From positions 229,841,741 through 229,905,740 of the forward strand of contig CM041465.1 of the NCBI GenBank assembly GCA_023213395.1: a stretch of 64,000 nucleotides of DNA, read 5' to 3'. The notes below the pieces were generated by a model. That model was not told the DNA's origin. It was given only the letters and a program-made list of their open reading frames with translations, and made no database searches. Source of the stretch: Cycas panzhihuaensis (lineage: Eukaryota; Plantae; Cycadophyta). Of the stretch, positions 1-64,000 are shown piece by piece (the stretch's first letter is position 1; every line of letters starts with the position of its first letter). The position numbers were made by a program, and so were the translations under genes.

Positions 1-201
1 TCAAAACTATTGAAGAAGGAAGGGGGATGTGTTTGCTCACAGGACAAGAAGGTAGAAGCAACAAGCATTATTTAGAAACATAGAACCACAATCCTTTGAA
101 AAAGCAAAGGATCACGTAGAATGGTAAGCAACACTGGATGCTAAAATGGAATTAATCGCCAAAAATCAAACTTGGGAGCTAGTCAATTTACCTAAGGACA
201 A
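1..201 (+). pseudogene. pol: Copia-0 pol fragment (end of INT/RT linker, start of RT), interrupted by Copia-1
   Basis: Translates to ...IEPQSFEKAKDHVEW*ATLDAKMELIAKNQTWELVNLPKD. It resumes as KPVVNCKWIYK after 5422. Confidence 0.9.
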
Positions 202-415
202 TGTTAAAATGTAATGTTTTATCTAGACAAAGAGGGGTCATGTTGACTCACCCCTTAAAATGTAACTCCAAATAGGAGTTGTGACACTTAGCAGCCTCAT
301 GTAGGTCAGTTACATTTCTATTTGTAACGGTCATCTCAGTGATGTATATTTAAGAGGAATGAGACTCCATGTAATATCAAGTTCTGATCTTCATTCATCA
401 AAGCCGGGCTTATCA
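202..415 (+). repeat. Copia-1 5' LTR
   Basis: TGTTAAAATG...TTATCA, repeated at 5230 and followed by the PBS. Confidence 0.93.
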
Positions 416-426
416 TGGTATCAGAG
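416..426 (+). promoter_or_regulatory. Primer-binding site, tRNA-iMet
   Basis: TGGTATCAGAG immediately after the LTR CA. Confidence 0.92.
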
Positions 427-1111
427 TAGGTTATCCTGCCTACTTGAGAGAGGGTCCTTCGTGTGTAATAGAGTCTGTTCTGAGAGAGACAAGGAAGCCT
501 GCAACACAGGAGACAAATTGAAAGTGAAGTGAAGGATCCAACAAATCCAGAAATATACCTGAGGACCACAGGAAGTACCGTACGGCCATCATTTGAATCG
601 CAATCGACGGACCAAAAAAATCAAACTTCTCAAATCGAGCTAAAATTTGGCCAGCAAGTAGATCTTGACCTCCTCTTCAACTTTTCCTTCTAGATCGAAG
701 TCATTTGAAGAAGTTTTGATAGGGTTTTGGACCCTTTATCAGCCACATGGGTTTGGAGGTATTTCAGTAAATTTCTCCCAAACTTTTTGAAATTCCTAAG
801 TCAAATCTGTTTTGTAAACTCAGTGTCTGGGTATTACAAAAGTTTTGTGACAGACTTTGAGGAATTCTATGAAGTATTTTTTAAATTACAAGCAAAAATG
901 TGTTGTGCCCTAATTACGTTTTCCAGTCTTTCGGGTCGATTTTCTCCTCATCCATAAACTGTTTTGGAAAACTAATATCAGATCCGTGATCCTCATCTCA
1001 TAACCTCTCTTTTCAAGTATATATTGTACAATTCCATACAAGTTCAATTCCGTACGGAAATCCGTACCATGTATGGCCTGCACTATGTCTCTTAGTATCT
1101 CAGCTGTCAAA

Positions 1112-4100
1112 ATGGCTTCAGGCCTTTTCTCTCTGCTAGAATCAGAAAAATTAACTGATTCAAACTATCATGTTTGGAAAATTAAAGTAGAAACTGTCTT
1201 AAAAATAAAAAATGCTTGGAATATTACAATTGGGACTGAGACTTGTCCAAAGGACTCAGATGCTAAATTGGCCAACTGGGAAGAAAGAAGCAATATAGGT
1301 GTGCACATTTTGAAAATGTCGATTTCTGGCTCAATTCTGATATATGTTGAAAAGCTGAATTTGTCCTCTGACATTTGGAAATGTCTTGAGAACCTGTATG
1401 GACAGAAAAATAAAGCAAGAATAATTGCTCTCAAGGAAGAATTGTATAGACTGCATATGAAGGAAAATGAAAATGTAACAGATTTTATGCACAAGGTTGT
1501 TTCAATACGAAATAATTTATCAAGTGCAGGAGGTTTGATTTCCAAACAAGAGCTGGTAGAACCAATAACAGCCAAGCTCCCAAAGTCTTTCGATACAACC
1601 ATTAACACCATTATAAATACTGAAAAAATAAATAAAATAACTCTTGATGAATTGATGGGATTATCATGGAGACAGAACAAAGGAATAAGAGATATGAAGA
1701 CTCCTCAGAATTTGAAGATGCCTTTATGTCCAGATTGAACCTGGGCTCACGCAGCAGAAACCAAACCCGTGGACGAAGCATAACACCTGACTTCAAAGGG
1801 TGAGGCCAGTGGCAAGACTCTAGGGGATGTGGACGAAGTAGAGACCTAAGGATTTGTTTCAATTGCGGAAGGACCAGGCACATCTCCAGTGCATGTAGAA
1901 TCTTTGACATATGTTACCATTGTGGATAAGCTGGACATTACCCTTACCAGTACCCTCAGCGAAGAAGTGAGATTCAGAAAGGGAAAAGACCTATTGGTGG
2001 CTACAGCAAAGAGAAAGCAGATGAAGATGAAGAAGAGACTGCCTTCATTGTTGCCTTGGCTTCCAACCTCAAAGACAATGACACATGGTACGTTGATTTA
2101 GGAGCTTCAAGACACATGACCAGTCATGAAGATTGGTTTGAGACATTGGAACCCTATAACCTTGATAGATCAGTCGAAGTGGGTGATAAATATGCTCTTG
2201 ATATAAAAGGAATTGGAACCATTGCTGTCAACTTGCAAGGAAATGTCAAAAAAATCGAAAACGTTTTATTGGTTCCTGATTTAAAAATGAACCTTCTTTC
2301 TGTTTCCCAACTTAGTAAAAAGGGATTGAGAACCATCTTTGATGAAGATGGATACTGCTATATTCTGGACATGAAAAAGAATGGTGAAACTGTTGCAAGA
2401 GGCGTGAGATGTAATGACTTATACAAACTTCTGTCGAATCCTATACTTCCCGACCGAAAAGAAAAGCTTGTAATCGTCAAGTCTAGTAATAAAATTTGGC
2501 ATTTGAAGTATGGGCACCTTCCAATTGAGACATTGAAATTGATGAAAATTTCTAAAATGGTGAATGGATTACCTTGTATCTCTTCTGATAACTTTGTTTG
2601 TAAAAGCTGTCAATTTGGGAAACAACACTGACTCCCTTTCAAGGAAAGCACCTGGAAGACAGAATCAAGGTTGGAGCTAATTCATACAGACCTCTGTGGT
2701 CCCATCTCACCACTTACTATTAATGGATGCAGATATTTTTTGACCTTCATTGATGACTTTACTCGAAAGGTATAGGTCTACTTTCTCCACAACAAATCAG
2801 AAGTTTTTGAAATATTTAAAGAGTTCAAAGCAGAAGCAGAAATGGAGGTAGAAGCAAAAATTAAATGCATTTGATCAGGCGGAGGAGGTGAATATATATC
2901 AAAAGAGTTCCAGAACTACTGCAGAATTCATGGAATCCGCAGACAGGTTACAACTCCATACACACCACAATCAAACGCAGAAAGCGTAAAGAAAAAACAG
3001 AACCTTAATAGAAATGGCAAGAAGCATGGTCTATGAAAAAGGTGTACCAAAAAACTACTGGGCAGAAGCAGTGAGTACAGCATGTTATCTCATAAATCGG
3101 TGTCCAACAAAGGCCTTAAAAAATATCACTCCAGAAGAAGCTTGGACGGGCAGAAAACCTGATGTAAGTTCACTCAAAGTTTTTGGGAGGCAAGCCTTTG
3201 TTCATATACCAGATAAAAAAAGGTCTAAATTAGATGCAAAAAGCATAGAATGTATTATGATAGGATATAGTAAAAATTCAAAGGCCTACAAATGCATAGA
3301 TCCTAGAACCAACAAAATCTATGTGAGTAGAGATGTAGTTTTTAATGAAGGAGATAGTGAATCTGGACAAATCAGAATAATTGACGAAGGAGAGAAGATT
3401 GCCGAACAAGAAATTACAAAGATCGATCAAGAAATTGAGAAAGAACCTACTGCTAAGGTAACAACAGAGGAAGTTTCAATTTCTCTTCCTACATCCAGCC
3501 AAAATCAAACAGGAGTGATAATAAATCAACCGGCAGATGAAACTGTCAATCTAGAAGAACTCGGTACTAAAGAGGCCGCACAAAAACAAAAGAAGCTGCC
3601 CAGATGGTACATTAAAATAATTGAGGAAGGACAAGGTACTGTAATGGAACACAGAACAAGAAGTCAAAAACCTAAAGCCTTGTTAACCAACGTCGAACCT
3701 CAGACATTTCAAGAAGCCCAAGAAGAACAGGTATGAAAAACAGCCATGGATAATGAAATGGACTCAATCAAAAGAAATCAGACATGGGAATTGGTAGAAT
3801 TACCAGTCAATAAATCTGCAATCAGTTGTAAATTGGTCTATAAGACTAAAGAACAACTAAATGGCAAAATAGAAAAATATAAGGCTAGATTGGTTGCAAA
3901 AGGATACACTCAAACAGCCGAAGTAGACTTAGATGAGACTTTCTCTCCTGTTCCTAAAATGAATACAGTAAGAACAGTGATTGCTCTGGCTGCAACTCAA
4001 AACTGGAAAATCTTTCAACTAGATGTAAAGAGTGCCATCTTGAATGGAGAACTAGAAGAAGAGGTCTACATGAAACAGCCTGAGGGATATGTTAAAGCAG

Positions 4101-5222
4101 GACAGGAGAATCTAGTGTGCAAACTAAAAAAGGCACTATACGGGCTGAAACAAGCTCCTCGAGCCTAGTACGCCAAACTAGATTGTTTTCTGGAAGGAAA
4201 CAAGTTTGAACATTGTGATTCAGACCCCAATCTGTACATAAGGAAAAAGGAGGGCAAAGTCACAATAATTGTTGTTTATGTTGATGATATGCTAGTCACT
4301 GGTAGTGATAACAAAGGCTCTGAAGACATAAAAGAACAACTTCAACAAAAGTTTGAGATGACAGACCTAGGTCTTTGGAATTACTACCTGGGTCTGGAGA
4401 TAGGACAACAACATAATTGTATAACTCTATCCCAGAGTAAATACATCAAAAGTCTACTTATCAGATTCCAAATGGAAAACTACAATCCCTGCGCCACACC
4501 CATGGAAACAAATTGTGAATTGATAGTAGATGAAATGGAAGAAGGAGCAAATATCACTGCATGCACAAATGATCTAAGTCTCGATCTACACCGACAAAGA
4601 ACTGTGCCTGACATATCTTACTCAGTTGGACTTGTGTCCAGATATATGCAGAATCCAAAATTAAGACACGGGAAGGCCATAAAACGAATTCTGAGATATC
4701 TTAAGGGTACCATAAATCTGAAATTGGTGTATCCAAAAGGAGGTTCAACAAAATTGTCGGGATACTGCGACTCCGACTGGGTAGGAGACGGGGAACAAAG
4801 AAAGTCCACGAGTGGATACTGCTTTTCCGGGTCCTTTAACAATATCATGGTGTAGCAAGAAGCAAGCCATTGTTGCATTGTCTTCCATCAAGGTAATACA
4901 AAGCGACTATTGCGAGAATGTGCGAAGGTGTTTGGCTAAGACAACTTCGCTTGATTTAGAACAACAACAGAAAGAAGCAACTCCTCTCAAATGTGATAAT
5001 CAGAGCACCATCAAACTGACTAAAAATTCAGTCCTTCATGCAAGAACCAAGCATATAGAAGTTCATCATCATTTCATAAGGGAAAAAGTACACAACAAGG
5101 AAATTGACTTACAATATTGTTCGTCTTCAGAACAAGTTGCAGATCTTCTGACAAAATCTCTTGGAAAAGAAAGATTTCAATATCTAAGAAACAAACTAGG
5201 GTTACTGGAGATAAAACATTAA
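1112..5222 (+). pseudogene. gag-pol: Copia-1 gag-pol polyprotein with stops and frameshifts
   Basis: Gag (KLTDSNYHVWK), PR (WYVDLGASRHMT), GAG-pre-integrase (WHLKYGH..CKSC), INT ([14 protein letters not shown]), RT (QLDVKSA, YVDDM) and RH (CDNQS, TKHIEVHHHF). Confidence 0.93.
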
Positions 5223-5229
5223 GAGAGGG

Positions 5230-5422
5230 TGTTAAAATGTAATGTTTTATCTAGACAAAAAGGGGTCATGTTGACTCACCCCTTAAAATGTAACTCCAAA
5301 TAGGAGTTGTGACACTTGGCAGCCTCATGTAGGTCAGTTACATTTCTATTTGTAACAGTGGAATGAGACTCCATGTAATATCAAGTTCTGATCTTCATTC
5401 TGTCTAAGTCAGTTTTCTATCA
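5230..5422 (+). repeat. Copia-1 3' LTR
   Basis: Copy of 202-415 with a net ~24-bp internal loss and a different U5 end. Followed by TSD GACAA. Confidence 0.92.
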
Positions 5423-7050
5423 GACAAGCCAGTGGTTAATTGCAAGTGGATATACAAAATAAAAGAAAATGTTGGTGGCAGGATAGAAAAGCATAACGGC
5501 AGACTCATAGCAAAGGGTTGTACTGAAACAACAGGGATAGGCTTCAATGAAACATTCTCACCTGTTGCCAAACACAGCACTATAAGAACCATAATTGCTT
5601 TGGCAACCCAAAACAACTGGAAAATCTACTGATTGGATGTAAAAAGTGCCTTCTTGAATGGTGAGCTAGAAGAGGAAGTCTATATGAGACAGCTAGAAGG
5701 CTACATTAAAGAGGGTCAAGAAAATCTTGTGTGCAGATTGAAGGAAATATTATATGGGTTAAAGCAAGACCGAGAGTCTGGTACGGATAATTTTCTTTCA
5801 CAAAATGGTTTTCTCAGATCTAGCTCAGATTCTAATCTATACACAAAAAAGAGAATTGGGCTAATCATAATAAATGTGGTCTATGTGTGGATGATATGAT
5901 TCTCATAGGGAGTGATACAAATTAGTATCAAGTATAATAGGTCAGCTAGAAAAAAGCTTTGAAATGATAGATTTGGGACTTCCAAGTTACTGTTTGGGAA
6001 TAGAAGTCAATCAAAGCAAGGAATCAATTACATTGTCTTAAAGCAAATACATCAAAAATTTGTTGACTAGATTTCAAATGGAAGATTGCAACAATTGTGC
6101 GACTCCCATGGAAATCAATTGTGATCTGGTTCCAAGTGATGGAGAAACTACAGTAGATGCAACTCTATACAAACAACTAATTGGAAGTCTAATTTATCTC
6201 ACTGCAATGAGACCAAACATCTCTTACTCTGTGGCTTTAGTCTCAAGATACATGCAAGAACCCAAGACAAGACACTGGAAGGCAGCCAAGAGGATACTCA
6301 GGTATTTGAAAGGAACAACCAATCTGAAACTTGTCTATCCAAAAATCAAATCAGACAAGTTAAAAGGGTTTTATGATTCAGACTGGGCTGGAGACAAAGA
6401 AAACAGAAGATCTACAAGTGGACATTACTTCATCCTAGGATCAACAACTATCTCCTAGAGCAACAAAAGACAACCAACAATTGCACTTTCATCCACTGAA
6501 GCTGAATACAAGTCAATTGTCAATGCTACTTGTGAAGTAGTCTAGCTAATGCAACTTCTACAAGATTTAGATAAACAATAGCAAGGAACAACAACTTTGT
6601 TTTATGATAACCAAAGTGCCATAAAATTGACCAAAAATCCTATACTTCATACACGAACAAAACACATAGAGGTGAATCATTATTTCACTCGAGAAAAGGT
6701 GCAAAACAAAGAAGTTGACTTGACATATTGTCCTTCAAATGAGCAAGTTGCAAATATCCTAACAAAACTGCTCAGCAAAGATAGATTTCAGGTTCTTAAA
6801 AATATAATAGGATTAAAAGGATAAAACAATAAGAGAGGTTGTTAAGATATAATGTTTTATCCTAAGGGTACTTTGAGGGTAATGTTTCAATCCCTCTTTT
6901 ATGTAACTCCTAATGTAACCTAGACACTTGTCTAACACGTGTCATCTATACTTATATCAGTTACATTTACTCATCTATATTTAACGAGGCTTCCTCCCTC
7001 ATAATATCAATCAAGTAGTTTTGTCTTGCATCTAGGTCTCAAGTTTATCA
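5423..7050 (+). mobile_element. Copia-0 3' part (RT, RNase H, PPT, 3' LTR 6840-7050)
   Basis: RT/RH ORF pieces at 5432-6824, PPT AAGAGAGG at 6831-6838, LTR TGTTAAG...TTTATCA similar to the Copia-1 LTR. Confidence 0.9.
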
Positions 7051-7309
7051 ATGGTAACACGGAATTGATGTAAATTGTGATATTGCTTAATAAAATAAAC
7101 GAGTTATATGGAAACTATGTCTCATATGTTATATGTGATTGGTTTATGATGATGTAATGGTTGATAGTGTTGTGATTAATGTGTTATTATGGGCTTATGT
7201 GGCATAATGTTGTATGAGCAACTCAAATGTTGACAAGAAGCCCCAAACCTAGACTATCGAAAGTGCCTTTTAACAAGTGATCCCTACAAAGAACAAAGGG
7301 AAGTCAACA
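7051..7309 (+). repeat. 3' part (R/U5) of a tRNA-Glu-family Gypsy LTR into which Copia-0 inserted
   Basis: Has AATAAAATAAACGAGTTATATGGAAA, TGTTGAC, CTAGACTA and ends in AAGTCAACA, all matching the U5 of elements A and B. No PBS follows. Confidence 0.75.
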
Positions 7310-8208
7310 CCCATGAATTTGCTTCTTTGGAAAATATTTGAGGAATGAATTGGGGTCTGCAACTCCACTGGGATCAAACTTATAAATATTCACAAGAGAG
7401 AATTTACACGAGGCAAACTTCTAAGGAAATATTTTAGGAACAAAGCGATCTCCGCGGCTCCACCAAGCTTGAACCTATAAATATTGTCCAAAATACATAG
7501 AAATAAGCCTTAAAACAAATTACGACTTAAGGATAAAATTTCTAGGAACCTAATACCACACGCTTCCTATTAAGTATGACCATTCTACAACCGTAATAAC
7601 AATTTGAAGTGAATAAATAATTGGAAAATAGATTTTCTATGCAATTACTTCAAACATATAATCCACAGGTTTTAAGATCAACTCATAAATATTAACCCCA
7701 GAGTAATTTCGTATGGAGATAAATGATGGGTATTAATTAAAATCCAAGATCTATTAAGTTCATTCTGGTATAGATGTAATCTAATACATGTATTGGCATC
7801 CTAACAAAGACAAGATCATTCAAAGAAAGGAGAGATTACAAAATAATGTATTTTCCTTGTGAAAGGATTCTTGTATAACTATAATTAAAATCATTGTATG
7901 AAAGCCCTTGATTCTATTCAAGTCATACTACTGTAGAATCTAATTCCAAATTTTTGACTTATTATGACGAAGTTGCATGTAATAGTAAATGCAATGAAAT
8001 AGCAATGATTTGAGACCTCTAGTTAATACTTTTTGCTTGATTTTTTATAGAGACAAAATGGGAGGAGCTAAGGTGAAGAGAAAATGTATGATGGATGAAA
8101 GGTTACAACTATTTGAATTCAAGCTATGTAAATCAGCCATGAGGGAGGAAAAGATGTTGCAAATTAAGGAGAAGTAGAAGAATTACTGATGATTTATTAT
8201 GAGAGATC

Positions 8209-8212
<4 letters not shown>

Positions 8213-8246
<34 letters not shown>
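8213..8246. repeat. (TA)17 microsatellite in the Copia-M 3' LTR
   Basis: The 5' LTR has only (TA)5 at 13252-13261. Confidence 0.95.
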
Positions 8247-8249
<3 letters not shown>

Positions 8250-8379
8250 TAACATATTGTAACCGTCATGTGTTTGAGTGACACGTGGCAAACACTTGTC
8301 CTATGATACATAAAGAGGGGTTTTACATGAACCTCACTTACACATTCCTAGATGAAACATTATATTCCAACAACCTCTC

Positions 8380-11300
8380 TTAATGTTTCATCCTTTCAAT
8401 CCTATTTTATCTCTAAAAATTAGGAACTTGCCTTTGCTAAGAGGCTTTGTTAAAATATCTGCAATCTATTCATTCGTTGAACAGTATGTTAAATCAATTT
8501 CTTTGTTTTGCACCTTTTCTCTTAATGAAGTGGTGATGCACTTCAATGTGCTTTGTTCAAGCATGGAGAACTGGATTCTTGGTAAGTTCAATAACACTTT
8601 GATTGTCACAAAATAGGGTGGTTGACTCATTTTGTTGTTGATCTAAGTCTGATAGCAGTTGTCTGAGCCAAACTGCTTCACAAATTGCACTGACCACTGA
8701 CTTGTATTTGAATTTTGTAGATGATAGAGCAATTGTAGGTTGTCTTTTGCTACTCCAAGAGATTGTTGTTGATCCAAGGAAGAAACAATAACCACTTGTT
8801 GATCTTCTTTTCTTTCTGTCTCCAGCCCAGTCTAAGTCACAATATACAATTAGTTTACATGTTCTCAATTTTGGATATGTGAGTTTTAGATTAGTTGTTC
8901 CTTTTAAGTATCTGAGTATTCTTTTTGTTGCTTTCCAATGTCTCACCTTTCAATCCTATATATATTTTGAAACTAGACTTACTGAATATGAGATGTCATA
9001 TCTAGTTGCGATGAGATATATCAAGCTACCTATCAGTTGCCTGTACAATGTTCCATTAATTACAGATTCACCTTCATCTGGAGTGAGATCATAGCCTACT
9101 TCCATATGAGTGATGCAACTGTTGCTTTCTTCCATCTTGAATTTCAATACCAGATTTGCAGATTTTTAATGTATCTAATCTAGGACAAGGAAATTGAATC
9201 TTCCTTTTGACCAACCTCTATCCCTAGATAGTAGTTCAACAGCCCTAGATCCGTCATCTCAAAGCCCTTTTACAACTGAGTCCTTATATTGGCTATTGAC
9301 TCAATATCATTACCTATGAGAATCATATTATCTACATAAATTGTAATGACAGTGATTAGTCCTTGTCTTTTTTTTGGTGTATAGATTAGAGTTAGAGCTG
9401 CACCTACAAAAGCCATTCTGGATGAGATATTTGTCTAACTTTGCATACCAGGCCCTTGGGGCTTGTTTTAGCTCATACAATGCCTTTTTCAGCCTGCAAA
9501 CAAGATTTTCTTTCCCATGCTGGACAAATCCTTCAGGCTATCTCATGTAGATTTCCTCCTCAAGTTCACCGTTTAAGAAGGTGCTTTTTACATCCAACCG
9601 ATAAATTTTCTAGTTGTTCTAAGCTATCGGGGCTATTATTGCTCTTACAGTGTCCAATTTGGCTATTGGTGAGAATGTCTCCTCATAGTCTATTCCAGCA
9701 ATCTAAGTGTATCCTTTGGCTACTAGCTTGGCCTTATATTTGCTTATTTTTCCATTAGCATCTTCCTTTATTTTAAATACCCACTTGCAATTGACCATTG
9801 GTTTTCCTGCAGGTAAATTTACTAGTTCCCAGGTCTGATTTTTAGACATTGACTCCATCTCTTCATTCATTGCAGCTTCCTATTCTTTGTGTCCCTTTGC
9901 CTCTTCAAATGAATGTGGTTCTGTGTTAGTGAATAGTGCTTGATCCCTTTGACTTCTTGTCCTATGTGTATACACATCTCCCTTGACTTCCTCAATGGTC
10001 TTAAGATACCATTTTGGTATCCTTTTTTCCTTCTTTTTTTCTTCTTCTTCAATGATTGTATCTATAGAAGGCAATCCTTCTTCTCCAGCAGTAGAAATTT
10101 CATGAGATCGCGATGCCCTCTCTGAATCATTTGTCTCTATGTCTTCTGAGGTGATTCCAAAGACTTCTTCAGCTAGAGGTTCTACTTGTAAAATTTTCTT
10201 GGGTGCTTCTTCAACTATCTATTGAACTAGGGTGTCCCTTATGAGATCAACTTCATTGAAAACAACATCCCTACTTATATAGACCTTATTTGTTTTAGGA
10301 TCTATACATTTGTAGGCTTTTGAATTTTTACTATAGCCTACCATTATGCATTCTTTGCTTTTAGAGTCTAGTTTTGCTCTCTTTTATTCTGGTATATGGA
10401 CAAAAGCTTGACATCCAAAGACTCTTAGATTACTTATATCAGGTTTGGTTCCATTCCAGGCTTCTTCTAGTGTAATTTATTCCAAGGCCTTTGTAGGACT
10501 TCTATTTATAAGATAACTAGTTGTGCAGACTACTTTAACCCAATAAATTCTTGAGATCTAGCTTTCTTTGATCATGCTACGAGCCATCTCCATGATCGTT
10601 CTGTTCATTCATTCGACAACTCTATTGGACTGTGGTGTGTATAGAGTTGTGAATTGTCAGCGTATTCCATGTATCTTGCAAAAATTCAAAACATCCTTTG
10701 AGATGTATTTGCCTCCACCATCTAATCTGACACATTTTATTTTGGCTCTAGATTCCAGTTCAACTTCAGCTTTAAATTCTTTAAATTTTTCAAAAACTTC
10801 GGATTTGCTCTAAAGAAAATAAATTCAAGTTTTTCTAGAAAAATCATCAATGAATGTCAAAAAATACCTTGCACCATTAATTGAGCAAGGTGTGAGGGCT
10901 CTACATAGATCAGTATGCATCAATTCTAGCTTGCTTTGAGCTTGCCATTCATTTAATTTAAAAGGAAAATGATGTTGTTTCCCGAGCATGCAACTTTTGC
11001 AAATAAGATGTTAAAATGAAATATTTAGAAGACCATTAACCATTTTAAATTTTTGCAACTGCATAAATATGTCTGATGAGATATGCCTATACTTCAAATG
11101 CCATAATTTATTATTATCAACATTGGCTGCAATACATGCCTTTACATTGACAGTCATAGGGTTAGAAAGTAACCTATATAGGTCATTACTTTCTATACCT
11201 TTTGCAATCACAACTCCACTCTTTTTCATGTTTAAATACGAAAATATCCATCTTCATCAAGCACAATCCTCAACTTTTTCTTTCTCAGTTGGGAAACAAA

Positions 11301-12464
11301 AAGGAGATTCTTTTTTAAGCCATGAACAAATAGCAATTTACAATTTTTTGTATACCTCCTTTTATTTTAATTGCTTTGATATTAAGAGGATATTTATCCC
11401 CTAACTCAACAAACTTGTTTGAGGTGTAAGGTTTTAGTAATTCAAACCAGTCCTCTCGTCCGGTCATGTGTCTTGATGCTCTGGAATCAGTGTACCACAC
11501 CTCCTCATCTTCGAGACTTGCAGTGAGTGCAAAAATGAAGACAGTTTCTTCTTCATCTTTGTCATTTGTTCTCGGCTATAGTTTCTTGCAGGGCATTTTC
11601 CTTTTTGAATTTCAACTCTTTTCTGTGGACATTGATATGGATAATGCTCGGTTTATCTACAGTGGTAACAAACATTAAAGGCTCTACAACTACTGGAAAA
11701 GTGCCCTGGTTTTCTATAGTTAAAGCACACTCTGCCTTCTCTGGGGGGAGTGTTGTATCCTCATCCTCAGTTGTCTTGCCATCTCCTGCAAGATGAGCTT
11801 TTGGTATCTGGAGCCCTAGCATGACAGCGAAATTGCCCCCTTCCTCTGGGTCCTAAATGAAGTTTGGTGACAAAGGCATCCTCCATCTTCGTTGTATCTT
11901 CATATTGCTTGTTTCTTTGCTCTTGTCTCAACAACAATCTTGTCAATGTATTAATCTGATCATTATTAGTGATTGTGTTGATTGTAACATCAAATGATTT
12001 CGGGAGCTTGTTTGCTACCATTTCGACAATCTCTTATTCTTCTATTTTGCTCTTGCACTTAACAAATCATTTCTAATTGGAACAACTATATGAAGAAACT
12101 CTGAAATTGTTTCAGTTTCTTTCATGTGTAGCTTAAACAGATCTTCTTTCAAGGCCATGATCCGAGCCCTATTTTTCTGGCCATACATAATTTCAAACAT
12201 TTTTCAAACTTCTAAGGACGAGTTCAAATTTTCAACATAAACAACAAGTGGATCTAAAACGAAGAGTTTTAATGTGATTAATCCTGCATTATCTCTCTCT
12301 TCCCAACTAAGTAAGTCAATGTCATTAGGTTTTGTTTCTAAACTTGTGGCTATCTTCCATGCATTTTTGGCTCTTAGCAATGTTTCTACTTTGATCTTCC
12401 ATATATGACAATTGGAAGCAGTAAGCTTGTCCTAATCAGACAAAGCTAAGACAATGGAAGCCAT
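8380..12464 (-). pseudogene. gag-pol: Copia-M gag-pol, degenerate
   Basis: Fragments WYTDSRASRHMT, WHLKYRH, RHWKATKRILRYLKG and CDNQS in the ORF track. Confidence 0.9.
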
Positions 12465-13962
12465 TCTAAATGTTGAGATCAAGGTCTAAAACCAGAGATA
12501 GTGTTTAGTTGTACAAATGTACAGATTTCTATACGAAAATGAGGGTGTACAGACTGGTAAGAAATGTACTTCAAATTGAAGTACTTCACAAGAGGATTTC
12601 AGACCTATGATTATTTTTTGGAGATGGTTTTCTGTTAGAAGAAAACTGCCAGAAAACTTCAAATGGGCGGCTAGGTTTTTGAGGAAAAATCCTTTTAAGC
12701 CTTCAATAATATTCAACGAAATTGGAATTGATCTCTTTGTAATGCAAAATCAAACAGATTATGAGTGATTTTACTGAAAATCTAGAGAAATTTTTGAAGA
12801 AATCTGAGATTGGAGGTCCAAACCTACACAAATTGAAAAAGGGGTAAAACTCCCTCAAGATGACTTCTAATGACTTTGTGTCTGTTGATAGAATTGTTGT
12901 CTGTATTGAGATTTACCTTTTGGCCAAGTTTCATTGAATTCTGAGCACTTTGATTTTTCACATCTATACGGGTCTGTACTGGTCCATACAATTCCGTACA
13001 AGATTGAATTATGTAGCCTTCTTAATCCTCTGGAGAAATCTAATCTCGTTCTTCTCCTTCTTGATCTTCTAGAGAAATTTGATCTCGTTCTTTCCTTGTA
13101 TTACCTCTAGCCTCTGATTTCTATTTCAAAATGACTCACACAAACTACAAATTCTTCTTGTCAGATAAATAGGCTAACCTACTCTAATACCATGTTGCAA
13201 ATCAGAGAGAAGTAGAAGAATTACTGATGATTTATTATGAGAGATCAACTCTATATATATACAATGACATATTGTAACTGTCATGTATGAGTGACACGTG
13301 GTAGACACTTGTCCTATTATACACAAAGAGGGTTTTACATGACCCTCACTTACACATTCCTAGATGAAACATTGTATTCTAACAAAAGAGGGATGAACAT
13401 GCTTTGGAATCCTAGAGCCTTAGTTGAGTTCCTGGTCAGAGGAATTCTGGAGCCATGGTTGGATTCTTGGAGTTGTTCAACGTCTCGAGGATGCTAGTTA
13501 TTACAGGGCTCGCCACTAGAGCTAAAAAATGCCAAATCAGGCGATGCTAAGAGTTTTAAAAGAGCCCGATTTAGGCACGATTTTATTGATTTTCTATCAG
13601 ATATTCCTCCTCTAGCTAATAATAGTTACACAATATTTTTCAGATATGTATCCAAACTATATAATTAACAAAGCAATTGACATTTTATTTAAAACGAATG
13701 TAATGCGCTAAAAGCAGTTACTCTTCTTCTACATTCACTTGTCTCTTTTAATCAAAAAAACTTATAATAGAATAATGCAATATATAAAGAACTATATTTT
13801 CTATTTTATCTGTAATTTATTGTTATGTCATATTATCAACTGTTGAATAAATCTTGTTGGGAGATAGGCATGCCACAATTATTTACTAACCATGTTTGTA
13901 CGTTTGTGAGGTAGAGGAACAGAAAAACTGCTAAGAACAATTGCAATCAAGGGGAAGAGAAA

Positions 13963-14445
13963 TGTCACATGCCTAATTCCCCTTAAATAAAAAAAATAAA
14001 GATTTAATTAAAGTGAAGGAGTAAATCACCATTAATCAAGGATTAATTAATTTACTTATGAAAGGACACAATAAAGGAAAGGTCACATCTCTTAAGGACC
14101 AACCACACTATGTATATATTTGGAAGAGGAAGGAGAGAAATGATAAGAAGCTTTGGGAATCTTGTAGAGCAGGAGACTACAGAAGAGACTGGCCATTGTA
14201 TTATTCACCAAAGGAGCATCCAAATTTTGTAAGGTTGTGGGTGAGAGGGGAAAACCTAGTTCTAGTGTGGATAGCATCAAGGATGAGGAGGAAAATCCCT
14301 CATCTAGCATTGGTAGTGTTGTGGGCGAGGGGGAAAAACCCAGCCTAATATGGTGGTGCCAAGCATGTGGGGGAAAAACCCAGTTCAAGCACTAGTGTTG
14401 AGGGTGAGGTGGTTAAACCGTATTCGAGCATGGCTATTTAACATT
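13963..14445 (+). repeat. LTR-like remnant with ~5 imperfect repeats
   Basis: Purine tract AAGGGGAAGAGAAA followed by TGTCACATGCC, a TATA-like TATATTT, and GGG..GGGGAAAA(A)CC repeats at 14236-14435. The right end is uncertain. Confidence 0.4.
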
Positions 14446-16868
14446 GTCTTAGTTCTTCTCCTATTTTGAAACAAACTTGCATTGAAACTCTATAGATATG
14501 TATCATTTACTATATTTTGCAGATGAACTATATGTATAATAAAGAAAGACTATACTTTGATTATAAATCAAAGAAATTGTTTTCTTTCTGCATTCTATTT
14601 TCGCATTTGCATTTATAAATAAGTTCAACAATCAATACATGAATAATAAAAAATAGACTTCTTATCATTTCTCCAAAATTGTTGTCTATTACATTTAAAG
14701 AATTAAAATATATAAACGTACAATAGGGTAAAAAAATTGTTTGGTTTAAAAGAATGTCACACACATCTCTAATCCATTACACTTCCCACCTCACATATAT
14801 GCTCCTACATTACATTCTCTGAGAGAAGCATTTTCTTTAGTAGCTCGTTCAACAACATATCAAGATCAATTTCATGATGATCTTGATGCTTTTTCAATAT
14901 ATGATGATATATTTGATGTATATTATAAAAACTAAATTTGTAATTGAACCATCATGTCATTTTGGCATTTTATGAGTTGGTCTCTTTCGATTATATATTT
15001 TTTATTTTAAATTGCATAGATTGATTATGTACTTTCAATTTTAAAATGAAAATATTTGTTTCAATTATGTATTTTTAGCTTATAAATGTAAATAATTATT
15101 TCAATTTTCTATTTTCTCTTTCAATTAATTTTACATATGTGTGTGTGTGTAGAAAGTGGGGAAGTGTACAGACGTTTTCAAATTTTCAAGAATTTTTGAA
15201 ACTACCATTTCCATGTTTCTCTGTTTCCATTTCCATGTTTCAGACTACTTAGATTTATAGCAATCTTCTCATTTTCTTTGCTTGAAGGAGGCCATATTTG
15301 TTCATTCATGAGAGATTTTTTTTTTCAATATATATGCAACATTGTTTAATGTATCATTGTGTATGTGTTTAATGATTAATCTTAACATCTATTAATTTTT
15401 ATGCTTTTCTTCCTAAAATTGTCAAGCACAAACTTGCAAACCCTATTTTTGGAGATAGGAACCAAGTTCTTTGAATCTTTGAATCCACGAACCTTTGAAT
15501 CCAACCACCTCTATTGATAATCGATTGTGACTTTGCCTAAATCTAGTTCATGAGTTACTAATGGATGTATAGTTATGATATATTCAAGGTAGCATAATAG
15601 AAGTGAGGAATGCATCATGTCCTCCTCTGCCAAGAATGCTAGTCTATTTTTCAGCCATGAAAGTGGGGGGGTGGGGGGGAAGTTGTTGCAAGCAAAAAGA
15701 GAGTATACTTTTAAGGCCACAAATGAAATTCTAGAGCAAATTGTATGAAAGGATTATTCAATTGTTTTCATAGAAGGCTCTCTTTTAAAAAGTCATTAAA
15801 CATTGACCATGTAAATACTTTGTGATCTTAAAAATGGTTATCGAGCCAAGAACTTCTAAAATCTCATATCTCTAGAAAACTAAAATATTTCCTTCCCTCA
15901 AAAGTATGGTCATATCTCATTGCCATATAAAGTGCAAAATATAGAAGCACGAAAGTGAAATATTCTTTTTCCTTGTAAGCATTGGACAATCCATTCCATA
16001 ACTTCAAGCCTATAAGGAAACTTATGGAACCACTAACTCTAAGACAAGCAACTTTTATAGGTCAATTTAAATCTTCCACCTATCAATAAGAATTGAATCC
16101 AATATGAATAGATAAAGAAAGATAGCAATCAGAATTTGAGGGATTACCTTGAAATCTCCAGATGGAACAAACCCTAAGAGTATGCCCTTATTGATCGCCA
16201 TTGCTGTCACAACCCCACCCTAAATGCAAGAACAAATCAAAACCCTAGATTATTAAGCTGCAAAAAACTTAATATATCCACAAATAAAGCCACAAAAAAC
16301 TCCTCAATATTAAGATCAACATGATCACATGCATGAAAATAAAAATAATGGAAATTATTCCTAGTCATCTTGTCAACCTATGTGCCATTATCTTTGAGCC
16401 ATTATTGCATATTCCATTCAATGGTTTTGCATATTTATCTACTCATTATGTCTATAACAAGCATCACATTTATTGTGCTATTATGGACCAAGCTAACGAC
16501 ATTTATCCTCAACAGTTGTATGAGGATTATTTTGATACCTACCTAGGATATTTGAGTGGGGTCCAAAGGCCCCTATTTTGTGGATTGTAATTGAATAATT
16601 TTAATTCTTTTAAAGAATATTGGTAATCCAACAACCAACAAATACATTCAAAACCTACAACATAATGTGTAACAAAAGAGCAACAACATAATATTAGATG
16701 AACACTATAATATATATTCTCTCTCTTTCTAAACGTTAAACAATTCTAATCATTTGAGATGTTTGTCTTGTAAGTGCACTGCATATCAAACAAGAAAAAG
16801 CAATAGGAAATTAACATTTAATTCTTATTTGGCAACTTTTAAAAGAGCATGAACTTGTGTTCCTTTTT

Positions 16869-17225
16869 GAACTCAAGGTATAATCTTTTGTATTCTAAAG
16901 TTTTCTAAGATAAAGTTGAGGGTTATGTGTTCAACCCCTCTTTAATGTATTATTGACACTTGGCTAACATGCACTGGCCTCTTTATGTATACATGATGTA
17001 TTTATATGAGAGTTTCTCTCTCCTCATTAATGCATTGAAGCATTGTCTTCAGATTCATTGAGTACTCTAATAGGGCCAAGGGCTACTGTGGTGAGTTTGT
17101 ATCATTCAAGGAGGAGAGAGTTGGAGTTGGTCTGCATTGCTCGAGCATTCAAGTACAAACTCACAATGGCAACTAGGGGTTTTAAAGCCTCTATTTCACA
17201 AGGATGGTTCCGTTTTTATACATCA
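16869..17225 (+). repeat. Possible Copia solo-LTR remnant
   Basis: Shares the TGTT(C/G)A..CCCCT, GACACTTGGC and TATTTATATGAGAG motifs with the local Copia LTRs. No TSD found. Confidence 0.35.
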
Positions 17226-18894
17226 AATATGTAAGATGCTATGTACAATGACTAATTATAACTCGATATAAGATTCTAATTACAATGAACATAATTGTCT
17301 ATGATTTTGCAACTAACAAAAAGTGGTGTGTAATGTGAGAGCTTGAAGGAAAATAAATGAAAGAGGAAAGAAAAGACTTTCAAGTAAACTCAAACTACAA
17401 TTACAGTATTTGTTGGATTGTATGCATGATCTCACATGCTTTCAACTGAGAACAAATCAATAAAAGGTATGTACAAAATCATAGAATATTAGAAAATTTT
17501 TCATTCATCAAATAAAAACTGAATGAAATGAGATGTCCAATAATGTACAAGAAACATTCCAATAAAAGTGTAAGCAGATTACACTAGCTCACAAAGTTTA
17601 TATGTATTGCTTCTAGTGAAAAGTATATCACAAGGCCTACACACTCAAAGCCTTTGAACTCAATACCCTATAATTGTTTGGGTCAAATTTGGTTCATACA
17701 TACCTAAAATAGTGGAAAATATGCTAATGTGCAATGCAAGGAATGCTCCAACACATGCTAAGGCAATGAACTATGCTAGAAAAAGAGCTTTCAGGGAATG
17801 CACCAAATGCATGTGACAAAGGGACAAACACAGTCCAAGATGATGATGTCAGCCTTGTAGATACAAACATTGTAATAAAATGTAATGATTAATTATGGGT
17901 CATTATGAAAAGGTGTTGTGTTATGTAAAAAAATGGTTGTGACCATGAGACACAACTATTCCTGTGAAAAGGCATGTATTTTTGTATTTGTGAAGCATTC
18001 TCTCACCATGTTAGGTGTGAAAGCCAAGTATTGTGATCTATGGATGTATGACACTCTCATATGGTGATATTGTTTAATAATATTAGAGTTATGTGGAAAT
18101 ATTGTCATACATGTGAATATGTTACTTTCATATTGTGATGATGATGATATGTTGTCATGATGATGCTTTGATGTTTCTATGAGTTGGGATGAATGTATAT
18201 GGATAGAATTGTGACTATGCAGCCAATATGTTGAGAATAACCCTGTAGAGATTATCCAAAAATGGCCCTTGACAAAAGTGCTTCATGGTATCAGGAAGCA
18301 GTTAAAATTGGTTTCATTGCCTAATTCTATTTGTGGAGGGAGTGAGTTAGAGTTTTGCCTTTCAAAACATATGCCCAAAGGCCAAGGAACCTTGGCTGTC
18401 ATTGTAATGGTAGACTGTAACTAAGCCTTCGACAGCCATAAGGCCTCTCAATGTAGCCTTTGAAGGTGGTCAAGCCACCTAAACAACCTTCACCTACGGG
18501 ACTTTCTAAATCTAGTAGCAAAGGGCAATAAGATGGGCAAATGAGAAAAAAATACAATGGGCAAGAAGGATGACTTCCATAAAAAATGAAAAGATTAAGG
18601 GTTGGGCTATTCACAGGTCTAAAGCAAGGGGAGCACAAACACCCCTTGGACTAGAAAATGAAGGAATTAGAGGACCAATGGTATTAACACTAGTCCTAAT
18701 TGGATTTGACACACTTAGCCTGAAGGTTACAACCTTAGTCTCATAATTATTAACGACATAATAGAAAACCATAGAAAAAGACAGAAACTTCAGATGAGGA
18801 AGTGGAAACCCTAAAAGAAGAGAAAACATCAAAGAAAAAGGATGACACTTGAAAGGGAAAAGATGAAACCCTAGTCAAGGAAGAAGAATTAAGT

Positions 18895-20235
18895 GTGGAT
18901 GGTAGTTCGAAGAGCATTAGTGACAACAAGGAGACGGCAAAAGAAGGTCCCTTGCCTTATTGGGAGAACCATTTTATGAGGAAATTGTTTGAGGATACAC
19001 CAACCGATCAATCAACTGAGTCATTTGTGATTGCAACACCATTGGAAGTACAAGTACCATGGTTTGAGAAACCTATCCACTTAAGATCACCCTTTAGAAA
19101 TCCACTATTTGGAAGGGAAAGCCTTGGAGGAGGAAGTTTTCCTAGGACATAGACAAGATCTAGTATAACATTGGAGGAAGTAATGCCACCACCAATGGAG
19201 GTAGAACCACCCATCACCTATGGCAACCATTCCACTAAAAAAGGGAGCTACACCACCTACACCCCCCTAATGGTGGAAGTAATTCCACCCACAATGCCAA
19301 AGAAGCAAGCTACACCACCTGTTTCTCCTGAGATGGCAAATCCTAAGAAGCATGATTTTGGAAAACTAATCTTTGATGATATAATGAATGCAAGAGTGCA
19401 TGTGTATCTATTCCAATACTTGGTGAATGTAAAGAAAATAACTGATAAAGATGAGATTAAAGCAAGATTTGTGTGTTCATTACACGGTGTACCATTAGCA
19501 TGGTACAAGCAATTGGACCTATCAACTAAGATATGGGTAGACATTAAAAAAGAGTTGGAAAAAAGATTCCAAAATTTTTGAAGTAATGAAGCTATGGACA
19601 TTGCACTAAGAGAGATTTGATAAAGACCTGGTAAATCAATGTTGACTTATGCAAGACGAATGAGTATAATAGCCGCCACTATGACAAATGGAGAAAAAAT
19701 AGCATATTACCTCATTAAAAATTACTTTGTCAAAGGATTTAATGAGAAATTGAGGCCATCCATACAAATGCATCCCTTAAAAAACTTTTAAAATGCCTAA
19801 GATTTGGCCCTCAAGTTTAAGAAGCAAATGGGCATTGAATTGGGTTGGCAAGGCCAACTCCTCTTAAGACTATATGACGATATTCATGAATTGAAATGTC
19901 AAAATTACAAGAAACCCTATTTCGAAGTAAAAAAAGTCAGACAAAGCCTCAAAAATAGAATCCCTTCAACAAGAATTTGTGAGGATGAAAATAGAGGTGC
20001 AAAAACCTAGAGAAGATGAAAGAGGAAAGAGGGAAGAAACAGAAGGGAAAGGAGTCTCATTTATAGTGGTGTCATATATATGATGAATATTCCCACTCTA
20101 CAAAAGAACATGACTTTAACCCTAAAATACTATTGCGAGGAAACAAGATAAGTGGTGCCACATATGTGATGTGGACATCCATACAGTTAAAGAATGTTAC
20201 TTTAATCCTTGTGGAAAGAACCATCAGAGTGGAGG
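18895..20235 (+). pseudogene. gag: Element C gag (N-terminal and capsid region)
   Basis: PYWENHF, FGKLIFDD..DEIKARFVCSLHGVPLAWY and KWCHICD, homologous to the gag of A and B. Confidence 0.85.
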
Positions 20236-21476
20236 TGTTAGAATTTATACACAGATTATAGAATAATCAGTGCTTTATTATGAGAGAGGTTCTCTATATA
20301 TACATTTGAGAAATTGTAACCACCATGTGTCTAACTAACACATGGAAGACACTTGTTTATGTTACATAAAGAGGGGTTTCTACATGACCCTTAACTAATC
20401 CTAGATAAAACATTACATTCTGACACCCTTTCTTAATGTTCTATCTATTAAATCCTATTTATCTCTAAGGACTTGAAATTTGTCCTTGCTGAGTGGTTTT
20501 GTCAATATGTTTGCAACTTGCTCATTTGTTGGGCAGTATGTCAGGTCAATTTCTTTATTCTACACTTTTTCTCAAATGAAGTGGTTACGCACTTCAATGT
20601 GCTTTGTTTGAGCATGAAGAACTGAATTGTTGGTTAGTTTGATGGCACTCTGATTATCTCAAAATAGAGTCGTCAATCCTTCTTGTTGTTGATCTAGATT
20701 TGACAGAAGTTGTCTCAACCAGAATGCTTCACATGAGGCACTAATTGCTGCCTTATAATTTGCTTCAGTGGATGAGAGTGCAATTGTAGATTGTTGCTTA
20801 CTACTCCAGGAGATAGTTGCTGATCCAAGGAAGAAGCAATAACCACTTGTTGATCTTCTCTTCTCTTTGTCTCCTACCTAGTTTGAATCACAGTATCCAA
20901 TTTGTTTGTTTGACATCATTCTTGGATGTGTGAGTTTTAGATCAATGGTTCCTTTCAGGTATCTGAGTATCCTTTTAGCAACTTGCCAGTGTCTCATCTT
21001 CAGTTCTTGCATATATCTAGAGACTAGACTTACTAAATATGAGATATCAGGTCTAGTTGCAGTGAGATTGTTGGGACATATTTTGACACATAGGCCTTGA
21101 GGAAGACGGAATACAGGTTGTATTGACCAAAGGAATGCAAGTGAAATCCGTGACGGAGTACGCACAGGCTAAACAGTTGAAGAAATCAGCATTCGGCACG
21201 TATGACAAAAAGGGTGAACGGCAGTGCGTATCACGTAACGCATCAGAGCGGAATGTAATCGAGCCGAAACGATACGTATGACAAGACGGACCGGTGGAGG
21301 CCCGGAAGGCGCCGTGACGTCACGGACCTAAAGAGACATTAGTTAAGTGTATAACTAATGATTAAAGTGAAAGGGTACCTTGGTAACAAAAAGGTATGGT
21401 TATGACTTTGGGTCATGACCTTTCATCCAAAAGGCATCAAAGGGACATATTTAATGGTGCTTTGAGGACCATTCCA

Positions 21477-21572
21477 ATGTGAGAGCCGAGTGATTCAATC
21501 ATATTGTATACTCTCAAGGGTGAGAGCCGAGTTATTCATTCCTATGTCATGTGCTCGAGGGTGAGAGCCGAG
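21477..21572 (+). repeat. Three 41-bp-period GGGTGAGAGCCGAG boxes in the A 5' LTR (two copies in the 3' LTR, 26130-26183)
   Basis: Boxes at 21479, 21518 and 21559, starting ~25 nt after the TATA-like TATTTAA at 21448-21454. Confidence 0.92.
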
Positions 21573-21962
21573 ATCAAGGGTACGCAAAAGTGCGGATGAC
21601 AAGACGTATGATGTACCGAGTGGAGCATGAGTGCATGATAAGTACCATCTGGTACGCATATGTAATGTAGAGGATCAGATGTCGTTGGAATGCTCCTAAC
21701 GCATTCCATTCGTAAATAAACCGTTGAATTAATAAAAGAAGAGTTATGTGGAAATTGGTGCATTCTTGATGTGTGTTGATGATGTGTCAAGTATGTATTG
21801 AATTACATCATTGCGTGTACCATTCTGTGAATTATATATGGAATTATATGTGGAATATATGTGTATAACCATGTTGACAGTGTCCTAAAACTAGACTATA
21901 GCGCTGTGTAACCTTGACAAGTGCACTGATTCCACAAGGGAGTGGAATCTCCAAGTCAACAT

Positions 21963-21975
21963 TGGTTCCGTTGCC
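21963..21975 (+). promoter_or_regulatory. Primer-binding site complementary to the tRNA-Glu 3' end
   Basis: TGGTTCCGTTGCC is the reverse complement of GGCAACGGAACCA, the plant tRNA-Glu acceptor end as recalled. Confidence 0.88.
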
Positions 21976-22095
21976 TACGTCCATTGAGGAGGGACAGGGC
22001 CTAGGGGTTTCAAAGAGAATGTGTAAAGGGCAGAGGACCCTGGCTGCCATCGTGATGGCGGGTCAGAATTAAGCCACAGCCTGTGGGACCTTCCA

Positions 22096-25000
22096 ATGCC
22101 ACCTAAGAGGCCTTCAAGGTCGGAAGAGCCCCAGAAGGATACTTCACCCAAGGAAAAGGAGACTAGTAGACAAAGGGCACTAAGATGGTCAAAGGAGGCA
22201 AAACTCAGAAGGGCGAGGAGACTAAGTTCGCAAAACAACGAGACTAAGGGACAGTCCGTTGAAGGATCTGAGGCAAGTGGAGCCCAGACACCTCAGGAAG
22301 AGGAAACCCATGGCGAACGCATGGTATTGACACCAACCCCTATCAGAGATGATTTGTTTAGCTTGATTGGAAGGAAGCCTAAAGTGGACGAAAACATAAG
22401 GAAATCTTAACAGAGGGAAGTATACCAATGAGGACACTCAAGGACCTAGGTGATGTTGATAAGAAGGCGGAGGAAGGTCCCTCAAGATATTGGGAAAACA
22501 AGCTAACGAGGCTATTTGAAGATTCGACAGAAAAGGGTTCTGATCAATCTTACATTATGGTAACACCATTGACAATACAAGTTCCAGGTGTAGTGGAACC
22601 TATACATATAAAAACTCCGTTCAAAAATCCGTTGTTTGGAAAGGATACGACAGCAGTAGTCACTCCCAGTACATCCCCAAAGGACGGAGGAGGGGAAAGA
22701 TCACCATCAGGGGGGGAACGGTTGCAATCTCCCAAGATGGACGACCATAGAGATTTCGGAAATTAATCTTCAATGATACTTGACGCAGCAGAGCATGTGT
22801 ATTTGTTTCGTAATCTCATTGATGTTAGAAAACTAACGGAGGCAGATGAGATTAAAGCACGCTACCAGTACATTGAGAGGTGTACCCTTGGCTTGGTATA
22901 AGGAAGCGAACAAAAATGAGCCATGGGCAAAGATGAAGAAAGCGTCAAGAGAGATTCCAAAAGTTTCGCAGAATGAAGTCGGAAATCGCATTAGAAATCG
23001 TGCAGAGGTCGGGAATCATCCTAACTTACATTACTACAATCAACATTATTCCCCCAACTATCATCAATCACACAATTACCCATCATAACATCAACAATTA
23101 CTTCGAGAGGGCTAAATGAGAAGTTGAGCCATGATGCATGCTCATCCACGAAATGATTGAAGAATGGTGAGGAGTTGGGATTGGATTTGGAGATGGAAAT
23201 GGATGCTCGTGGGGACAAGATTCCTTCCGCTAAGATTGGAAGATGAGATTAGAGAGTCGAGACGTAATCAAGATAATCGACCCTTCCGCCAAAGTTGGAG
23301 TAAGGTAAGAGGAGTCTCAATTAGAGGCACCGAGGAAAGAAGTAGCCCTATTGAAAATCGAAATAATCGGGAAGAAGAAGAGACACCAAAGAAGAAAGAG
23401 CACACGGAAGGGTGACCAAGTGGTGCCATATTTGTGAAGAAAACTCACATACCACCCGGAATGTGAATTGAACTTAAAAACAATGTGACGCACCAATGTG
23501 AGAAGTGGTGCCACATATGTGAGGTGGATACCCACACAACTAGGGATTGCTTCTACAATTCCAGAGGAATATCATTCAGAGGTCGAGGTGGGAAGAGGCA
23601 ACCCACCTGCAACGTGTATACAACGAGGGTGCACCGTAACCCTCGAGGAAGAGACAATGATGGGGAGATGCCTCATTCGCCACTGATTCGGACATCGAAG
23701 TCCGAATGCCCGATGAAGCCGGAATACGAACAAAAGCCGTCAGATGTGGTAAATCAGGCCAAGTGACCACAAAATGTAAGATTGCAAGGGTAAAGCCAAA
23801 GCAACAAACTTAATGACGATCGTGTTTAAACAAAAATGTGAAATTGCGTAATAAGCGAAAGAGAAAGTGGATGAAGAATACCCACATCCCCAACCGAATT
23901 GGATCGGTACAAGAAAGCAAAACAAGTGTTGGACGGTTTAATCCAGAGGAAAATATACCGCCAATGGGTAAGCCGTAAACAAAAAATGTGTACGCTCGAA
24001 AAACAAACAAAAGAGCCGGAGAAACTACTAGAAGAATCAACTAAAACCCCAAATGGTGCAAATGGAGGAGTTATTCAAAGGATTACCAGCCGAAGATATT
24101 CCCCGAATGTTGGTACTAATGGAGAATTTAGTAAAGCAGTTGCAGTTGACCATTCCTCTGTCTCAGGTGATTGATTGGATTAAAGGAGGTGTGTTGCAAA
24201 GAGGAATTACCAAAAGTTTGAAACAAATTATACCATCATTCGACATGGATCCAATGGTAACCATGTCCGTATTGGGAGAAACATTTCCTCGAGTTATCGT
24301 TGATGGGGGAGCAGCTGTGAATGTACTGCCCACCTCGACATGGCGGAAGTTGGGAAGCCCGAAGTTGGAAGCAGCGACTTATTCGCTGAAGTTGGCTAAT
24401 GAACTACTAGTACGACCCATGGGGAAACTGACCAACACCAAGGTGGATGTGGCAGGAATTGTCGTAAAGATCGATTTTACGATTGTGGAAACGGAGAAAG
24501 GTGCAACTCCTATCCACTTTATTGGGGAGACCATGGCTATACAAAACCCAATGTCTCCAAAGTTGACAGACGTAACCTTCACCTTGTCAGATGAAGGAAA
24601 TAAAGTAGTATTACCAATGTTGGGGAAGAACTCCATTGAGGTGATACCTGACAACGGATCAAGTACAACCGTTGTAAGGGAAGCAACAACTTCTTCATGT
24701 GACAAAGAAAACCTCTATCATACTGCGGAGAAGCCTACAACATCGACCCATTACCAGAAAGAAGAACCGACCTATTTTGGAGAAATTTACAATTCTTCAG
24801 ATGATGAAAACGAGATGAGATTTGTGGACTATTGGCTACGGGACGATTCTGAAGTCAACCCCTCATCCTATAGATGTAACCTACTTTCTTGGAATGTGAC
24901 CAAAACAGTTGCCACTCCAGAAGATAGAAATCATGGAGAATATGTTGGAAATTATGTAAAGCCCTTTTATGGAAAACCACTAGGTGGAATTTCCCATTTG

Positions 25001-25330
25001 AGACATTGTAGAGAACGTTGGTTAGGAGAAGACCAATTAAGGAATCATAAGAAGAAATCGACAAAGCATACCACACCAAGGAAAAGGCGGAAAAGGACAA
25101 GGCACGACCGCCACGACAAGACATCATATTTCAAGAAGGGTGATCGAGTATGGCGATTCGACAACAAATCCCAAACGACCCAAGGAGAATGGAAGATGCA
25201 TTGGAAAGGCCCATACAGGATTGAGAAAGTGTACCATAATGGCACTATCGAGTTGAAAAACTCTCACGCCACTTATTCCCTGAAATGGTCAAGGGTAGTA
25301 AACTGAAACCCTATATCAACTAGGGTGGAA
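22096..25330 (+). pseudogene. gag: Element A gag, aspartic protease and integrase C-terminal GPY/F module
   Basis: Start MPPKRPSRS, then LRGVPLAWY, KWCHICEVDTHTTRDC, PR VIVDGGAAVNVLP and FKKGDRVW..WKGPYRIEKV. No RT motif lies between them. Confidence 0.88.
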
Positions 25331-28300
25331 AAACTTACCAGCAGGATCAGCTGGTTGTATCATATCAGACAGCATGAAGTTGAGGCAAAATCGAATTGCC
25401 TTGATACCGAACGTGATTCGGCCTGTATGTAACATAAAATACAAAAATTAAAAAGCAGCAAAACAACCGTAACTCATATCATAAGCAATATGGTGAAGCA
25501 TGGAGGAAAGATATACCATCATACGGAAAATCAAGGGAGAGTCAAACAAAACAAAGCACCAATAGATGAGGATTTATTAACCAAGAATGGCGATCGAAAG
25601 AAGGAGCGAGGCAAGCAGGAGCAGCCTTAGAACAGAGAGGGGGAGGAATACCCCAAATTTTGAATTTTTTGTTGAGCAAGGATGCTCAACCCAATCATGT
25701 TGACCCGGGATAGATGTTGGGATATATTTTGACACATAGGCCTTGAGGAAGACAGAATACATGTTGTATTGACCAAAGGAATGCAAGTACGAACCGTACG
25801 GAGGTACGCACGAGGTGAAATAGTGAAGAAATCAGCGTGCAGGTGCGTATGACAGCGTGCAGGCATTGAACGGCACGTATCATATGATACGCACTGTGAG
25901 CGAACGAATCGACGGAAACGGCACGTATGACAATGACGGGACGGGAGGCACAGGAAGGCGCCAGACGTCGTCACGGACCTAAAGAGACATTAGTTAAGTG
26001 TATAACTAATGATTAAAGTGAAAGGGTACCTTGGTAACAAAAAGGTATGGTTATGACTTTGGGTCATGACCTTTCATCCAAAAGGCATCAAAGGGACATA
26101 TTTAATGGTGCTTTGAGGACCATTCCAAAGGTGAGAGCCGAGTTATTCATTCCTATGTCATGTGCTCGAGGGTGAGAGCCGAGATCAAGGGTACGCAAAG
26201 GTGCGTATGACAAGACGTATGATGACCGAGTGGAGCATGAGTGCATGATAAGTACCATCCGGCACGCATATGTAACAGAGGATCAGATGTCACCGAATGC
26301 TCCTAACGCATTCCACTCGTAAATAAACTGTTGAATTAATAAAAGAAGAGTTATGTGGAAATTGGTGCATTCTTGATGTGTGTTGATGATGTCTTTGAAG
26401 TATGTATTGAATTACATATGTGTACCATTCTGTGAATTATATATGGAATTATATGTGGAATATATGTGTATAACCATGTTGACAGTGTCCTAAAACTAGA
26501 CTATAGCGCTGTGTAACCTTGACAAGTGCATTGATTCCACGAAGGGTGTGGAATCTATCAGTCAACAGAGATATATCAATCTACCAATTAACGGTTTGTA
26601 TAATATGCCATCAACTGCAGGTTCCCTTTCATCTAGAGTCAGATCACAATTGGTCTCCATGGGTGTTGCACAATTGTTGCTATTCTCCATTTTGAATTTC
26701 CTCAACAGATTTTTGATGTATTTGCTTTGAGATAACGAGATTGAGTCTTTCTTTTGACTGATTTCAATTCTTAGATAATAATTCAGAAGTCCTAAATCCG
26801 TCATCTCAAAGCCTTTTTCCAATTGAGCTTTAATATTGGCTACTGACTTTGTATCACTTCCTATAAGAATCATGTCATCCACATAAACCACAATTATTGT
26901 GATTCATCCTTGTCTCCTTTTTGCATACAAACTGGAGTCAGAGCTGCACCTGAGAAATCCATTCTGAGTGAGGTATTTGTCCAATTTGGTATACCAGGCT
27001 CTTGGGGATTGCTTTAGCCCATATAATGCCTTTTTCAATTTGCATACAAGATTTTCTTGACCAATTTGAACATACCCTTCTAATTGTTTCATGTAGACTT
27101 CTTCTTCACGTTCACCATTTAGAAAGGCACTTTTCACATCCAACTAGTAGATTTCCAGTTATGTTGAGCTGCTAAAGTAATTGTTGTTCTCACAATGTCC
27201 AATTTTGCTACTGGTGAGAAAGTTTCTTCGTAGTCTATTCCAGTTGTTTGTGTATAGCCCTTGGCTACTAGCCTGGCCTTGTATTTCTCTATCTTGCCAT
27301 TAACGTTTTCCTTTATCTTGTACACCCACTTGCAATTGACTATTGGCTTGCCAACAGGTAGATCAACCAGCTCCCAAGTCTGATTCTTGGAGATTGACTC
27401 CATTTCAGCATCCATTGCAGCTTGCCATTCCTCGTGTCCTTTTGCTTCCTCAAAGGATTGTGGTGCTACGTTGCTGAATAGAACTCAATGCTTTTGGCTT
27501 CTCATCCTGTGAGTGAACACATCCCCTTTGCCTTCTTCAACTATCTTAAGGTGCCATTTTGGTACACTTTTTTCTTTTTTCTTCTTTTCTTTAGTGACTG
27601 AGCCTTTTGAAGACAATTCTTCCTCTTCAGTAGTTGAACTTTCATGTGTTTGTAATGCCCTCTTTGAATCATTAAGTTCTGTATCTTCTGAAGTAACCCC
27701 AGAGACTTCTTCTGTAAGGAGTTCTTCTTGAGATACCCTTTTGGGAGTTTCTTCGATTATTTGATGAATTGAAGTGTCCTTTATGATATCTTCTTCATTA
27801 AAGACAACATCTCTGCTTATATAGATCTTATTTGTTTTAGGATCTATGCATTTATAGGCCTTTGAATTCTCACTGTAGCCTATCACTATGCATTCTATAC
27901 TTTTGGAGTCAAATTTGGACCTCATTTTGTCTAGTATATGAACAAACGCTTGACATCCAAACTTTCTCAGATTACTTACATCTGGTTTGATTCTAGTCCA
28001 TGCTTCTTCTGGAGTAATTTGTTCTAAGGCCTTTGTTAGACTTCTATTTATAAAATAAGCAGTTGTGCTAATTACTTTGGCCCAGTTTTTGAGATCTGTT
28101 CATCTTCGATCATGCTTCGAGTCATCTCCATAATTGTTCTGTACTTGCGTTTAGCAACTCCATTGGATTAAAGGGTGTAACGAGTTGTGAATTGTCTGAG
28201 CATTTCATGTGCCTTGCAGAAATTTAAAAAATATATTGAAATATATTCTCCTCCACCATCTGGCCAGATGGATTTTATTCTTGATTCAAATTCTAATTCA

Positions 28301-30885
28301 ACTTCTACCTTGAATTCTTTAAACTTTTCGATAACTTTAGATTTGTTGTAGAGAAAATAAATCCAAATTTTCCTAGAAAAGTCATCAATAAATGTTAAAA
28401 AATACCTGGCACCATTAATTGAGCAAGGACTAAGAGGTCCACATAGGTCAGTATGTATCAATTCCAACTTATTTTGAGATCACCATTCATTTTTCTTAAA
28501 AGGGTGACGATGTTGTTTTCCAAGCTGACAACTTTTACAAACAAAATGATGAAATGCAATATTTGGAAGACCATCAACCATATGTGATTTTTGCAATTGA
28601 GCTAGTCTATCTGTGGAGATGTGCCCATTCTTCAAATGCCACAATTTATTATTATCAATATTGGCTTCAGCATATGCCTTTACATGCTTATTGGCAACTA
28701 TAGGATTAGAAAGTAGTCTATACAGATCATTACTTTCTATCCCTTTTGCAATTACATCACCATTTTTCTTCGTGTCTAGAATATAACAATGTCCTTCTTC
28801 ATTGAATACCGTCCTCAACTTTTTCTTTCCTAGTTGAGGGATGAACAAAAAATTCTCTTTTAGACTAGGTACAAAAAGTACATTTCTAATTTTCTACATT
28901 GCACCTTTTACTTTAATAGCTATGGTACCTACGCCTTTGATATTCAGAGGATACTTGTCCCCTAATTCAACAGATTTATTTGCGGTGTAGGGTTTTAGTG
29001 ATTCAAACCAGTCCTCTCGCCCCATCATATGCCTTGAAACTTCAGAGTCAATGTAACATACCTCTTCATCCTCAAGACTGGCTGTGAGTCCAGCAATAAA
29101 GGTTATCTCTTCTTCATTTTATGAGCCTACCCTTTGCTATAATTCTCCACAGGTTTTTTCCCTCTCTAGATCTTAGCTTTTCTTTGTTGGCACTGGTAAG
29201 GATAATGTTCGGGTTGTCCACAATGGTAGCAGACATCAAAAGCCCTATAGTTAATCACGAGGATGATTCGAGTGGCCTCATCCTCTATTCTCTTGCCATC
29301 TTCCACGAGATTGACTCCTGCTATCTAGGGTACGGGCACGTCCTCGACCTTGTCCTCTTTCTCTGGGTCCTATATTGAGTTTGGTTACAAACGCATCCTC
29401 AATTTTTGTCTCGTCTTGATTATGCTTGTTCCTTTGCTTTTGTCTTAGAAGTAACCCTGTTAGAGTATCCAAAGATATTGTTTCAATTTGTTCATTGTTG
29501 GTTATGGTATTAACTGTAACATCGAATGCCTTTGTCAATTTACTTGCAACCATTTTAATAATCTCTTGTTCCAAAATATCTACTCTTGCACTTAGTAAAT
29601 CATTTCTAACTAAAATGACTCTATGAATAAATTCTAAGTCTGTTTCTATCTCCTTCATATACAATTTGAACAACTTTTCTTTGAGGGCTATAATTCTGGC
29701 CCTATTTTTTTTATTGTATTTATTGTCAAACATTTTCTAGATTGTAGATGAGGAGTTTAGTTTCTCAACATAGATAAGGAGAGAGTCAGAAACTGAGACT
29801 TTCAAGGTTATTACACTTGCGTTGTCCCTTTCTTCCCAATTTGCCTAGGCAGCACCAGCAACTTCAAGTTTTGATTCCTTCCCAATTGCTATTTGCCAGC
29901 CATTTTTGGCTCTAAGCGGTGTTTCAATCTTAATTTTCCAAACATTATAGTTAGTTTCTGTTAATTTATCTTGCTCAATAAGAGCTAGAATGGATGCAGC
30001 CATGTTTGGACTAATGGACAGTATGATGCAGCCCTGACCATATGGTTGTACAGATTTTCATACAAAAATGCAGGTGTACAAAATTGACTAAAAAATAGCC
30101 CAAATTGTAGATCTCTTTAGGGTGAGTCTGAATATGTAATTATTTTTTCAAGTTGGCTTTTAGTTAGACTGGAAAATGGCCCAAAAGTAGAAAACCAATA
30201 GCTAGGGTTTTGAAAAAAATTGCTTAAAACTTTAAAAATTCTTAATCAAACCCTTTGAATCTGGTATCAATAGAAGCATATTAAAGAGACGAATAGAACT
30301 TGATAGGTTTTACTTGGAATGAAGTCTTGTTTTGGTCAAAATCTTTGATCGAACCTCCAAACCCATGCTACTGTATTTTTGGCAAAACGAGCCCAAAAGC
30401 AGCTTCAAATGCCTTCAATCCTATTCAGAAAAATGTTTCAAACATCAAGATCTACTTGCTGGTCAAATTTCAAAGAATTCTGAGCAATTTTAATTTTTCG
30501 TGTCCGTACAATCATACAGTTATGTACCGTCTGTACACTACCTTCGTTTGTCTCCTATTTCGTTGAAAAACTTCTTCTTCTGTCAAATATCTTCTTTATT
30601 GATGCTTGACAATTGATGTCTAACACAGAAACTTTGTCTTCTTCCAACAGAGACCCTTTCTTAGTCAAGCATGTTGGCCTGCTTTGATACCATATTAGAA
30701 TTCAGACATAGATTGGAAAATAATCAGTGATTTATTATGAGATATGTTCTATATATACATTTAAGAAATTGTAACCACCATGTATCTGACTAACACGTGG
30801 CAAACACTTGTTTATGTTACATAAAGAGGGGTTTTTACATAACCCTTAACTAATTCTAAATAAAACATTATATTCTAACAGGAGG

Positions 30886-33628
30886 AAGGGTAAGAGGCGG
30901 CAAGCATACCAGAAATATCCATGCCACTCAAACAACACTAAAGACCTCATAGAAGAAGGGGCCAATAGGGTATTGCTTGTGTTGTTTGGAATACGGCCAT
31001 TGGCAGTCCAAATGTCCAATGGTCAGGCCACACAAAGAATGCCCCTTCATATGCAAAAATTATGGACCTAGTAACCAACCTACAAAAGATTATAAAGGGA
31101 AGACCAAAGCTGCAAATTTAATGTTCATAGTTCCACAATCACCTAAAAATGTAAACTTACAAACAAGGAGTTGAGTAAAGGGGAAAGAAAAGGAGGAAAG
31201 TGGCTGTCTAAACCCTAAAGTGGAAATTGATTGTTTCACTGCAGCCAAGAAGGCTTTGGAAGATGCAGCTTGAGAAGAGGAGGCAAAAAAGCAACCAATG
31301 AGAAAACCCAAGATAAAACACAGGTATACTCAACGAAATAAATAGAAAGCAAAGAAGCTAACAGTGAGCCAACTGCATACACTTAAGACGGAGGAACTAT
31401 TTAAGGGTTAATATGTAGAGGATATTCCATGAATGTATGTTGTGATGGAAAATTTGGCCAAACAACTACAACTCACCATCCTATTAGAGCAACCAATCAA
31501 ATGGATTTAAACAAGTATAATGCAACCAAAAGAAATGGTCCAAAGTTTGAACAAGATTATGCCTTCATGCGATTAAGATCCTACAGTGATTATAAGCATT
31601 CCTGGAGAAACATTTTAGTACATGATTGATGATGGTGAAGCAATAGTTAATGTCTTACACACATCTACTTGGCAAAAGCTGGGAAGTCTAGAGATGCACC
31701 CAAATACATGCTCTTTGAAGTTGGCAAACAACTTCCTAGTGAAATCTATGGGGAATATGCCAAATATAAAGTTGGATGTCACTAGTTTTGTGGTTTTTGT
31801 TGACTTCACCGTAGTAGAAATGATGAAAAAAGTTGTGACCTACTTGACCCTATTAGGAAACCTTAGTTATAAAAGACAAAGTGTCTGCAAAGTTGGACAG
31901 ATGTCACCTTCCCTCTATCAAATGGTGGCAATGAAGTCATGCTGCCAATGTTGAACAAAGGAAAGTATATAGTGGAAGTCATCCTGGGCAATGCCTCAAC
32001 CATGACAATTGTTAGTGAAGACACCCCTTCATCATTCAATGAAGCTAATCTGTATTATACAATGGAGGGAGCAGAAACAAAGAATAACCTTCATAAGAAT
32101 GAGCCAAATTACTTTGGAGAACTTTACCCAAACAACAATTCAGGTGATGAAGGGATGAAGGACCTAGCAAACTATTGGATGAGGGAGTCATATGAAGTGA
32201 ATCCTCTCTCATTCCATCATAACCTACTCTCCTTATGTTCTCCCACTAACATGGATAATAATAATAAAAACAATTTTGAGTATCTTGGCATTATGTGCAA
32301 TAATACTAATAACAAAAATGATAATGCAAATAATAATGTAATTAGTGCAGCAAATGTATCTTTACAAAAAGAATCTATGAATGATAAGATAGCAAGTGTA
32401 ACTCTTTGTTGCAAGGTTATGTAGGAAGCACTTAGGTAGAAATAGGAATAATAAAGTCAATTCCCTTGCTTCCAAAACCCATTACCTCTAGCCCTTGTCC
32501 CAACACTATACCCCTACTTAGATCAAAGATCGTGGTAGACTTCCCTCCAAACTCTACCTTCCTCCCTACTTTAGTTTCAAGTAGCAAAGTAGGATCCTCC
32601 TCAAACCCTTTACTTTGCCCTGGGGCGAACAAGTCCAATTCTTCCCCATCCTCCCTTAGGGTATACCCACCTAGTGCCCACCTTTCTTCCTCCAGAGAAA
32701 CACACTTAGGGATTCCTCACCCATCTCAAAGGATAAAACATTAACTGATAATATCCCAAGAGATCCCAATCTCTCCTTTGGAAACAAGATCCTTGTACTT
32801 GAAAATAGGAAGCATTTCCCATTCATTGGAGACACCCCATTCTTCGAAGTTGAGCTATATATGCCACTAACCACCTAGTTCAATATATGGAATATTGGCT
32901 TCATAAGTGGATCGTAGATAAGTCCCACTAGAATTTGGACATTGTCTTCATTTTGCAAGGCCTAGCTTGGCAGTGGTAACTAGCCCATCGACCCTCATTT
33001 CATAGTTGGGCAGATGTGCAAGCAACCTTCAGATTATGATTCAACCCACCTATTAAACACTCTATTCCTCCCTTTTGGTAAGAGAATGCCCAATAAAACA
33101 CTTAAGAAAATGCAAAAAACTTGTGGCAATCATAAAGCATTTCCTAAGTGAATTTGGAGCCATCTTCTCTACCACTCCTTAGGAACATTAGGTATAAATT
33201 GGTTACTTGGGAAAGAAAGAACCTGAGAAGTGTCGTGGAATAATTTAAAGCATTCTTTTATCAAAATTTTTTTCTACACGTCAAAGGATAAGACTATAAA
33301 CAAAGTCTTAAAACAAATTAGGAGGTTTAGTATAGAAGTAAAATAGCCTAGCTATAAACCTTGTCAGTAGCAAAAACTACATAAACTAAGGGCAAGGAAG
33401 AGGCTAAGGAAACTTAGAATTTCCCTCCAGAATATACATAATTGTGGAATGGGAGTTGGAGATAGAGGAAACCTTAGCTCACCAAGTCATGAAAGACAAG
33501 CAACTGAAATTTGACAAGATGAAGACAACTAAAATCAACTTGGGTAGTGAGGAGGATCCTTGCCACATCTCAATTGGTAACAATTGGGATGACAAAATAG
33601 TGGTAGAGGCACAAGCTCTATTCAAGGA
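30886..33628 (+). pseudogene. pol: Element C gag C-terminus, protease, long PR-RT linker and RT start
   Basis: CCLEYGHWQSKC, IDDGEAIVNVL..TWQKLG and KINLGSEEDP..AQALFK. Confidence 0.8.
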
Positions 33629-34072
33629 CGTTGACTTATAGTTTGCTACACTTGTGAAAACCAACACTGGTTAAGGGATCACTAGTTGTTGGTCTAGCTT
33701 AGGATACGGTCAACATGATTCTTTTCCCATTAACTATCATTAAGTTTCTCATGCACACAATGTTATCACACATTCATCCTTAATTCATCACAATATCATC
33801 ATAAATTCCACACAGAAGTACATCAAACATGAATTCACTATACAATCATCATGGTACGCATAAGACACAATATTCCATGTAACTCTTTACTTTATTAAGC
33901 AATATGCTTCATACATTCAGTTCTGGAATGTATCCTGCATACGTTCCAACCATATACACAAGGCTTGTTACATGCGTCTCAACAGGGAATGTATCTGGAA
34001 TGCATCTGTTGGATTCTTAATACATACCACCTTCCTTGGTGTGCTGCCTATCGTGCTACCTCATCAATTGGA

Positions 34073-34291
34073 ATACTTGGCTCTCACCATTGAGAGAATA
34101 ACATATGATTGAATCACTCAACTCTCACCCTTGAGAATATGCCATGGAATAAGTAACTCAGCTCTCACCCTTGAAAGAATGACATAATATTGAATAACTC
34201 GGCTCTCACCCTTGAGAATATGCCATGAAATGAATAAATCATCTCTCACTTTGAAAGAATGACATATATATTAAATCACTTAGCTCTCACC
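34073..34291 (-). repeat. Six-unit ~41-bp array (ACTCGGCTCTCACCCTTGAG core) in the B 3' LTR
   Basis: Units start at about 34073, 34116, 34156, 34197, 34237 and 34278, with alternating spacer types. Confidence 0.92.
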
Positions 34292-34959
34292 ATTGGAATG
34301 GTGAGAAAAGTGCCATTAAATACCCATTCTGATGTCCTTTGGGTGAATGGTTATGACCCATGGTCATAACCATTCCTTTTCATAACACATGTGCCTTTTC
34401 ACTTAACACATGATTAACACTACCAATCCATGTATTCTCTATTCGTACGCCCATACGTACATTTATCCTTGCTATCGTTATCAACTGTGGGCGCATTTGA
34501 GTTTGTTCTGGTCATGCGTACTGTTCTAGTATGTTTTATCTACTAGCGTACCTAAAAAGGTACACACCCTGTCATGCGTTCCAAGGACTGTTCCTAAGCC
34601 CATTCTAGTTATTTCTAGAGTCATTCTAGCCATTTTGGGCCAGTTCCTAGTCATTTATGAGCCATTTTGGGCCTGTTTATGGTTGTTATGAGCCATTCTG
34701 AGCCCGTTTTTTGTCATTTCTAAGCCATTTTGGCCATTTCTGATCATGTTGATCATTTTATTCACCAACATCTATCCCGATCAACAAAAAGGTTCAAGTA
34801 TCCTTGCTCAAAAAATCAAATTTTTGGTGTTGTCTCTTTCTTTAAAATTTTGTGTTCTTCCTCCCCCGCTCTACATCGAGGCCTGCCCCTGTAACCCTGA
34901 CTCCAGGCCTCCATTATTTTTACTTGGTTTTAATAAATCCTCATTTATTGGTACTTAAG

Positions 34960-34986
34960 TTTTTTTTTTTTTTTTTTTTTTTTTTT
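34960..34986. repeat. Poly(T) run (~27 nt) in the B 3' UTR
   Basis: Read directly from the sequence. Confidence 0.9.
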
Positions 34987-35199
34987 GATGATTTATCTCT
35001 TCATTCATTTCCCCATGATTTTCCCATTTTAATTTTTTCCACTATAATTTTTCTCACACCTTTTTTTTCATATTACTTATTTGTATGATATGAGTTACAG
35101 TTCTTTTTTTTGTTTTTTTTTTTACATACTGAACTGAATCACGCTTAGATATCAAGGCAACCTTATTTGCCTTCAACTTCAAGCAACACATTATGGTAC

Positions 35200-38100
35200 A
35201 ACCAGTTGATTCCTCTAGTGCATTTGTCACTCCCTAACTGTGATAGTGTTTGAATTTACTGCCCTTGACCATTTCAAATAGTAGTTGGCCTGCTAGTTTC
35301 TTCAACTGGAAGTACCATTCTTGTACAACTTCTCAATCATATATGGACCTTTCCAATGCATCTTCAATTCTCCTTAGGGTGTTTGGGATTTGTTGTTAGA
35401 TCGATCACCCTTTTTGAAATATGATGTCTTGTCATGGCGGTCGTGCCTTGCCTTTTTTCACCTTTTCCTTGGTGCGGTATACTTTGTCGATTTCTTCTTA
35501 TGATCCCTTAATTGATCTTTGTTTACTATTCCTTCTCCCAACCAATGTTCTATACAATGTATTAAGTGGGTAGTTCCATATGGTTGTTCTCCATAAAAGG
35601 GCTTCACATAATCTCCAATGTATTCTCCATGGCTTCTCTCTTCTGGAATGGCAATTTTGTCTCCTAAACCAAAATCTCTAGGGATACTTTCTACTAGTTC
35701 CTCTTCTTCTTCCTCAGATTTGGTGTCGATGTTTGGAAAGGACCTTTCACTAGGTAGGTGTATCTCTAAAGAAGATGACAAAGGATTGCTACTTCCTTCC
35801 CCGGGTTGTAATAAGCATAGGGACGGGTAATCTACCTCATGACCCACTCCATCAATTACACTTTTGTAAAGAAAATTACACCTATAAGAAGAAGAATTGA
35901 CTTCATATGCATCTTGCAACCAATAATCCACGAATTTTGCCCTGTTTTCATCGTCGAACGAGTTGTAAATCTCTCCGAAGTAGGTGGGTTCTATCTCTTA
36001 GGGGTTTATCAACTTGGTTGGTTCTTCAATGATTCGATACAAGTTCCCCTCGTTGAAGGATGATGTTGTTCTTCACTCGTTATGGTTGTGTTGGATGCAT
36101 CATCGGGTATTATTTCGATGGAGTTCAACCCCAACATTAGGAGGACTACTTCGCTTCCCCCATCAAATAACACAAAAGTAACGTCTCTCCAACTCTAAAG
36201 ACACAGGTCTTGTATAACCATGGGCGTCCCAACAATGTTGGATAAGGTGTTTCCCCTTTCTTCATTTCCATGATGGTATTTTGACCGCAATTCCAATGAT
36301 GTCCACTTTCATACTTGTGAGTCTCCCCACGAGTCTCACTAGTAATTCATTCGCTAACTTTAGTGAATAGGTCGTTGCTTCCAATTTGGGGCTTCTCAAT
36401 TTCCGCCATGTTGTGGTGGGTAGGACATTTACTGCTGCTCCTCCATCCATGATTACTCTTGAAAATCTCTCCCCCAATACTGTTATTATGACCATTGGAT
36501 CCAATTCAAAGGATGGCATTATTTTCTTCAAACTCTTTGTAGTTTCCCTTTGTTGTAATATTCTGGCCTTGATCCAATCAATTACTTGGTATAAGGGAAT
36601 TGTCAATTGTAGTTGCTTCACCAGATTCTCCACTAATAATAACATCCTAGGAATTTCCTCCATTGATAGCCCTTTAAATAATTCTTTCACCTGAACTAAT
36701 TGGGGTTGCACCTTTGGTTCTTTCGGCTTTTTTTTGGTATTATTTTTTCTAACATATATGTATTTTGTTTTCAGTTTCTCCATTGGTAGCATTATTTTAT
36801 TTTCCTGCTAGGCTAGCTCCTCCAAAACTTGTTTTGCTTGCTTGAAGCGGCTTATCTCCGTTTTGGGGCTTGAGTAATCCTCACTTATGAGTTCTTTTCC
36901 TCTTTGTTTATTCTACAACTTTACATTCTTACTATTTTCTGGAATGATGGTCATCAGGCTGATCACTTTTGCCTTCCCTTTGCATTCCTTCGTTCTATGC
37001 TCACTTGGCCCGCAATTGTTGCATACAAACGGTTTATGTTCATATTCCTATTTATTTGGGCAATCTAATTTCCAAAGCCTGAATTGCAAACAAATCAAAC
37101 ACCTTCCCATTGATTGTTTTTCCTTTGAAGATTCTGACGTACTTCTTGTTGTGTATAGATTTCAAGGTGGGTTGCTTCCCCTGCCCCGACCTCGCCCTCT
37201 ATAACCTCTCCCTCTGGGGTTATAGAAACATTCCTTAGTGTTGTGACTACCCATGTTGCATATATGGCACCACTTATCCCTTTGGTGCATTGCACTATTC
37301 TTTGGATTGATTTCACACTCCTTAGTTGTATGCAAACTTTCCTCGCATATATGACACCATTTCTCAATTTTGAATTCTCGATCTTTTTGTTTCTTTGCTT
37401 TCTCTTTTCCCTTTTCCATTTTCAATCTAGCTACCTCCTTTCTTAAGGCTTCAATTTCTAAATCCTCCCTCTAATACTCCCACTTGATAGAGGGGTCGGT
37501 TATGTTGATTTTGCTTCACTTCCCTTATTTCATCGTGCAACCTAAATAATAAAGGGTCATGCCCTCCACTTTGGGCATCCATCTATGCTTCAAAGTCCAA
37601 TGCCAAATCTTGAGTATTTTTGAATGATTTCAGAAGATGTGCATGCATCATAGATCTTAACTTCTCATTCAACCCTCTAACAAAGTAGTTTTTCATATTG
37701 TGGTCTGTGATTGCTTCGTTTATCATATCGGCAGCGATTACTTTCACTGTGCTGATATAGGTCAATACAGATTCTCCTGGCCTTTGTCTTATCTGCCTAA
37801 GGGCAATCTCCATAGCCTAATTGCTCCGAAACTTCTAAAATCTCTCCTCAAATGATTTCTTTATATTTGCCTAAGTTTCCATCTTATTCAACTCCTTGTA
37901 CCATGCCAATGGCAGTCCCCTTGGTGTGCAAGTGAATCTTGCCTTTATTTCATCCTCATCTATAATTTTCTTCATGTCAATCAAGTTTTGGAATAGGTAC
38001 ACATACTCTGTTGCATCTGATGTGTCATTGAAGACTGGTTTCCCGAATTCCCTTGAGTCGTCCATCCTTGGCAACTGCACTGGTGTCCTTCCCAATGGCC

Positions 38101-38743
38101 TTTCTCCTTTTGGCTTCTTCGAAGATTCTACTCCTTTTTTCTACACCTTTCACTTTAGGTGATGTATTTGGGGTGCTTGGTGAAGCATTATCCTTCCCAA
38201 ATAGAGGATTGTTGAACGGTGTTTCAGTACTCCTAGCACTTGTATTGTTAATGGTGTGACCACTAAATATGATTGCTCAAACCCCTTGTCCAGTGAATCT
38301 TCAAATAGTTGCCTTATTAATTTATTTTCCCAATATGACGAGGGATGTTCCTCTGCCTTCTTCTTGTTATTGCTTAGGTCCTTCAGCGTATCGTCCACAT
38401 TTGTATTTTCCTCCTTCCCTAGGGTGTCACTTTGTTCCAAATCTCCTTCTGAATTTTCCTCCTTTTCTGGGCTTAAAAGGTCATACTTAATTGGGATAGG
38501 TGTTATTACCATTTGCTCACCATTTCTTTCCTCTCTTTGTTCTTGAAATGTCTAGGCTCTACTTGCCTCAGATTCTTCAACGAACTACCCCTTAGTCTTG
38601 TTATTATGTAGACTCAATCTTCTTGCCCTCCTTAATTTTGATTCCTTTGACTATCATAATGCTCTTTGTCTACTTGTTTCTTTCCCTTTAGGTGAAGTAC
38701 CCTTTTGTGGCTCTCTCGTCTTTGAAGGCCTCTTAGGTGGCAT
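35200..38743 (-). pseudogene. gag: Element B gag, protease and integrase tail
   Basis: FTCTPRGLPLAWY, two KWCHIC knuckles, VIMDGGAAVNVLP, DQLRDHKKKSTKY and WKGPY. Confidence 0.88.
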
Positions 38744-39332
38744 TGGAAGGTCCCCTGGCTATCGGAGGCTTAGTTATAGCCCGCCATCACGACGACGTCC
38801 AAGGTCCTCTATCCTTTGAACATTCTCCCCTGGTGAAAAGTCCTGGCCCAGTCCCTCCTCAATGGACATAGGCAACGGAACCAATGTTGACTTATAGTTT
38901 GCTACACTTGTGAAAACCAACACTTGTCAAGGGATCACTAGTTGTTGGTCTAGCTTAGGATACGGTCAACATGCTTCTTTTCCCATTAACTATCATTAAG
39001 GTTCTCATGCACACAATGTTATCACACATTCATCCTTAATTCATCACAATATCATCATAAATTCCACACAGCAGTACATAAAAGAGCATGTATTCACTAT
39101 ACAATCATCATGGAATGCATAAGACACAATATTCCATGTAACTCTTTACTTTATTAAGCAATATGCCTCATACATTCAATTCTGGAACGTATCCTGCATA
39201 CGTTCTAGCCATATACACAAGGTCTGTTACATGTGTTCCAAATAGGGAATGTATCTAGAATGCATCTGCTAGACTGTTAATCCGTACCACCTTCTTTGGT
39301 GTGTTGCCTATCATGCTACCTCATCAATTGGA

Positions 39333-39550
39333 ATACTTGGCTTTTACCGTTGGGAGAATGACATATGATTGAATGACTCGGCTTTCACCTTTGAAAATAT
39401 GCCATAGAATGAATAACTCAGCTCTCACCCCTAAAAGAATGACATAATATTGAATCACTCAGCTCTCACCCTAAAAAATATGCCATGCAATGAATAAATC
39501 ATCTCTCACCCTTGAAAGAATGACATACTATTGAATCACTCGGCTCTCAC
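39333..39550 (-). repeat. Six-unit ~41-bp array in the B 5' LTR
   Basis: Unit-for-unit counterpart of 34073-34291. Confidence 0.9.
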
Positions 39551-40110
39551 TGCTGGAATGGTGAGAAAGTGCCATTAAATACCCATTTTGGTGTCTTTTG
39601 GGTGAATGGTTATGACCCATGGTTATAACCATTCCTTTTCATAACACATATACCTTTTCACTTAACACATAATTAACAATACCAATCCATGTATTCTCTG
39701 TCTGTACGTTCATACATACATATATCCTTGTTGTCGTCATCAATTCTGAGAGCATTTGAGTTCGTTCTAGTCATGCGTACTGTTCTGGTATGTTTCGTTT
39801 GCTAGCATACCTGAAAAGGTACGCACCCTACCATGGGTTCCAGGGACCATTCTTGAGCCCATTCTAGTCATTTTTGGAGCTGTTCTAGGCTAGTTTTTGA
39901 TTATTTATGAGCCATCCTGACCATTCTGGCCTTGTTTATGGTTGTTTCTGAATCGTTTTGGCCATTCTGGGCCCGTTTCTGGTCATTTGTGAGTCGTTTT
40001 GGCTGTTTCTAACTGTGTTGATCATTTAATTTGCCAACATCTCTCCCGAGTCAACAAAAAAGGTTGAGCATCCTTGCTCAAAAAATCAAAATTTTGGTGT
40101 TGTCTCTTTC

Positions 40111-40916
40111 TTCAAGAATGTATTTGTGTGGTCTTATGAAGACCTAAAGGGCATTCCCCTAGAGATTGGGATGTACCATATAGATTTAATTGAAGAGGCA
40201 AAGTCAATTAAGTAGACACCATACTGCATGAACACCAAATACAAGGAAAAAGTAAAAACAGAATTAGATAAGATGTTAGAAGAAGGTTCTTTATGAGGTT
40301 GACTATAGCAATTGGGTGACCCTAGAGGTAGCGGTGCCCAAAAGAAATAGGAAGATCAGAGTGTTTGTTGACTATTGGCAGCTAAATAAAGTCACAAAGA
40401 AGAATCCCTTCCCAATTTTGTATATAGAGGATGTACAAGCGATGGTTGGGGTCAATGAAGTATGTTCATTTACAGATGGGTTCAGTGGGTATAACCAGGT
40501 GAGTATAATTTCAAAGGATGAAAAAAGACCACTTTTGCAATAAAATGGGGGACATATGCCTACAAGATTATACCTTTCAAATTAACAAATGCCCCAACCA
40601 TCTTTCAATGCATTATGCTTACTATTTTCAAAGAAATAATTAGAGACATAGTAGTAGTTTTTTTGGATGACTGGACTTGATATGGTATAATAAAAAACCA
40701 TACAAAAAATCTACATGAAATGTTGCAAACTTGTTGAGAAAATAACCTTTGCATAAATCCAAAAAAGTATACATTTCTTGTCCCTTTTGGTAATCTGTCC
40801 AGACACATTATCAATAAGGACGGGTTACCGACAAATCCCACTAAAGTATGTACAGTCCTACATTCCCCAACCCTAGCGACACACATGCAATTAAAAGGAT
40901 TCGTAGGATTGTTAGG
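40111..40916 (+). pseudogene. pol: Element C reverse transcriptase (non-chromovirus Gypsy type)
   Basis: FKNVFVWSYEDLKGIP, IRVFVDYWQLNKVTKKNPFP, SFTDGFSGYNQV and VFLDD. Confidence 0.88.
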
Positions 40917-42715
40917 TGTTAGGACCTTTATGTTTTATCATTAAGTCATGTATTATTTAGGCACTTTGCACCTAATGTGTAAAGTGTACTCTTTCTCTAG
41001 TGTTGTAATTCTAAGTTGTAACTTAAGAGGCTAAAGCCTCCTTTTCCCCTCTTTAGGCATTCCTACACAAGTTTATGCATGATTGACAGCTCTTTCATCT
41101 ATATAAGAGACCATTTTCTCTTATGATGTATAGAGTGGAAGATGAGTGTATTGTTATGCTACTGAGATTAATCTAAGTTTATTAGAGTGTAGAACAATTC
41201 TACCTCCTCCATCTTCGTGTGTGCTTATGTGCTTCTGATCAAATTCTTGTGGGTGTTCTTGTCATTTTGTTGTCCTTCATTATTTCCCAATTAGATCTAC
41301 GTTCTCACTTTGGTATCAGAGACAAGTGTTTGGGGTTTCACTTTAGTTGAAGGCAAGCTAGTTCCCTTCACTTTGGTGATGAACTTCACTGTATGAAGGA
41401 GATCCAAAGGAGTAGCAGTCCTATTTTCTTAGCTCTCAAGCTTCAAAATAATTTTTTGAAATTTTTTTGAAGAGTTGGATATTGAAAAAATTGAAATTTT
41501 CTTATGAAAAGTTGAGTTTATGCAAAAAAGAGGGGGTTTAATCTTTGTTTCGGATCTATCACTATTTTTTTAAGTTTGCAGGTCTATTGTACAAAAAAGT
41601 ATAGATTTGTATAGGCTATACGAAAATTCGTACAATATTTGTAGTGCTCAGAATTTGATGAAAATGGTATGAAAAGTTGCACCCAGACTAGTACTCTCTA
41701 CTATCCCAAAGGAGCATTTCAAGATTTTGACATTTACATGGTCATAAAGGCCAAAAACTGAAGTAGCCACTGAATTTCTTCTGGAGCAGATTTCTCTCAA
41801 AAAACAAAAAATTTCAATTTGATATTTTCAAACATGTTCTTCTCATCGAGATCTTTCCAAAAAGTCCTAGTTCGAGTTTTATTGAGGTTTGTATGCTCCA
41901 AAACAAGTAAAACAGGGTAAAATCCCTAAAACCCTCTAAATCACGTTTTCTACTATAACATTTTGCAGAAATTTCAAAATCAATTTTCCTCTTCTGATTT
42001 AAAACGACAAAAAGAATGAAGAGTTGTCTACACTTCTTTTTTTAATTTTTGGGTCAAAACCTAATTTCGTACAATCGTACGAAACAATACGACTCCTTCC
42101 AATTTTTCAGTATCATCAATCTCATCAATAGCTTTGTCTTCTTTTTTCAAAAAAAAAAAAATTATTTCATTGTTTTTTAAGCATGTTAGCCACACTCTCA
42201 AGCACGAAAATTTTGCATGTAATTTTAGAGATTAAAACACTTTTTTTGAGAGTTAATCATACCCACTTCAACATAAAAAATTTTGCATGTACTTCTAGTG
42301 ACTTAACACCAAAATTTTGTGTGTTTTGAGCACTTAAAGCCAAAAAAAATTTGCCAATTGTACTCATTAGAATCCCTGCATGATGCCCTAAGTCAAGCAA
42401 AATGCCAAAAAACACAAGGAGGATCACTAAAAGTCAATATTTTTTTTGTGTGGTAGGATCATTTTGACCCTAAGTGTTTTTTCTTGTGTTGGCATTGCAA
42501 AACATACTTAGTGCCTTTAACTATGTAACTTTGAAACTTAAAGTTCTCGATATTTTTGGCCTTGCATAAGCAAAAAGAGATTGAGAAGATAGGAACCTTA
42601 GAGCACTGGCAATCATCAACTTGTTAATAGCAGATAAGTTAATTACTCGTCTTTAAGTTAAAGATTTTATAACAGAAGCATGGAACACCCTTAAGGATCT
42701 GTTTGAGACAAAGGT
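40917..42715 (+). mobile_element. Copia-E 5' part (LTR 40917-41307, PBS-Met 41311-41321, long UTR, gag trace)
   Basis: TGTTAGG...CTCA followed by TGGTATCAGAG. AWNTLKDLFETK near 42680. No matching 3' LTR. Confidence 0.7.
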
Positions 42716-43189
42716 TTGTCCTATGGCATGTTAAATGGCCATCTCTTTTGAAACATGCCCCTGTCGTTTGTCTCATATTGGTGGATTTTTTAAGAAGATT
42801 TGAATTATTTTTGACCTAGCAATTCGTATTACAATAGCAGGTTTCTACAAAGGAAATGATTTGTTTTTGGCCTGGCAATTGGTGTTGCAATGAGGTGATT
42901 AAAAGTTTGGAGCATTGGGCATGGAGGCCTTGTGGACATCCAACAATAGAAGTGGACGTGTTTTGTCTTTGCCTAGATTCACTAGATGGGATTTTCTAGT
43001 GTTGGACTCCTATTGAACTGCTTGTGGCATTTAGAACTTGTTATGAGTTCTGGTGCTTAAAATATGATTGATTTTTAGTTGTAATGTGTAGGAAAATGAT
43101 GCTTCTATATTGTTGGTTGATGTTATTCTACTTGGGAAGGTTCATCAGGTTGTGGAGAATACCTATCACAATCTCTCAAAAAACAACAT

Positions 43190-44014
43190 TGTTGACTTAT
43201 AGATTTCACACCCCTTATGAGATCAATGCACTTGTCAAGGTAACATAGGTTGTAATCTAGTTTAGGATACAGTCAACATAATCATCACATAGATTTATTC
43301 ACCATTCCACACAGTTATATCACAGTTTACACACAGCAGTACAGTAATCAGCACATATTCAGCAATTCATCCTCATTACAAGCATAGAATCCATATTTCC
43401 ATGTAACTCTTTATTTTATTAAGCAATAAGTTCTTATACAAAAGGTGCTGGAATGCATTCCCTGTGCATTCCAGCCACATACACTGTCACTGTCACATGC
43501 GTACCCAGAAGGTACCCATCAATACACATGGCTTCAAGCTGTTGTCATACGTACTGGTCTCCGTACCAATGTGTCTGAATACTTGGCTCTCACCCTAGCC
43601 AGATGGTCCTTGTGAAATCACTTAAATATGCCTTCTTGGTGTCCTTTGACTGAAGGGTTATGATTGTTTGTCATAACCGTACCCTTCCAGTCACAAACGT
43701 ACCTTTTGCTAACCATTGGTTAATCTTCTTAACCATTGTCTTAATCCATCCGTACGTACGTCTGACATCATCCCAGGTATCCTTTCGTCAAGTTCTGTCA
43801 TGCGTACCTTTACCATCTGCTTGCATTCTGCCGGAGGTACATATCTGTGTTGCGTAGCTTCTCAGGTACGCACCTGTCATACGTACCAAGAATGTTGACT
43901 TTTCCGTCTTTTTGCTGCATGTGTACCTCCGTACAGTCCGTACCTGTACATCCAAGGTTACCTAGTCTCTCTCTGGTCTCCTCATAGCCTAGCGTGTCAC
44001 AATATGCCCCAACA
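43190..44014 (-). mobile_element. Solo LTR of the tRNA-Glu Gypsy family
   Basis: TGTTGAC...CCAACA with TSD AACAT at 43185-43189 and 44015-44019. Homologous to the A and B LTRs, with no PBS or PPT. Confidence 0.92.
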
Positions 44015-44225
44015 AACATGTAGGCTCAAAAAAGATTTCTAAAGACTGGTACACATAATAGGGTGAATGCAATTGAAAGCATTTGCAAGTTGCATGTTGG
44101 ATCCTATTAAGAGTTTGTTGGACTTGAAGAGAAGCTCAATGGAGAATCTCGTGAACCATGAAGGCTTGGCTAGAAAGAAGGGTGGCAGTCTTGATATGGA
44201 GGCTGAGTCATCGTATAAGCTAGTC

Positions 44226-45656
44226 CTGAATCTATTCAAGACAAAGAACAAGACACGAGTCTTGTATTTTCAAAGCTTGCTTTACTCTTGTAAAATGCCT
44301 ATGGCTCTATCTCTCTTCAACTACAAAAGTTGAAGAAGATGAGAGAGAAATTTGTTGTTGTAGGAGAAATTGTAGAGGATATCACTCTTAACAACCTACA
44401 TGAGGACTATCATACTTTTGTAACAAGATAAGTTGACCTCAACCTCTTATTTTTGATGAGTTGGGTGCCTTATTACTGCATAAAGAGCAACAAATTAATT
44501 ATTTGTTATGGTGATGCTAGTGCCAGTGTTGTGGTGTTTTCATTTAAATTTAAAAAGAAAACACCTAACAATTCTACAAAGCAACAATCACAAGGTTGTA
44601 ACAATAATGCATAAAAATTAAAGAATGATATTGTATACCGATATGGTGATATTTGGAGAAGCAATGTTGAAAGAAGAAAGCTCTCTATGGGCTCAAACAG
44701 CCACCAAGAGCATGGTATTCATGCATTGATGATCAAGTTATATCTCTTGAATTCACTAAATATGAATCTGACCACAGCTTGTATGTACTGCATGATGTTG
44801 ATGAAATCCTTTTTGTAGCTTGGTATAGACAATTGGTGGGTAGTCTCATTTATTTGACCAACACTAGGCTTCATCAACATCAGGATATGCATTTGCACTT
44901 AATTCTGGTTTGACCTCTTGGAGTGGCAAGAAACAATCTACAGTTTCTTTGTCTTCCACCGAGGCAGGATATAAAACAATTATAGCAACTTGTGAAGTCA
45001 TTTGGCTTAGAGGACTTTTTAAACACTTTGGACTTATTCAAGATGACCTGACTCAGTTATTCTGCAACACTCAAGGTGCTATATAACTATCAAAGAATCT
45101 GATTTTCCACACCAAAACAAAACATGTGAAAATTCACCATCACTTTATTTGAGAGCAAGTAGAGAATGACACAATTGAATTGATCTATCGTCCCTTAGAA
45201 GATCAAATTGTTGATATTCTCACCAAGGCTTTGAGTCATGAAAAGTTTGAAAGACTTAGGACACTAATGTTTATGAGAGAAAATGAACTTGACGTTATGG
45301 GAGGGTGTTAGAAGTAATGTCCATTCATGTTAAATGTTCACTTAAGTTCATTTTTTATGTTATTAGAATATTTCCTCACATGGAATATTCTTGCTCAAGT
45401 CATTAATGAAGGGGATTAAAAGAAGCCAAACTGGTGATTAAGTGCCCACCACAAATTATGGTAGGTGCCCACCTTAAAATAAGGTAGACCATTATTAGAT
45501 GTGTAAGATATGTAGCTCTATATATGTCTAATATAATTCACTATTTTTAATCAATGAGATTTTGGAGAGTTGTGATTCCCTAATATTTTCTCATCTCTTG
45601 CACCTTCTGCATGTGGCTAATGCTGTGAATTCTACTAATATCCTTCATCTCTAACA
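44226..45656 (+). mobile_element. Copia-F internally deleted remnant (gag trace, RT end, RH, 3' LTR 45306-45656)
   Basis: LFKTKNKTRVL, LVGSLIYLTNTR and TKHVKIHHHF, then PPT GGGAGGG followed by TGTTAGAAG. The LTR is related to Copia-H. Confidence 0.7.
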
Positions 45657-46210
45657 GAGCATGGTTCTCCAGGATAAATGATTACATTCAAAGACATAGT
45701 TTCCTTCGCTCCTAATCAGACTCAAACCTGTGTTAAGATTCAACATCAGCATGTGACACTTGTGATCCTATATGTTGATGACTTCATTATCACAAAGAAT
45801 AATATAGAGATGATTAAGAGTCTCCAAGGGGACTTAAAAAGGAGTTTTAAGATGACTAACCTTGTACTTCTTCATTACTTTCTTACAGCAACCTAGCAAC
45901 ATTCTTATTTCATAGGCTAAGTATACTTTGGAGATCTTGCAACAGTTCAACATGGAAGATTGCAAGACATCACCGACCACCATGGAGACAGGCACCAAGT
46001 TGACAAAAGATGAGGATGGCACACTTGTAGATACCACTCTTTACAAATAGCTAGTGGGCAGTCTCATCTACTTGACTAACACTATACTAGACATTGCTTA
46101 CGCAGTTGGGAACTATTCGAGCTTCATGTCTCGGCACAAGCAAAGTCACTAGATTGCTACAAAAAGGGTACTCAAATATTCGAAGTGTACTTTGCAACTC
46201 GATCTTCAGT
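45657..46210 (+). pseudogene. pol: Isolated Copia RT fragment
   Basis: ILYVDDFII..FKMTNL and LVGSLIYLTN. Confidence 0.75.
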
Positions 46211-47348
46211 AGTACAATGCATTGCCCCTTGTGTTGGGCTTGGATTGAGTGTGCATTTGAAAACTATATAGGGGTTGAACTTGTGTCCACTAGATAACAA
46301 ATGACACCAATTAACTTGCAAGGTAACCTAGTTTCTAGCATCAAATATCCTTGTCTCATCCCAATATCTTCTAGCTAGTCTTGTATAGCAACCATGCTTG
46401 TAGATCTATGACACTTTGTTTTTGCATTGTCCCCTTTGATTGGGCATACATGGCATTCTTCAAATGATATGATGTATTCATTTATGGCCTCAAGATAGTG
46501 CTCTACCTAGTTGTGTGGTGAATGTATTCCTCCCAACATGTTGAGGTATAGATCATGGGGAGGGTAAATTCTCATGGTTGTTTCTCTTTTCTTTATTACG
46601 TGTATATACCTTTTTAGTAAGATGACTTAACCATCTTTGCAATGAGAAAAAAGGTAATCACAGTAAGTTGAGGTCCTATTGCCCCCATTTCTAGCCCTTG
46701 CACAAAAATAAGGTATAAATAAATAAAAACAAGTTTGGCTTTAGTAAAGGATGAAAGGATGATATGCGAATAAGAGTCAGACGCAGATCACTATGCGAGA
46801 AGTGTCGATGTGTGAAATTTTCATGTAGAACATGTGCATGCGAGCAGACTCTATGCAGAAAATGTCCTTGCAAAACATAAAGACACGTGCAAGAAAAAGA
46901 TCGTTGGGACCCAGAACTTAACCCTTAAGCAAAACTTCATTTCCTCAATGATACACATTTACAAAAGGAGACACGAAACAATGAAATAAAGTAAGATGCA
47001 GGAAAGGATGACACGGAAAAACAAAGATGAAATGATACATTCTTGCATGATTGTTCCACATGCGAACATGACTTTCTCAACAAAGCTTATGAAAAGCAAT
47101 AACATGCAAGAAGACATGATGCGGGAAAAGAATCAGAGCATCATCATGTAATACAAAAGACTCAATGTCATAGAACAAAAGGTCGTCACGCGAGATGAAC
47201 CCACACAAGTTGTATTTCTATGATCTTTAGATTTGGAAAAGTAAATATCCAAAGTGGACTATTATGCAGACATATAGAAGATGGTAACACAATGTAATCT
47301 AGGCCCTTGATCTTAAAGTGTTCTTTAAATCACAATCATTCATTCCCC

Positions 47349-48552
47349 AATACTCACCATGATTAAAATCTAACTACTCAATGTAATGTGTCTTAATGAT
47401 TCTAGCAATGTTGACGCATTATTAATGTGATTGTATGCTCAACCTATAAGAAACAAATGCACAATTGAAAAGACTACAAAACATCAAGTGATCATGATAC
47501 AAGCATTAACTTGCATTATGCACGTCTACATTGTTTTGATGATTATACAAGTTCTCAGGACGAAGCAAGTTATATAATATGCAGAGCCTACAAGCTAGAG
47601 GATTAGAAGTGCGAGTTGAATTGTCTAGATTTGCATACGGGGGATTGAAGAAATGTCGAGGTGAGAATGCTTACAAAAGATTTATTAAATATGGTACATC
47701 CTCAGTGACAAGATGGCCATAAGAGACGTAAATCATGTACTATTTCAAACTTTGCATTGGGCAAACAATCAATTGTAGAAAAGCAATAAGAGCACAAATT
47801 GAATTTTTACCTAATGTAAGGGCAATCCCTTATCAAGGATTGCAATATAAAAACTCTAGAAAATCCGACAGGGAGAAGTTGGATATGTGCACATAGGAGG
47901 TTAGCTCTAAAAACAGAAATCCAATCATGAGGATGGCTATAAACAGGCATAGCAAGCATCATGGAGTTACAATTTTGCCCATCCATCTGAAGTCGACTAT
48001 TGCTTCTACAACATATCGTCGATACATGACCTCCTACTGAAGCAAGGTTAGTACACATGAATCTAGTGCTTATATCCAAGTAGAAGATGAGAAATCATAC
48101 ACATCATTGGCCAACCTTGATAGGTAACCGAATAATCTTCGTCATGATGGATGTCTTAATGGTAGTACAGAGTCACATTTAACCATATCACAATGTTCAA
48201 GACTACTTCAATAGCAGGACTTGCAATGTTGTTACAACAAAAGCACTTACTTATAAGGGATTTGTGCAACAATTGCAACCAACTAATCATGCCCTCACAA
48301 TAGAGTGGTTACACAAGAAATTCTATAAATGCGTGACAATAGGACTAGAAAAAGGATAAAAGGTGGTGGAAAGGGTGGGGCTCGAGTCACATTTCCTTCT
48401 CTTCTTAGAATTTTCTCTCTCTTCATTTATTCTTCTTTCTTCATCTTTCTCTATTGATATACGTCTACACTTGTATTTCGGGCAAAAATGTATTTTTGGT
48501 AAGAGGGAATTTACATGTAGTAGAATTCTTCTAAACCTGCAATTTCTTCAAT
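47349..48552 (+). repeat. Long dispersed repeat G, copy 1 (probable part of a large LTR, perhaps ~46700-49500)
   Basis: Colinear with 62796-64000. TATAAAT at 48324-48330 is followed by a purine tract and then a CT-rich tract. Confidence 0.8.
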
Positions 48553-49515
48553 AAGTGCATTTTGCTGCTAAGATCAAGTCCTTACTAGTTCATCAATTTG
48601 TATTAGTTGATTTTGTTGGGTAGCACTTCTACACTCAAGCATTCTATTGTATGCAAACTATTGTTCACATTCGAAATGCGTGTTATCTCAAGAAATGAGT
48701 GTTTTTCCTCAATTCGTTAAGCATATTGTTTGATGTCTTGATGCAAACAATTCATTTGGTGAATAAGGATAAAAATCTTGCATTCGTTTTATTGTTTGTT
48801 GATCGTCCCTTTTATGTTTTCCTTTTAAGTCTAGGGTGAGAGTCATCTAAATATACGCCAGGGTTGTTGTTCGACTATATTTTGGCAATTAACTTTGGGC
48901 TATCGGAAAAATGTATAATCTACATTTTCAATGTCGATATTGACAAAAACAAGAGGATCAAGCAAGAAGCCAATGAATGCAGTGGAAGGCAAGATCTTTC
49001 ATGTCATAAGGGGTCTCTACCTACTAATTTAGCCCATGCAAATCAAGACATTGACCCAATTTCTTTTGATAGGCATATATGGTGAGAAAATGGAAGTCGT
49101 TTCTTTTTATCTTTCGTAATCTTTCCCTTTGTTTCCTTTTCTTTTCCCCCTCGTCTTTTCTTTCTTTACTTCTTACTTTCATAGTCTAAAAATGTTTGTA
49201 ACTCTACTTGGTGATCATTGGTTCCTCATCTTTGTACAATATATGCATTATGTATTTTCTGTATTATACACGCCAACATTACCATGCTGAAGAGTTTAGA
49301 CATTTTGCGTTTTCCACTCTATTGTCTATGCTTGTGCATTCAAACACACAGACCAGACCTTGTTATAGTCAATCATTTGGGGGGTACAACGATATAGAGA
49401 GTCAACAATAAATTGGTGATCATACTAGGGACACATCCTCCATATTATTTTTTCTATTTTCTTTCTTAGGATCACCAGTGTACATACCAAATTTGGTGTT
49501 TCACTATATAGTCAA

Positions 49516-51318
49516 TGTCAGAAAAGAAGGATAAGAGTAGAGTTCATAGCATTCATCACATATAGAAGGAGTAGGTAGTGAAAAAACATTAATGAATCAC
49601 GACTCTCCAAATTCTCATTGCTCAAAATAGTTGATTACAACTACATATCTTCCACTCCCACAATGGATAATTAATGGCCTACCTTATTTTATGATAGACT
49701 ACTATTTTATTTTGCGATGGTCTCTAACCACCAATTTTGACTTCATTTAAGCCTATAATTAATGCCCTAACTAAGAATATTCCATATGAAGAAATATTCT
49801 AATTACATGAAAATGAACTTAAATGAACATAAAATAAGAATGAACATTACTTCTAACACCCTCCCATAATGTGAAGTTCATTTGCTCTCAAAAACAATAA
49901 TGTCCTAAGTGTCTCAAACTTCTCATGACTCAAAGCCTTAGTGAGAATATTAGCAATTTAATATTCTATAGGACAATAGATCAATTCAACTGTGCCATGC
50001 TCTACTTGCTCTCAAATGAAATGATGGTGAATTTCCACATGCTTTGTTCTAGTGTGGAAAACCGAATTCTTTGATAGTTATATGGCACCTTGATTGTCAT
50101 AGAACAATTGAGTGGGGTCATCTTGAATAAGTCCAAGGTGATTAAGAAGTCCTCTAAGCCCAATGGCTTCATAAACTGTTGTAACTGTTACTTTATATTC
50201 TACCTCGATGGAAGACAAAGAAATTGTAAATTGTTTCTCACTGCCCCAAGAGAACAAACTAGAACTAAGTGCAAATACATAGCCTGATGTTGATTTTCTC
50301 CCATCAGCATCCCCTGCCTAATTTGAGTCAGTGTAGCCTTGCAATCTGAATTTAGATGATTTCTGAAATAAAAGTCCAAACCAAATAGTTCCTTGAACAT
50401 ATCTCAAAATGTGTTTTGTTGCCATCTAATCTGTAGTAGATGGAGCACTCATCTAATGTGATACAATACCTCCAACATAACTAAGATTAGGCCTAGTGTT
50501 AATCAAATAAATAAGACTACCCACCATTTGCCTATACAAAAATACAGCTTTAGCACCAAATTCTTTGATTAATTTAAGACCAACATCCATGGGGATAGCG
50601 ACTAGCTTGCAGTTTTCCATGTAGAAGTGTCTCAAGATATTATGTGTATATTTTGATTAAGATATAAAGATGTTGTCACTCTTTTGCCAAATTTCCATCC
50701 CAAGATAAAAATGTAAAAGTCCAAGATTAGTCATCTTAAAAGCTTCAGACAATTGTTTTTTTAGAGAATTGATCATTTTAGTGTCACTACCAGTTATAAT
50801 GAGATCATCAACATACAAAGCTACAATTAGGATTTTATCATCCTCATGCAATACATACAAGTTGTGATATGATTCACATCTAGTGAATCCAAGAGAGATA
50901 AAGCGATCATCAATGCATGAATACCATGCCCTTGGTGCTTGTTTAAGCCCATAGAAAGCTTTCTTCAATCTACAAACAAACTACTCATGACCCACCTTTT
51001 CAAATCCTTCAGACTGCTTCATGTAAACCTCCTCATCAAGAATGACTTTCAAAAAAACATTCTTCACATCCATCTAATGAAGTTCTCAACCAAATTGAGT
51101 TGCAAGAGTCACTAACATCCTAATAGTAGTCATTTTTGCTATTGGTGTAAAAGTGTCTTCAAAGTCAATTCCTATTGTTTGAGCATAGCCTTTTGCAACA
51201 AGTCAAGCTTTGTATTGTTCTATAGTATCATCTGATTAATAGTTAATTCAATATACCCATTTGCAACCAATTACTTTCTTCCCAAGAGGTAACACAACAA
51301 GATCCCAAGTGTCATTTT
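49516..51318 (-). mobile_element. Copia-H 3' part (3' LTR 49516-49858, RH, RT), interrupted by Copia-I
   Basis: PPT (reverse complement CCCTCCC) at 49859. KAFYGLKQAPRAWY and LYVDDL. Same family as Copia-F, in inverted orientation. Confidence 0.85.
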
Positions 51319-52580
51319 TGTTACAGTAAGGCATACAATGGAGATCAAAATTTGATGGATTAATCTATCAGACATTAGAAAATTAATTTCAAAACATTTG
51401 ATAAAATCTCATTCCAATGAATATCTCTCATTACAATGCCATTACACTAACCCTTACTCTTCTCTTATAATTTTTACAAATGGATTATATGTATCTAAAT
51501 ACATCATTAAAATAGAATATTAATCCTACTTAAATAACACATGTGGAGTGAGAGTCGTAACACCCATTGACTCATCATTCACATGCATTAAAAAAATCTA
51601 AACCTAATATAATACAAATATTAAGGGGAGGCTCATAATCCAAAGTTATGAGCCTGAAACAAACATTAATATTTAACACTCCCCCTTAATGTTTATTTCA
51701 TTTTTCCTTACACTTAAACAATCCTTGAGAGTTCGGAATCTATCACGTGCTAGTGGTTTAGTGAAAATGTTATCCAATTCTTCTTCTATCAGCCTATACA
51801 CCATCATAATCACACCTTTTTTAATTAATTCTCGAATAAAGTGATGTTTCACCTTAATATGTTTGGTGCAAGCATGGAATACAGGATTTTTTGTAATCTT
51901 CAAAGTACTCTAATTGTTACAACACAAGACAATTGATTCTAAGTGTTGTAGTTCCATGTCCTTTAGAATTTATCGTAACCAAATGGCTTTAGTAGTTGCT
52001 ACAACTGCAACCTTATACTCTATTTTAGTAGAGAATAAAGCAACATTTGATTGTTTTTTACTATTCCGTGTAATGATACCTGAACCCAAAGTGAAACAAT
52101 ATCCAAAAATCAACCTTCTGCTATATGTGCATCTAGCCTAATCAGAATCAGTGAATCTTGTCAACTTGAAACTATCATTATGCTAGAATTTAAATCCATA
52201 GTGAATCATCTCTTTCAACTATTTGAAGATCCTCTTTGCAGCTTTCCAGTGACTCTATTTTGGTGCTGCCATAAATCTAAACACCATTCCAATTGCAAAA
52301 GATATATCAGGTCTGCCAGTAATCAAGTATATTAGACTTCCCACTAGTTGCTTGTACAGTATTGAATCAACATTTGCTCCACCATCTGACATTCTTAATC
52401 TGGAACTTGTCTCCATGGGGGTAGGTGCAAATTTACAGTCATCCATTCTAAATTTCTTCAAAAATTTTGAAATGCACTTTACTTGCAAGATGAAGATATG
52501 CTCAAGCCTTTGCCATCCTTCCACTCCAAGGAAGTATTATATAATCCCTAGATCAGTCATCTCGAAGAAATGACTAAGAT
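51319..52580 (-). mobile_element. Copia-I 3' part (3' LTR 51319-51678, RH, RT end)
   Basis: PPT (reverse complement CTCCCCCT) at 51679-51686. KNPVFHACTKHIKVKHHF and LVGSLIYLITGRPDI. Confidence 0.85.
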
Positions 52581-52589
52581 CTACCTCAA

Positions 52590-55500
52590 GATGAGACCGC
52601 TCCAGAAATTTCTCTTCATACATTGGCAGGATTACAATCTCCTCAAACAATGAAAATCAAGGGACACTTCAAAGGCCAAACTATCATAGTCCTCAGACTC
52701 AAGGAATACCCATATTTTCATTGATCCCAAAGTTGCAAAGTTGGCATATTGTTTCATATATCCATGCAACAACTTTGAAGTTATGGTGGCAAATGGGGGA
52801 AAGTTGGCCTGTAAAGGCAAATGTCATAACGTCAAACTCTCCATAGGAGATTATGTCCTTAAGTCTGACATGTACACCCTTGCTTCAGGAGGATGTGATG
52901 TTGTTTTGGGCACACAATGGTTACATACCTTGGTCCCCATCCTTTGGGATTTTTTGCACCTATGGATGTAATTCACACTTGAGGGACACCAGTAGAAGCT
53001 ACAGGACCTATAAGTAGGGCCTTCCAAGGTGGTTAGTTCTCATCGCATTAAGAAAATGATCAAAAAGGGTTCTTATGGTATGATGGCCCAACTCTACTCA
53101 TTAGCCATCCTTGGAAATGATACCTCAGCTACTTCGCCAATTCTTCAGGATATCTTTATCAAGCATGAGCAAGTATTTAATGAACCTAAGGGACTTCCCC
53201 CTCGCCAACTTTAGGATCATGCAATCCAACTTCTACTTAGAAGTCAACCACCAAATATTCAGCCATATAGGCACCCACATTTTCAAAAATCAGAAATTGA
53301 AAATTTGGTGAATGAAATGTTGAAAGTCGGGGTTATTCAACCAAACAACAGTTCCTACTATTCTCCCGTACTATTGGTTCAAAAGAAAGATGACTCTTAG
53401 CAAATGTGTGTAGATTTTCAGGCCCTTAACAAAGTGACTATAAAAGATAAATTTTCCATTCCAGTTATTGATGAGCTATTAGATGAGTTACATGGAGTTC
53501 ATTTTTTCTCACAATTGCACCTCTGATCTGGCTATCACCAAATTCGTCTCCATCCAGAAGATATTCCAAAGACTGCCTTCTACACACATGAAGGGCATTA
53601 TGAATTTTTGGTCATGCCATTTGGGCTCACAAATGCCCCTTCAACATTTCAAGGCTTGATGAATCTCATCCTTTGACCCTACTTTCGCAAATTTGTGTTG
53701 GTCTTTTCTAATGATATCTTGGTCTATAGCACCTCTTGGGCAGACCATTTACAACACCTTGACAAGACGTTGCAACTTCTCCAAGACAACCACCTGTTTG
53801 TAAAACACTCCAAGTGTGTCTTTGGGCAAACTGAGGTAGAATATTTGGGGCACATCATGTCCTTTGAAGGAGTTAAAGTTGACCCTAGAAAAATTGAAGA
53901 CATGCTCTCTTTGCCAATCCCTACCACCATTCAAAGTCTTTGTGGATTCTTGGGACTCATTGGATACTACAGAAAGTTTGTGCATGGATACGGGAAATTG
54001 GCAACACCCCTCATGACCCTATTAAAGAAACATGCATTTCATTGGACACCAGCGGCACAAGAGCCATTCAATGCCCTCAAACAGGCCATGTGAACTGCTC
54101 TAGTATTTGCCACTCTAGACTTCTCCAAGCCTTTTGTCACTAAGAACGATGGTTTAGGCACAGGTATTGGTGTTGTCTTAATGCAGAATGGGCAACCCTT
54201 GGCCTTCACAAGTCATGCAATTTCTAGGAAAAATCTTACCAAATCTACTTATGAAAAAGAAATGATGGCCATCTTGCATGCAGTCACCCACTGGCGACCT
54301 TATCTAATCGAACGACACTTCATCATTAAGACTGATCATTTAAGTCTTAAGTACCTCTTAGAGCAGCGTATATCTACCCCTGAACAACAAAAATGGACCG
54401 CAAAATTATTAGGATATGATTATGAAATCTAATATAGAAGGGGCAAAGAAAATGTGGTAGTTAATGCTTTATTGCGCCGCTTTGAAGAATCAATCACTCT
54501 TCAAGCAGTCTCCTCCCCTATTCTGGATTGGCTACAAGACATCTAGCAAGAGTACAAAGATGATGTACCCACCCAAAATCTCATCCACGAGATACTCACA
54601 AGAGGAACATACTTTGTTGATTACTCATGGGACGGTCAGGTATTTCGTTACAAAGGTCGCGTAGTCCTCCTTCCCACCTCTATCTCTAAACAAAGGATTT
54701 TAACAGAACTACATGCATCACCAGCGGTCGGACACTCGTGCTTCCTAAAGACTTATGAGCGGGTATCTCAAAACTTTTATTGGCACGGCATGAAGGGAGA
54801 TATTTGACAGTTTGTTGTAGAATGTGACACTTGTCAACGACACAAAGGGAAACGATTGCTTCACCTAGCCTACTCCAACCACTGCCCGTACCCTCCAAAC
54901 CTTAGGTTGATATCTCAATGGGTAAATCAGTCATTATGGTTGTGGTGGATCGCCTCTCGAAGTATGCCCACTTCTTGGCACTAGCTCATCCTTATAAGGC
55001 TACCACTGTGGTACAAGTATTCACTTACCAAATTTTTCGTCTACATGGCATGCCTGCATCCATTGTCAGTGATTGTGATCCCACTTTCACTAGTAAGTTT
55101 TGGCAAAAATTCTTTAAACTACAAGGGACCACACTCAAGATAAGCTCCACATATCATCCCTAAATAGATGGCTAGACTGAAGTTGTTAACAAATGCCTTG
55201 AAACCTATGTCTGATGTTTTGCATCCACTCAGGCATCACAATGGGCACATTGGTTACCGTTGGCAAAATGGTGGTACAATACCTCTTTTCATACAACCAC
55301 AAAGATGTCTCCTTATGAGGTTGTGTATGGACAGCCGCCACCTACATTGTCTTCTTACATTTCGGGCAGTGCATGACTCCATGTTGTTGATTCTACTCTT
55401 CATGATCAAGAGGAAATCCTCAAAACCCTTTAGCATAATCTCCACACGACGCAACATCGGATGAAACAACAGGTAGACCAACATTGAACATAACGCATCT

Positions 55501-56264
55501 TCAACATTGATGACATGATTTTCCTCCGACTCCAGCCATATTAACAAACATCATTGAAGCTCAAAGGCATCCAAAAGTTAGCACCCCGATTCTATGGGCC
55601 TTAGTACTACAGTGGATTAGGGTTACATCTTATAAGTTGCAACTTCCTCCTTCATCTAAAATCCATGTAGTATTTCATATATCTTGTCTAAAGAAGGTTC
55701 TTGGCGTCGGCATCACTACCTAGACACAGCTTCCAGAGTTTGAGGATGATGGATCCTTACTGCTCATTCCTAAGGCAATCCTCGATAAACGAACACGCCA
55801 CCTATGACATCACACAATCAGAGGGTTCTAGTTCAATAGAAAGGCCCACAACTGAAGGATGCAACATGGGAGTCTCTTCATCAATTCCACTCGGATTATC
55901 CTCAATTCAAGCTTTGAGGGCAAAGCCTTTCAAAGGAGGGAGCCATGTTAGGACCCTATGTCCTAACTATTCTATAGTATTAGTCTATAGTCATTATTGT
56001 ATTAGTCATAACTCAATGTACGGGCAAGACCCAATTTTATTCCACATGCATTAGCTGTGGTTTGTGTAGGGGTAGTGACTTAGGATATAAAGATGGCATT
56101 GTATTGTAAAGGGACATCTTGGAAGTATTGTAATAGAACTTCGCTCATAGGAGGGTGCCCCCTTGAAGAAGCCCGTAATCTGTAAGTGTGATCAATAAAG
56201 TTCTCTTTTTCAATTATTCTTGTATTCTTTGCATGCTTTTGTACTGATTTGTGAAGCAAGAACA
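52590..56264 (+). mobile_element. Gypsy-J, 5'-truncated chromovirus (PR-RT-RH-INT-chromodomain, 3' LTR 55946-~56264), Reina-like
   Basis: [21 protein letters not shown]-like, TYEKEMMAI, VVVDRLSKYAHF and a chromodomain-like DATWE near 55860. PPT AAAGGAGGGAG precedes TGTTAGG. Confidence 0.88.
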
Positions 56265-56499
56265 CTGCAAATGAACACCAAAAGAGTACCGAAGAACCTT
56301 ATCTTAATAAATGAAACAATAATCAATATCTTTACAAGTAATCTCTGACCCTTAAATAAACAAAAAGAGGGTCTTTCTTCTGCAATCCTATTGGCAGCCT
56401 TAATAGCCTTATATATCATTGGAGAGCTTAACAGCCCACGCACAAAACTTAATAGTTAACATCAATACTTAACCATTTGACGATTTCCACACGTTAGTA

Positions 56500-56539
56500 C
56501 CTCCTTCCACCTAAGAAGTGCCTCCTTCCACCTAAGAAG
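56500..56539. repeat. 19-bp direct duplication CCTCCTTCCACCTAAGAAG
   Basis: Copies at 56500-56518 and 56521-56539. Confidence 0.85.
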
Positions 56540-56623
56540 ATAAAGTTATGTTATAGAGGTGGCTATCATAATTACACAAATCAGTATTATGATGAAAAAA
56601 TGTTTTGTGCATATCATAGTAGC

Positions 56624-59600
56624 TGTTGAAAATTAGACCATCAATTAATGAAGAAGGATAGAATCTCTCTTGATTATTGATGGAGGGAGACCTCCTTTAA
56701 ATACAACAGACTGTGTAACTATTATGTGGTTATTACATTAAAATATATGAGTTAAGAATAAATGAGGGTCTTAACACGTTGCCCCTCTTCTTTAATGATC
56801 CCAGGATAAACATTACATTCTAACACCCTCTCTTAATGTTTTATTCTTTGTACTCCTATTTTTTCTCTAAGAGTTTGAAATTTCTCCTTTCTAAGAGAAT
56901 TTGTTAAGATATTTGCAATTTGATCTATTGTTGGACAATATGTTAGATCTATTTCTCTATTTTGCACCTTTTCTCGAATGAAGTGATGATGCACGTCTAT
57001 GTGCTTTGTTCATGCATGCAAAATAGGGTTCCTGGTAGTTTGATTGCACTTTGATTATCACAGAGCAATGTTGTTGGTTCTTATTGCAATTGATTCATGT
57101 CCTTCAGTAGTTGCTTGAGCTAGAGAGCCTCACATGTTGCGTTGATAGCTGATTTGTATTCCGCCTCAGTTGAAGAGAGTGCAATCGTTGGTTGCTTCTT
57201 GCTACACCATCAAATTGTAGTTGAACCCAAAAAGAAACAATGTCCACTAGTGGATCTTCTAGTTTCTTTATCTCCTACCCAGTCAAAGTCACAATATCCA
57301 ATTAATTTAGTTGACTCTTCTTTGTTGTATACCAATTTGAGATCTGTAGTTCCTTTCAGGTATCTGAGTATCCTTTTTGCAGCCTTTCAGTGCTTCATTT
57401 TTGGTTCCTGCATGTATCTGGAAACCAAACTTACCGAATGTGATATGTCGGGTCTTGTGGCAGTAAGATAAATGAGACTCCTGATCAGTCATCTGTATAG
57501 TGTACAATCAATTAAAGGCTCCTTTTCTTCTAGGACTAGATTACAGTTAACCTCCATGGGTGTTTCACATTCATTGCAGTTTTCCATTTGGAATTTGATC
57601 AACAAATCTCTAATGTATTTGCCTTATGAGAGTGCAATGAACTTTTCATTTTGTTTGATTTTTATTCCCAAGAAGTAGTTCAAGGAACCTAAGTTAATCA
57701 TTTCAAAATCTTTTTCCAACTGATTTTTTATATTTGAGATAGACTTGATGTCATCTCCAGCGAGTATCATGTCATCAACATAGACTATTATAATTGAAAT
57801 TTTTCCATCATTCCTTTTTATGTAGAGACTAGAATCAGAACTACACCTTTGAAAACCATTTTGGGAGAGATGTTTGTCCAGTTTTGCATACCATGCCCTG
57901 AGAGCCTACTTCAATCCATATAATACCTTTTTGAGTTTACATACTAGATGTTCTTGACCTAGTTGAACATAGCCCTCTAGTTGCTGCATGTAAACTTCTT
58001 CCTCCAATTCTCCATTTAGAACAGCACTTTAACATCCAGTTGGTAAATTTTCCAGTTGCTCTGAGCTGTTAGTGCTATCACTATTCGAACTGTGTTCATT
58101 TTTGCCACTGGTGAGAATGTCTCATCGAAGTCAATTTCAGCAGTCTGAGTGTACCCTTTTGCCACAAGTCTAGCTTTGAATTTTTTTATGTTTCCATCTA
58201 CACCTTCCTTGATTTTGTACACCCATTTGCAATTGACTACAGATTTGTTTGAAGGCAGTTCTACTAGGTCCCAGGTCTAATTTTTATTAATGGCATCTAT
58301 TTCTAAATCCATAGCGGCTCTCCATTCTACATGCCTTTTTGCTTCATCAAATGATTCTGGTTGCATCCTACTGAAGAGTGCTTGATGTTGCTGACTTCTG
58401 GTTCTATGTGAGAATATATCTCCTTTTCCTTCTTTTATGGTTTTAATGTACTATTTTGGTACCTTTTTCTATGGTGCTTTAGAGGTGGATTCCTTTGAAG
58501 AAAGTTCTTCTTCAATGTGAGGATCAGATTTTGATTCTTTCATCTTGGTTTCTATAGTCACTCCTGATTCTTCAGTAAATAGTTCTTCTTGCGGTTCAAT
58601 TCTAGATACTTCTTCAATTGATTGTACTGAAGATTTGTCTTCAGACAAGATTTCTTCATTGAAGACTATATCTCTACTTATATAAATTTTATTGGTCTTA
58701 GTGTCTATGCATTTGTAAGCTTTTGAGTTTTTATTGTATCCAACCATAACACATTCTATACATTTTGAGTCTAGCTTGGTTTTATTTTTATCTAGAATAT
58801 GTACAAAGGCTTGACAACCAAAGATTTTCAGGTTACTTACATCATGCTTCCTGCCAGTCCATGCTTCTTTTGGTGTTATCTACTACAACGCTGTTGTTGG
58901 ACTCTGGTTGATCAAATAACAAGTTGTGTTTACTGCCTCTGCCCAATAAGTTTTCAAGATTTGCTTTTCATGGATCATACTTCAAGCCATTCCCATTAAG
59001 GTTTTGTTCTTTCGTTCAACTATACCATTCGACTGGGGTGTATAGGGAGTTATGAACTATCTTCGAATGCCCCTAGCTTTGCAGAAGTCTAAGAACTCTT
59101 TTGAGATATATTCCCCTCCATTATCTGACTTGATACATTTAATTTTCTATCCAAATTTTAATTCTACTTCAGCCTTGAATTCTTTAAATGTATCAAACAC
59201 GTCTGACTTATTCTAGATAAAATACACCCATACGTTTCTGGTGAAGTCATCAATAAAGGTCAGAAAATATCTAGAACCATTTACGGACCACATAAGTCTG
59301 TGTGTATTAGTTCTAATTTTTCTTGGGCATGCCATTCATTGGTTTGAAAAGGAAAACGGTATTGTTTTCCACATTGACAGCCTTTGCAAACAATTTTTTC
59401 TGTGGAGATAGAGGGAAGACCATTTACCGCATTGTTCTTTTTCATCATTTCTAATTTATCCAGGGGAAGATGTCCATACTTCAAATGCCACACTTTATTA
59501 TTATTGAGGTTTACAGTAGAAAATGTTTTTACATCTATATTTGGATCAATAGGAATAGATAACAATTTGTACAAATCATTGTCTTTTACTCCTTTAGCAA

Positions 59601-61822
59601 TGATGTCGCCTCCATGTCCAACACATAGCACATGCCCTTTTCATCAAAAATGGTCCTTAGACCTTTGTTGCTTAGCTGAGATACTGACAAGAGTTTCATC
59701 TTGAGTTCGAATACAAAGAGTATGTTACCAATTTTCTTCACAGAACCTTGCAAATTTACGGCAATGGTTCCTACCCCTTCAATGCTCAAGGGATACTTAT
59801 CTCCAAGCTCAATAGCTTTAGATAAATAGGTTTTGATTGACTCGAACCAATCCTTTATGTTTGTCATATGTCGTGATGCTCCTGAGTTAATAAACCATAC
59901 ATTGGAGTCATGTAGACTTGTTGATAGGGTTGTGACAAAGGCAATTTCTTCTTCTTCTTCCTCAGGTTGTTCTTTACTATAGTTCCCAACAGGTCTTTTC
60001 CCTCTTTGAATTTTTTCTCTTCGTTGGTGACATTGATATGGATAGTGTCCTGTCTGTCCGCAATGATAACAAATGTCAAATATTCAACATTGGCTTGAGA
60101 AGTGACCGGGCTTACCGCAATTGAAGCAGACCTGAGCGTCTCTAGGAGGGTACATGTGACCGCGGCCTTTGTTGTCTGACCATCTTCCACGTAAAGAAGT
60201 TTGGGGTTCTGAAGAGCATCCTTTGCCTCTAAATCGGCCTCTTCCTTTTGAGCTGCCTAGGTTCAATTTTGTTACAAAGGCATCTTCAAATTCATCTTTG
60301 TACCTTTTGTTCCCTTGTTCCTATCTCAGCAACATACCGGTCAGTTCATTAAGTGATATTTCTTCGATTATACTAGTATTGGTTATTGTGTTAATGGTTA
60401 TGTCAAAAGCCCTGGGAAGTTTTCTTGCTATCATTTCAACGATTTCCTTTTCTGAGATAATTGCACCAGTGTTGAGAAGCTCATTCTGGATCATGGTGAC
60501 TCTATGGATGAAGTTTGCTATAGTGTTCATTTCTTTCATAGTTATTTAAACAGTTCTTCCTTTAAAGTAATGATCCTTGCTCTATTCTTTTGGGCATATA
60601 GATTTTCTAGAGTTTTTCATATTTAAGAGCAAGTATTTGATTTATCAGTATATACCAACAAATGAACAAAAACAGACAATTTAAGAATTATTACTCCTAT
60701 GTTATTCCTTTCTTTCCAATTTTTTTGAGCATTACCTTCGGCTTCAGGCATTTGTTCTTCTCCTATGGTCAGTTCCCAAGCATTTTTTGCATGTAGGAGG
60801 GCTTTTACTTTGATTCTCCATATGCGGTAGTTGTTCCCAGTCAATTTATCTATGTCATTAAGGCCCAAAATTGAAGATGCCATGATTATACTGGTTAGGA
60901 ACAGATTTGAGAGGCTAAACATAATCAAATTCTGAAGATCATAGAAGTTGAAGTTTGTGAACAGGGGTGGACCGTACGGTCGTACGAATTTCCGTACAAA
61001 AAATGAAGGTGTACGGATCAGAAAAAAGAGTATACCAAATGAAAGATCTTTTCGAGAGGAATTTGAATCTGTGATTATTTTTCAGAAACAATTTTTCTAC
61101 TGAGAGAAAACAGGCTCGAAAAGCTAAAATGGGCGGCTAGGGTTTGAGGAGAAAATGCTCATAACTTCATGAATCTGCTATGAAACCTCTCGAAATTGGA
61201 CTCAAAATTTCAGTAATCCAAAAACACAGAGTTTAGGAGTGATTTTACTTGAAGATCCGAGAGATTTTGAAAGAAAATTGCAAAAAAAGGCCAAATCTAT
61301 GCAGACTGGCAAAGTGAGTAAAACAGCCTCAAAATGGCTCCAAATGACTTTGACCCTATTGAGAAAGATGTTGCTCTCACAGAGATCTATTTGCTGATCA
61401 AATTTTGTTCAATTCTAACAACCTTGAGAAATTAGTCTGTACATGTTCGTACAGGTCCGTACAGTGAAGAATTTGTAGTCCTTTTTTCTCTCCTGATCTT
61501 TTGTTTGATAATTGAATTAATCTGGACCTCTTAAAAGATAATTGTACTTGAGTTGATTCAGTCTCCCAAAATCTTTAGACAAATTCCTTCAAATGGTCAG
61601 AGTTCCAACTTTGATACCATGTTGAAAATTAGGCCATCAATTAATGAAGAAGGGTAGAATCTCTCTTGATTATTGATGGAGGGAGACCTCCTCTAAATAC
61701 AATATACTTTGTAACCGTTATGTGGTTATTACATTAAAATATATGAGTTAAGAACAAATGAGGGTCTTAACATGTTGCCCCTCTTCTTTAATGATCCTAG
61801 GATAAAACATTACATTCTAACA
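56624..61822 (-). mobile_element. Copia-K, full-length, same family as Copia-1, M and D
   Basis: LTRs at 56624-56825 and 61620-61822. TSD GTAGC at 56619-56623 and 61823-61827. PBS (reverse complement) ends at 61619, PPT at 56826-56834. Decayed gag-pol at about 56833-60883. Confidence 0.96.
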
Positions 61823-62700
61823 GTAGCAGTAGCAATAGCACTTGGATGGTCAACTCAAGTGCATCTCATCATATGACTAGAGATGTTGATTTGTTGCATG
61901 ATATTAGTGAAAGCAAGTTCAAATGACCTTGCTCATACACTTTCCACTGGTGATGCATTCTTGGCTCCTTCAATGCCCAAAAATCTGCTATCTATTAGCC
62001 AACTTGATAAGAAATATATAAGCATATTGTTTAAGAATGGAAAATGTATAATTAGTGATAAATATGATCAAGTGATTACTATTGATCATGAAGACCATGG
62101 ACTTTACAAACTGGATGCATCTCAAGCAACATTTCATACTTCACAAGCCTATTTTACTCAGTCTTTGACTAAGGAGAAATTATGGCACAATAGACTAGAT
62201 CATTTGAACCTAGAGAGCATCAAACTCATATTCCGCAAAAACATGGTGTTTGGCTTACCTAAAATTTCAGCAAGTAAGTGCCTTTATGAGACGTATATCA
62301 CGGGGAAACAACACAAAGAGCCTTTTCAAAAAGCAAAGCATGGCGAGATACACAACTATTGCAACTGGTTCACACTGATATTTGTGAACCCATGTTCACA
62401 CAATCTTTTAGAGGAGCATCCTACAACATCACCTTCATCGATGACTTCTCTCATAAGGTTTGGATATATTGCATTAAGCATAAATCTAAAAGCATTGACA
62501 GAATTTAAAGAATTCAAACTTGCAGTTGAGAAGAAATCAGACATTCAAATTAAAATTTTGCATTATGATAATGGAGGTGAATTTGCTTCAAAAGAATTCA
62601 ACCAATTCTGCATAGATCATGGTATTAAGCAACAACTCACTGATCTATACACACCACAGCAAAATAGAGTAGCTAAGAGGATGAACAGGGCCAACAGAGC
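61823..62700 (+). pseudogene. pol: Copia-L fragment (PR, GAG-pre-integrase, INT), host of Copia-K
   Basis: WMVNSSASHHMT, LWHNRLDHLN and DNGGEFASKEF..TPQQNRVAKRMNR. Confidence 0.85.
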
Positions 62701-62795
62701 CAAAATTATGTGTTAAAACATAGGGTATCAAAGATTGCCCTTGAAACCATGATGAAAATATTAATCGAAACTAATGATATAAGTTTCATGATTAA

Positions 62796-64000
62796 AATAC
62801 TCACCATGACTGAAATATGACTACTCAACGTGATGTCTTAATGATTCTAACAATACTGACACATTATTAATGTGATTGTATGCTCAACCTATAAGAAACA
62901 AACACATAATTGAAAAGGCTACACAACAACAAGTGATCATGATACAAGCATTAACTTGCATTATGCACATCTGCATTGTTCTGATGGTTATAAAACAAGT
63001 TGTTAGGGCGGAGAAAGTTATATAGCATGCATAGCCTACAAGCTAGAGGATTAGAAGTGTGAGAAGAATTGTCTAGATTTGCATATGAGGGATTGAAGAA
63101 ATATCATGGTGGGCATGCTTACAAAAGATTTATTGAATGTGCTACATCCTCAATGACAGGATGACCATAAGAGATGCGAGCCATGCAGTATTTGAAACTT
63201 TGCATTGGGCAAACAATCAATCATGGAAAAGCGATAAAGCACAGGTTGAATTCTTATCTAACGTAAGGGCAATCCCTTATCAAGGATTGCAGTATAAAAA
63301 CTCTAGAAAATTCAACATGGAGAAGTCAAATATGTGCACATAAGAAGTTAGCTTTGAAAACAGAAATCCAATTGTGAGGATGGCTATAGACGAGCATAGC
63401 AAGTATCATGGAGTTATAATTTTGCCCATCCATCTGAAGTCGACTATTGGTTCTACAACATATTGACAATACGTGACCTCCTACTGAAGCAAGGTTAGTA
63501 CACATGACTGTAATGCTTGTATCTAGATAGAAGACAAGGAATCATGCACATCACTGGCCAACCTCAACATGTAACCGAATAATCTTTGTCATGATGGAGG
63601 TCTTAAAAGTAGTACAAAGCCACATTTAATCGTATCACAATAATCAAGACGACTTCAACAACAAGACTTGCAAAGTTGTTACAACAAAAACACTGACTTA
63701 CAAGGGATTTGTGCAACAATTGCAACCAACTAATCATGCCCTCACATTAGAGCATTTACATAAGAAATTCTATAAATGTGTGACAACAGGACCAGAAAAA
63801 GGAGGAAAGGTGGTGGAAAGGGTGGGGGTCAAGTCACGTTTCCTTCTCTTCTCAGAATTTTTTCTCTCTTTATTTATTCTTCTTTCTCCTTCTCCCTCTA
63901 CTGATATATGTCTACACTTGTATTTCGGGCAAAAATGTATTTTGGGTAAGAGGGAATTTACATGTGATTGCTTTACTTCCAAATTTGTGATTTCTTAAAT
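62796..64000 (+). repeat. Long dispersed repeat G, copy 2 (runs off the window)
   Basis: Colinear with 47349-48552. TATAAAT at 63771-63777. Confidence 0.8.

What the first reader, a model, noticed from the sequence alone, without database searches (positions are those of the whole stretch)
21477..21572. Tandem LTR array complementary to the anticodon arm of the element's own primer tRNA-Glu(CUC)
Seen: all LTRs of this family that span the region carry GGGTGAGAGCCGAGT-like boxes; in A, B and the solo LTR they start ~25 nt after a TATA-like box and recur at ~41-bp spacing where multi-copy. Copy numbers are A 5' x3, A 3' x2 (26130-26183), B x6 twice (34073-34291, 39333-39550), solo LTR x1 (43579-43595) and C x1 degenerate (18017-18031). 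Knowledge (recalled): plant tRNA-Glu(CUC) reads ..GGATACTCGGCTCTCACCCGAGAGAC.., so the box is a 15-nt exact complement of the anticodon stem-loop. It extends to 20 nt with a recurring 2-nt bulge (CTCTC-aa-GGGTGAGAGCCGAGT, 21511-21532). The same elements have a tRNA-Glu PBS. The core is conserved between A and B while the spacers diverge. Inference: the boxes lie in R, so they occur at both RNA ends. They could tether or unfold the primer and bridge minus-strand transfer, as with the Ty3 bipartite PBS and the HIV-1 U3 tRNA-Lys3-complementary motif. Alternatively they could act as an expandable sponge for tRNA or tRNA fragments.
Basis: partly seen in the sequence, partly recalled or inferred. 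Interest (0 to 1): 0.92.

Follow-up and report, generated by a model that had tools for sequence, protein, structure and literature searches.

The report
LTR repeats complementary to primer tRNA-Glu
A family of plant Gypsy-type retrotransposons carries, just after its predicted transcription start, one to six tandem copies of a 15-20 nt box that is the exact complement of the anticodon arm of tRNA-Glu(CUC), the same tRNA that primes its reverse transcription. This suggests an extra, untested primer-contact system.

Summary
The box GGGTGAGAGCCGAGT occurs 14 times in the window (0.04 expected), only in LTRs of related elements A, B, a solo LTR and, degenerate, C. It is always on the element's sense strand, in 41-bp tandem units, with the stated copy numbers.

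The recalled tRNA sequence is real. 67 tRNA-Glu(ctc) genes from metagenome contigs carry the exact complement, and 25 of them, on low-GC contigs, also have the 3' end that matches the element's PBS. Shuffled tRNAs reach at most 12 nt and other tRNAs at most 10.

A second block in U5 complements tRNA positions about 4-29. A TATTTAA is invariant in A, B and the solo LTR, 31-35 nt upstream of the first box. A poly(A)-signal island is invariant in all six LTRs. Both place the array at the start of R, but this is inferred, with no RNA evidence.

One claim is overstated. Spacers are also conserved between A and B (0.80 against 0.89-0.91 for the box).

Best reading (about 0.4): auxiliary primer-tRNA binding sites, a multipartite PBS like Ty1, Ty3 or Drosophila Gypsy but arrayed in R. 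Main rival: a captured reverse-copied tRNA piece kept for other reasons.

First readers noted the same motif in at least eight other windows of this genome, all unchecked.

The parts
21070..21961 (+). Element A 5' LTR (TG..CA, TSD GAGAT)
   Evidence: Self-BLAST pairs 21065-21961 with 25712-26567. Ends and TSD were read.
21448..21454 (+). TATTTAA, predicted TATA box 31 nt upstream of the first box core
   Evidence: Invariant in A5, A3, B5, B3 and the solo LTR, 31-35 nt before the first GTGAGAG. C has a decayed copy at the same spacing.
21477..21573 (+). The finding: three 41-bp units, each with a box complementary to tRNA-Glu(CUC) raw positions 27-41 (up to 46 with a 2-nt bulge)
21729..21755 (+). 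Conserved poly(A)-signal island (TTAATAAA..AGAGTTAyrTGGAA), predicted end of R shortly downstream
   Evidence: Invariant core in all six LTRs, including C.
21879..21898 (+). U5 block complementary to tRNA-Glu positions about 8-29 (D arm), 65 nt upstream of the PBS
   Evidence: Local alignment to the tRNA complement was matched by 1 of 1000 shuffles for the 5' LTR and 0 of 1000 for the 3' LTR. The longer solo-LTR version (positions 4-29) was matched by 0 of 1000. Alignment A1.
21963..21975 (+). PBS of A, 13 nt complementary to the 3' end (with CCA) of tRNA-Glu
25716..26567 (+). Element A 3' LTR, with a 2-box array at 26129-26184 and a U5 block at 26484-26503
38886..40119 (-). Element B 5' LTR, with a 6-unit array at 39335-39552, a U5 block at 38946-38963 and a PBS at 38871-38883
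33630..34848 (-). Element B 3' LTR, with a 6-unit array at 34075-34292 (81-bp two-unit higher-order repeat) and a U5 block at 33690-33707
43189..44014 (-). Solo LTR (TSD ATGTT), with a single box at 43581-43595, TATTTAA at 43622-43628 and a U5 block at about 43248-43272
18017..18031 (+). Degenerate single box in the 5' LTR of distant relative C (decayed PBS at 18309-18321)

Best explanation
The boxes are auxiliary binding sites for the element's own primer, tRNA-Glu(CUC). Three segments of the genomic RNA complement non-overlapping parts of one tRNA: the canonical 13-nt PBS (tRNA 3' end), a U5 block of about 22 nt (acceptor 5' strand and D arm), and the boxes of 15-20 nt (anticodon arm). Together they would form a multipartite primer-binding system.

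The array starts at the predicted transcription start and lies upstream of the conserved poly(A) signal, so it should be in R and present at both ends of the RNA. The inferred mechanism has two steps. First, the PBS-bound tRNA is opened further by pairing with U5 and a box, probably with help from the Gag nucleocapsid. Second, after minus-strand strong-stop synthesis, the anticodon arm can hold a box in the 3' R. That would bring the acceptor end next to the nascent DNA, whose 3' end is complementary to the same array. Tandem copies would let the tRNA and the nascent DNA bind side by side. They also explain copy-number drift by out-of-register pairing or slippage.

Shown here: the complementarity, its specificity, its position relative to conserved signals, and its retention in four diverged lineages. 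Inferred: transcription of the boxes, actual tRNA binding, and any effect on priming or strand transfer. The blocks probably arose by capture of a reverse-copied primer tRNA, since 15-22 nt is too long to arise stepwise.
For: - The box is an exact 15-nt complement of tRNA-Glu(ctc) genes. 67 of the ARAGORN-called genes in metagenome loci carry it in sense. 25 loci with GC 0.29-0.42 carry the isodecoder whose 3' end also matches the PBS.
- Chance is excluded. 2000 shuffled tRNAs reach at most 12 nt against LTR A, and 65 other tRNAs reach at most 10 nt.
- The predicted co-folding gain is -17.7 to -22.8 kcal/mol for tRNA-Glu, against a mean of -4.3 for 61 other tRNAs.
- There is an independent second block in U5 (0-1 of 1000 shuffles in A and the solo LTR). 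No other tRNA complement occurs elsewhere in the LTRs.
- The in-silico co-fold of the A leader pairs one tRNA with box 2 (18 bp) and the U5 block (21 bp) at once.
- The TATA-to-box spacing of about 31 nt and the poly(A) island are conserved in A, B, the solo LTR and C.
- The array and the U5/PBS region are the only LTR parts alignable between A and B. They are also the LTR bins most covered by family contigs from four other organisms.
- The box is the best-conserved 15-nt window of the unit.
Against: - There is no RNA evidence. TSS, poly(A) site and expression are unknown.
- Spacers are nearly as conserved as boxes (0.80 against 0.89-0.91), so the constraint may act on the whole unit.
- A fixed TATA-to-box distance is also what a core-promoter or initiator element would show.
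- Box and U5 block are collinear and contiguous in the tRNA complement, as expected for a split captured relic.
- In Drosophila Gypsy the second site was dispensable for cDNA synthesis (PMC1635307).
- Pairing requires melting the anticodon stem of a folded, modified tRNA.
- In single-box LTRs the tRNA and the strong-stop DNA would compete for the same site.
- The host's own tRNA-Glu gene was not examined, and the evidence comes from one window.
Confidence: 0.4

Rival explanations
1. Captured relic put to another use. A reverse-copied piece of the primer tRNA (complement of positions about 46 to 4) was once incorporated into the LTR by RT reading into or switching onto the tRNA during plus-strand synthesis. 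It was later split, and its 5' part was amplified by slippage. The 41-bp units are now kept because they serve as TSS-proximal promoter or leader sequence, or as R homology for strand transfer. Pairing with tRNA plays no role.
For: - The orientation is what plus-strand copying of a tRNA gives, the same as the PBS.
- Box and U5 block are contiguous in the tRNA complement and lie in the same order.
- In the solo LTR the match runs on past the box into the D-arm complement (20 of 23, read).
- 15-22 nt blocks are too long for stepwise origin.
- Whole units, not only boxes, are conserved.
- The TATA-to-box spacing is constant.
- Each spacer ends in a pyrimidine patch plus CA, resembling plant core-promoter features (the resemblance is from my own knowledge).
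- First-reader notes report whole reverse-copied tRNA-Glu in other copies of this genome (s1-824870, unchecked).
- Kojima notes that many LTRs contain tRNA-like pieces (PMC10886601).
Against: - It requires that two separate tRNA-derived blocks both became useful for unrelated reasons in four diverged lineages, while the rest of the LTR diverged beyond alignment.
- No known mechanism places a tRNA complement in R or U5, upstream of the PBS.
- The box is still the best-conserved window of the unit.
Confidence: 0.3
2. Neutral hitch-hiker. The tRNA-complementary tandem repeat has no function. It persists because the lineages are related, and it expands and contracts by replication slippage.
For: - Copy number varies freely from 1 to 6, and between the two LTRs of A (3 against 2).
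- Boxes in B decay by ordinary CpG transitions.
- Contigs from other genomes show further copy-number variants (tables 5 and 5c).
Against: - The array and the U5 block are conserved islands in otherwise unalignable LTRs.
- The two spacer types differ by about 35% while their boxes are identical in A. The chance of that is about 0.002 if boxes drifted like spacers (my arithmetic).
- The feature is retained in the distant relative C.
Confidence: 0.15
3. Interaction with tRNA fragments. The boxes and the U5 block are either targets of host tRNA-Glu-derived small RNAs that silence the element, or a decoy that soaks them up.
For: - 18-26 nt tRFs target Gypsy-type TE transcripts in plant pollen (PMC5605234).
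- The U5 block matches the region that 5' tRFs and 5' halves cover.
- Multi-copy sites resemble sponge architecture.
Against: - The boxes span the anticodon loop, which is where tRNA halves are cut. No common tRF class covers positions 27-46 intact (my own knowledge).
- An element gains nothing from conserving a silencing target.
- No small-RNA data could be consulted.
Confidence: 0.1

Closest known systems
Ty3 bipartite PBS (S. cerevisiae; PMC5371799)
   Same: A canonical 5' PBS is combined with a distant second segment complementary to other arms of the same primer tRNA. That segment is present at the 3' end of the genomic RNA, so one tRNA can link the two RNA ends.
   Different: In Ty3 the second segment is a single site in U3, pairs with the T-psi-C and D arms of tRNAiMet, and has been shown experimentally. 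Here the sites are tandem, predicted in R (both ends), pair with the anticodon arm of tRNA-Glu, are 15-20 nt long, and are untested.
Drosophila Gypsy 5' and 3' tRNA-Lys,2 binding sites (PMC1635307)
   Same: [quoted passage not shown] The tRNA bridges 5' and 3' RNAs in vitro.
   Different: It is a single copy outside R, shorter, and dispensable for cDNA synthesis. There is no U5 block.
Ty1 extended PBS (boxes 0, 1 and 2.1) and retroviral U5-tRNA contacts (HIV-1 A-rich loop and PAS, RSV U5 with T-psi-C; cited in PMC5371799, otherwise my own knowledge)
   Same: Extra short complementarities near the PBS unfold the primer tRNA and regulate initiation. The U5 block here resembles these.
   Different: Those segments are 6-12 nt and single-copy. 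The Ty1 boxes lie downstream of the PBS. None is a tandem array at the TSS.
HIV-1 U3 motif complementary to the tRNA-Lys3 anticodon stem (proposed aid to first strand transfer; my own knowledge, not re-read here)
   Same: Complementarity to the primer's anticodon arm at the acceptor end of the genome, proposed to help minus-strand transfer.
   Different: It is 9 nt, single-copy, in U3 and in a retrovirus.
Tandem repeats in plant LTRs (U3 enhancer repeats of Tnt1 or Tto1 type; my own knowledge) and Helenus/Cassandra small-RNA-derived LTRs (PMC10886601)
   Same: Tandem or small-RNA-related sequence inside an LTR, with variable copy number.
   Different: Enhancer repeats lie upstream of the TATA, whereas these lie downstream. 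Helenus carries a sense tRNA-like unit with Pol III A and B boxes. Here only the antisense anticodon and D-arm parts are present, with no B box.

Membership tests
Multipartite or extended primer-binding site (Ty1, Ty3, Gypsy type) | Canonical PBS complementary to the tRNA 3' end, directly after the 5' LTR | tested here: met
   13-nt exact match one base after the ..CA end of the LTR in A and B, and a decayed copy in C.
Multipartite or extended primer-binding site (Ty1, Ty3, Gypsy type) | Further genomic segments complementary to other parts of the same tRNA, beyond chance | tested here: met
   Boxes against the anticodon arm: 15 nt, with shuffles reaching at most 12. U5 block against the D arm and 5' strand: 0-1 of 1000 shuffles. 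Other tRNAs reach at most 10 nt.
Multipartite or extended primer-binding site (Ty1, Ty3, Gypsy type) | The segments lie in the transcribed genomic RNA | tested here: inconclusive
   Conserved TATA 31-35 nt upstream and a conserved AATAAA island downstream predict R. No RNA data were available.
Multipartite or extended primer-binding site (Ty1, Ty3, Gypsy type) | tRNA shown to anneal to the segments and to affect initiation or strand transfer | not testable with these tools
   Only in-silico co-folding could be done.
U3 enhancer tandem repeats of plant LTRs | Repeats located upstream of the TATA box in U3 | tested here: not met
   The array begins 31-35 nt downstream of the start of the conserved TATTTAA. 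A different dispersed motif (ACGTATGACA type, 12 hits against 0.23 expected) occupies U3.
Small-RNA-derived LTRs (Helenus / TRIMp3) | Sense tRNA-like unit with Pol III A and B boxes in the LTR | tested here: not met
   ARAGORN finds no tRNA in the window. Only antisense pieces of the anticodon and D arms are present, with no T-arm or B-box complement.
Half-tRNA PBS (copia, Ty5, Bianca type) | PBS complementary to the anticodon stem-loop, placed directly 3' of the 5' LTR | tested here: not met
   The boxes lie 390-480 nt inside the LTR, and a normal 3'-end PBS is present.

The most novel reading that the evidence does not exclude
A plant Gypsy lineage unfolds about two thirds of its primer tRNA on the genomic RNA through three blocks: PBS, U5 block and R boxes. 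The tandem boxes at the very start of R act as a tRNA-mediated clamp between the two RNA ends for minus-strand transfer, and their copy number is tuned by out-of-register transfer. This would be the first multipartite PBS described in plants and the first one arrayed in R.
Probability: 0.25. Interest if true: 0.8.

Novelty: new variant of a known kind. Interest (0 to 1): 0.62.

Why it matters
Extended contacts between primer tRNA and genomic RNA are known from yeast Ty1 and Ty3, Drosophila Gypsy and retroviruses. My searches found no description of them for plant LTR retrotransposons, which make up most of many plant genomes. The large PBS survey of plant elements does not mention tRNA-Glu in its main text (PMC6317226).

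A long, arrayed complement to the primer's anticodon arm, next to a D-arm complement, gives a clear sequence-defined hypothesis for how a non-autonomous Gypsy family secures its primer and its first strand transfer. It can be tested with simple annealing and strand-transfer assays. Even if it proves to be only a relic, it documents RT-mediated capture of primer tRNA into LTRs.

Tried and rejected
- The metagenome loci holding the 15-mer contain tRNA-Glu genes and chance bacterial hits, but no relatives of the LTR family and no tRNA-Glu PBS.
- The two-box pattern found nothing in viral contigs. In genome contigs it found only unrelated bacterial simple repeats.
- A full-text search for the tRNA anticodon-arm string found no paper.
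- The look-up of sequencing runs and read laying gave only short, genomic-like contigs from coded organisms. There were no RNA holders and no raw reads, so no TSS, poly(A) or expression evidence.
- Pfam found no domains in ORFs of B and C, so the lineage could not be named. A has only a protease plus an integrase-tail-like C-terminus.
- RNAduplex on long sequences was uninformative, with shuffles nearly as good. It was replaced by co-fold gain.
- A whole-LTR alignment misaligns arrays of different copy number. It was replaced by unit alignment.
- I looked for a PBS or T-arm complement upstream of the array, which a whole-tRNA relic would leave. It was not significant.
- The ideas of a half-tRNA PBS, a Helenus-type LTR and a U3 enhancer repeat were each rejected on position or orientation (see Membership tests).
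- A 9-nt T-loop complement in the U3 of B and 12-mers at 32867 and elsewhere are at chance level.

Full report
**1. What is there**

The window holds a nest of LTR retrotransposons.

- **Element A** (21070-26567, plus strand) has LTRs at 21070-21961 and 25716-26567, TG..CA ends and a 5-bp target duplication GAGAT. It sits inside another element. Its internal part encodes only a protease-containing ORF with an integrase-tail-like C-terminus, so it is non-autonomous.
- **Element B** lies on the minus strand, with LTRs at 33630-34848 and 38886-40119.
- **A solo LTR** of the same family lies at 43189-44014 (minus strand, target duplication ATGTT).
- **Element C**, an older and more distant relative, has its 5' LTR ending near 18307.

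A and B have the exact PBS TGGTTCCGTTGCC one base after the LTR. C has a decayed copy.

**2.

GGGTGAGAGCCGAGT occurs 14 times at up to 2 mismatches, against 0.04 expected. All hits are in these LTRs and always on the element's sense strand. Tandem Repeats Finder reports period 40-41, and in B a higher-order period of 81.

Some units extend the match to 20 nt, with CTCTC and a 2-nt AA bulge before the box.

**3. Is the tRNA match real?**

No tRNA gene is in the window, and the host genome could not be reached. I therefore scanned metagenome contigs for the 15-mer and ran ARAGORN on the 120 loci returned.

- 67 matches lie inside tRNA-Glu(ctc) genes in sense orientation, for example L001:9766-9838:-.
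- The other matches are chance hits in GC-rich bacterial DNA.
- 25 loci of plant-like GC content (0.29-0.42) carry the isodecoder whose 3' end, with CCA added, is also the exact complement of the element's PBS.

So the box complements raw positions 27-41 of this tRNA: position 26, the 5' strand of the anticodon stem, the whole loop and two bases of the 3' strand.

Controls:
- 2000 shuffles of the tRNA give at most 12 nt of exact complementarity to LTR A.
- 65 other distinct tRNAs give at most 10 nt.
- The predicted gain on co-folding with the array is -17.7 to -22.8 kcal/mol for tRNA-Glu, against a mean of -4.3 for 61 other tRNAs.

**4. A second block**

- A carries a 20-nt block at 21879-21898.
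- The solo LTR carries a 23-nt block. It complements tRNA positions about 4-29, with a 3-nt gap in the D loop.
- Only 0-1 of 1000 shuffles reach these scores. In the more decayed B the figure is 70-74 of 1000.

Box, U5 block and PBS therefore cover tRNA positions 27-46, 4-29 and 64-76. In a co-fold of the predicted A leader with the tRNA, box 2 (18 bp) and the U5 block (21 bp) pair with one tRNA at the same time. This is in silico only.

**5. Where the boxes sit in the LTR**

- A TATTTAA is invariant in all five LTRs of A, B and the solo copy. It starts 31-35 nt before the first GTGAGAG. C keeps the same spacing with a decayed TATA.
- About 40-250 nt after the array lies an island, TTAATAAA..AGAGTTAyrTGGAA, that is invariant in all six LTRs.

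These signals predict that transcription starts at or just before the first box and that polyadenylation occurs after the array. That puts the array at the 5' end of R. This is inference: the available sequencing runs are short genomic-like contigs with no RNA evidence.

The same contigs do show two things. The array bin and the U5/PBS bin attract far more family contigs from four other organisms than the LTR segment between them. Other copies also have additional units, seen as joints that go back within the array.

Between A and B, only the TATA-plus-array region and the U5-PBS-leader region are alignable by BLAST.

**6. Conservation of box against spacer**

The units alternate between two spacer types, both shared by A and B. 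The type-1 spacer is 23/26 identical between A and B.

In an alignment of 13 complete units, mean column conservation is 0.89 for the box (0.91 without its CpG) and 0.80 for the spacer. The box is the best 15-nt window, but not by much. The two spacer types differ by about 35% while their boxes are identical in A, which would be unlikely (about 0.002) if boxes drifted like spacers. Most box changes in B are CpG transitions, which is ordinary decay of dead copies.

**7. Interpretation**

The statistics exclude coincidence. The cognate primer tRNA is complemented twice more in the LTR, in four diverged lineages, inside conserved islands.

- **Favoured reading (0.4).** These are auxiliary primer-binding segments, a multipartite PBS. 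Their position in R would allow the primer tRNA to bridge the two RNA ends at minus-strand transfer.
- **Main rival (0.3).** A reverse-copied piece of the primer tRNA was captured once and split, and is now retained for TSS-proximal or R functions unrelated to tRNA pairing. Three things favour this: the two blocks are contiguous and collinear in the tRNA complement, the whole 41-bp unit is conserved, and the TATA-to-box spacing is constant.
- **Neutral persistence (0.15) and interplay with tRNA fragments (0.1)** are less likely.

Origin by capture and present function in priming are compatible.

**8. Comparison with known systems**

- The Ty3 bipartite PBS and the Ty1 extended PBS (PMC5371799).
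- Retroviral U5 and U3 contacts with the tRNA (my own knowledge).

This case differs in four ways: the sites are tandem, they are predicted in R, they are 15-20 nt long, and they occur in a plant Gypsy family primed by tRNA-Glu. That primer is not listed among the frequent ones in the plant survey (PMC6317226).

It is not a Helenus-type tRNA-derived LTR (PMC10886601), not a half-tRNA PBS, and not a U3 enhancer repeat. The reasons are in Membership tests.

**9. Earlier notes of this scan**

First readers noted the same kind of motif in at least eight other windows of this genome. One note reports a whole reverse-copied tRNA-Glu. None of these was checked, and I could not read those windows. They suggest the feature is family-wide but are not independent evidence.

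**10. Limits**

- No host tRNA gene, transcript data or family members outside the window could be examined.

Noticed in passing
window 21879-21898, 26484-26503, 38946-38963, 33690-33707, 43248-43272: A U5 block complementary to the 5' strand and D arm of the same tRNA-Glu, 65 nt upstream of the PBS, conserved in A, B and the solo LTR. This is a separate first-reader note, s1-819457.
   Followed up: partly
window 21196-21283, 25843-25932, 26201, 34510-34581, 39769, 43543-43886: A dispersed ACGTATGACA-type motif (12 hits against 0.23 expected), mostly in U3 of the same LTRs. It is a likelier candidate for transcription-factor sites than the tRNA boxes.
   Followed up: partly
window 34075-34292 and 39335-39552: The B arrays are built of 81-bp two-unit repeats, with two alternating spacer types. 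The same two types occur in A, so the two-unit repeat predates the split of A and B.
   Followed up: yes
window 20238-30880: Element A is a nested insertion (TSD GAGAT) in another LTR element. Relatives of that host element lie at 8237-13385 and at about 56800-59280.
   Followed up: no
window 20170 and 42931 (+): 12-mers identical to the 3' end of a tRNA-His(gtg). They may be PBSs of minus-strand elements using another primer, or chance matches.
   Followed up: no
L080:3226-3341: A GC-rich (0.65) metagenome contig carries the same 15-mer three times in a tandem repeat of about 33-34 bp. It is unrelated to the plant LTR family. Origin unknown.
   Followed up: no
window 24053-25306 (+): The only long ORF of A joins a retroviral-type aspartic protease to a C-terminus with a GPY-like integrase tail and no RT or RNase H. 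This fits a deletion-derived non-autonomous Gypsy element (compare note s1-819627).
   Followed up: partly

Follow-up and report, generated by a model that had tools for sequence, protein, structure and literature searches.

In the LTRs of a family of plant retrotransposons, a 25-nt box was identified that is a real complement, well above chance, of the acceptor 5' strand and D-arm of tRNA-Glu(CUC), the tRNA that also matches the PBS of these elements. Judged from its sequence, the box may well bind tRNA-Glu(CUC) at a second site, upstream of the PBS, and would thereby assist in choosing this primer, opening its fold and positioning it, a role to which we give about an even chance. The box must originally have been copied from the tRNA, and the proposal made here is that it has been kept for use.

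The window, meaning the whole 64-kb stretch of DNA that was analyzed, contains nested plant-type LTR retrotransposons (Table 1), and no tRNA genes and no Rfam matches were found across its 64 kb. Element A has an LTR pair, a TSD, a PBS, gag and protease and is a non-autonomous Ty3/gypsy-type element. Its two LTRs share 86% identity across 911 alignment columns, and its interior holds gag-like pieces with a zinc knuckle (a weak gag match) and an aspartic protease (PF13650, E 3.5e-5); no RT was present in any of the listed reading frames, RNase H and integrase were also missing, and a protein atlas search returned just weak Streptophyta protease-like clusters (score, 0.79). The U3 parts of the two LTRs of element A (21069-21320 and 25715-25960) differ strongly and their U5 parts are nearly identical, which suggests a recombinant element rather than simple ageing. 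The LTR family carrying the box is very abundant and of very high copy number, as the summed word depth over the element A region was very large in DNA contigs from four public runs representing four organisms (thousands of contigs), depth being distinct from copy number. No further family members were identified in viral contigs, where 120 loci with the PBS pattern and six matches to box plus PBS were all due to chance and protein loci numbered 0, or in genome contigs, which gave 37 bacterial chance matches only. Elsewhere in the window, an unrelated copia-like element at 202-5400 has LTRs approximately 5028 bases apart; it carries ATGTTGAC by chance, and TGGTATCAGAG directly after its 5' LTR is a sequence that we take to resemble a tRNA-iMet PBS.

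Table 1. Coordinates of the LTR family copies in the window and of their tRNA-complementary and structural features
Feature	Position	Strand	Remarks
Element A	21069-26567	+	TSD GAGAT at 21064-21068 and 26568-26572
Element A, 5' LTR	21069-21961	+	
Element A, 3' LTR	25715-26567	+	
Three anticodon-arm boxes, element A 5' LTR	21479-21491, 21518-21532, 21559-21572	+	Each heads a 41-nt tandem unit
Stem 5' strand, AACCA + TGTTGAC	21867-21878	+	Predicted to pair with LTR end and first 5 nt of PBS
Box, element A 5' LTR	21879-21903	+	Complementary to D-arm and acceptor 5' strand of tRNA-Glu(CUC), linear nt 29-3
Stem 3' strand, LTR end GTCAACA	21955-21961	+	Predicted fold
PBS of element A, TGGTTCCGTTGCC	21963-21975	+	Exact complement of last 13 nt of tRNA-Glu, including CCA
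GGGAC	21991-21995	+	Complement of tRNA linear nt 59-63; fits CUC, not UUC
ATGTTGAC and box, element A 3' LTR	26476-26508 (box, 26484-26508)	+	Box identical to 5' copy
Element B, LTRs	33630-34855 (3' LTR), 38886-40129 (5' LTR)	-	
ATGTTGAC and box, element B 5' LTR	38941-38972 (ATGTTGAC, 38972-38965)	-	Homologue of the box of A
ATGTTGAC motif and box, element B 3' LTR	33685-33716	-	Homologue of the box of A
PBS of element B, TGGTTCCGTTGCC	38871-38883	-	Same 13-nt match; LTR end of B at 38891-38885
Solo LTR	44014-43190	-	TSD ATGTT on both sides
ATGTTGAC and box, solo LTR	43249-43279	-	Homologue of the box of A
LTR fragment (7051 fragment)	~7050-7309	+	ATGTTGAC, decayed box and LTR end within 7227-7309
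Copy C	17700-18321	+	Fifth, older family copy, overlooked by the initial annotation; one decayed anticodon box; LTR end GTTAAAA
Copy C, 3' part	18228-18321	+	ATGTTGAG, decayed box and PBS-like TGGTTTCATTGCC at 18309-18321 (2 mismatches)
Anticodon-box region, element A 3' LTR	26130-26183		
Anticodon-box regions, element B	34076-34291, 39377-39551	-	
Anticodon-box region, solo LTR	43582-43594	-	
TTAATAAA block	21713-21752; 39160-39125 (-); 43415-43385 (-); 7085-7120; 18073-18105		Five lineages

To obtain tRNA-Glu genes, metagenome contigs were scanned with a pattern that combined acceptor strands derived from the PBS with the universal T-loop and left the D-arm unspecified. Among the 121 loci found, ARAGORN recognized 95 Glu-CTC and 25 Glu-TTC genes, while the same pattern gave no match in viral contigs. 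The tRNA-Glu 5' end that the initial annotation had quoted agrees with these real tRNA-Glu(CTC) genes, and nt 1-29 of the commonest of them served as the reference for pairing, a metagenome reference from which the host's own genes may differ. The 25-mer of element A has two exact occurrences in the window against a chance expectation of 0.00, and it and its homologues in element B (from 33685 and 38941) and the solo LTR (from 43249) all lie where they had first been placed; 59 nt were counted between box and PBS, which had been given as roughly 60. Paired with nt 1-29 of the tRNA, the box of A forms 25 bp (22 Watson-Crick and 3 G-U; -33.5 kcal/mol), that of the solo LTR 22 bp (-29.4 kcal/mol) and that of B 21 bp (-26.1 kcal/mol), each energy being reached by 0/2000 shuffles. 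The computed duplex of A bears out the earlier description of a pairing of about 25 nt with G-U wobbles and the GG of the D-loop bulged, as exactly G18G19 is left out; the duplexes of B and the solo LTR each bulge three bases of the D-loop. Pairing was not significant in the 7051 fragment (-15.8 kcal/mol, 106/2000 shuffles) or in copy C at ~18.2 kb (-12.0 kcal/mol, 508/2000 shuffles). The 7051 fragment, which ends with the LTR end GTCAACA at 7303-7309, has CTAGACTA at 7249-7256 as its sole remnant of the box, and this is the trace that had been noticed there.

Local alignment of U5 with the complement of nt 1-63 of the tRNA gave scores of 28 for A and 30 for the solo LTR (0/3000 dinucleotide shuffles), both above the best score of 22 among 1158 other 200-nt windows, together with 20 for B (29/3000 shuffles) and 17 for the 7051 fragment (143/3000). 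In an energy scan of 12792 windows the minimum fell on the box of A; since unrelated windows reached energies down to -29.9, the value of -28.2 for B is not exceptional by itself on this measure.

The PBS starts 1 nt past the LTR end GTCAACA in both A and B, the canonical arrangement, and is contiguous over a short stretch of 13 nt. As GGGAC is the complement of nt 59-63, the 13-nt PBS and GGGAC together correspond to a standard 18-nt PBS that has been split. The two parts are separated by a 15-nt insert that can form a small hairpin, TACGTCCATTGAGGA in A and one base different in B; insert and GGGAC together occupy 21976-21995 in A and 38870-38851 on the minus strand in B.

On the other side of the box, ATGTTGAC is invariant in 6/6 aligned copies and, in the leaders of the two 5' LTRs (A5 and B5), pairs with the LTR end in the minimum free energy (MFE) fold as well as in the centroid fold. 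The predicted helix of A joins AACCAUGUUGAC to GUCAACA-U-UGGUU, that of B being similar with one mismatch, and as it extends beyond the LTR end it also takes in the initial 5 nt of the PBS. The TGTTGAC/GTCAACA stem that the initial annotation had drawn beside the box is therefore predicted in both full elements, and is longer than was said. As a prediction, A5 and B5 each have an inverted-repeat stem of the RSV type, closing a loop and ending at the PBS, and in the fold computation the stem still forms when box and PBS are held open. The overall stability of the leader folds was not unusual (z of -1.8 for A5 and -0.6 for B5). Neither strand of the stem varies among the younger copies, so that it offers no covariation; 38965 C>T, a variant seen in the family, would still allow a G-U pair there, and in copy C both strands have changed without compensation. 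Using RNAalifold on five copies, with ragged alignment ends, the inner hairpin only was recovered, with one compensated pair. The LTR terminus, which forms the 3' strand of the stem, is constrained anyway, being needed by integrase. Self-priming of the Tf1 type was considered and rejected, as the complement spans 7 nt inside the LTR and only 5 after it and a good tRNA PBS is present; the criterion, taken from PMC6317226, is complementarity of the 5' part of the transcript to at least 10 nt starting 0 to 5 nt past the LTR. An extra copy of ATGTTGAC lies at 25697-25704, some ten bases before the 3' LTR of A and beside the weak polypurine tract GGGATAGA, and could pair with the 5' LTR end GTCAACAU, bridging the RNA ends like CYC5/CYC3 of Ty1; at the matching place, element B has ATGTAGAG only.

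Further complements of the same tRNA lie upstream. The anticodon box GGGTGAGAGCCGAGT is the exact complement of linear nt 27-41 of tRNA-Glu(CUC), the anticodon stem-loop, with some units near-exact. Element A carries three such boxes in its 5' LTR and two in its 3' LTR, the LTRs of B contain five to six that are partly decayed, and the solo LTR and copy C have a single box apiece. The remainder of each 41-nt unit is not tRNA-like, and the possibility that the unit is a decayed whole 5' tRNA half was rejected, its mean alignment score being lower than the shuffle mean (P 0.98). The anticodon motif can form a hairpin with a preceding CTCGAG or CTCAAG, the loop of which would fit the anticodon loop. 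Segments complementary to the same tRNA beyond chance, by which an extended PBS is recognized, were thus found in the form of the box (0/2000 and 0/3000 shuffles) and the anticodon boxes. All of the tRNA complements are on the sense (RNA) strand, in the order anticodon boxes, D-arm box, PBS and GGGAC. The candidate transcription starts, TATAA at ~21350, the TTAATAAA block at ~21730 and TATATAT at ~21834-21840, are all upstream of the box, so that whichever of them applies the box is in the 5' leader, within U5 or R. The block, TTAATAAA(A/G)TAAAGAGTTA(C/T)(A/G)TGGAAA, is conserved in all five lineages and might be either a TATA-like element or a poly(A) signal, a choice that decides where R begins.

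Pairing of the box is specific for tRNA-Glu(CUC), as tRNA-Glu(UUC) shares the PBS and pairs far worse. With the 95 Glu-CTC genes, which have 11 distinct 5' ends, the box of A gave energies of -23.4 to -33.5; with the 25 Glu-TTC genes, which share the PBS, the range was -19.5 to -24.1, and Leu and Gly tRNAs gave -13 to -23. The anticodon boxes and GGGAC are likewise CUC-specific. Selection of single isodecoders is described for HTLV-1 and HIV-1 (PMC11251516).

If the box acts as a second tRNA-binding site, the free leader RNA would hide the start of the PBS in the stem, and the box, exposed in the loop just behind the 5' strand of the stem, would capture the D-arm and the acceptor 5' strand of the tRNA as a toehold. 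The acceptor 3' strand, thus freed, would invade the PBS, so that both strands of the acceptor stem would be held by the element RNA in a three-way junction with the 3'-OH of the tRNA against the stem, and the upstream anticodon-arm boxes and the GGGAC behind the PBS would provide extra contacts. An additive energy estimate gave -96.2 for PBS plus box versus -75.3 for the PBS alone in A5, and -79.5 versus -69.3 in B5, so that the combination is favored by ~21 kcal/mol (A) and 10 kcal/mol (B) in a leader that retains the stem; this estimate ignores the cost of the crossed topology, the tertiary structure of the tRNA and the modified bases that the tRNA D-loop carries. RNAcofold of the leader with the tRNA, put forward as a check by the initial annotation, returned PBS pairing only, because the pairs of the box and those of the PBS cross. 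More tentatively, and with rather less than an even chance in our estimation, the four sense segments could pair with approximately 57 of the 76 nt of tRNA-Glu(CUC), the two strands of the acceptor stem among them, unfolding it almost fully, the PBS stem being a gate opened from the box toehold. If true, no retroelement would be known in which primer and template pair more extensively, and the choice of isoacceptor would be built in.

The reading of the box as part of a multipartite PBS, which the initial annotation had advanced, is partly supported and draws on the complementarity (21 to 25 bp in three diverged lineages, counted towards the second-site role), the omission of G18G19, the predicted stem and the anticodon-arm complements; its weaker side lies in the variation of the box. 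Among A, B and the solo LTR, box identity is 68 to 76%, compared with 59 to 67% for the upstream flank and 72 to 82% for the downstream U5, and the box is no better conserved than its flanks in this comparison. Significant pairing has been lost in two of the five lineages, namely, the two older copies (the 7051 fragment and copy C). Five of the six interior changes between lineages keep the pairing through G-U pairs (opposite nt 26, 7, 5, 10 and 16), the one that breaks a pair being in B, opposite A9. Among the variants listed from DNA contigs, two that are frequent in the family, 21882 G>A and 21887 A>G, preserve pairing and the majority family letter at 38947 restores the pair with A9; the variant 38963 G>A, at 37 to 50%, breaks a pair at the 5' edge of the box. 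Binomial tests that assume 72 to 75% transitions, as in the LTR family, gave p values of 0.07 to 0.12 for five of six and 0.02 to 0.04 for seven of eight pair-keeping changes, counts that were chosen after seeing the data, and as a sign of selection on the box the pair-keeping substitutions are only suggestive. The shares of 21882 G>A and 21887 A>G are ~93% and 87% in run X6, versus 27 to 37% and 6 to 22% in the other runs, and shares that differ so strongly indicate that different box subfamilies dominate in related species. The change 21887 A>G would give a Watson-Crick pair with tRNA isodecoders that carry C in GGTCAGG.

As this evidence of selection is weak, a neutral origin and fate of the box is a serious rival, though on the whole we consider it less likely than not. 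A piece of tRNA-Glu(CUC) would have been copied into an ancestral LTR by aberrant reverse transcription and would now be drifting, the anticodon boxes and GGGAC being further debris. Templating is the only way in which a 25-nt complement can arise, and drift would account for conservation no higher than that of the flanks, for the decay of the 7051 fragment and copy C to nonsignificance and for the weak result of the pair-keeping test. Each box is ~12 to 17% distant from the tRNA complement, which by our arithmetic is roughly what neutral divergence would give since the lineages split. A source for such copying is also at hand, in that plus-strand synthesis continues into a tRNA lacking m1A58 (PMC11251516). 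However, primer read-through puts the tRNA complement downstream of the PBS, and the order observed here is a circular permutation that needs several more rearrangements. The 41-nt units, moreover, carry the complement of the anticodon arm only and no decayed 5' half, the box sits exactly inside the loop closed by the stem on the PBS, every piece is both sense-strand and CUC-specific, and the family reached its very high copy number while carrying these pieces.

The box had also been offered as a potential target of tRNA-Glu 5' fragments, whether host tRF-5 or 5' halves that silence the element or fragments for which the box is the element's decoy, an idea that fits poorly and that we regard as improbable. 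The pairing takes in nt 3-17 of a 19-nt fragment and can extend, in a 5' half, as far as nt 29, yet nt 1-2 and 18-19 of the fragment are unpaired in every copy (for B and the solo LTR, nt 1-3 and 17-19), and G-U pairs fall in the seed, at nt 5 and 7, or at nt 10. Under the usual plant target rules, such mismatched sites are poor for slicing, and complementarity to the 19-nt 5' fragment, seed included, was not near-perfect. A site that harms the element should be lost, yet the box has been kept in three lineages, and a match that extends beyond nt 19 to nt 29 suits a whole tRNA or half better. The precedent for such a role, from Martinez et al. 2017 (PMC5605234), is that 19-nt 5' tRFs in AGO1 cleave Arabidopsis transposon mRNAs, including that of the Gypsy element Athila6A; "Glu" has 0 occurrences in the main text of that paper. 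Those targets resemble the box in being sites in a transposon transcript complementary to the 5' part of a tRNA and differ from it in that the box misses both ends of the 19-nt tRF and reaches past it, and in that the tRNA concerned is the element's own primer.

Least probable of all is that the box has another role in the leader RNA or LTR DNA, such as dimerization, packaging or a promoter element, with the likeness to tRNA reflecting its origin only: U5 has the conserved blocks ATGTTGAC, CCTTGACAAGTG and AAGTCAACA, the palindrome CTAG lies inside the box and a tRNA could bridge two genomic RNAs, but the parts common to the three lineages are those that pair with the D-stem and acceptor strand of the tRNA. 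An A-box Pol III promoter on the antisense strand was dropped as a candidate, as the GG of the A box is absent.

Regarded as a second tRNA-binding site, the box, an upstream and unusually long predicted contact, is of a known kind, the multipartite PBS, in a new form. The primer activation signal/A-rich loop of HIV-1 and the U5-TpsiC motifs of RSV comprise 7 to 8 nt, their partner in the tRNA being the T arm or the anticodon loop. An upstream U5 motif that pairs with the tRNA outside its 3' 18 nt was reportedly described for HIV-1 by Beerens and Berkhout in 2002 and for RSV by Morris and Leis in 1999. The box shares with these an upstream position in the putative U5, the crossed order and the place beside a U5 inverted-repeat stem, here a predicted one, bordering the PBS; it differs from them in having 25 nt directed against the D-arm and acceptor 5' strand.

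The Ty1 boxes, which are short, follow closely behind the PBS, whereas here a single box of 21 to 25 bp lies 59 nt upstream, takes the acceptor 5' strand as well and is in crossed order, and both the tRNA and the host kingdom are different. The two systems are alike in that a short PBS, 10 nt in Ty1 and 13 nt here, is backed by segments complementary to the same tRNA, D-arm included, the Ty1 segments being boxes 0, 1 and 2.1, which pair with the T and D arms of tRNAiMet (PMC3592414). For Ty3, the D-arm and T arm of the primer tRNA pair with U3 (PMC5371799), and in Drosophila Gypsy the anticodon and T stems are bound by a site of 11 nt (PMC1635307). The likeness is that of a Ty3/gypsy-type element RNA with a second site for its primer tRNA, here a predicted one, and the anticodon-arm boxes may also sit at the 3' end of the RNA, if they are in R or U3; the second sites of Ty3 and Gypsy are at the 3' end of the genome, whereas the box is in the 5' leader and is two to three times longer. 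For plant LTR retrotransposons, literature listings brought up no report of a box of this kind, and in the main text of a plant-wide PBS survey (PMC6317226) "Glu" has 0 occurrences.

Most of what is understood about the choice and unfolding of primer tRNAs comes from a small number of models in yeast, insects and retroviruses, in which the extra contacts comprise 6 to 11 nt. In the plant family described here, a contact of 21 to 25 bp with the 5' half of the tRNA is predicted, accompanied by contacts with the anticodon arm. If functional, the box would provide a strong and easily mutated handle on primer selection, isoacceptor choice and tRNA unfolding, and might account for the ability of a non-autonomous element, despite its short PBS, to compete for the machinery of its partner.
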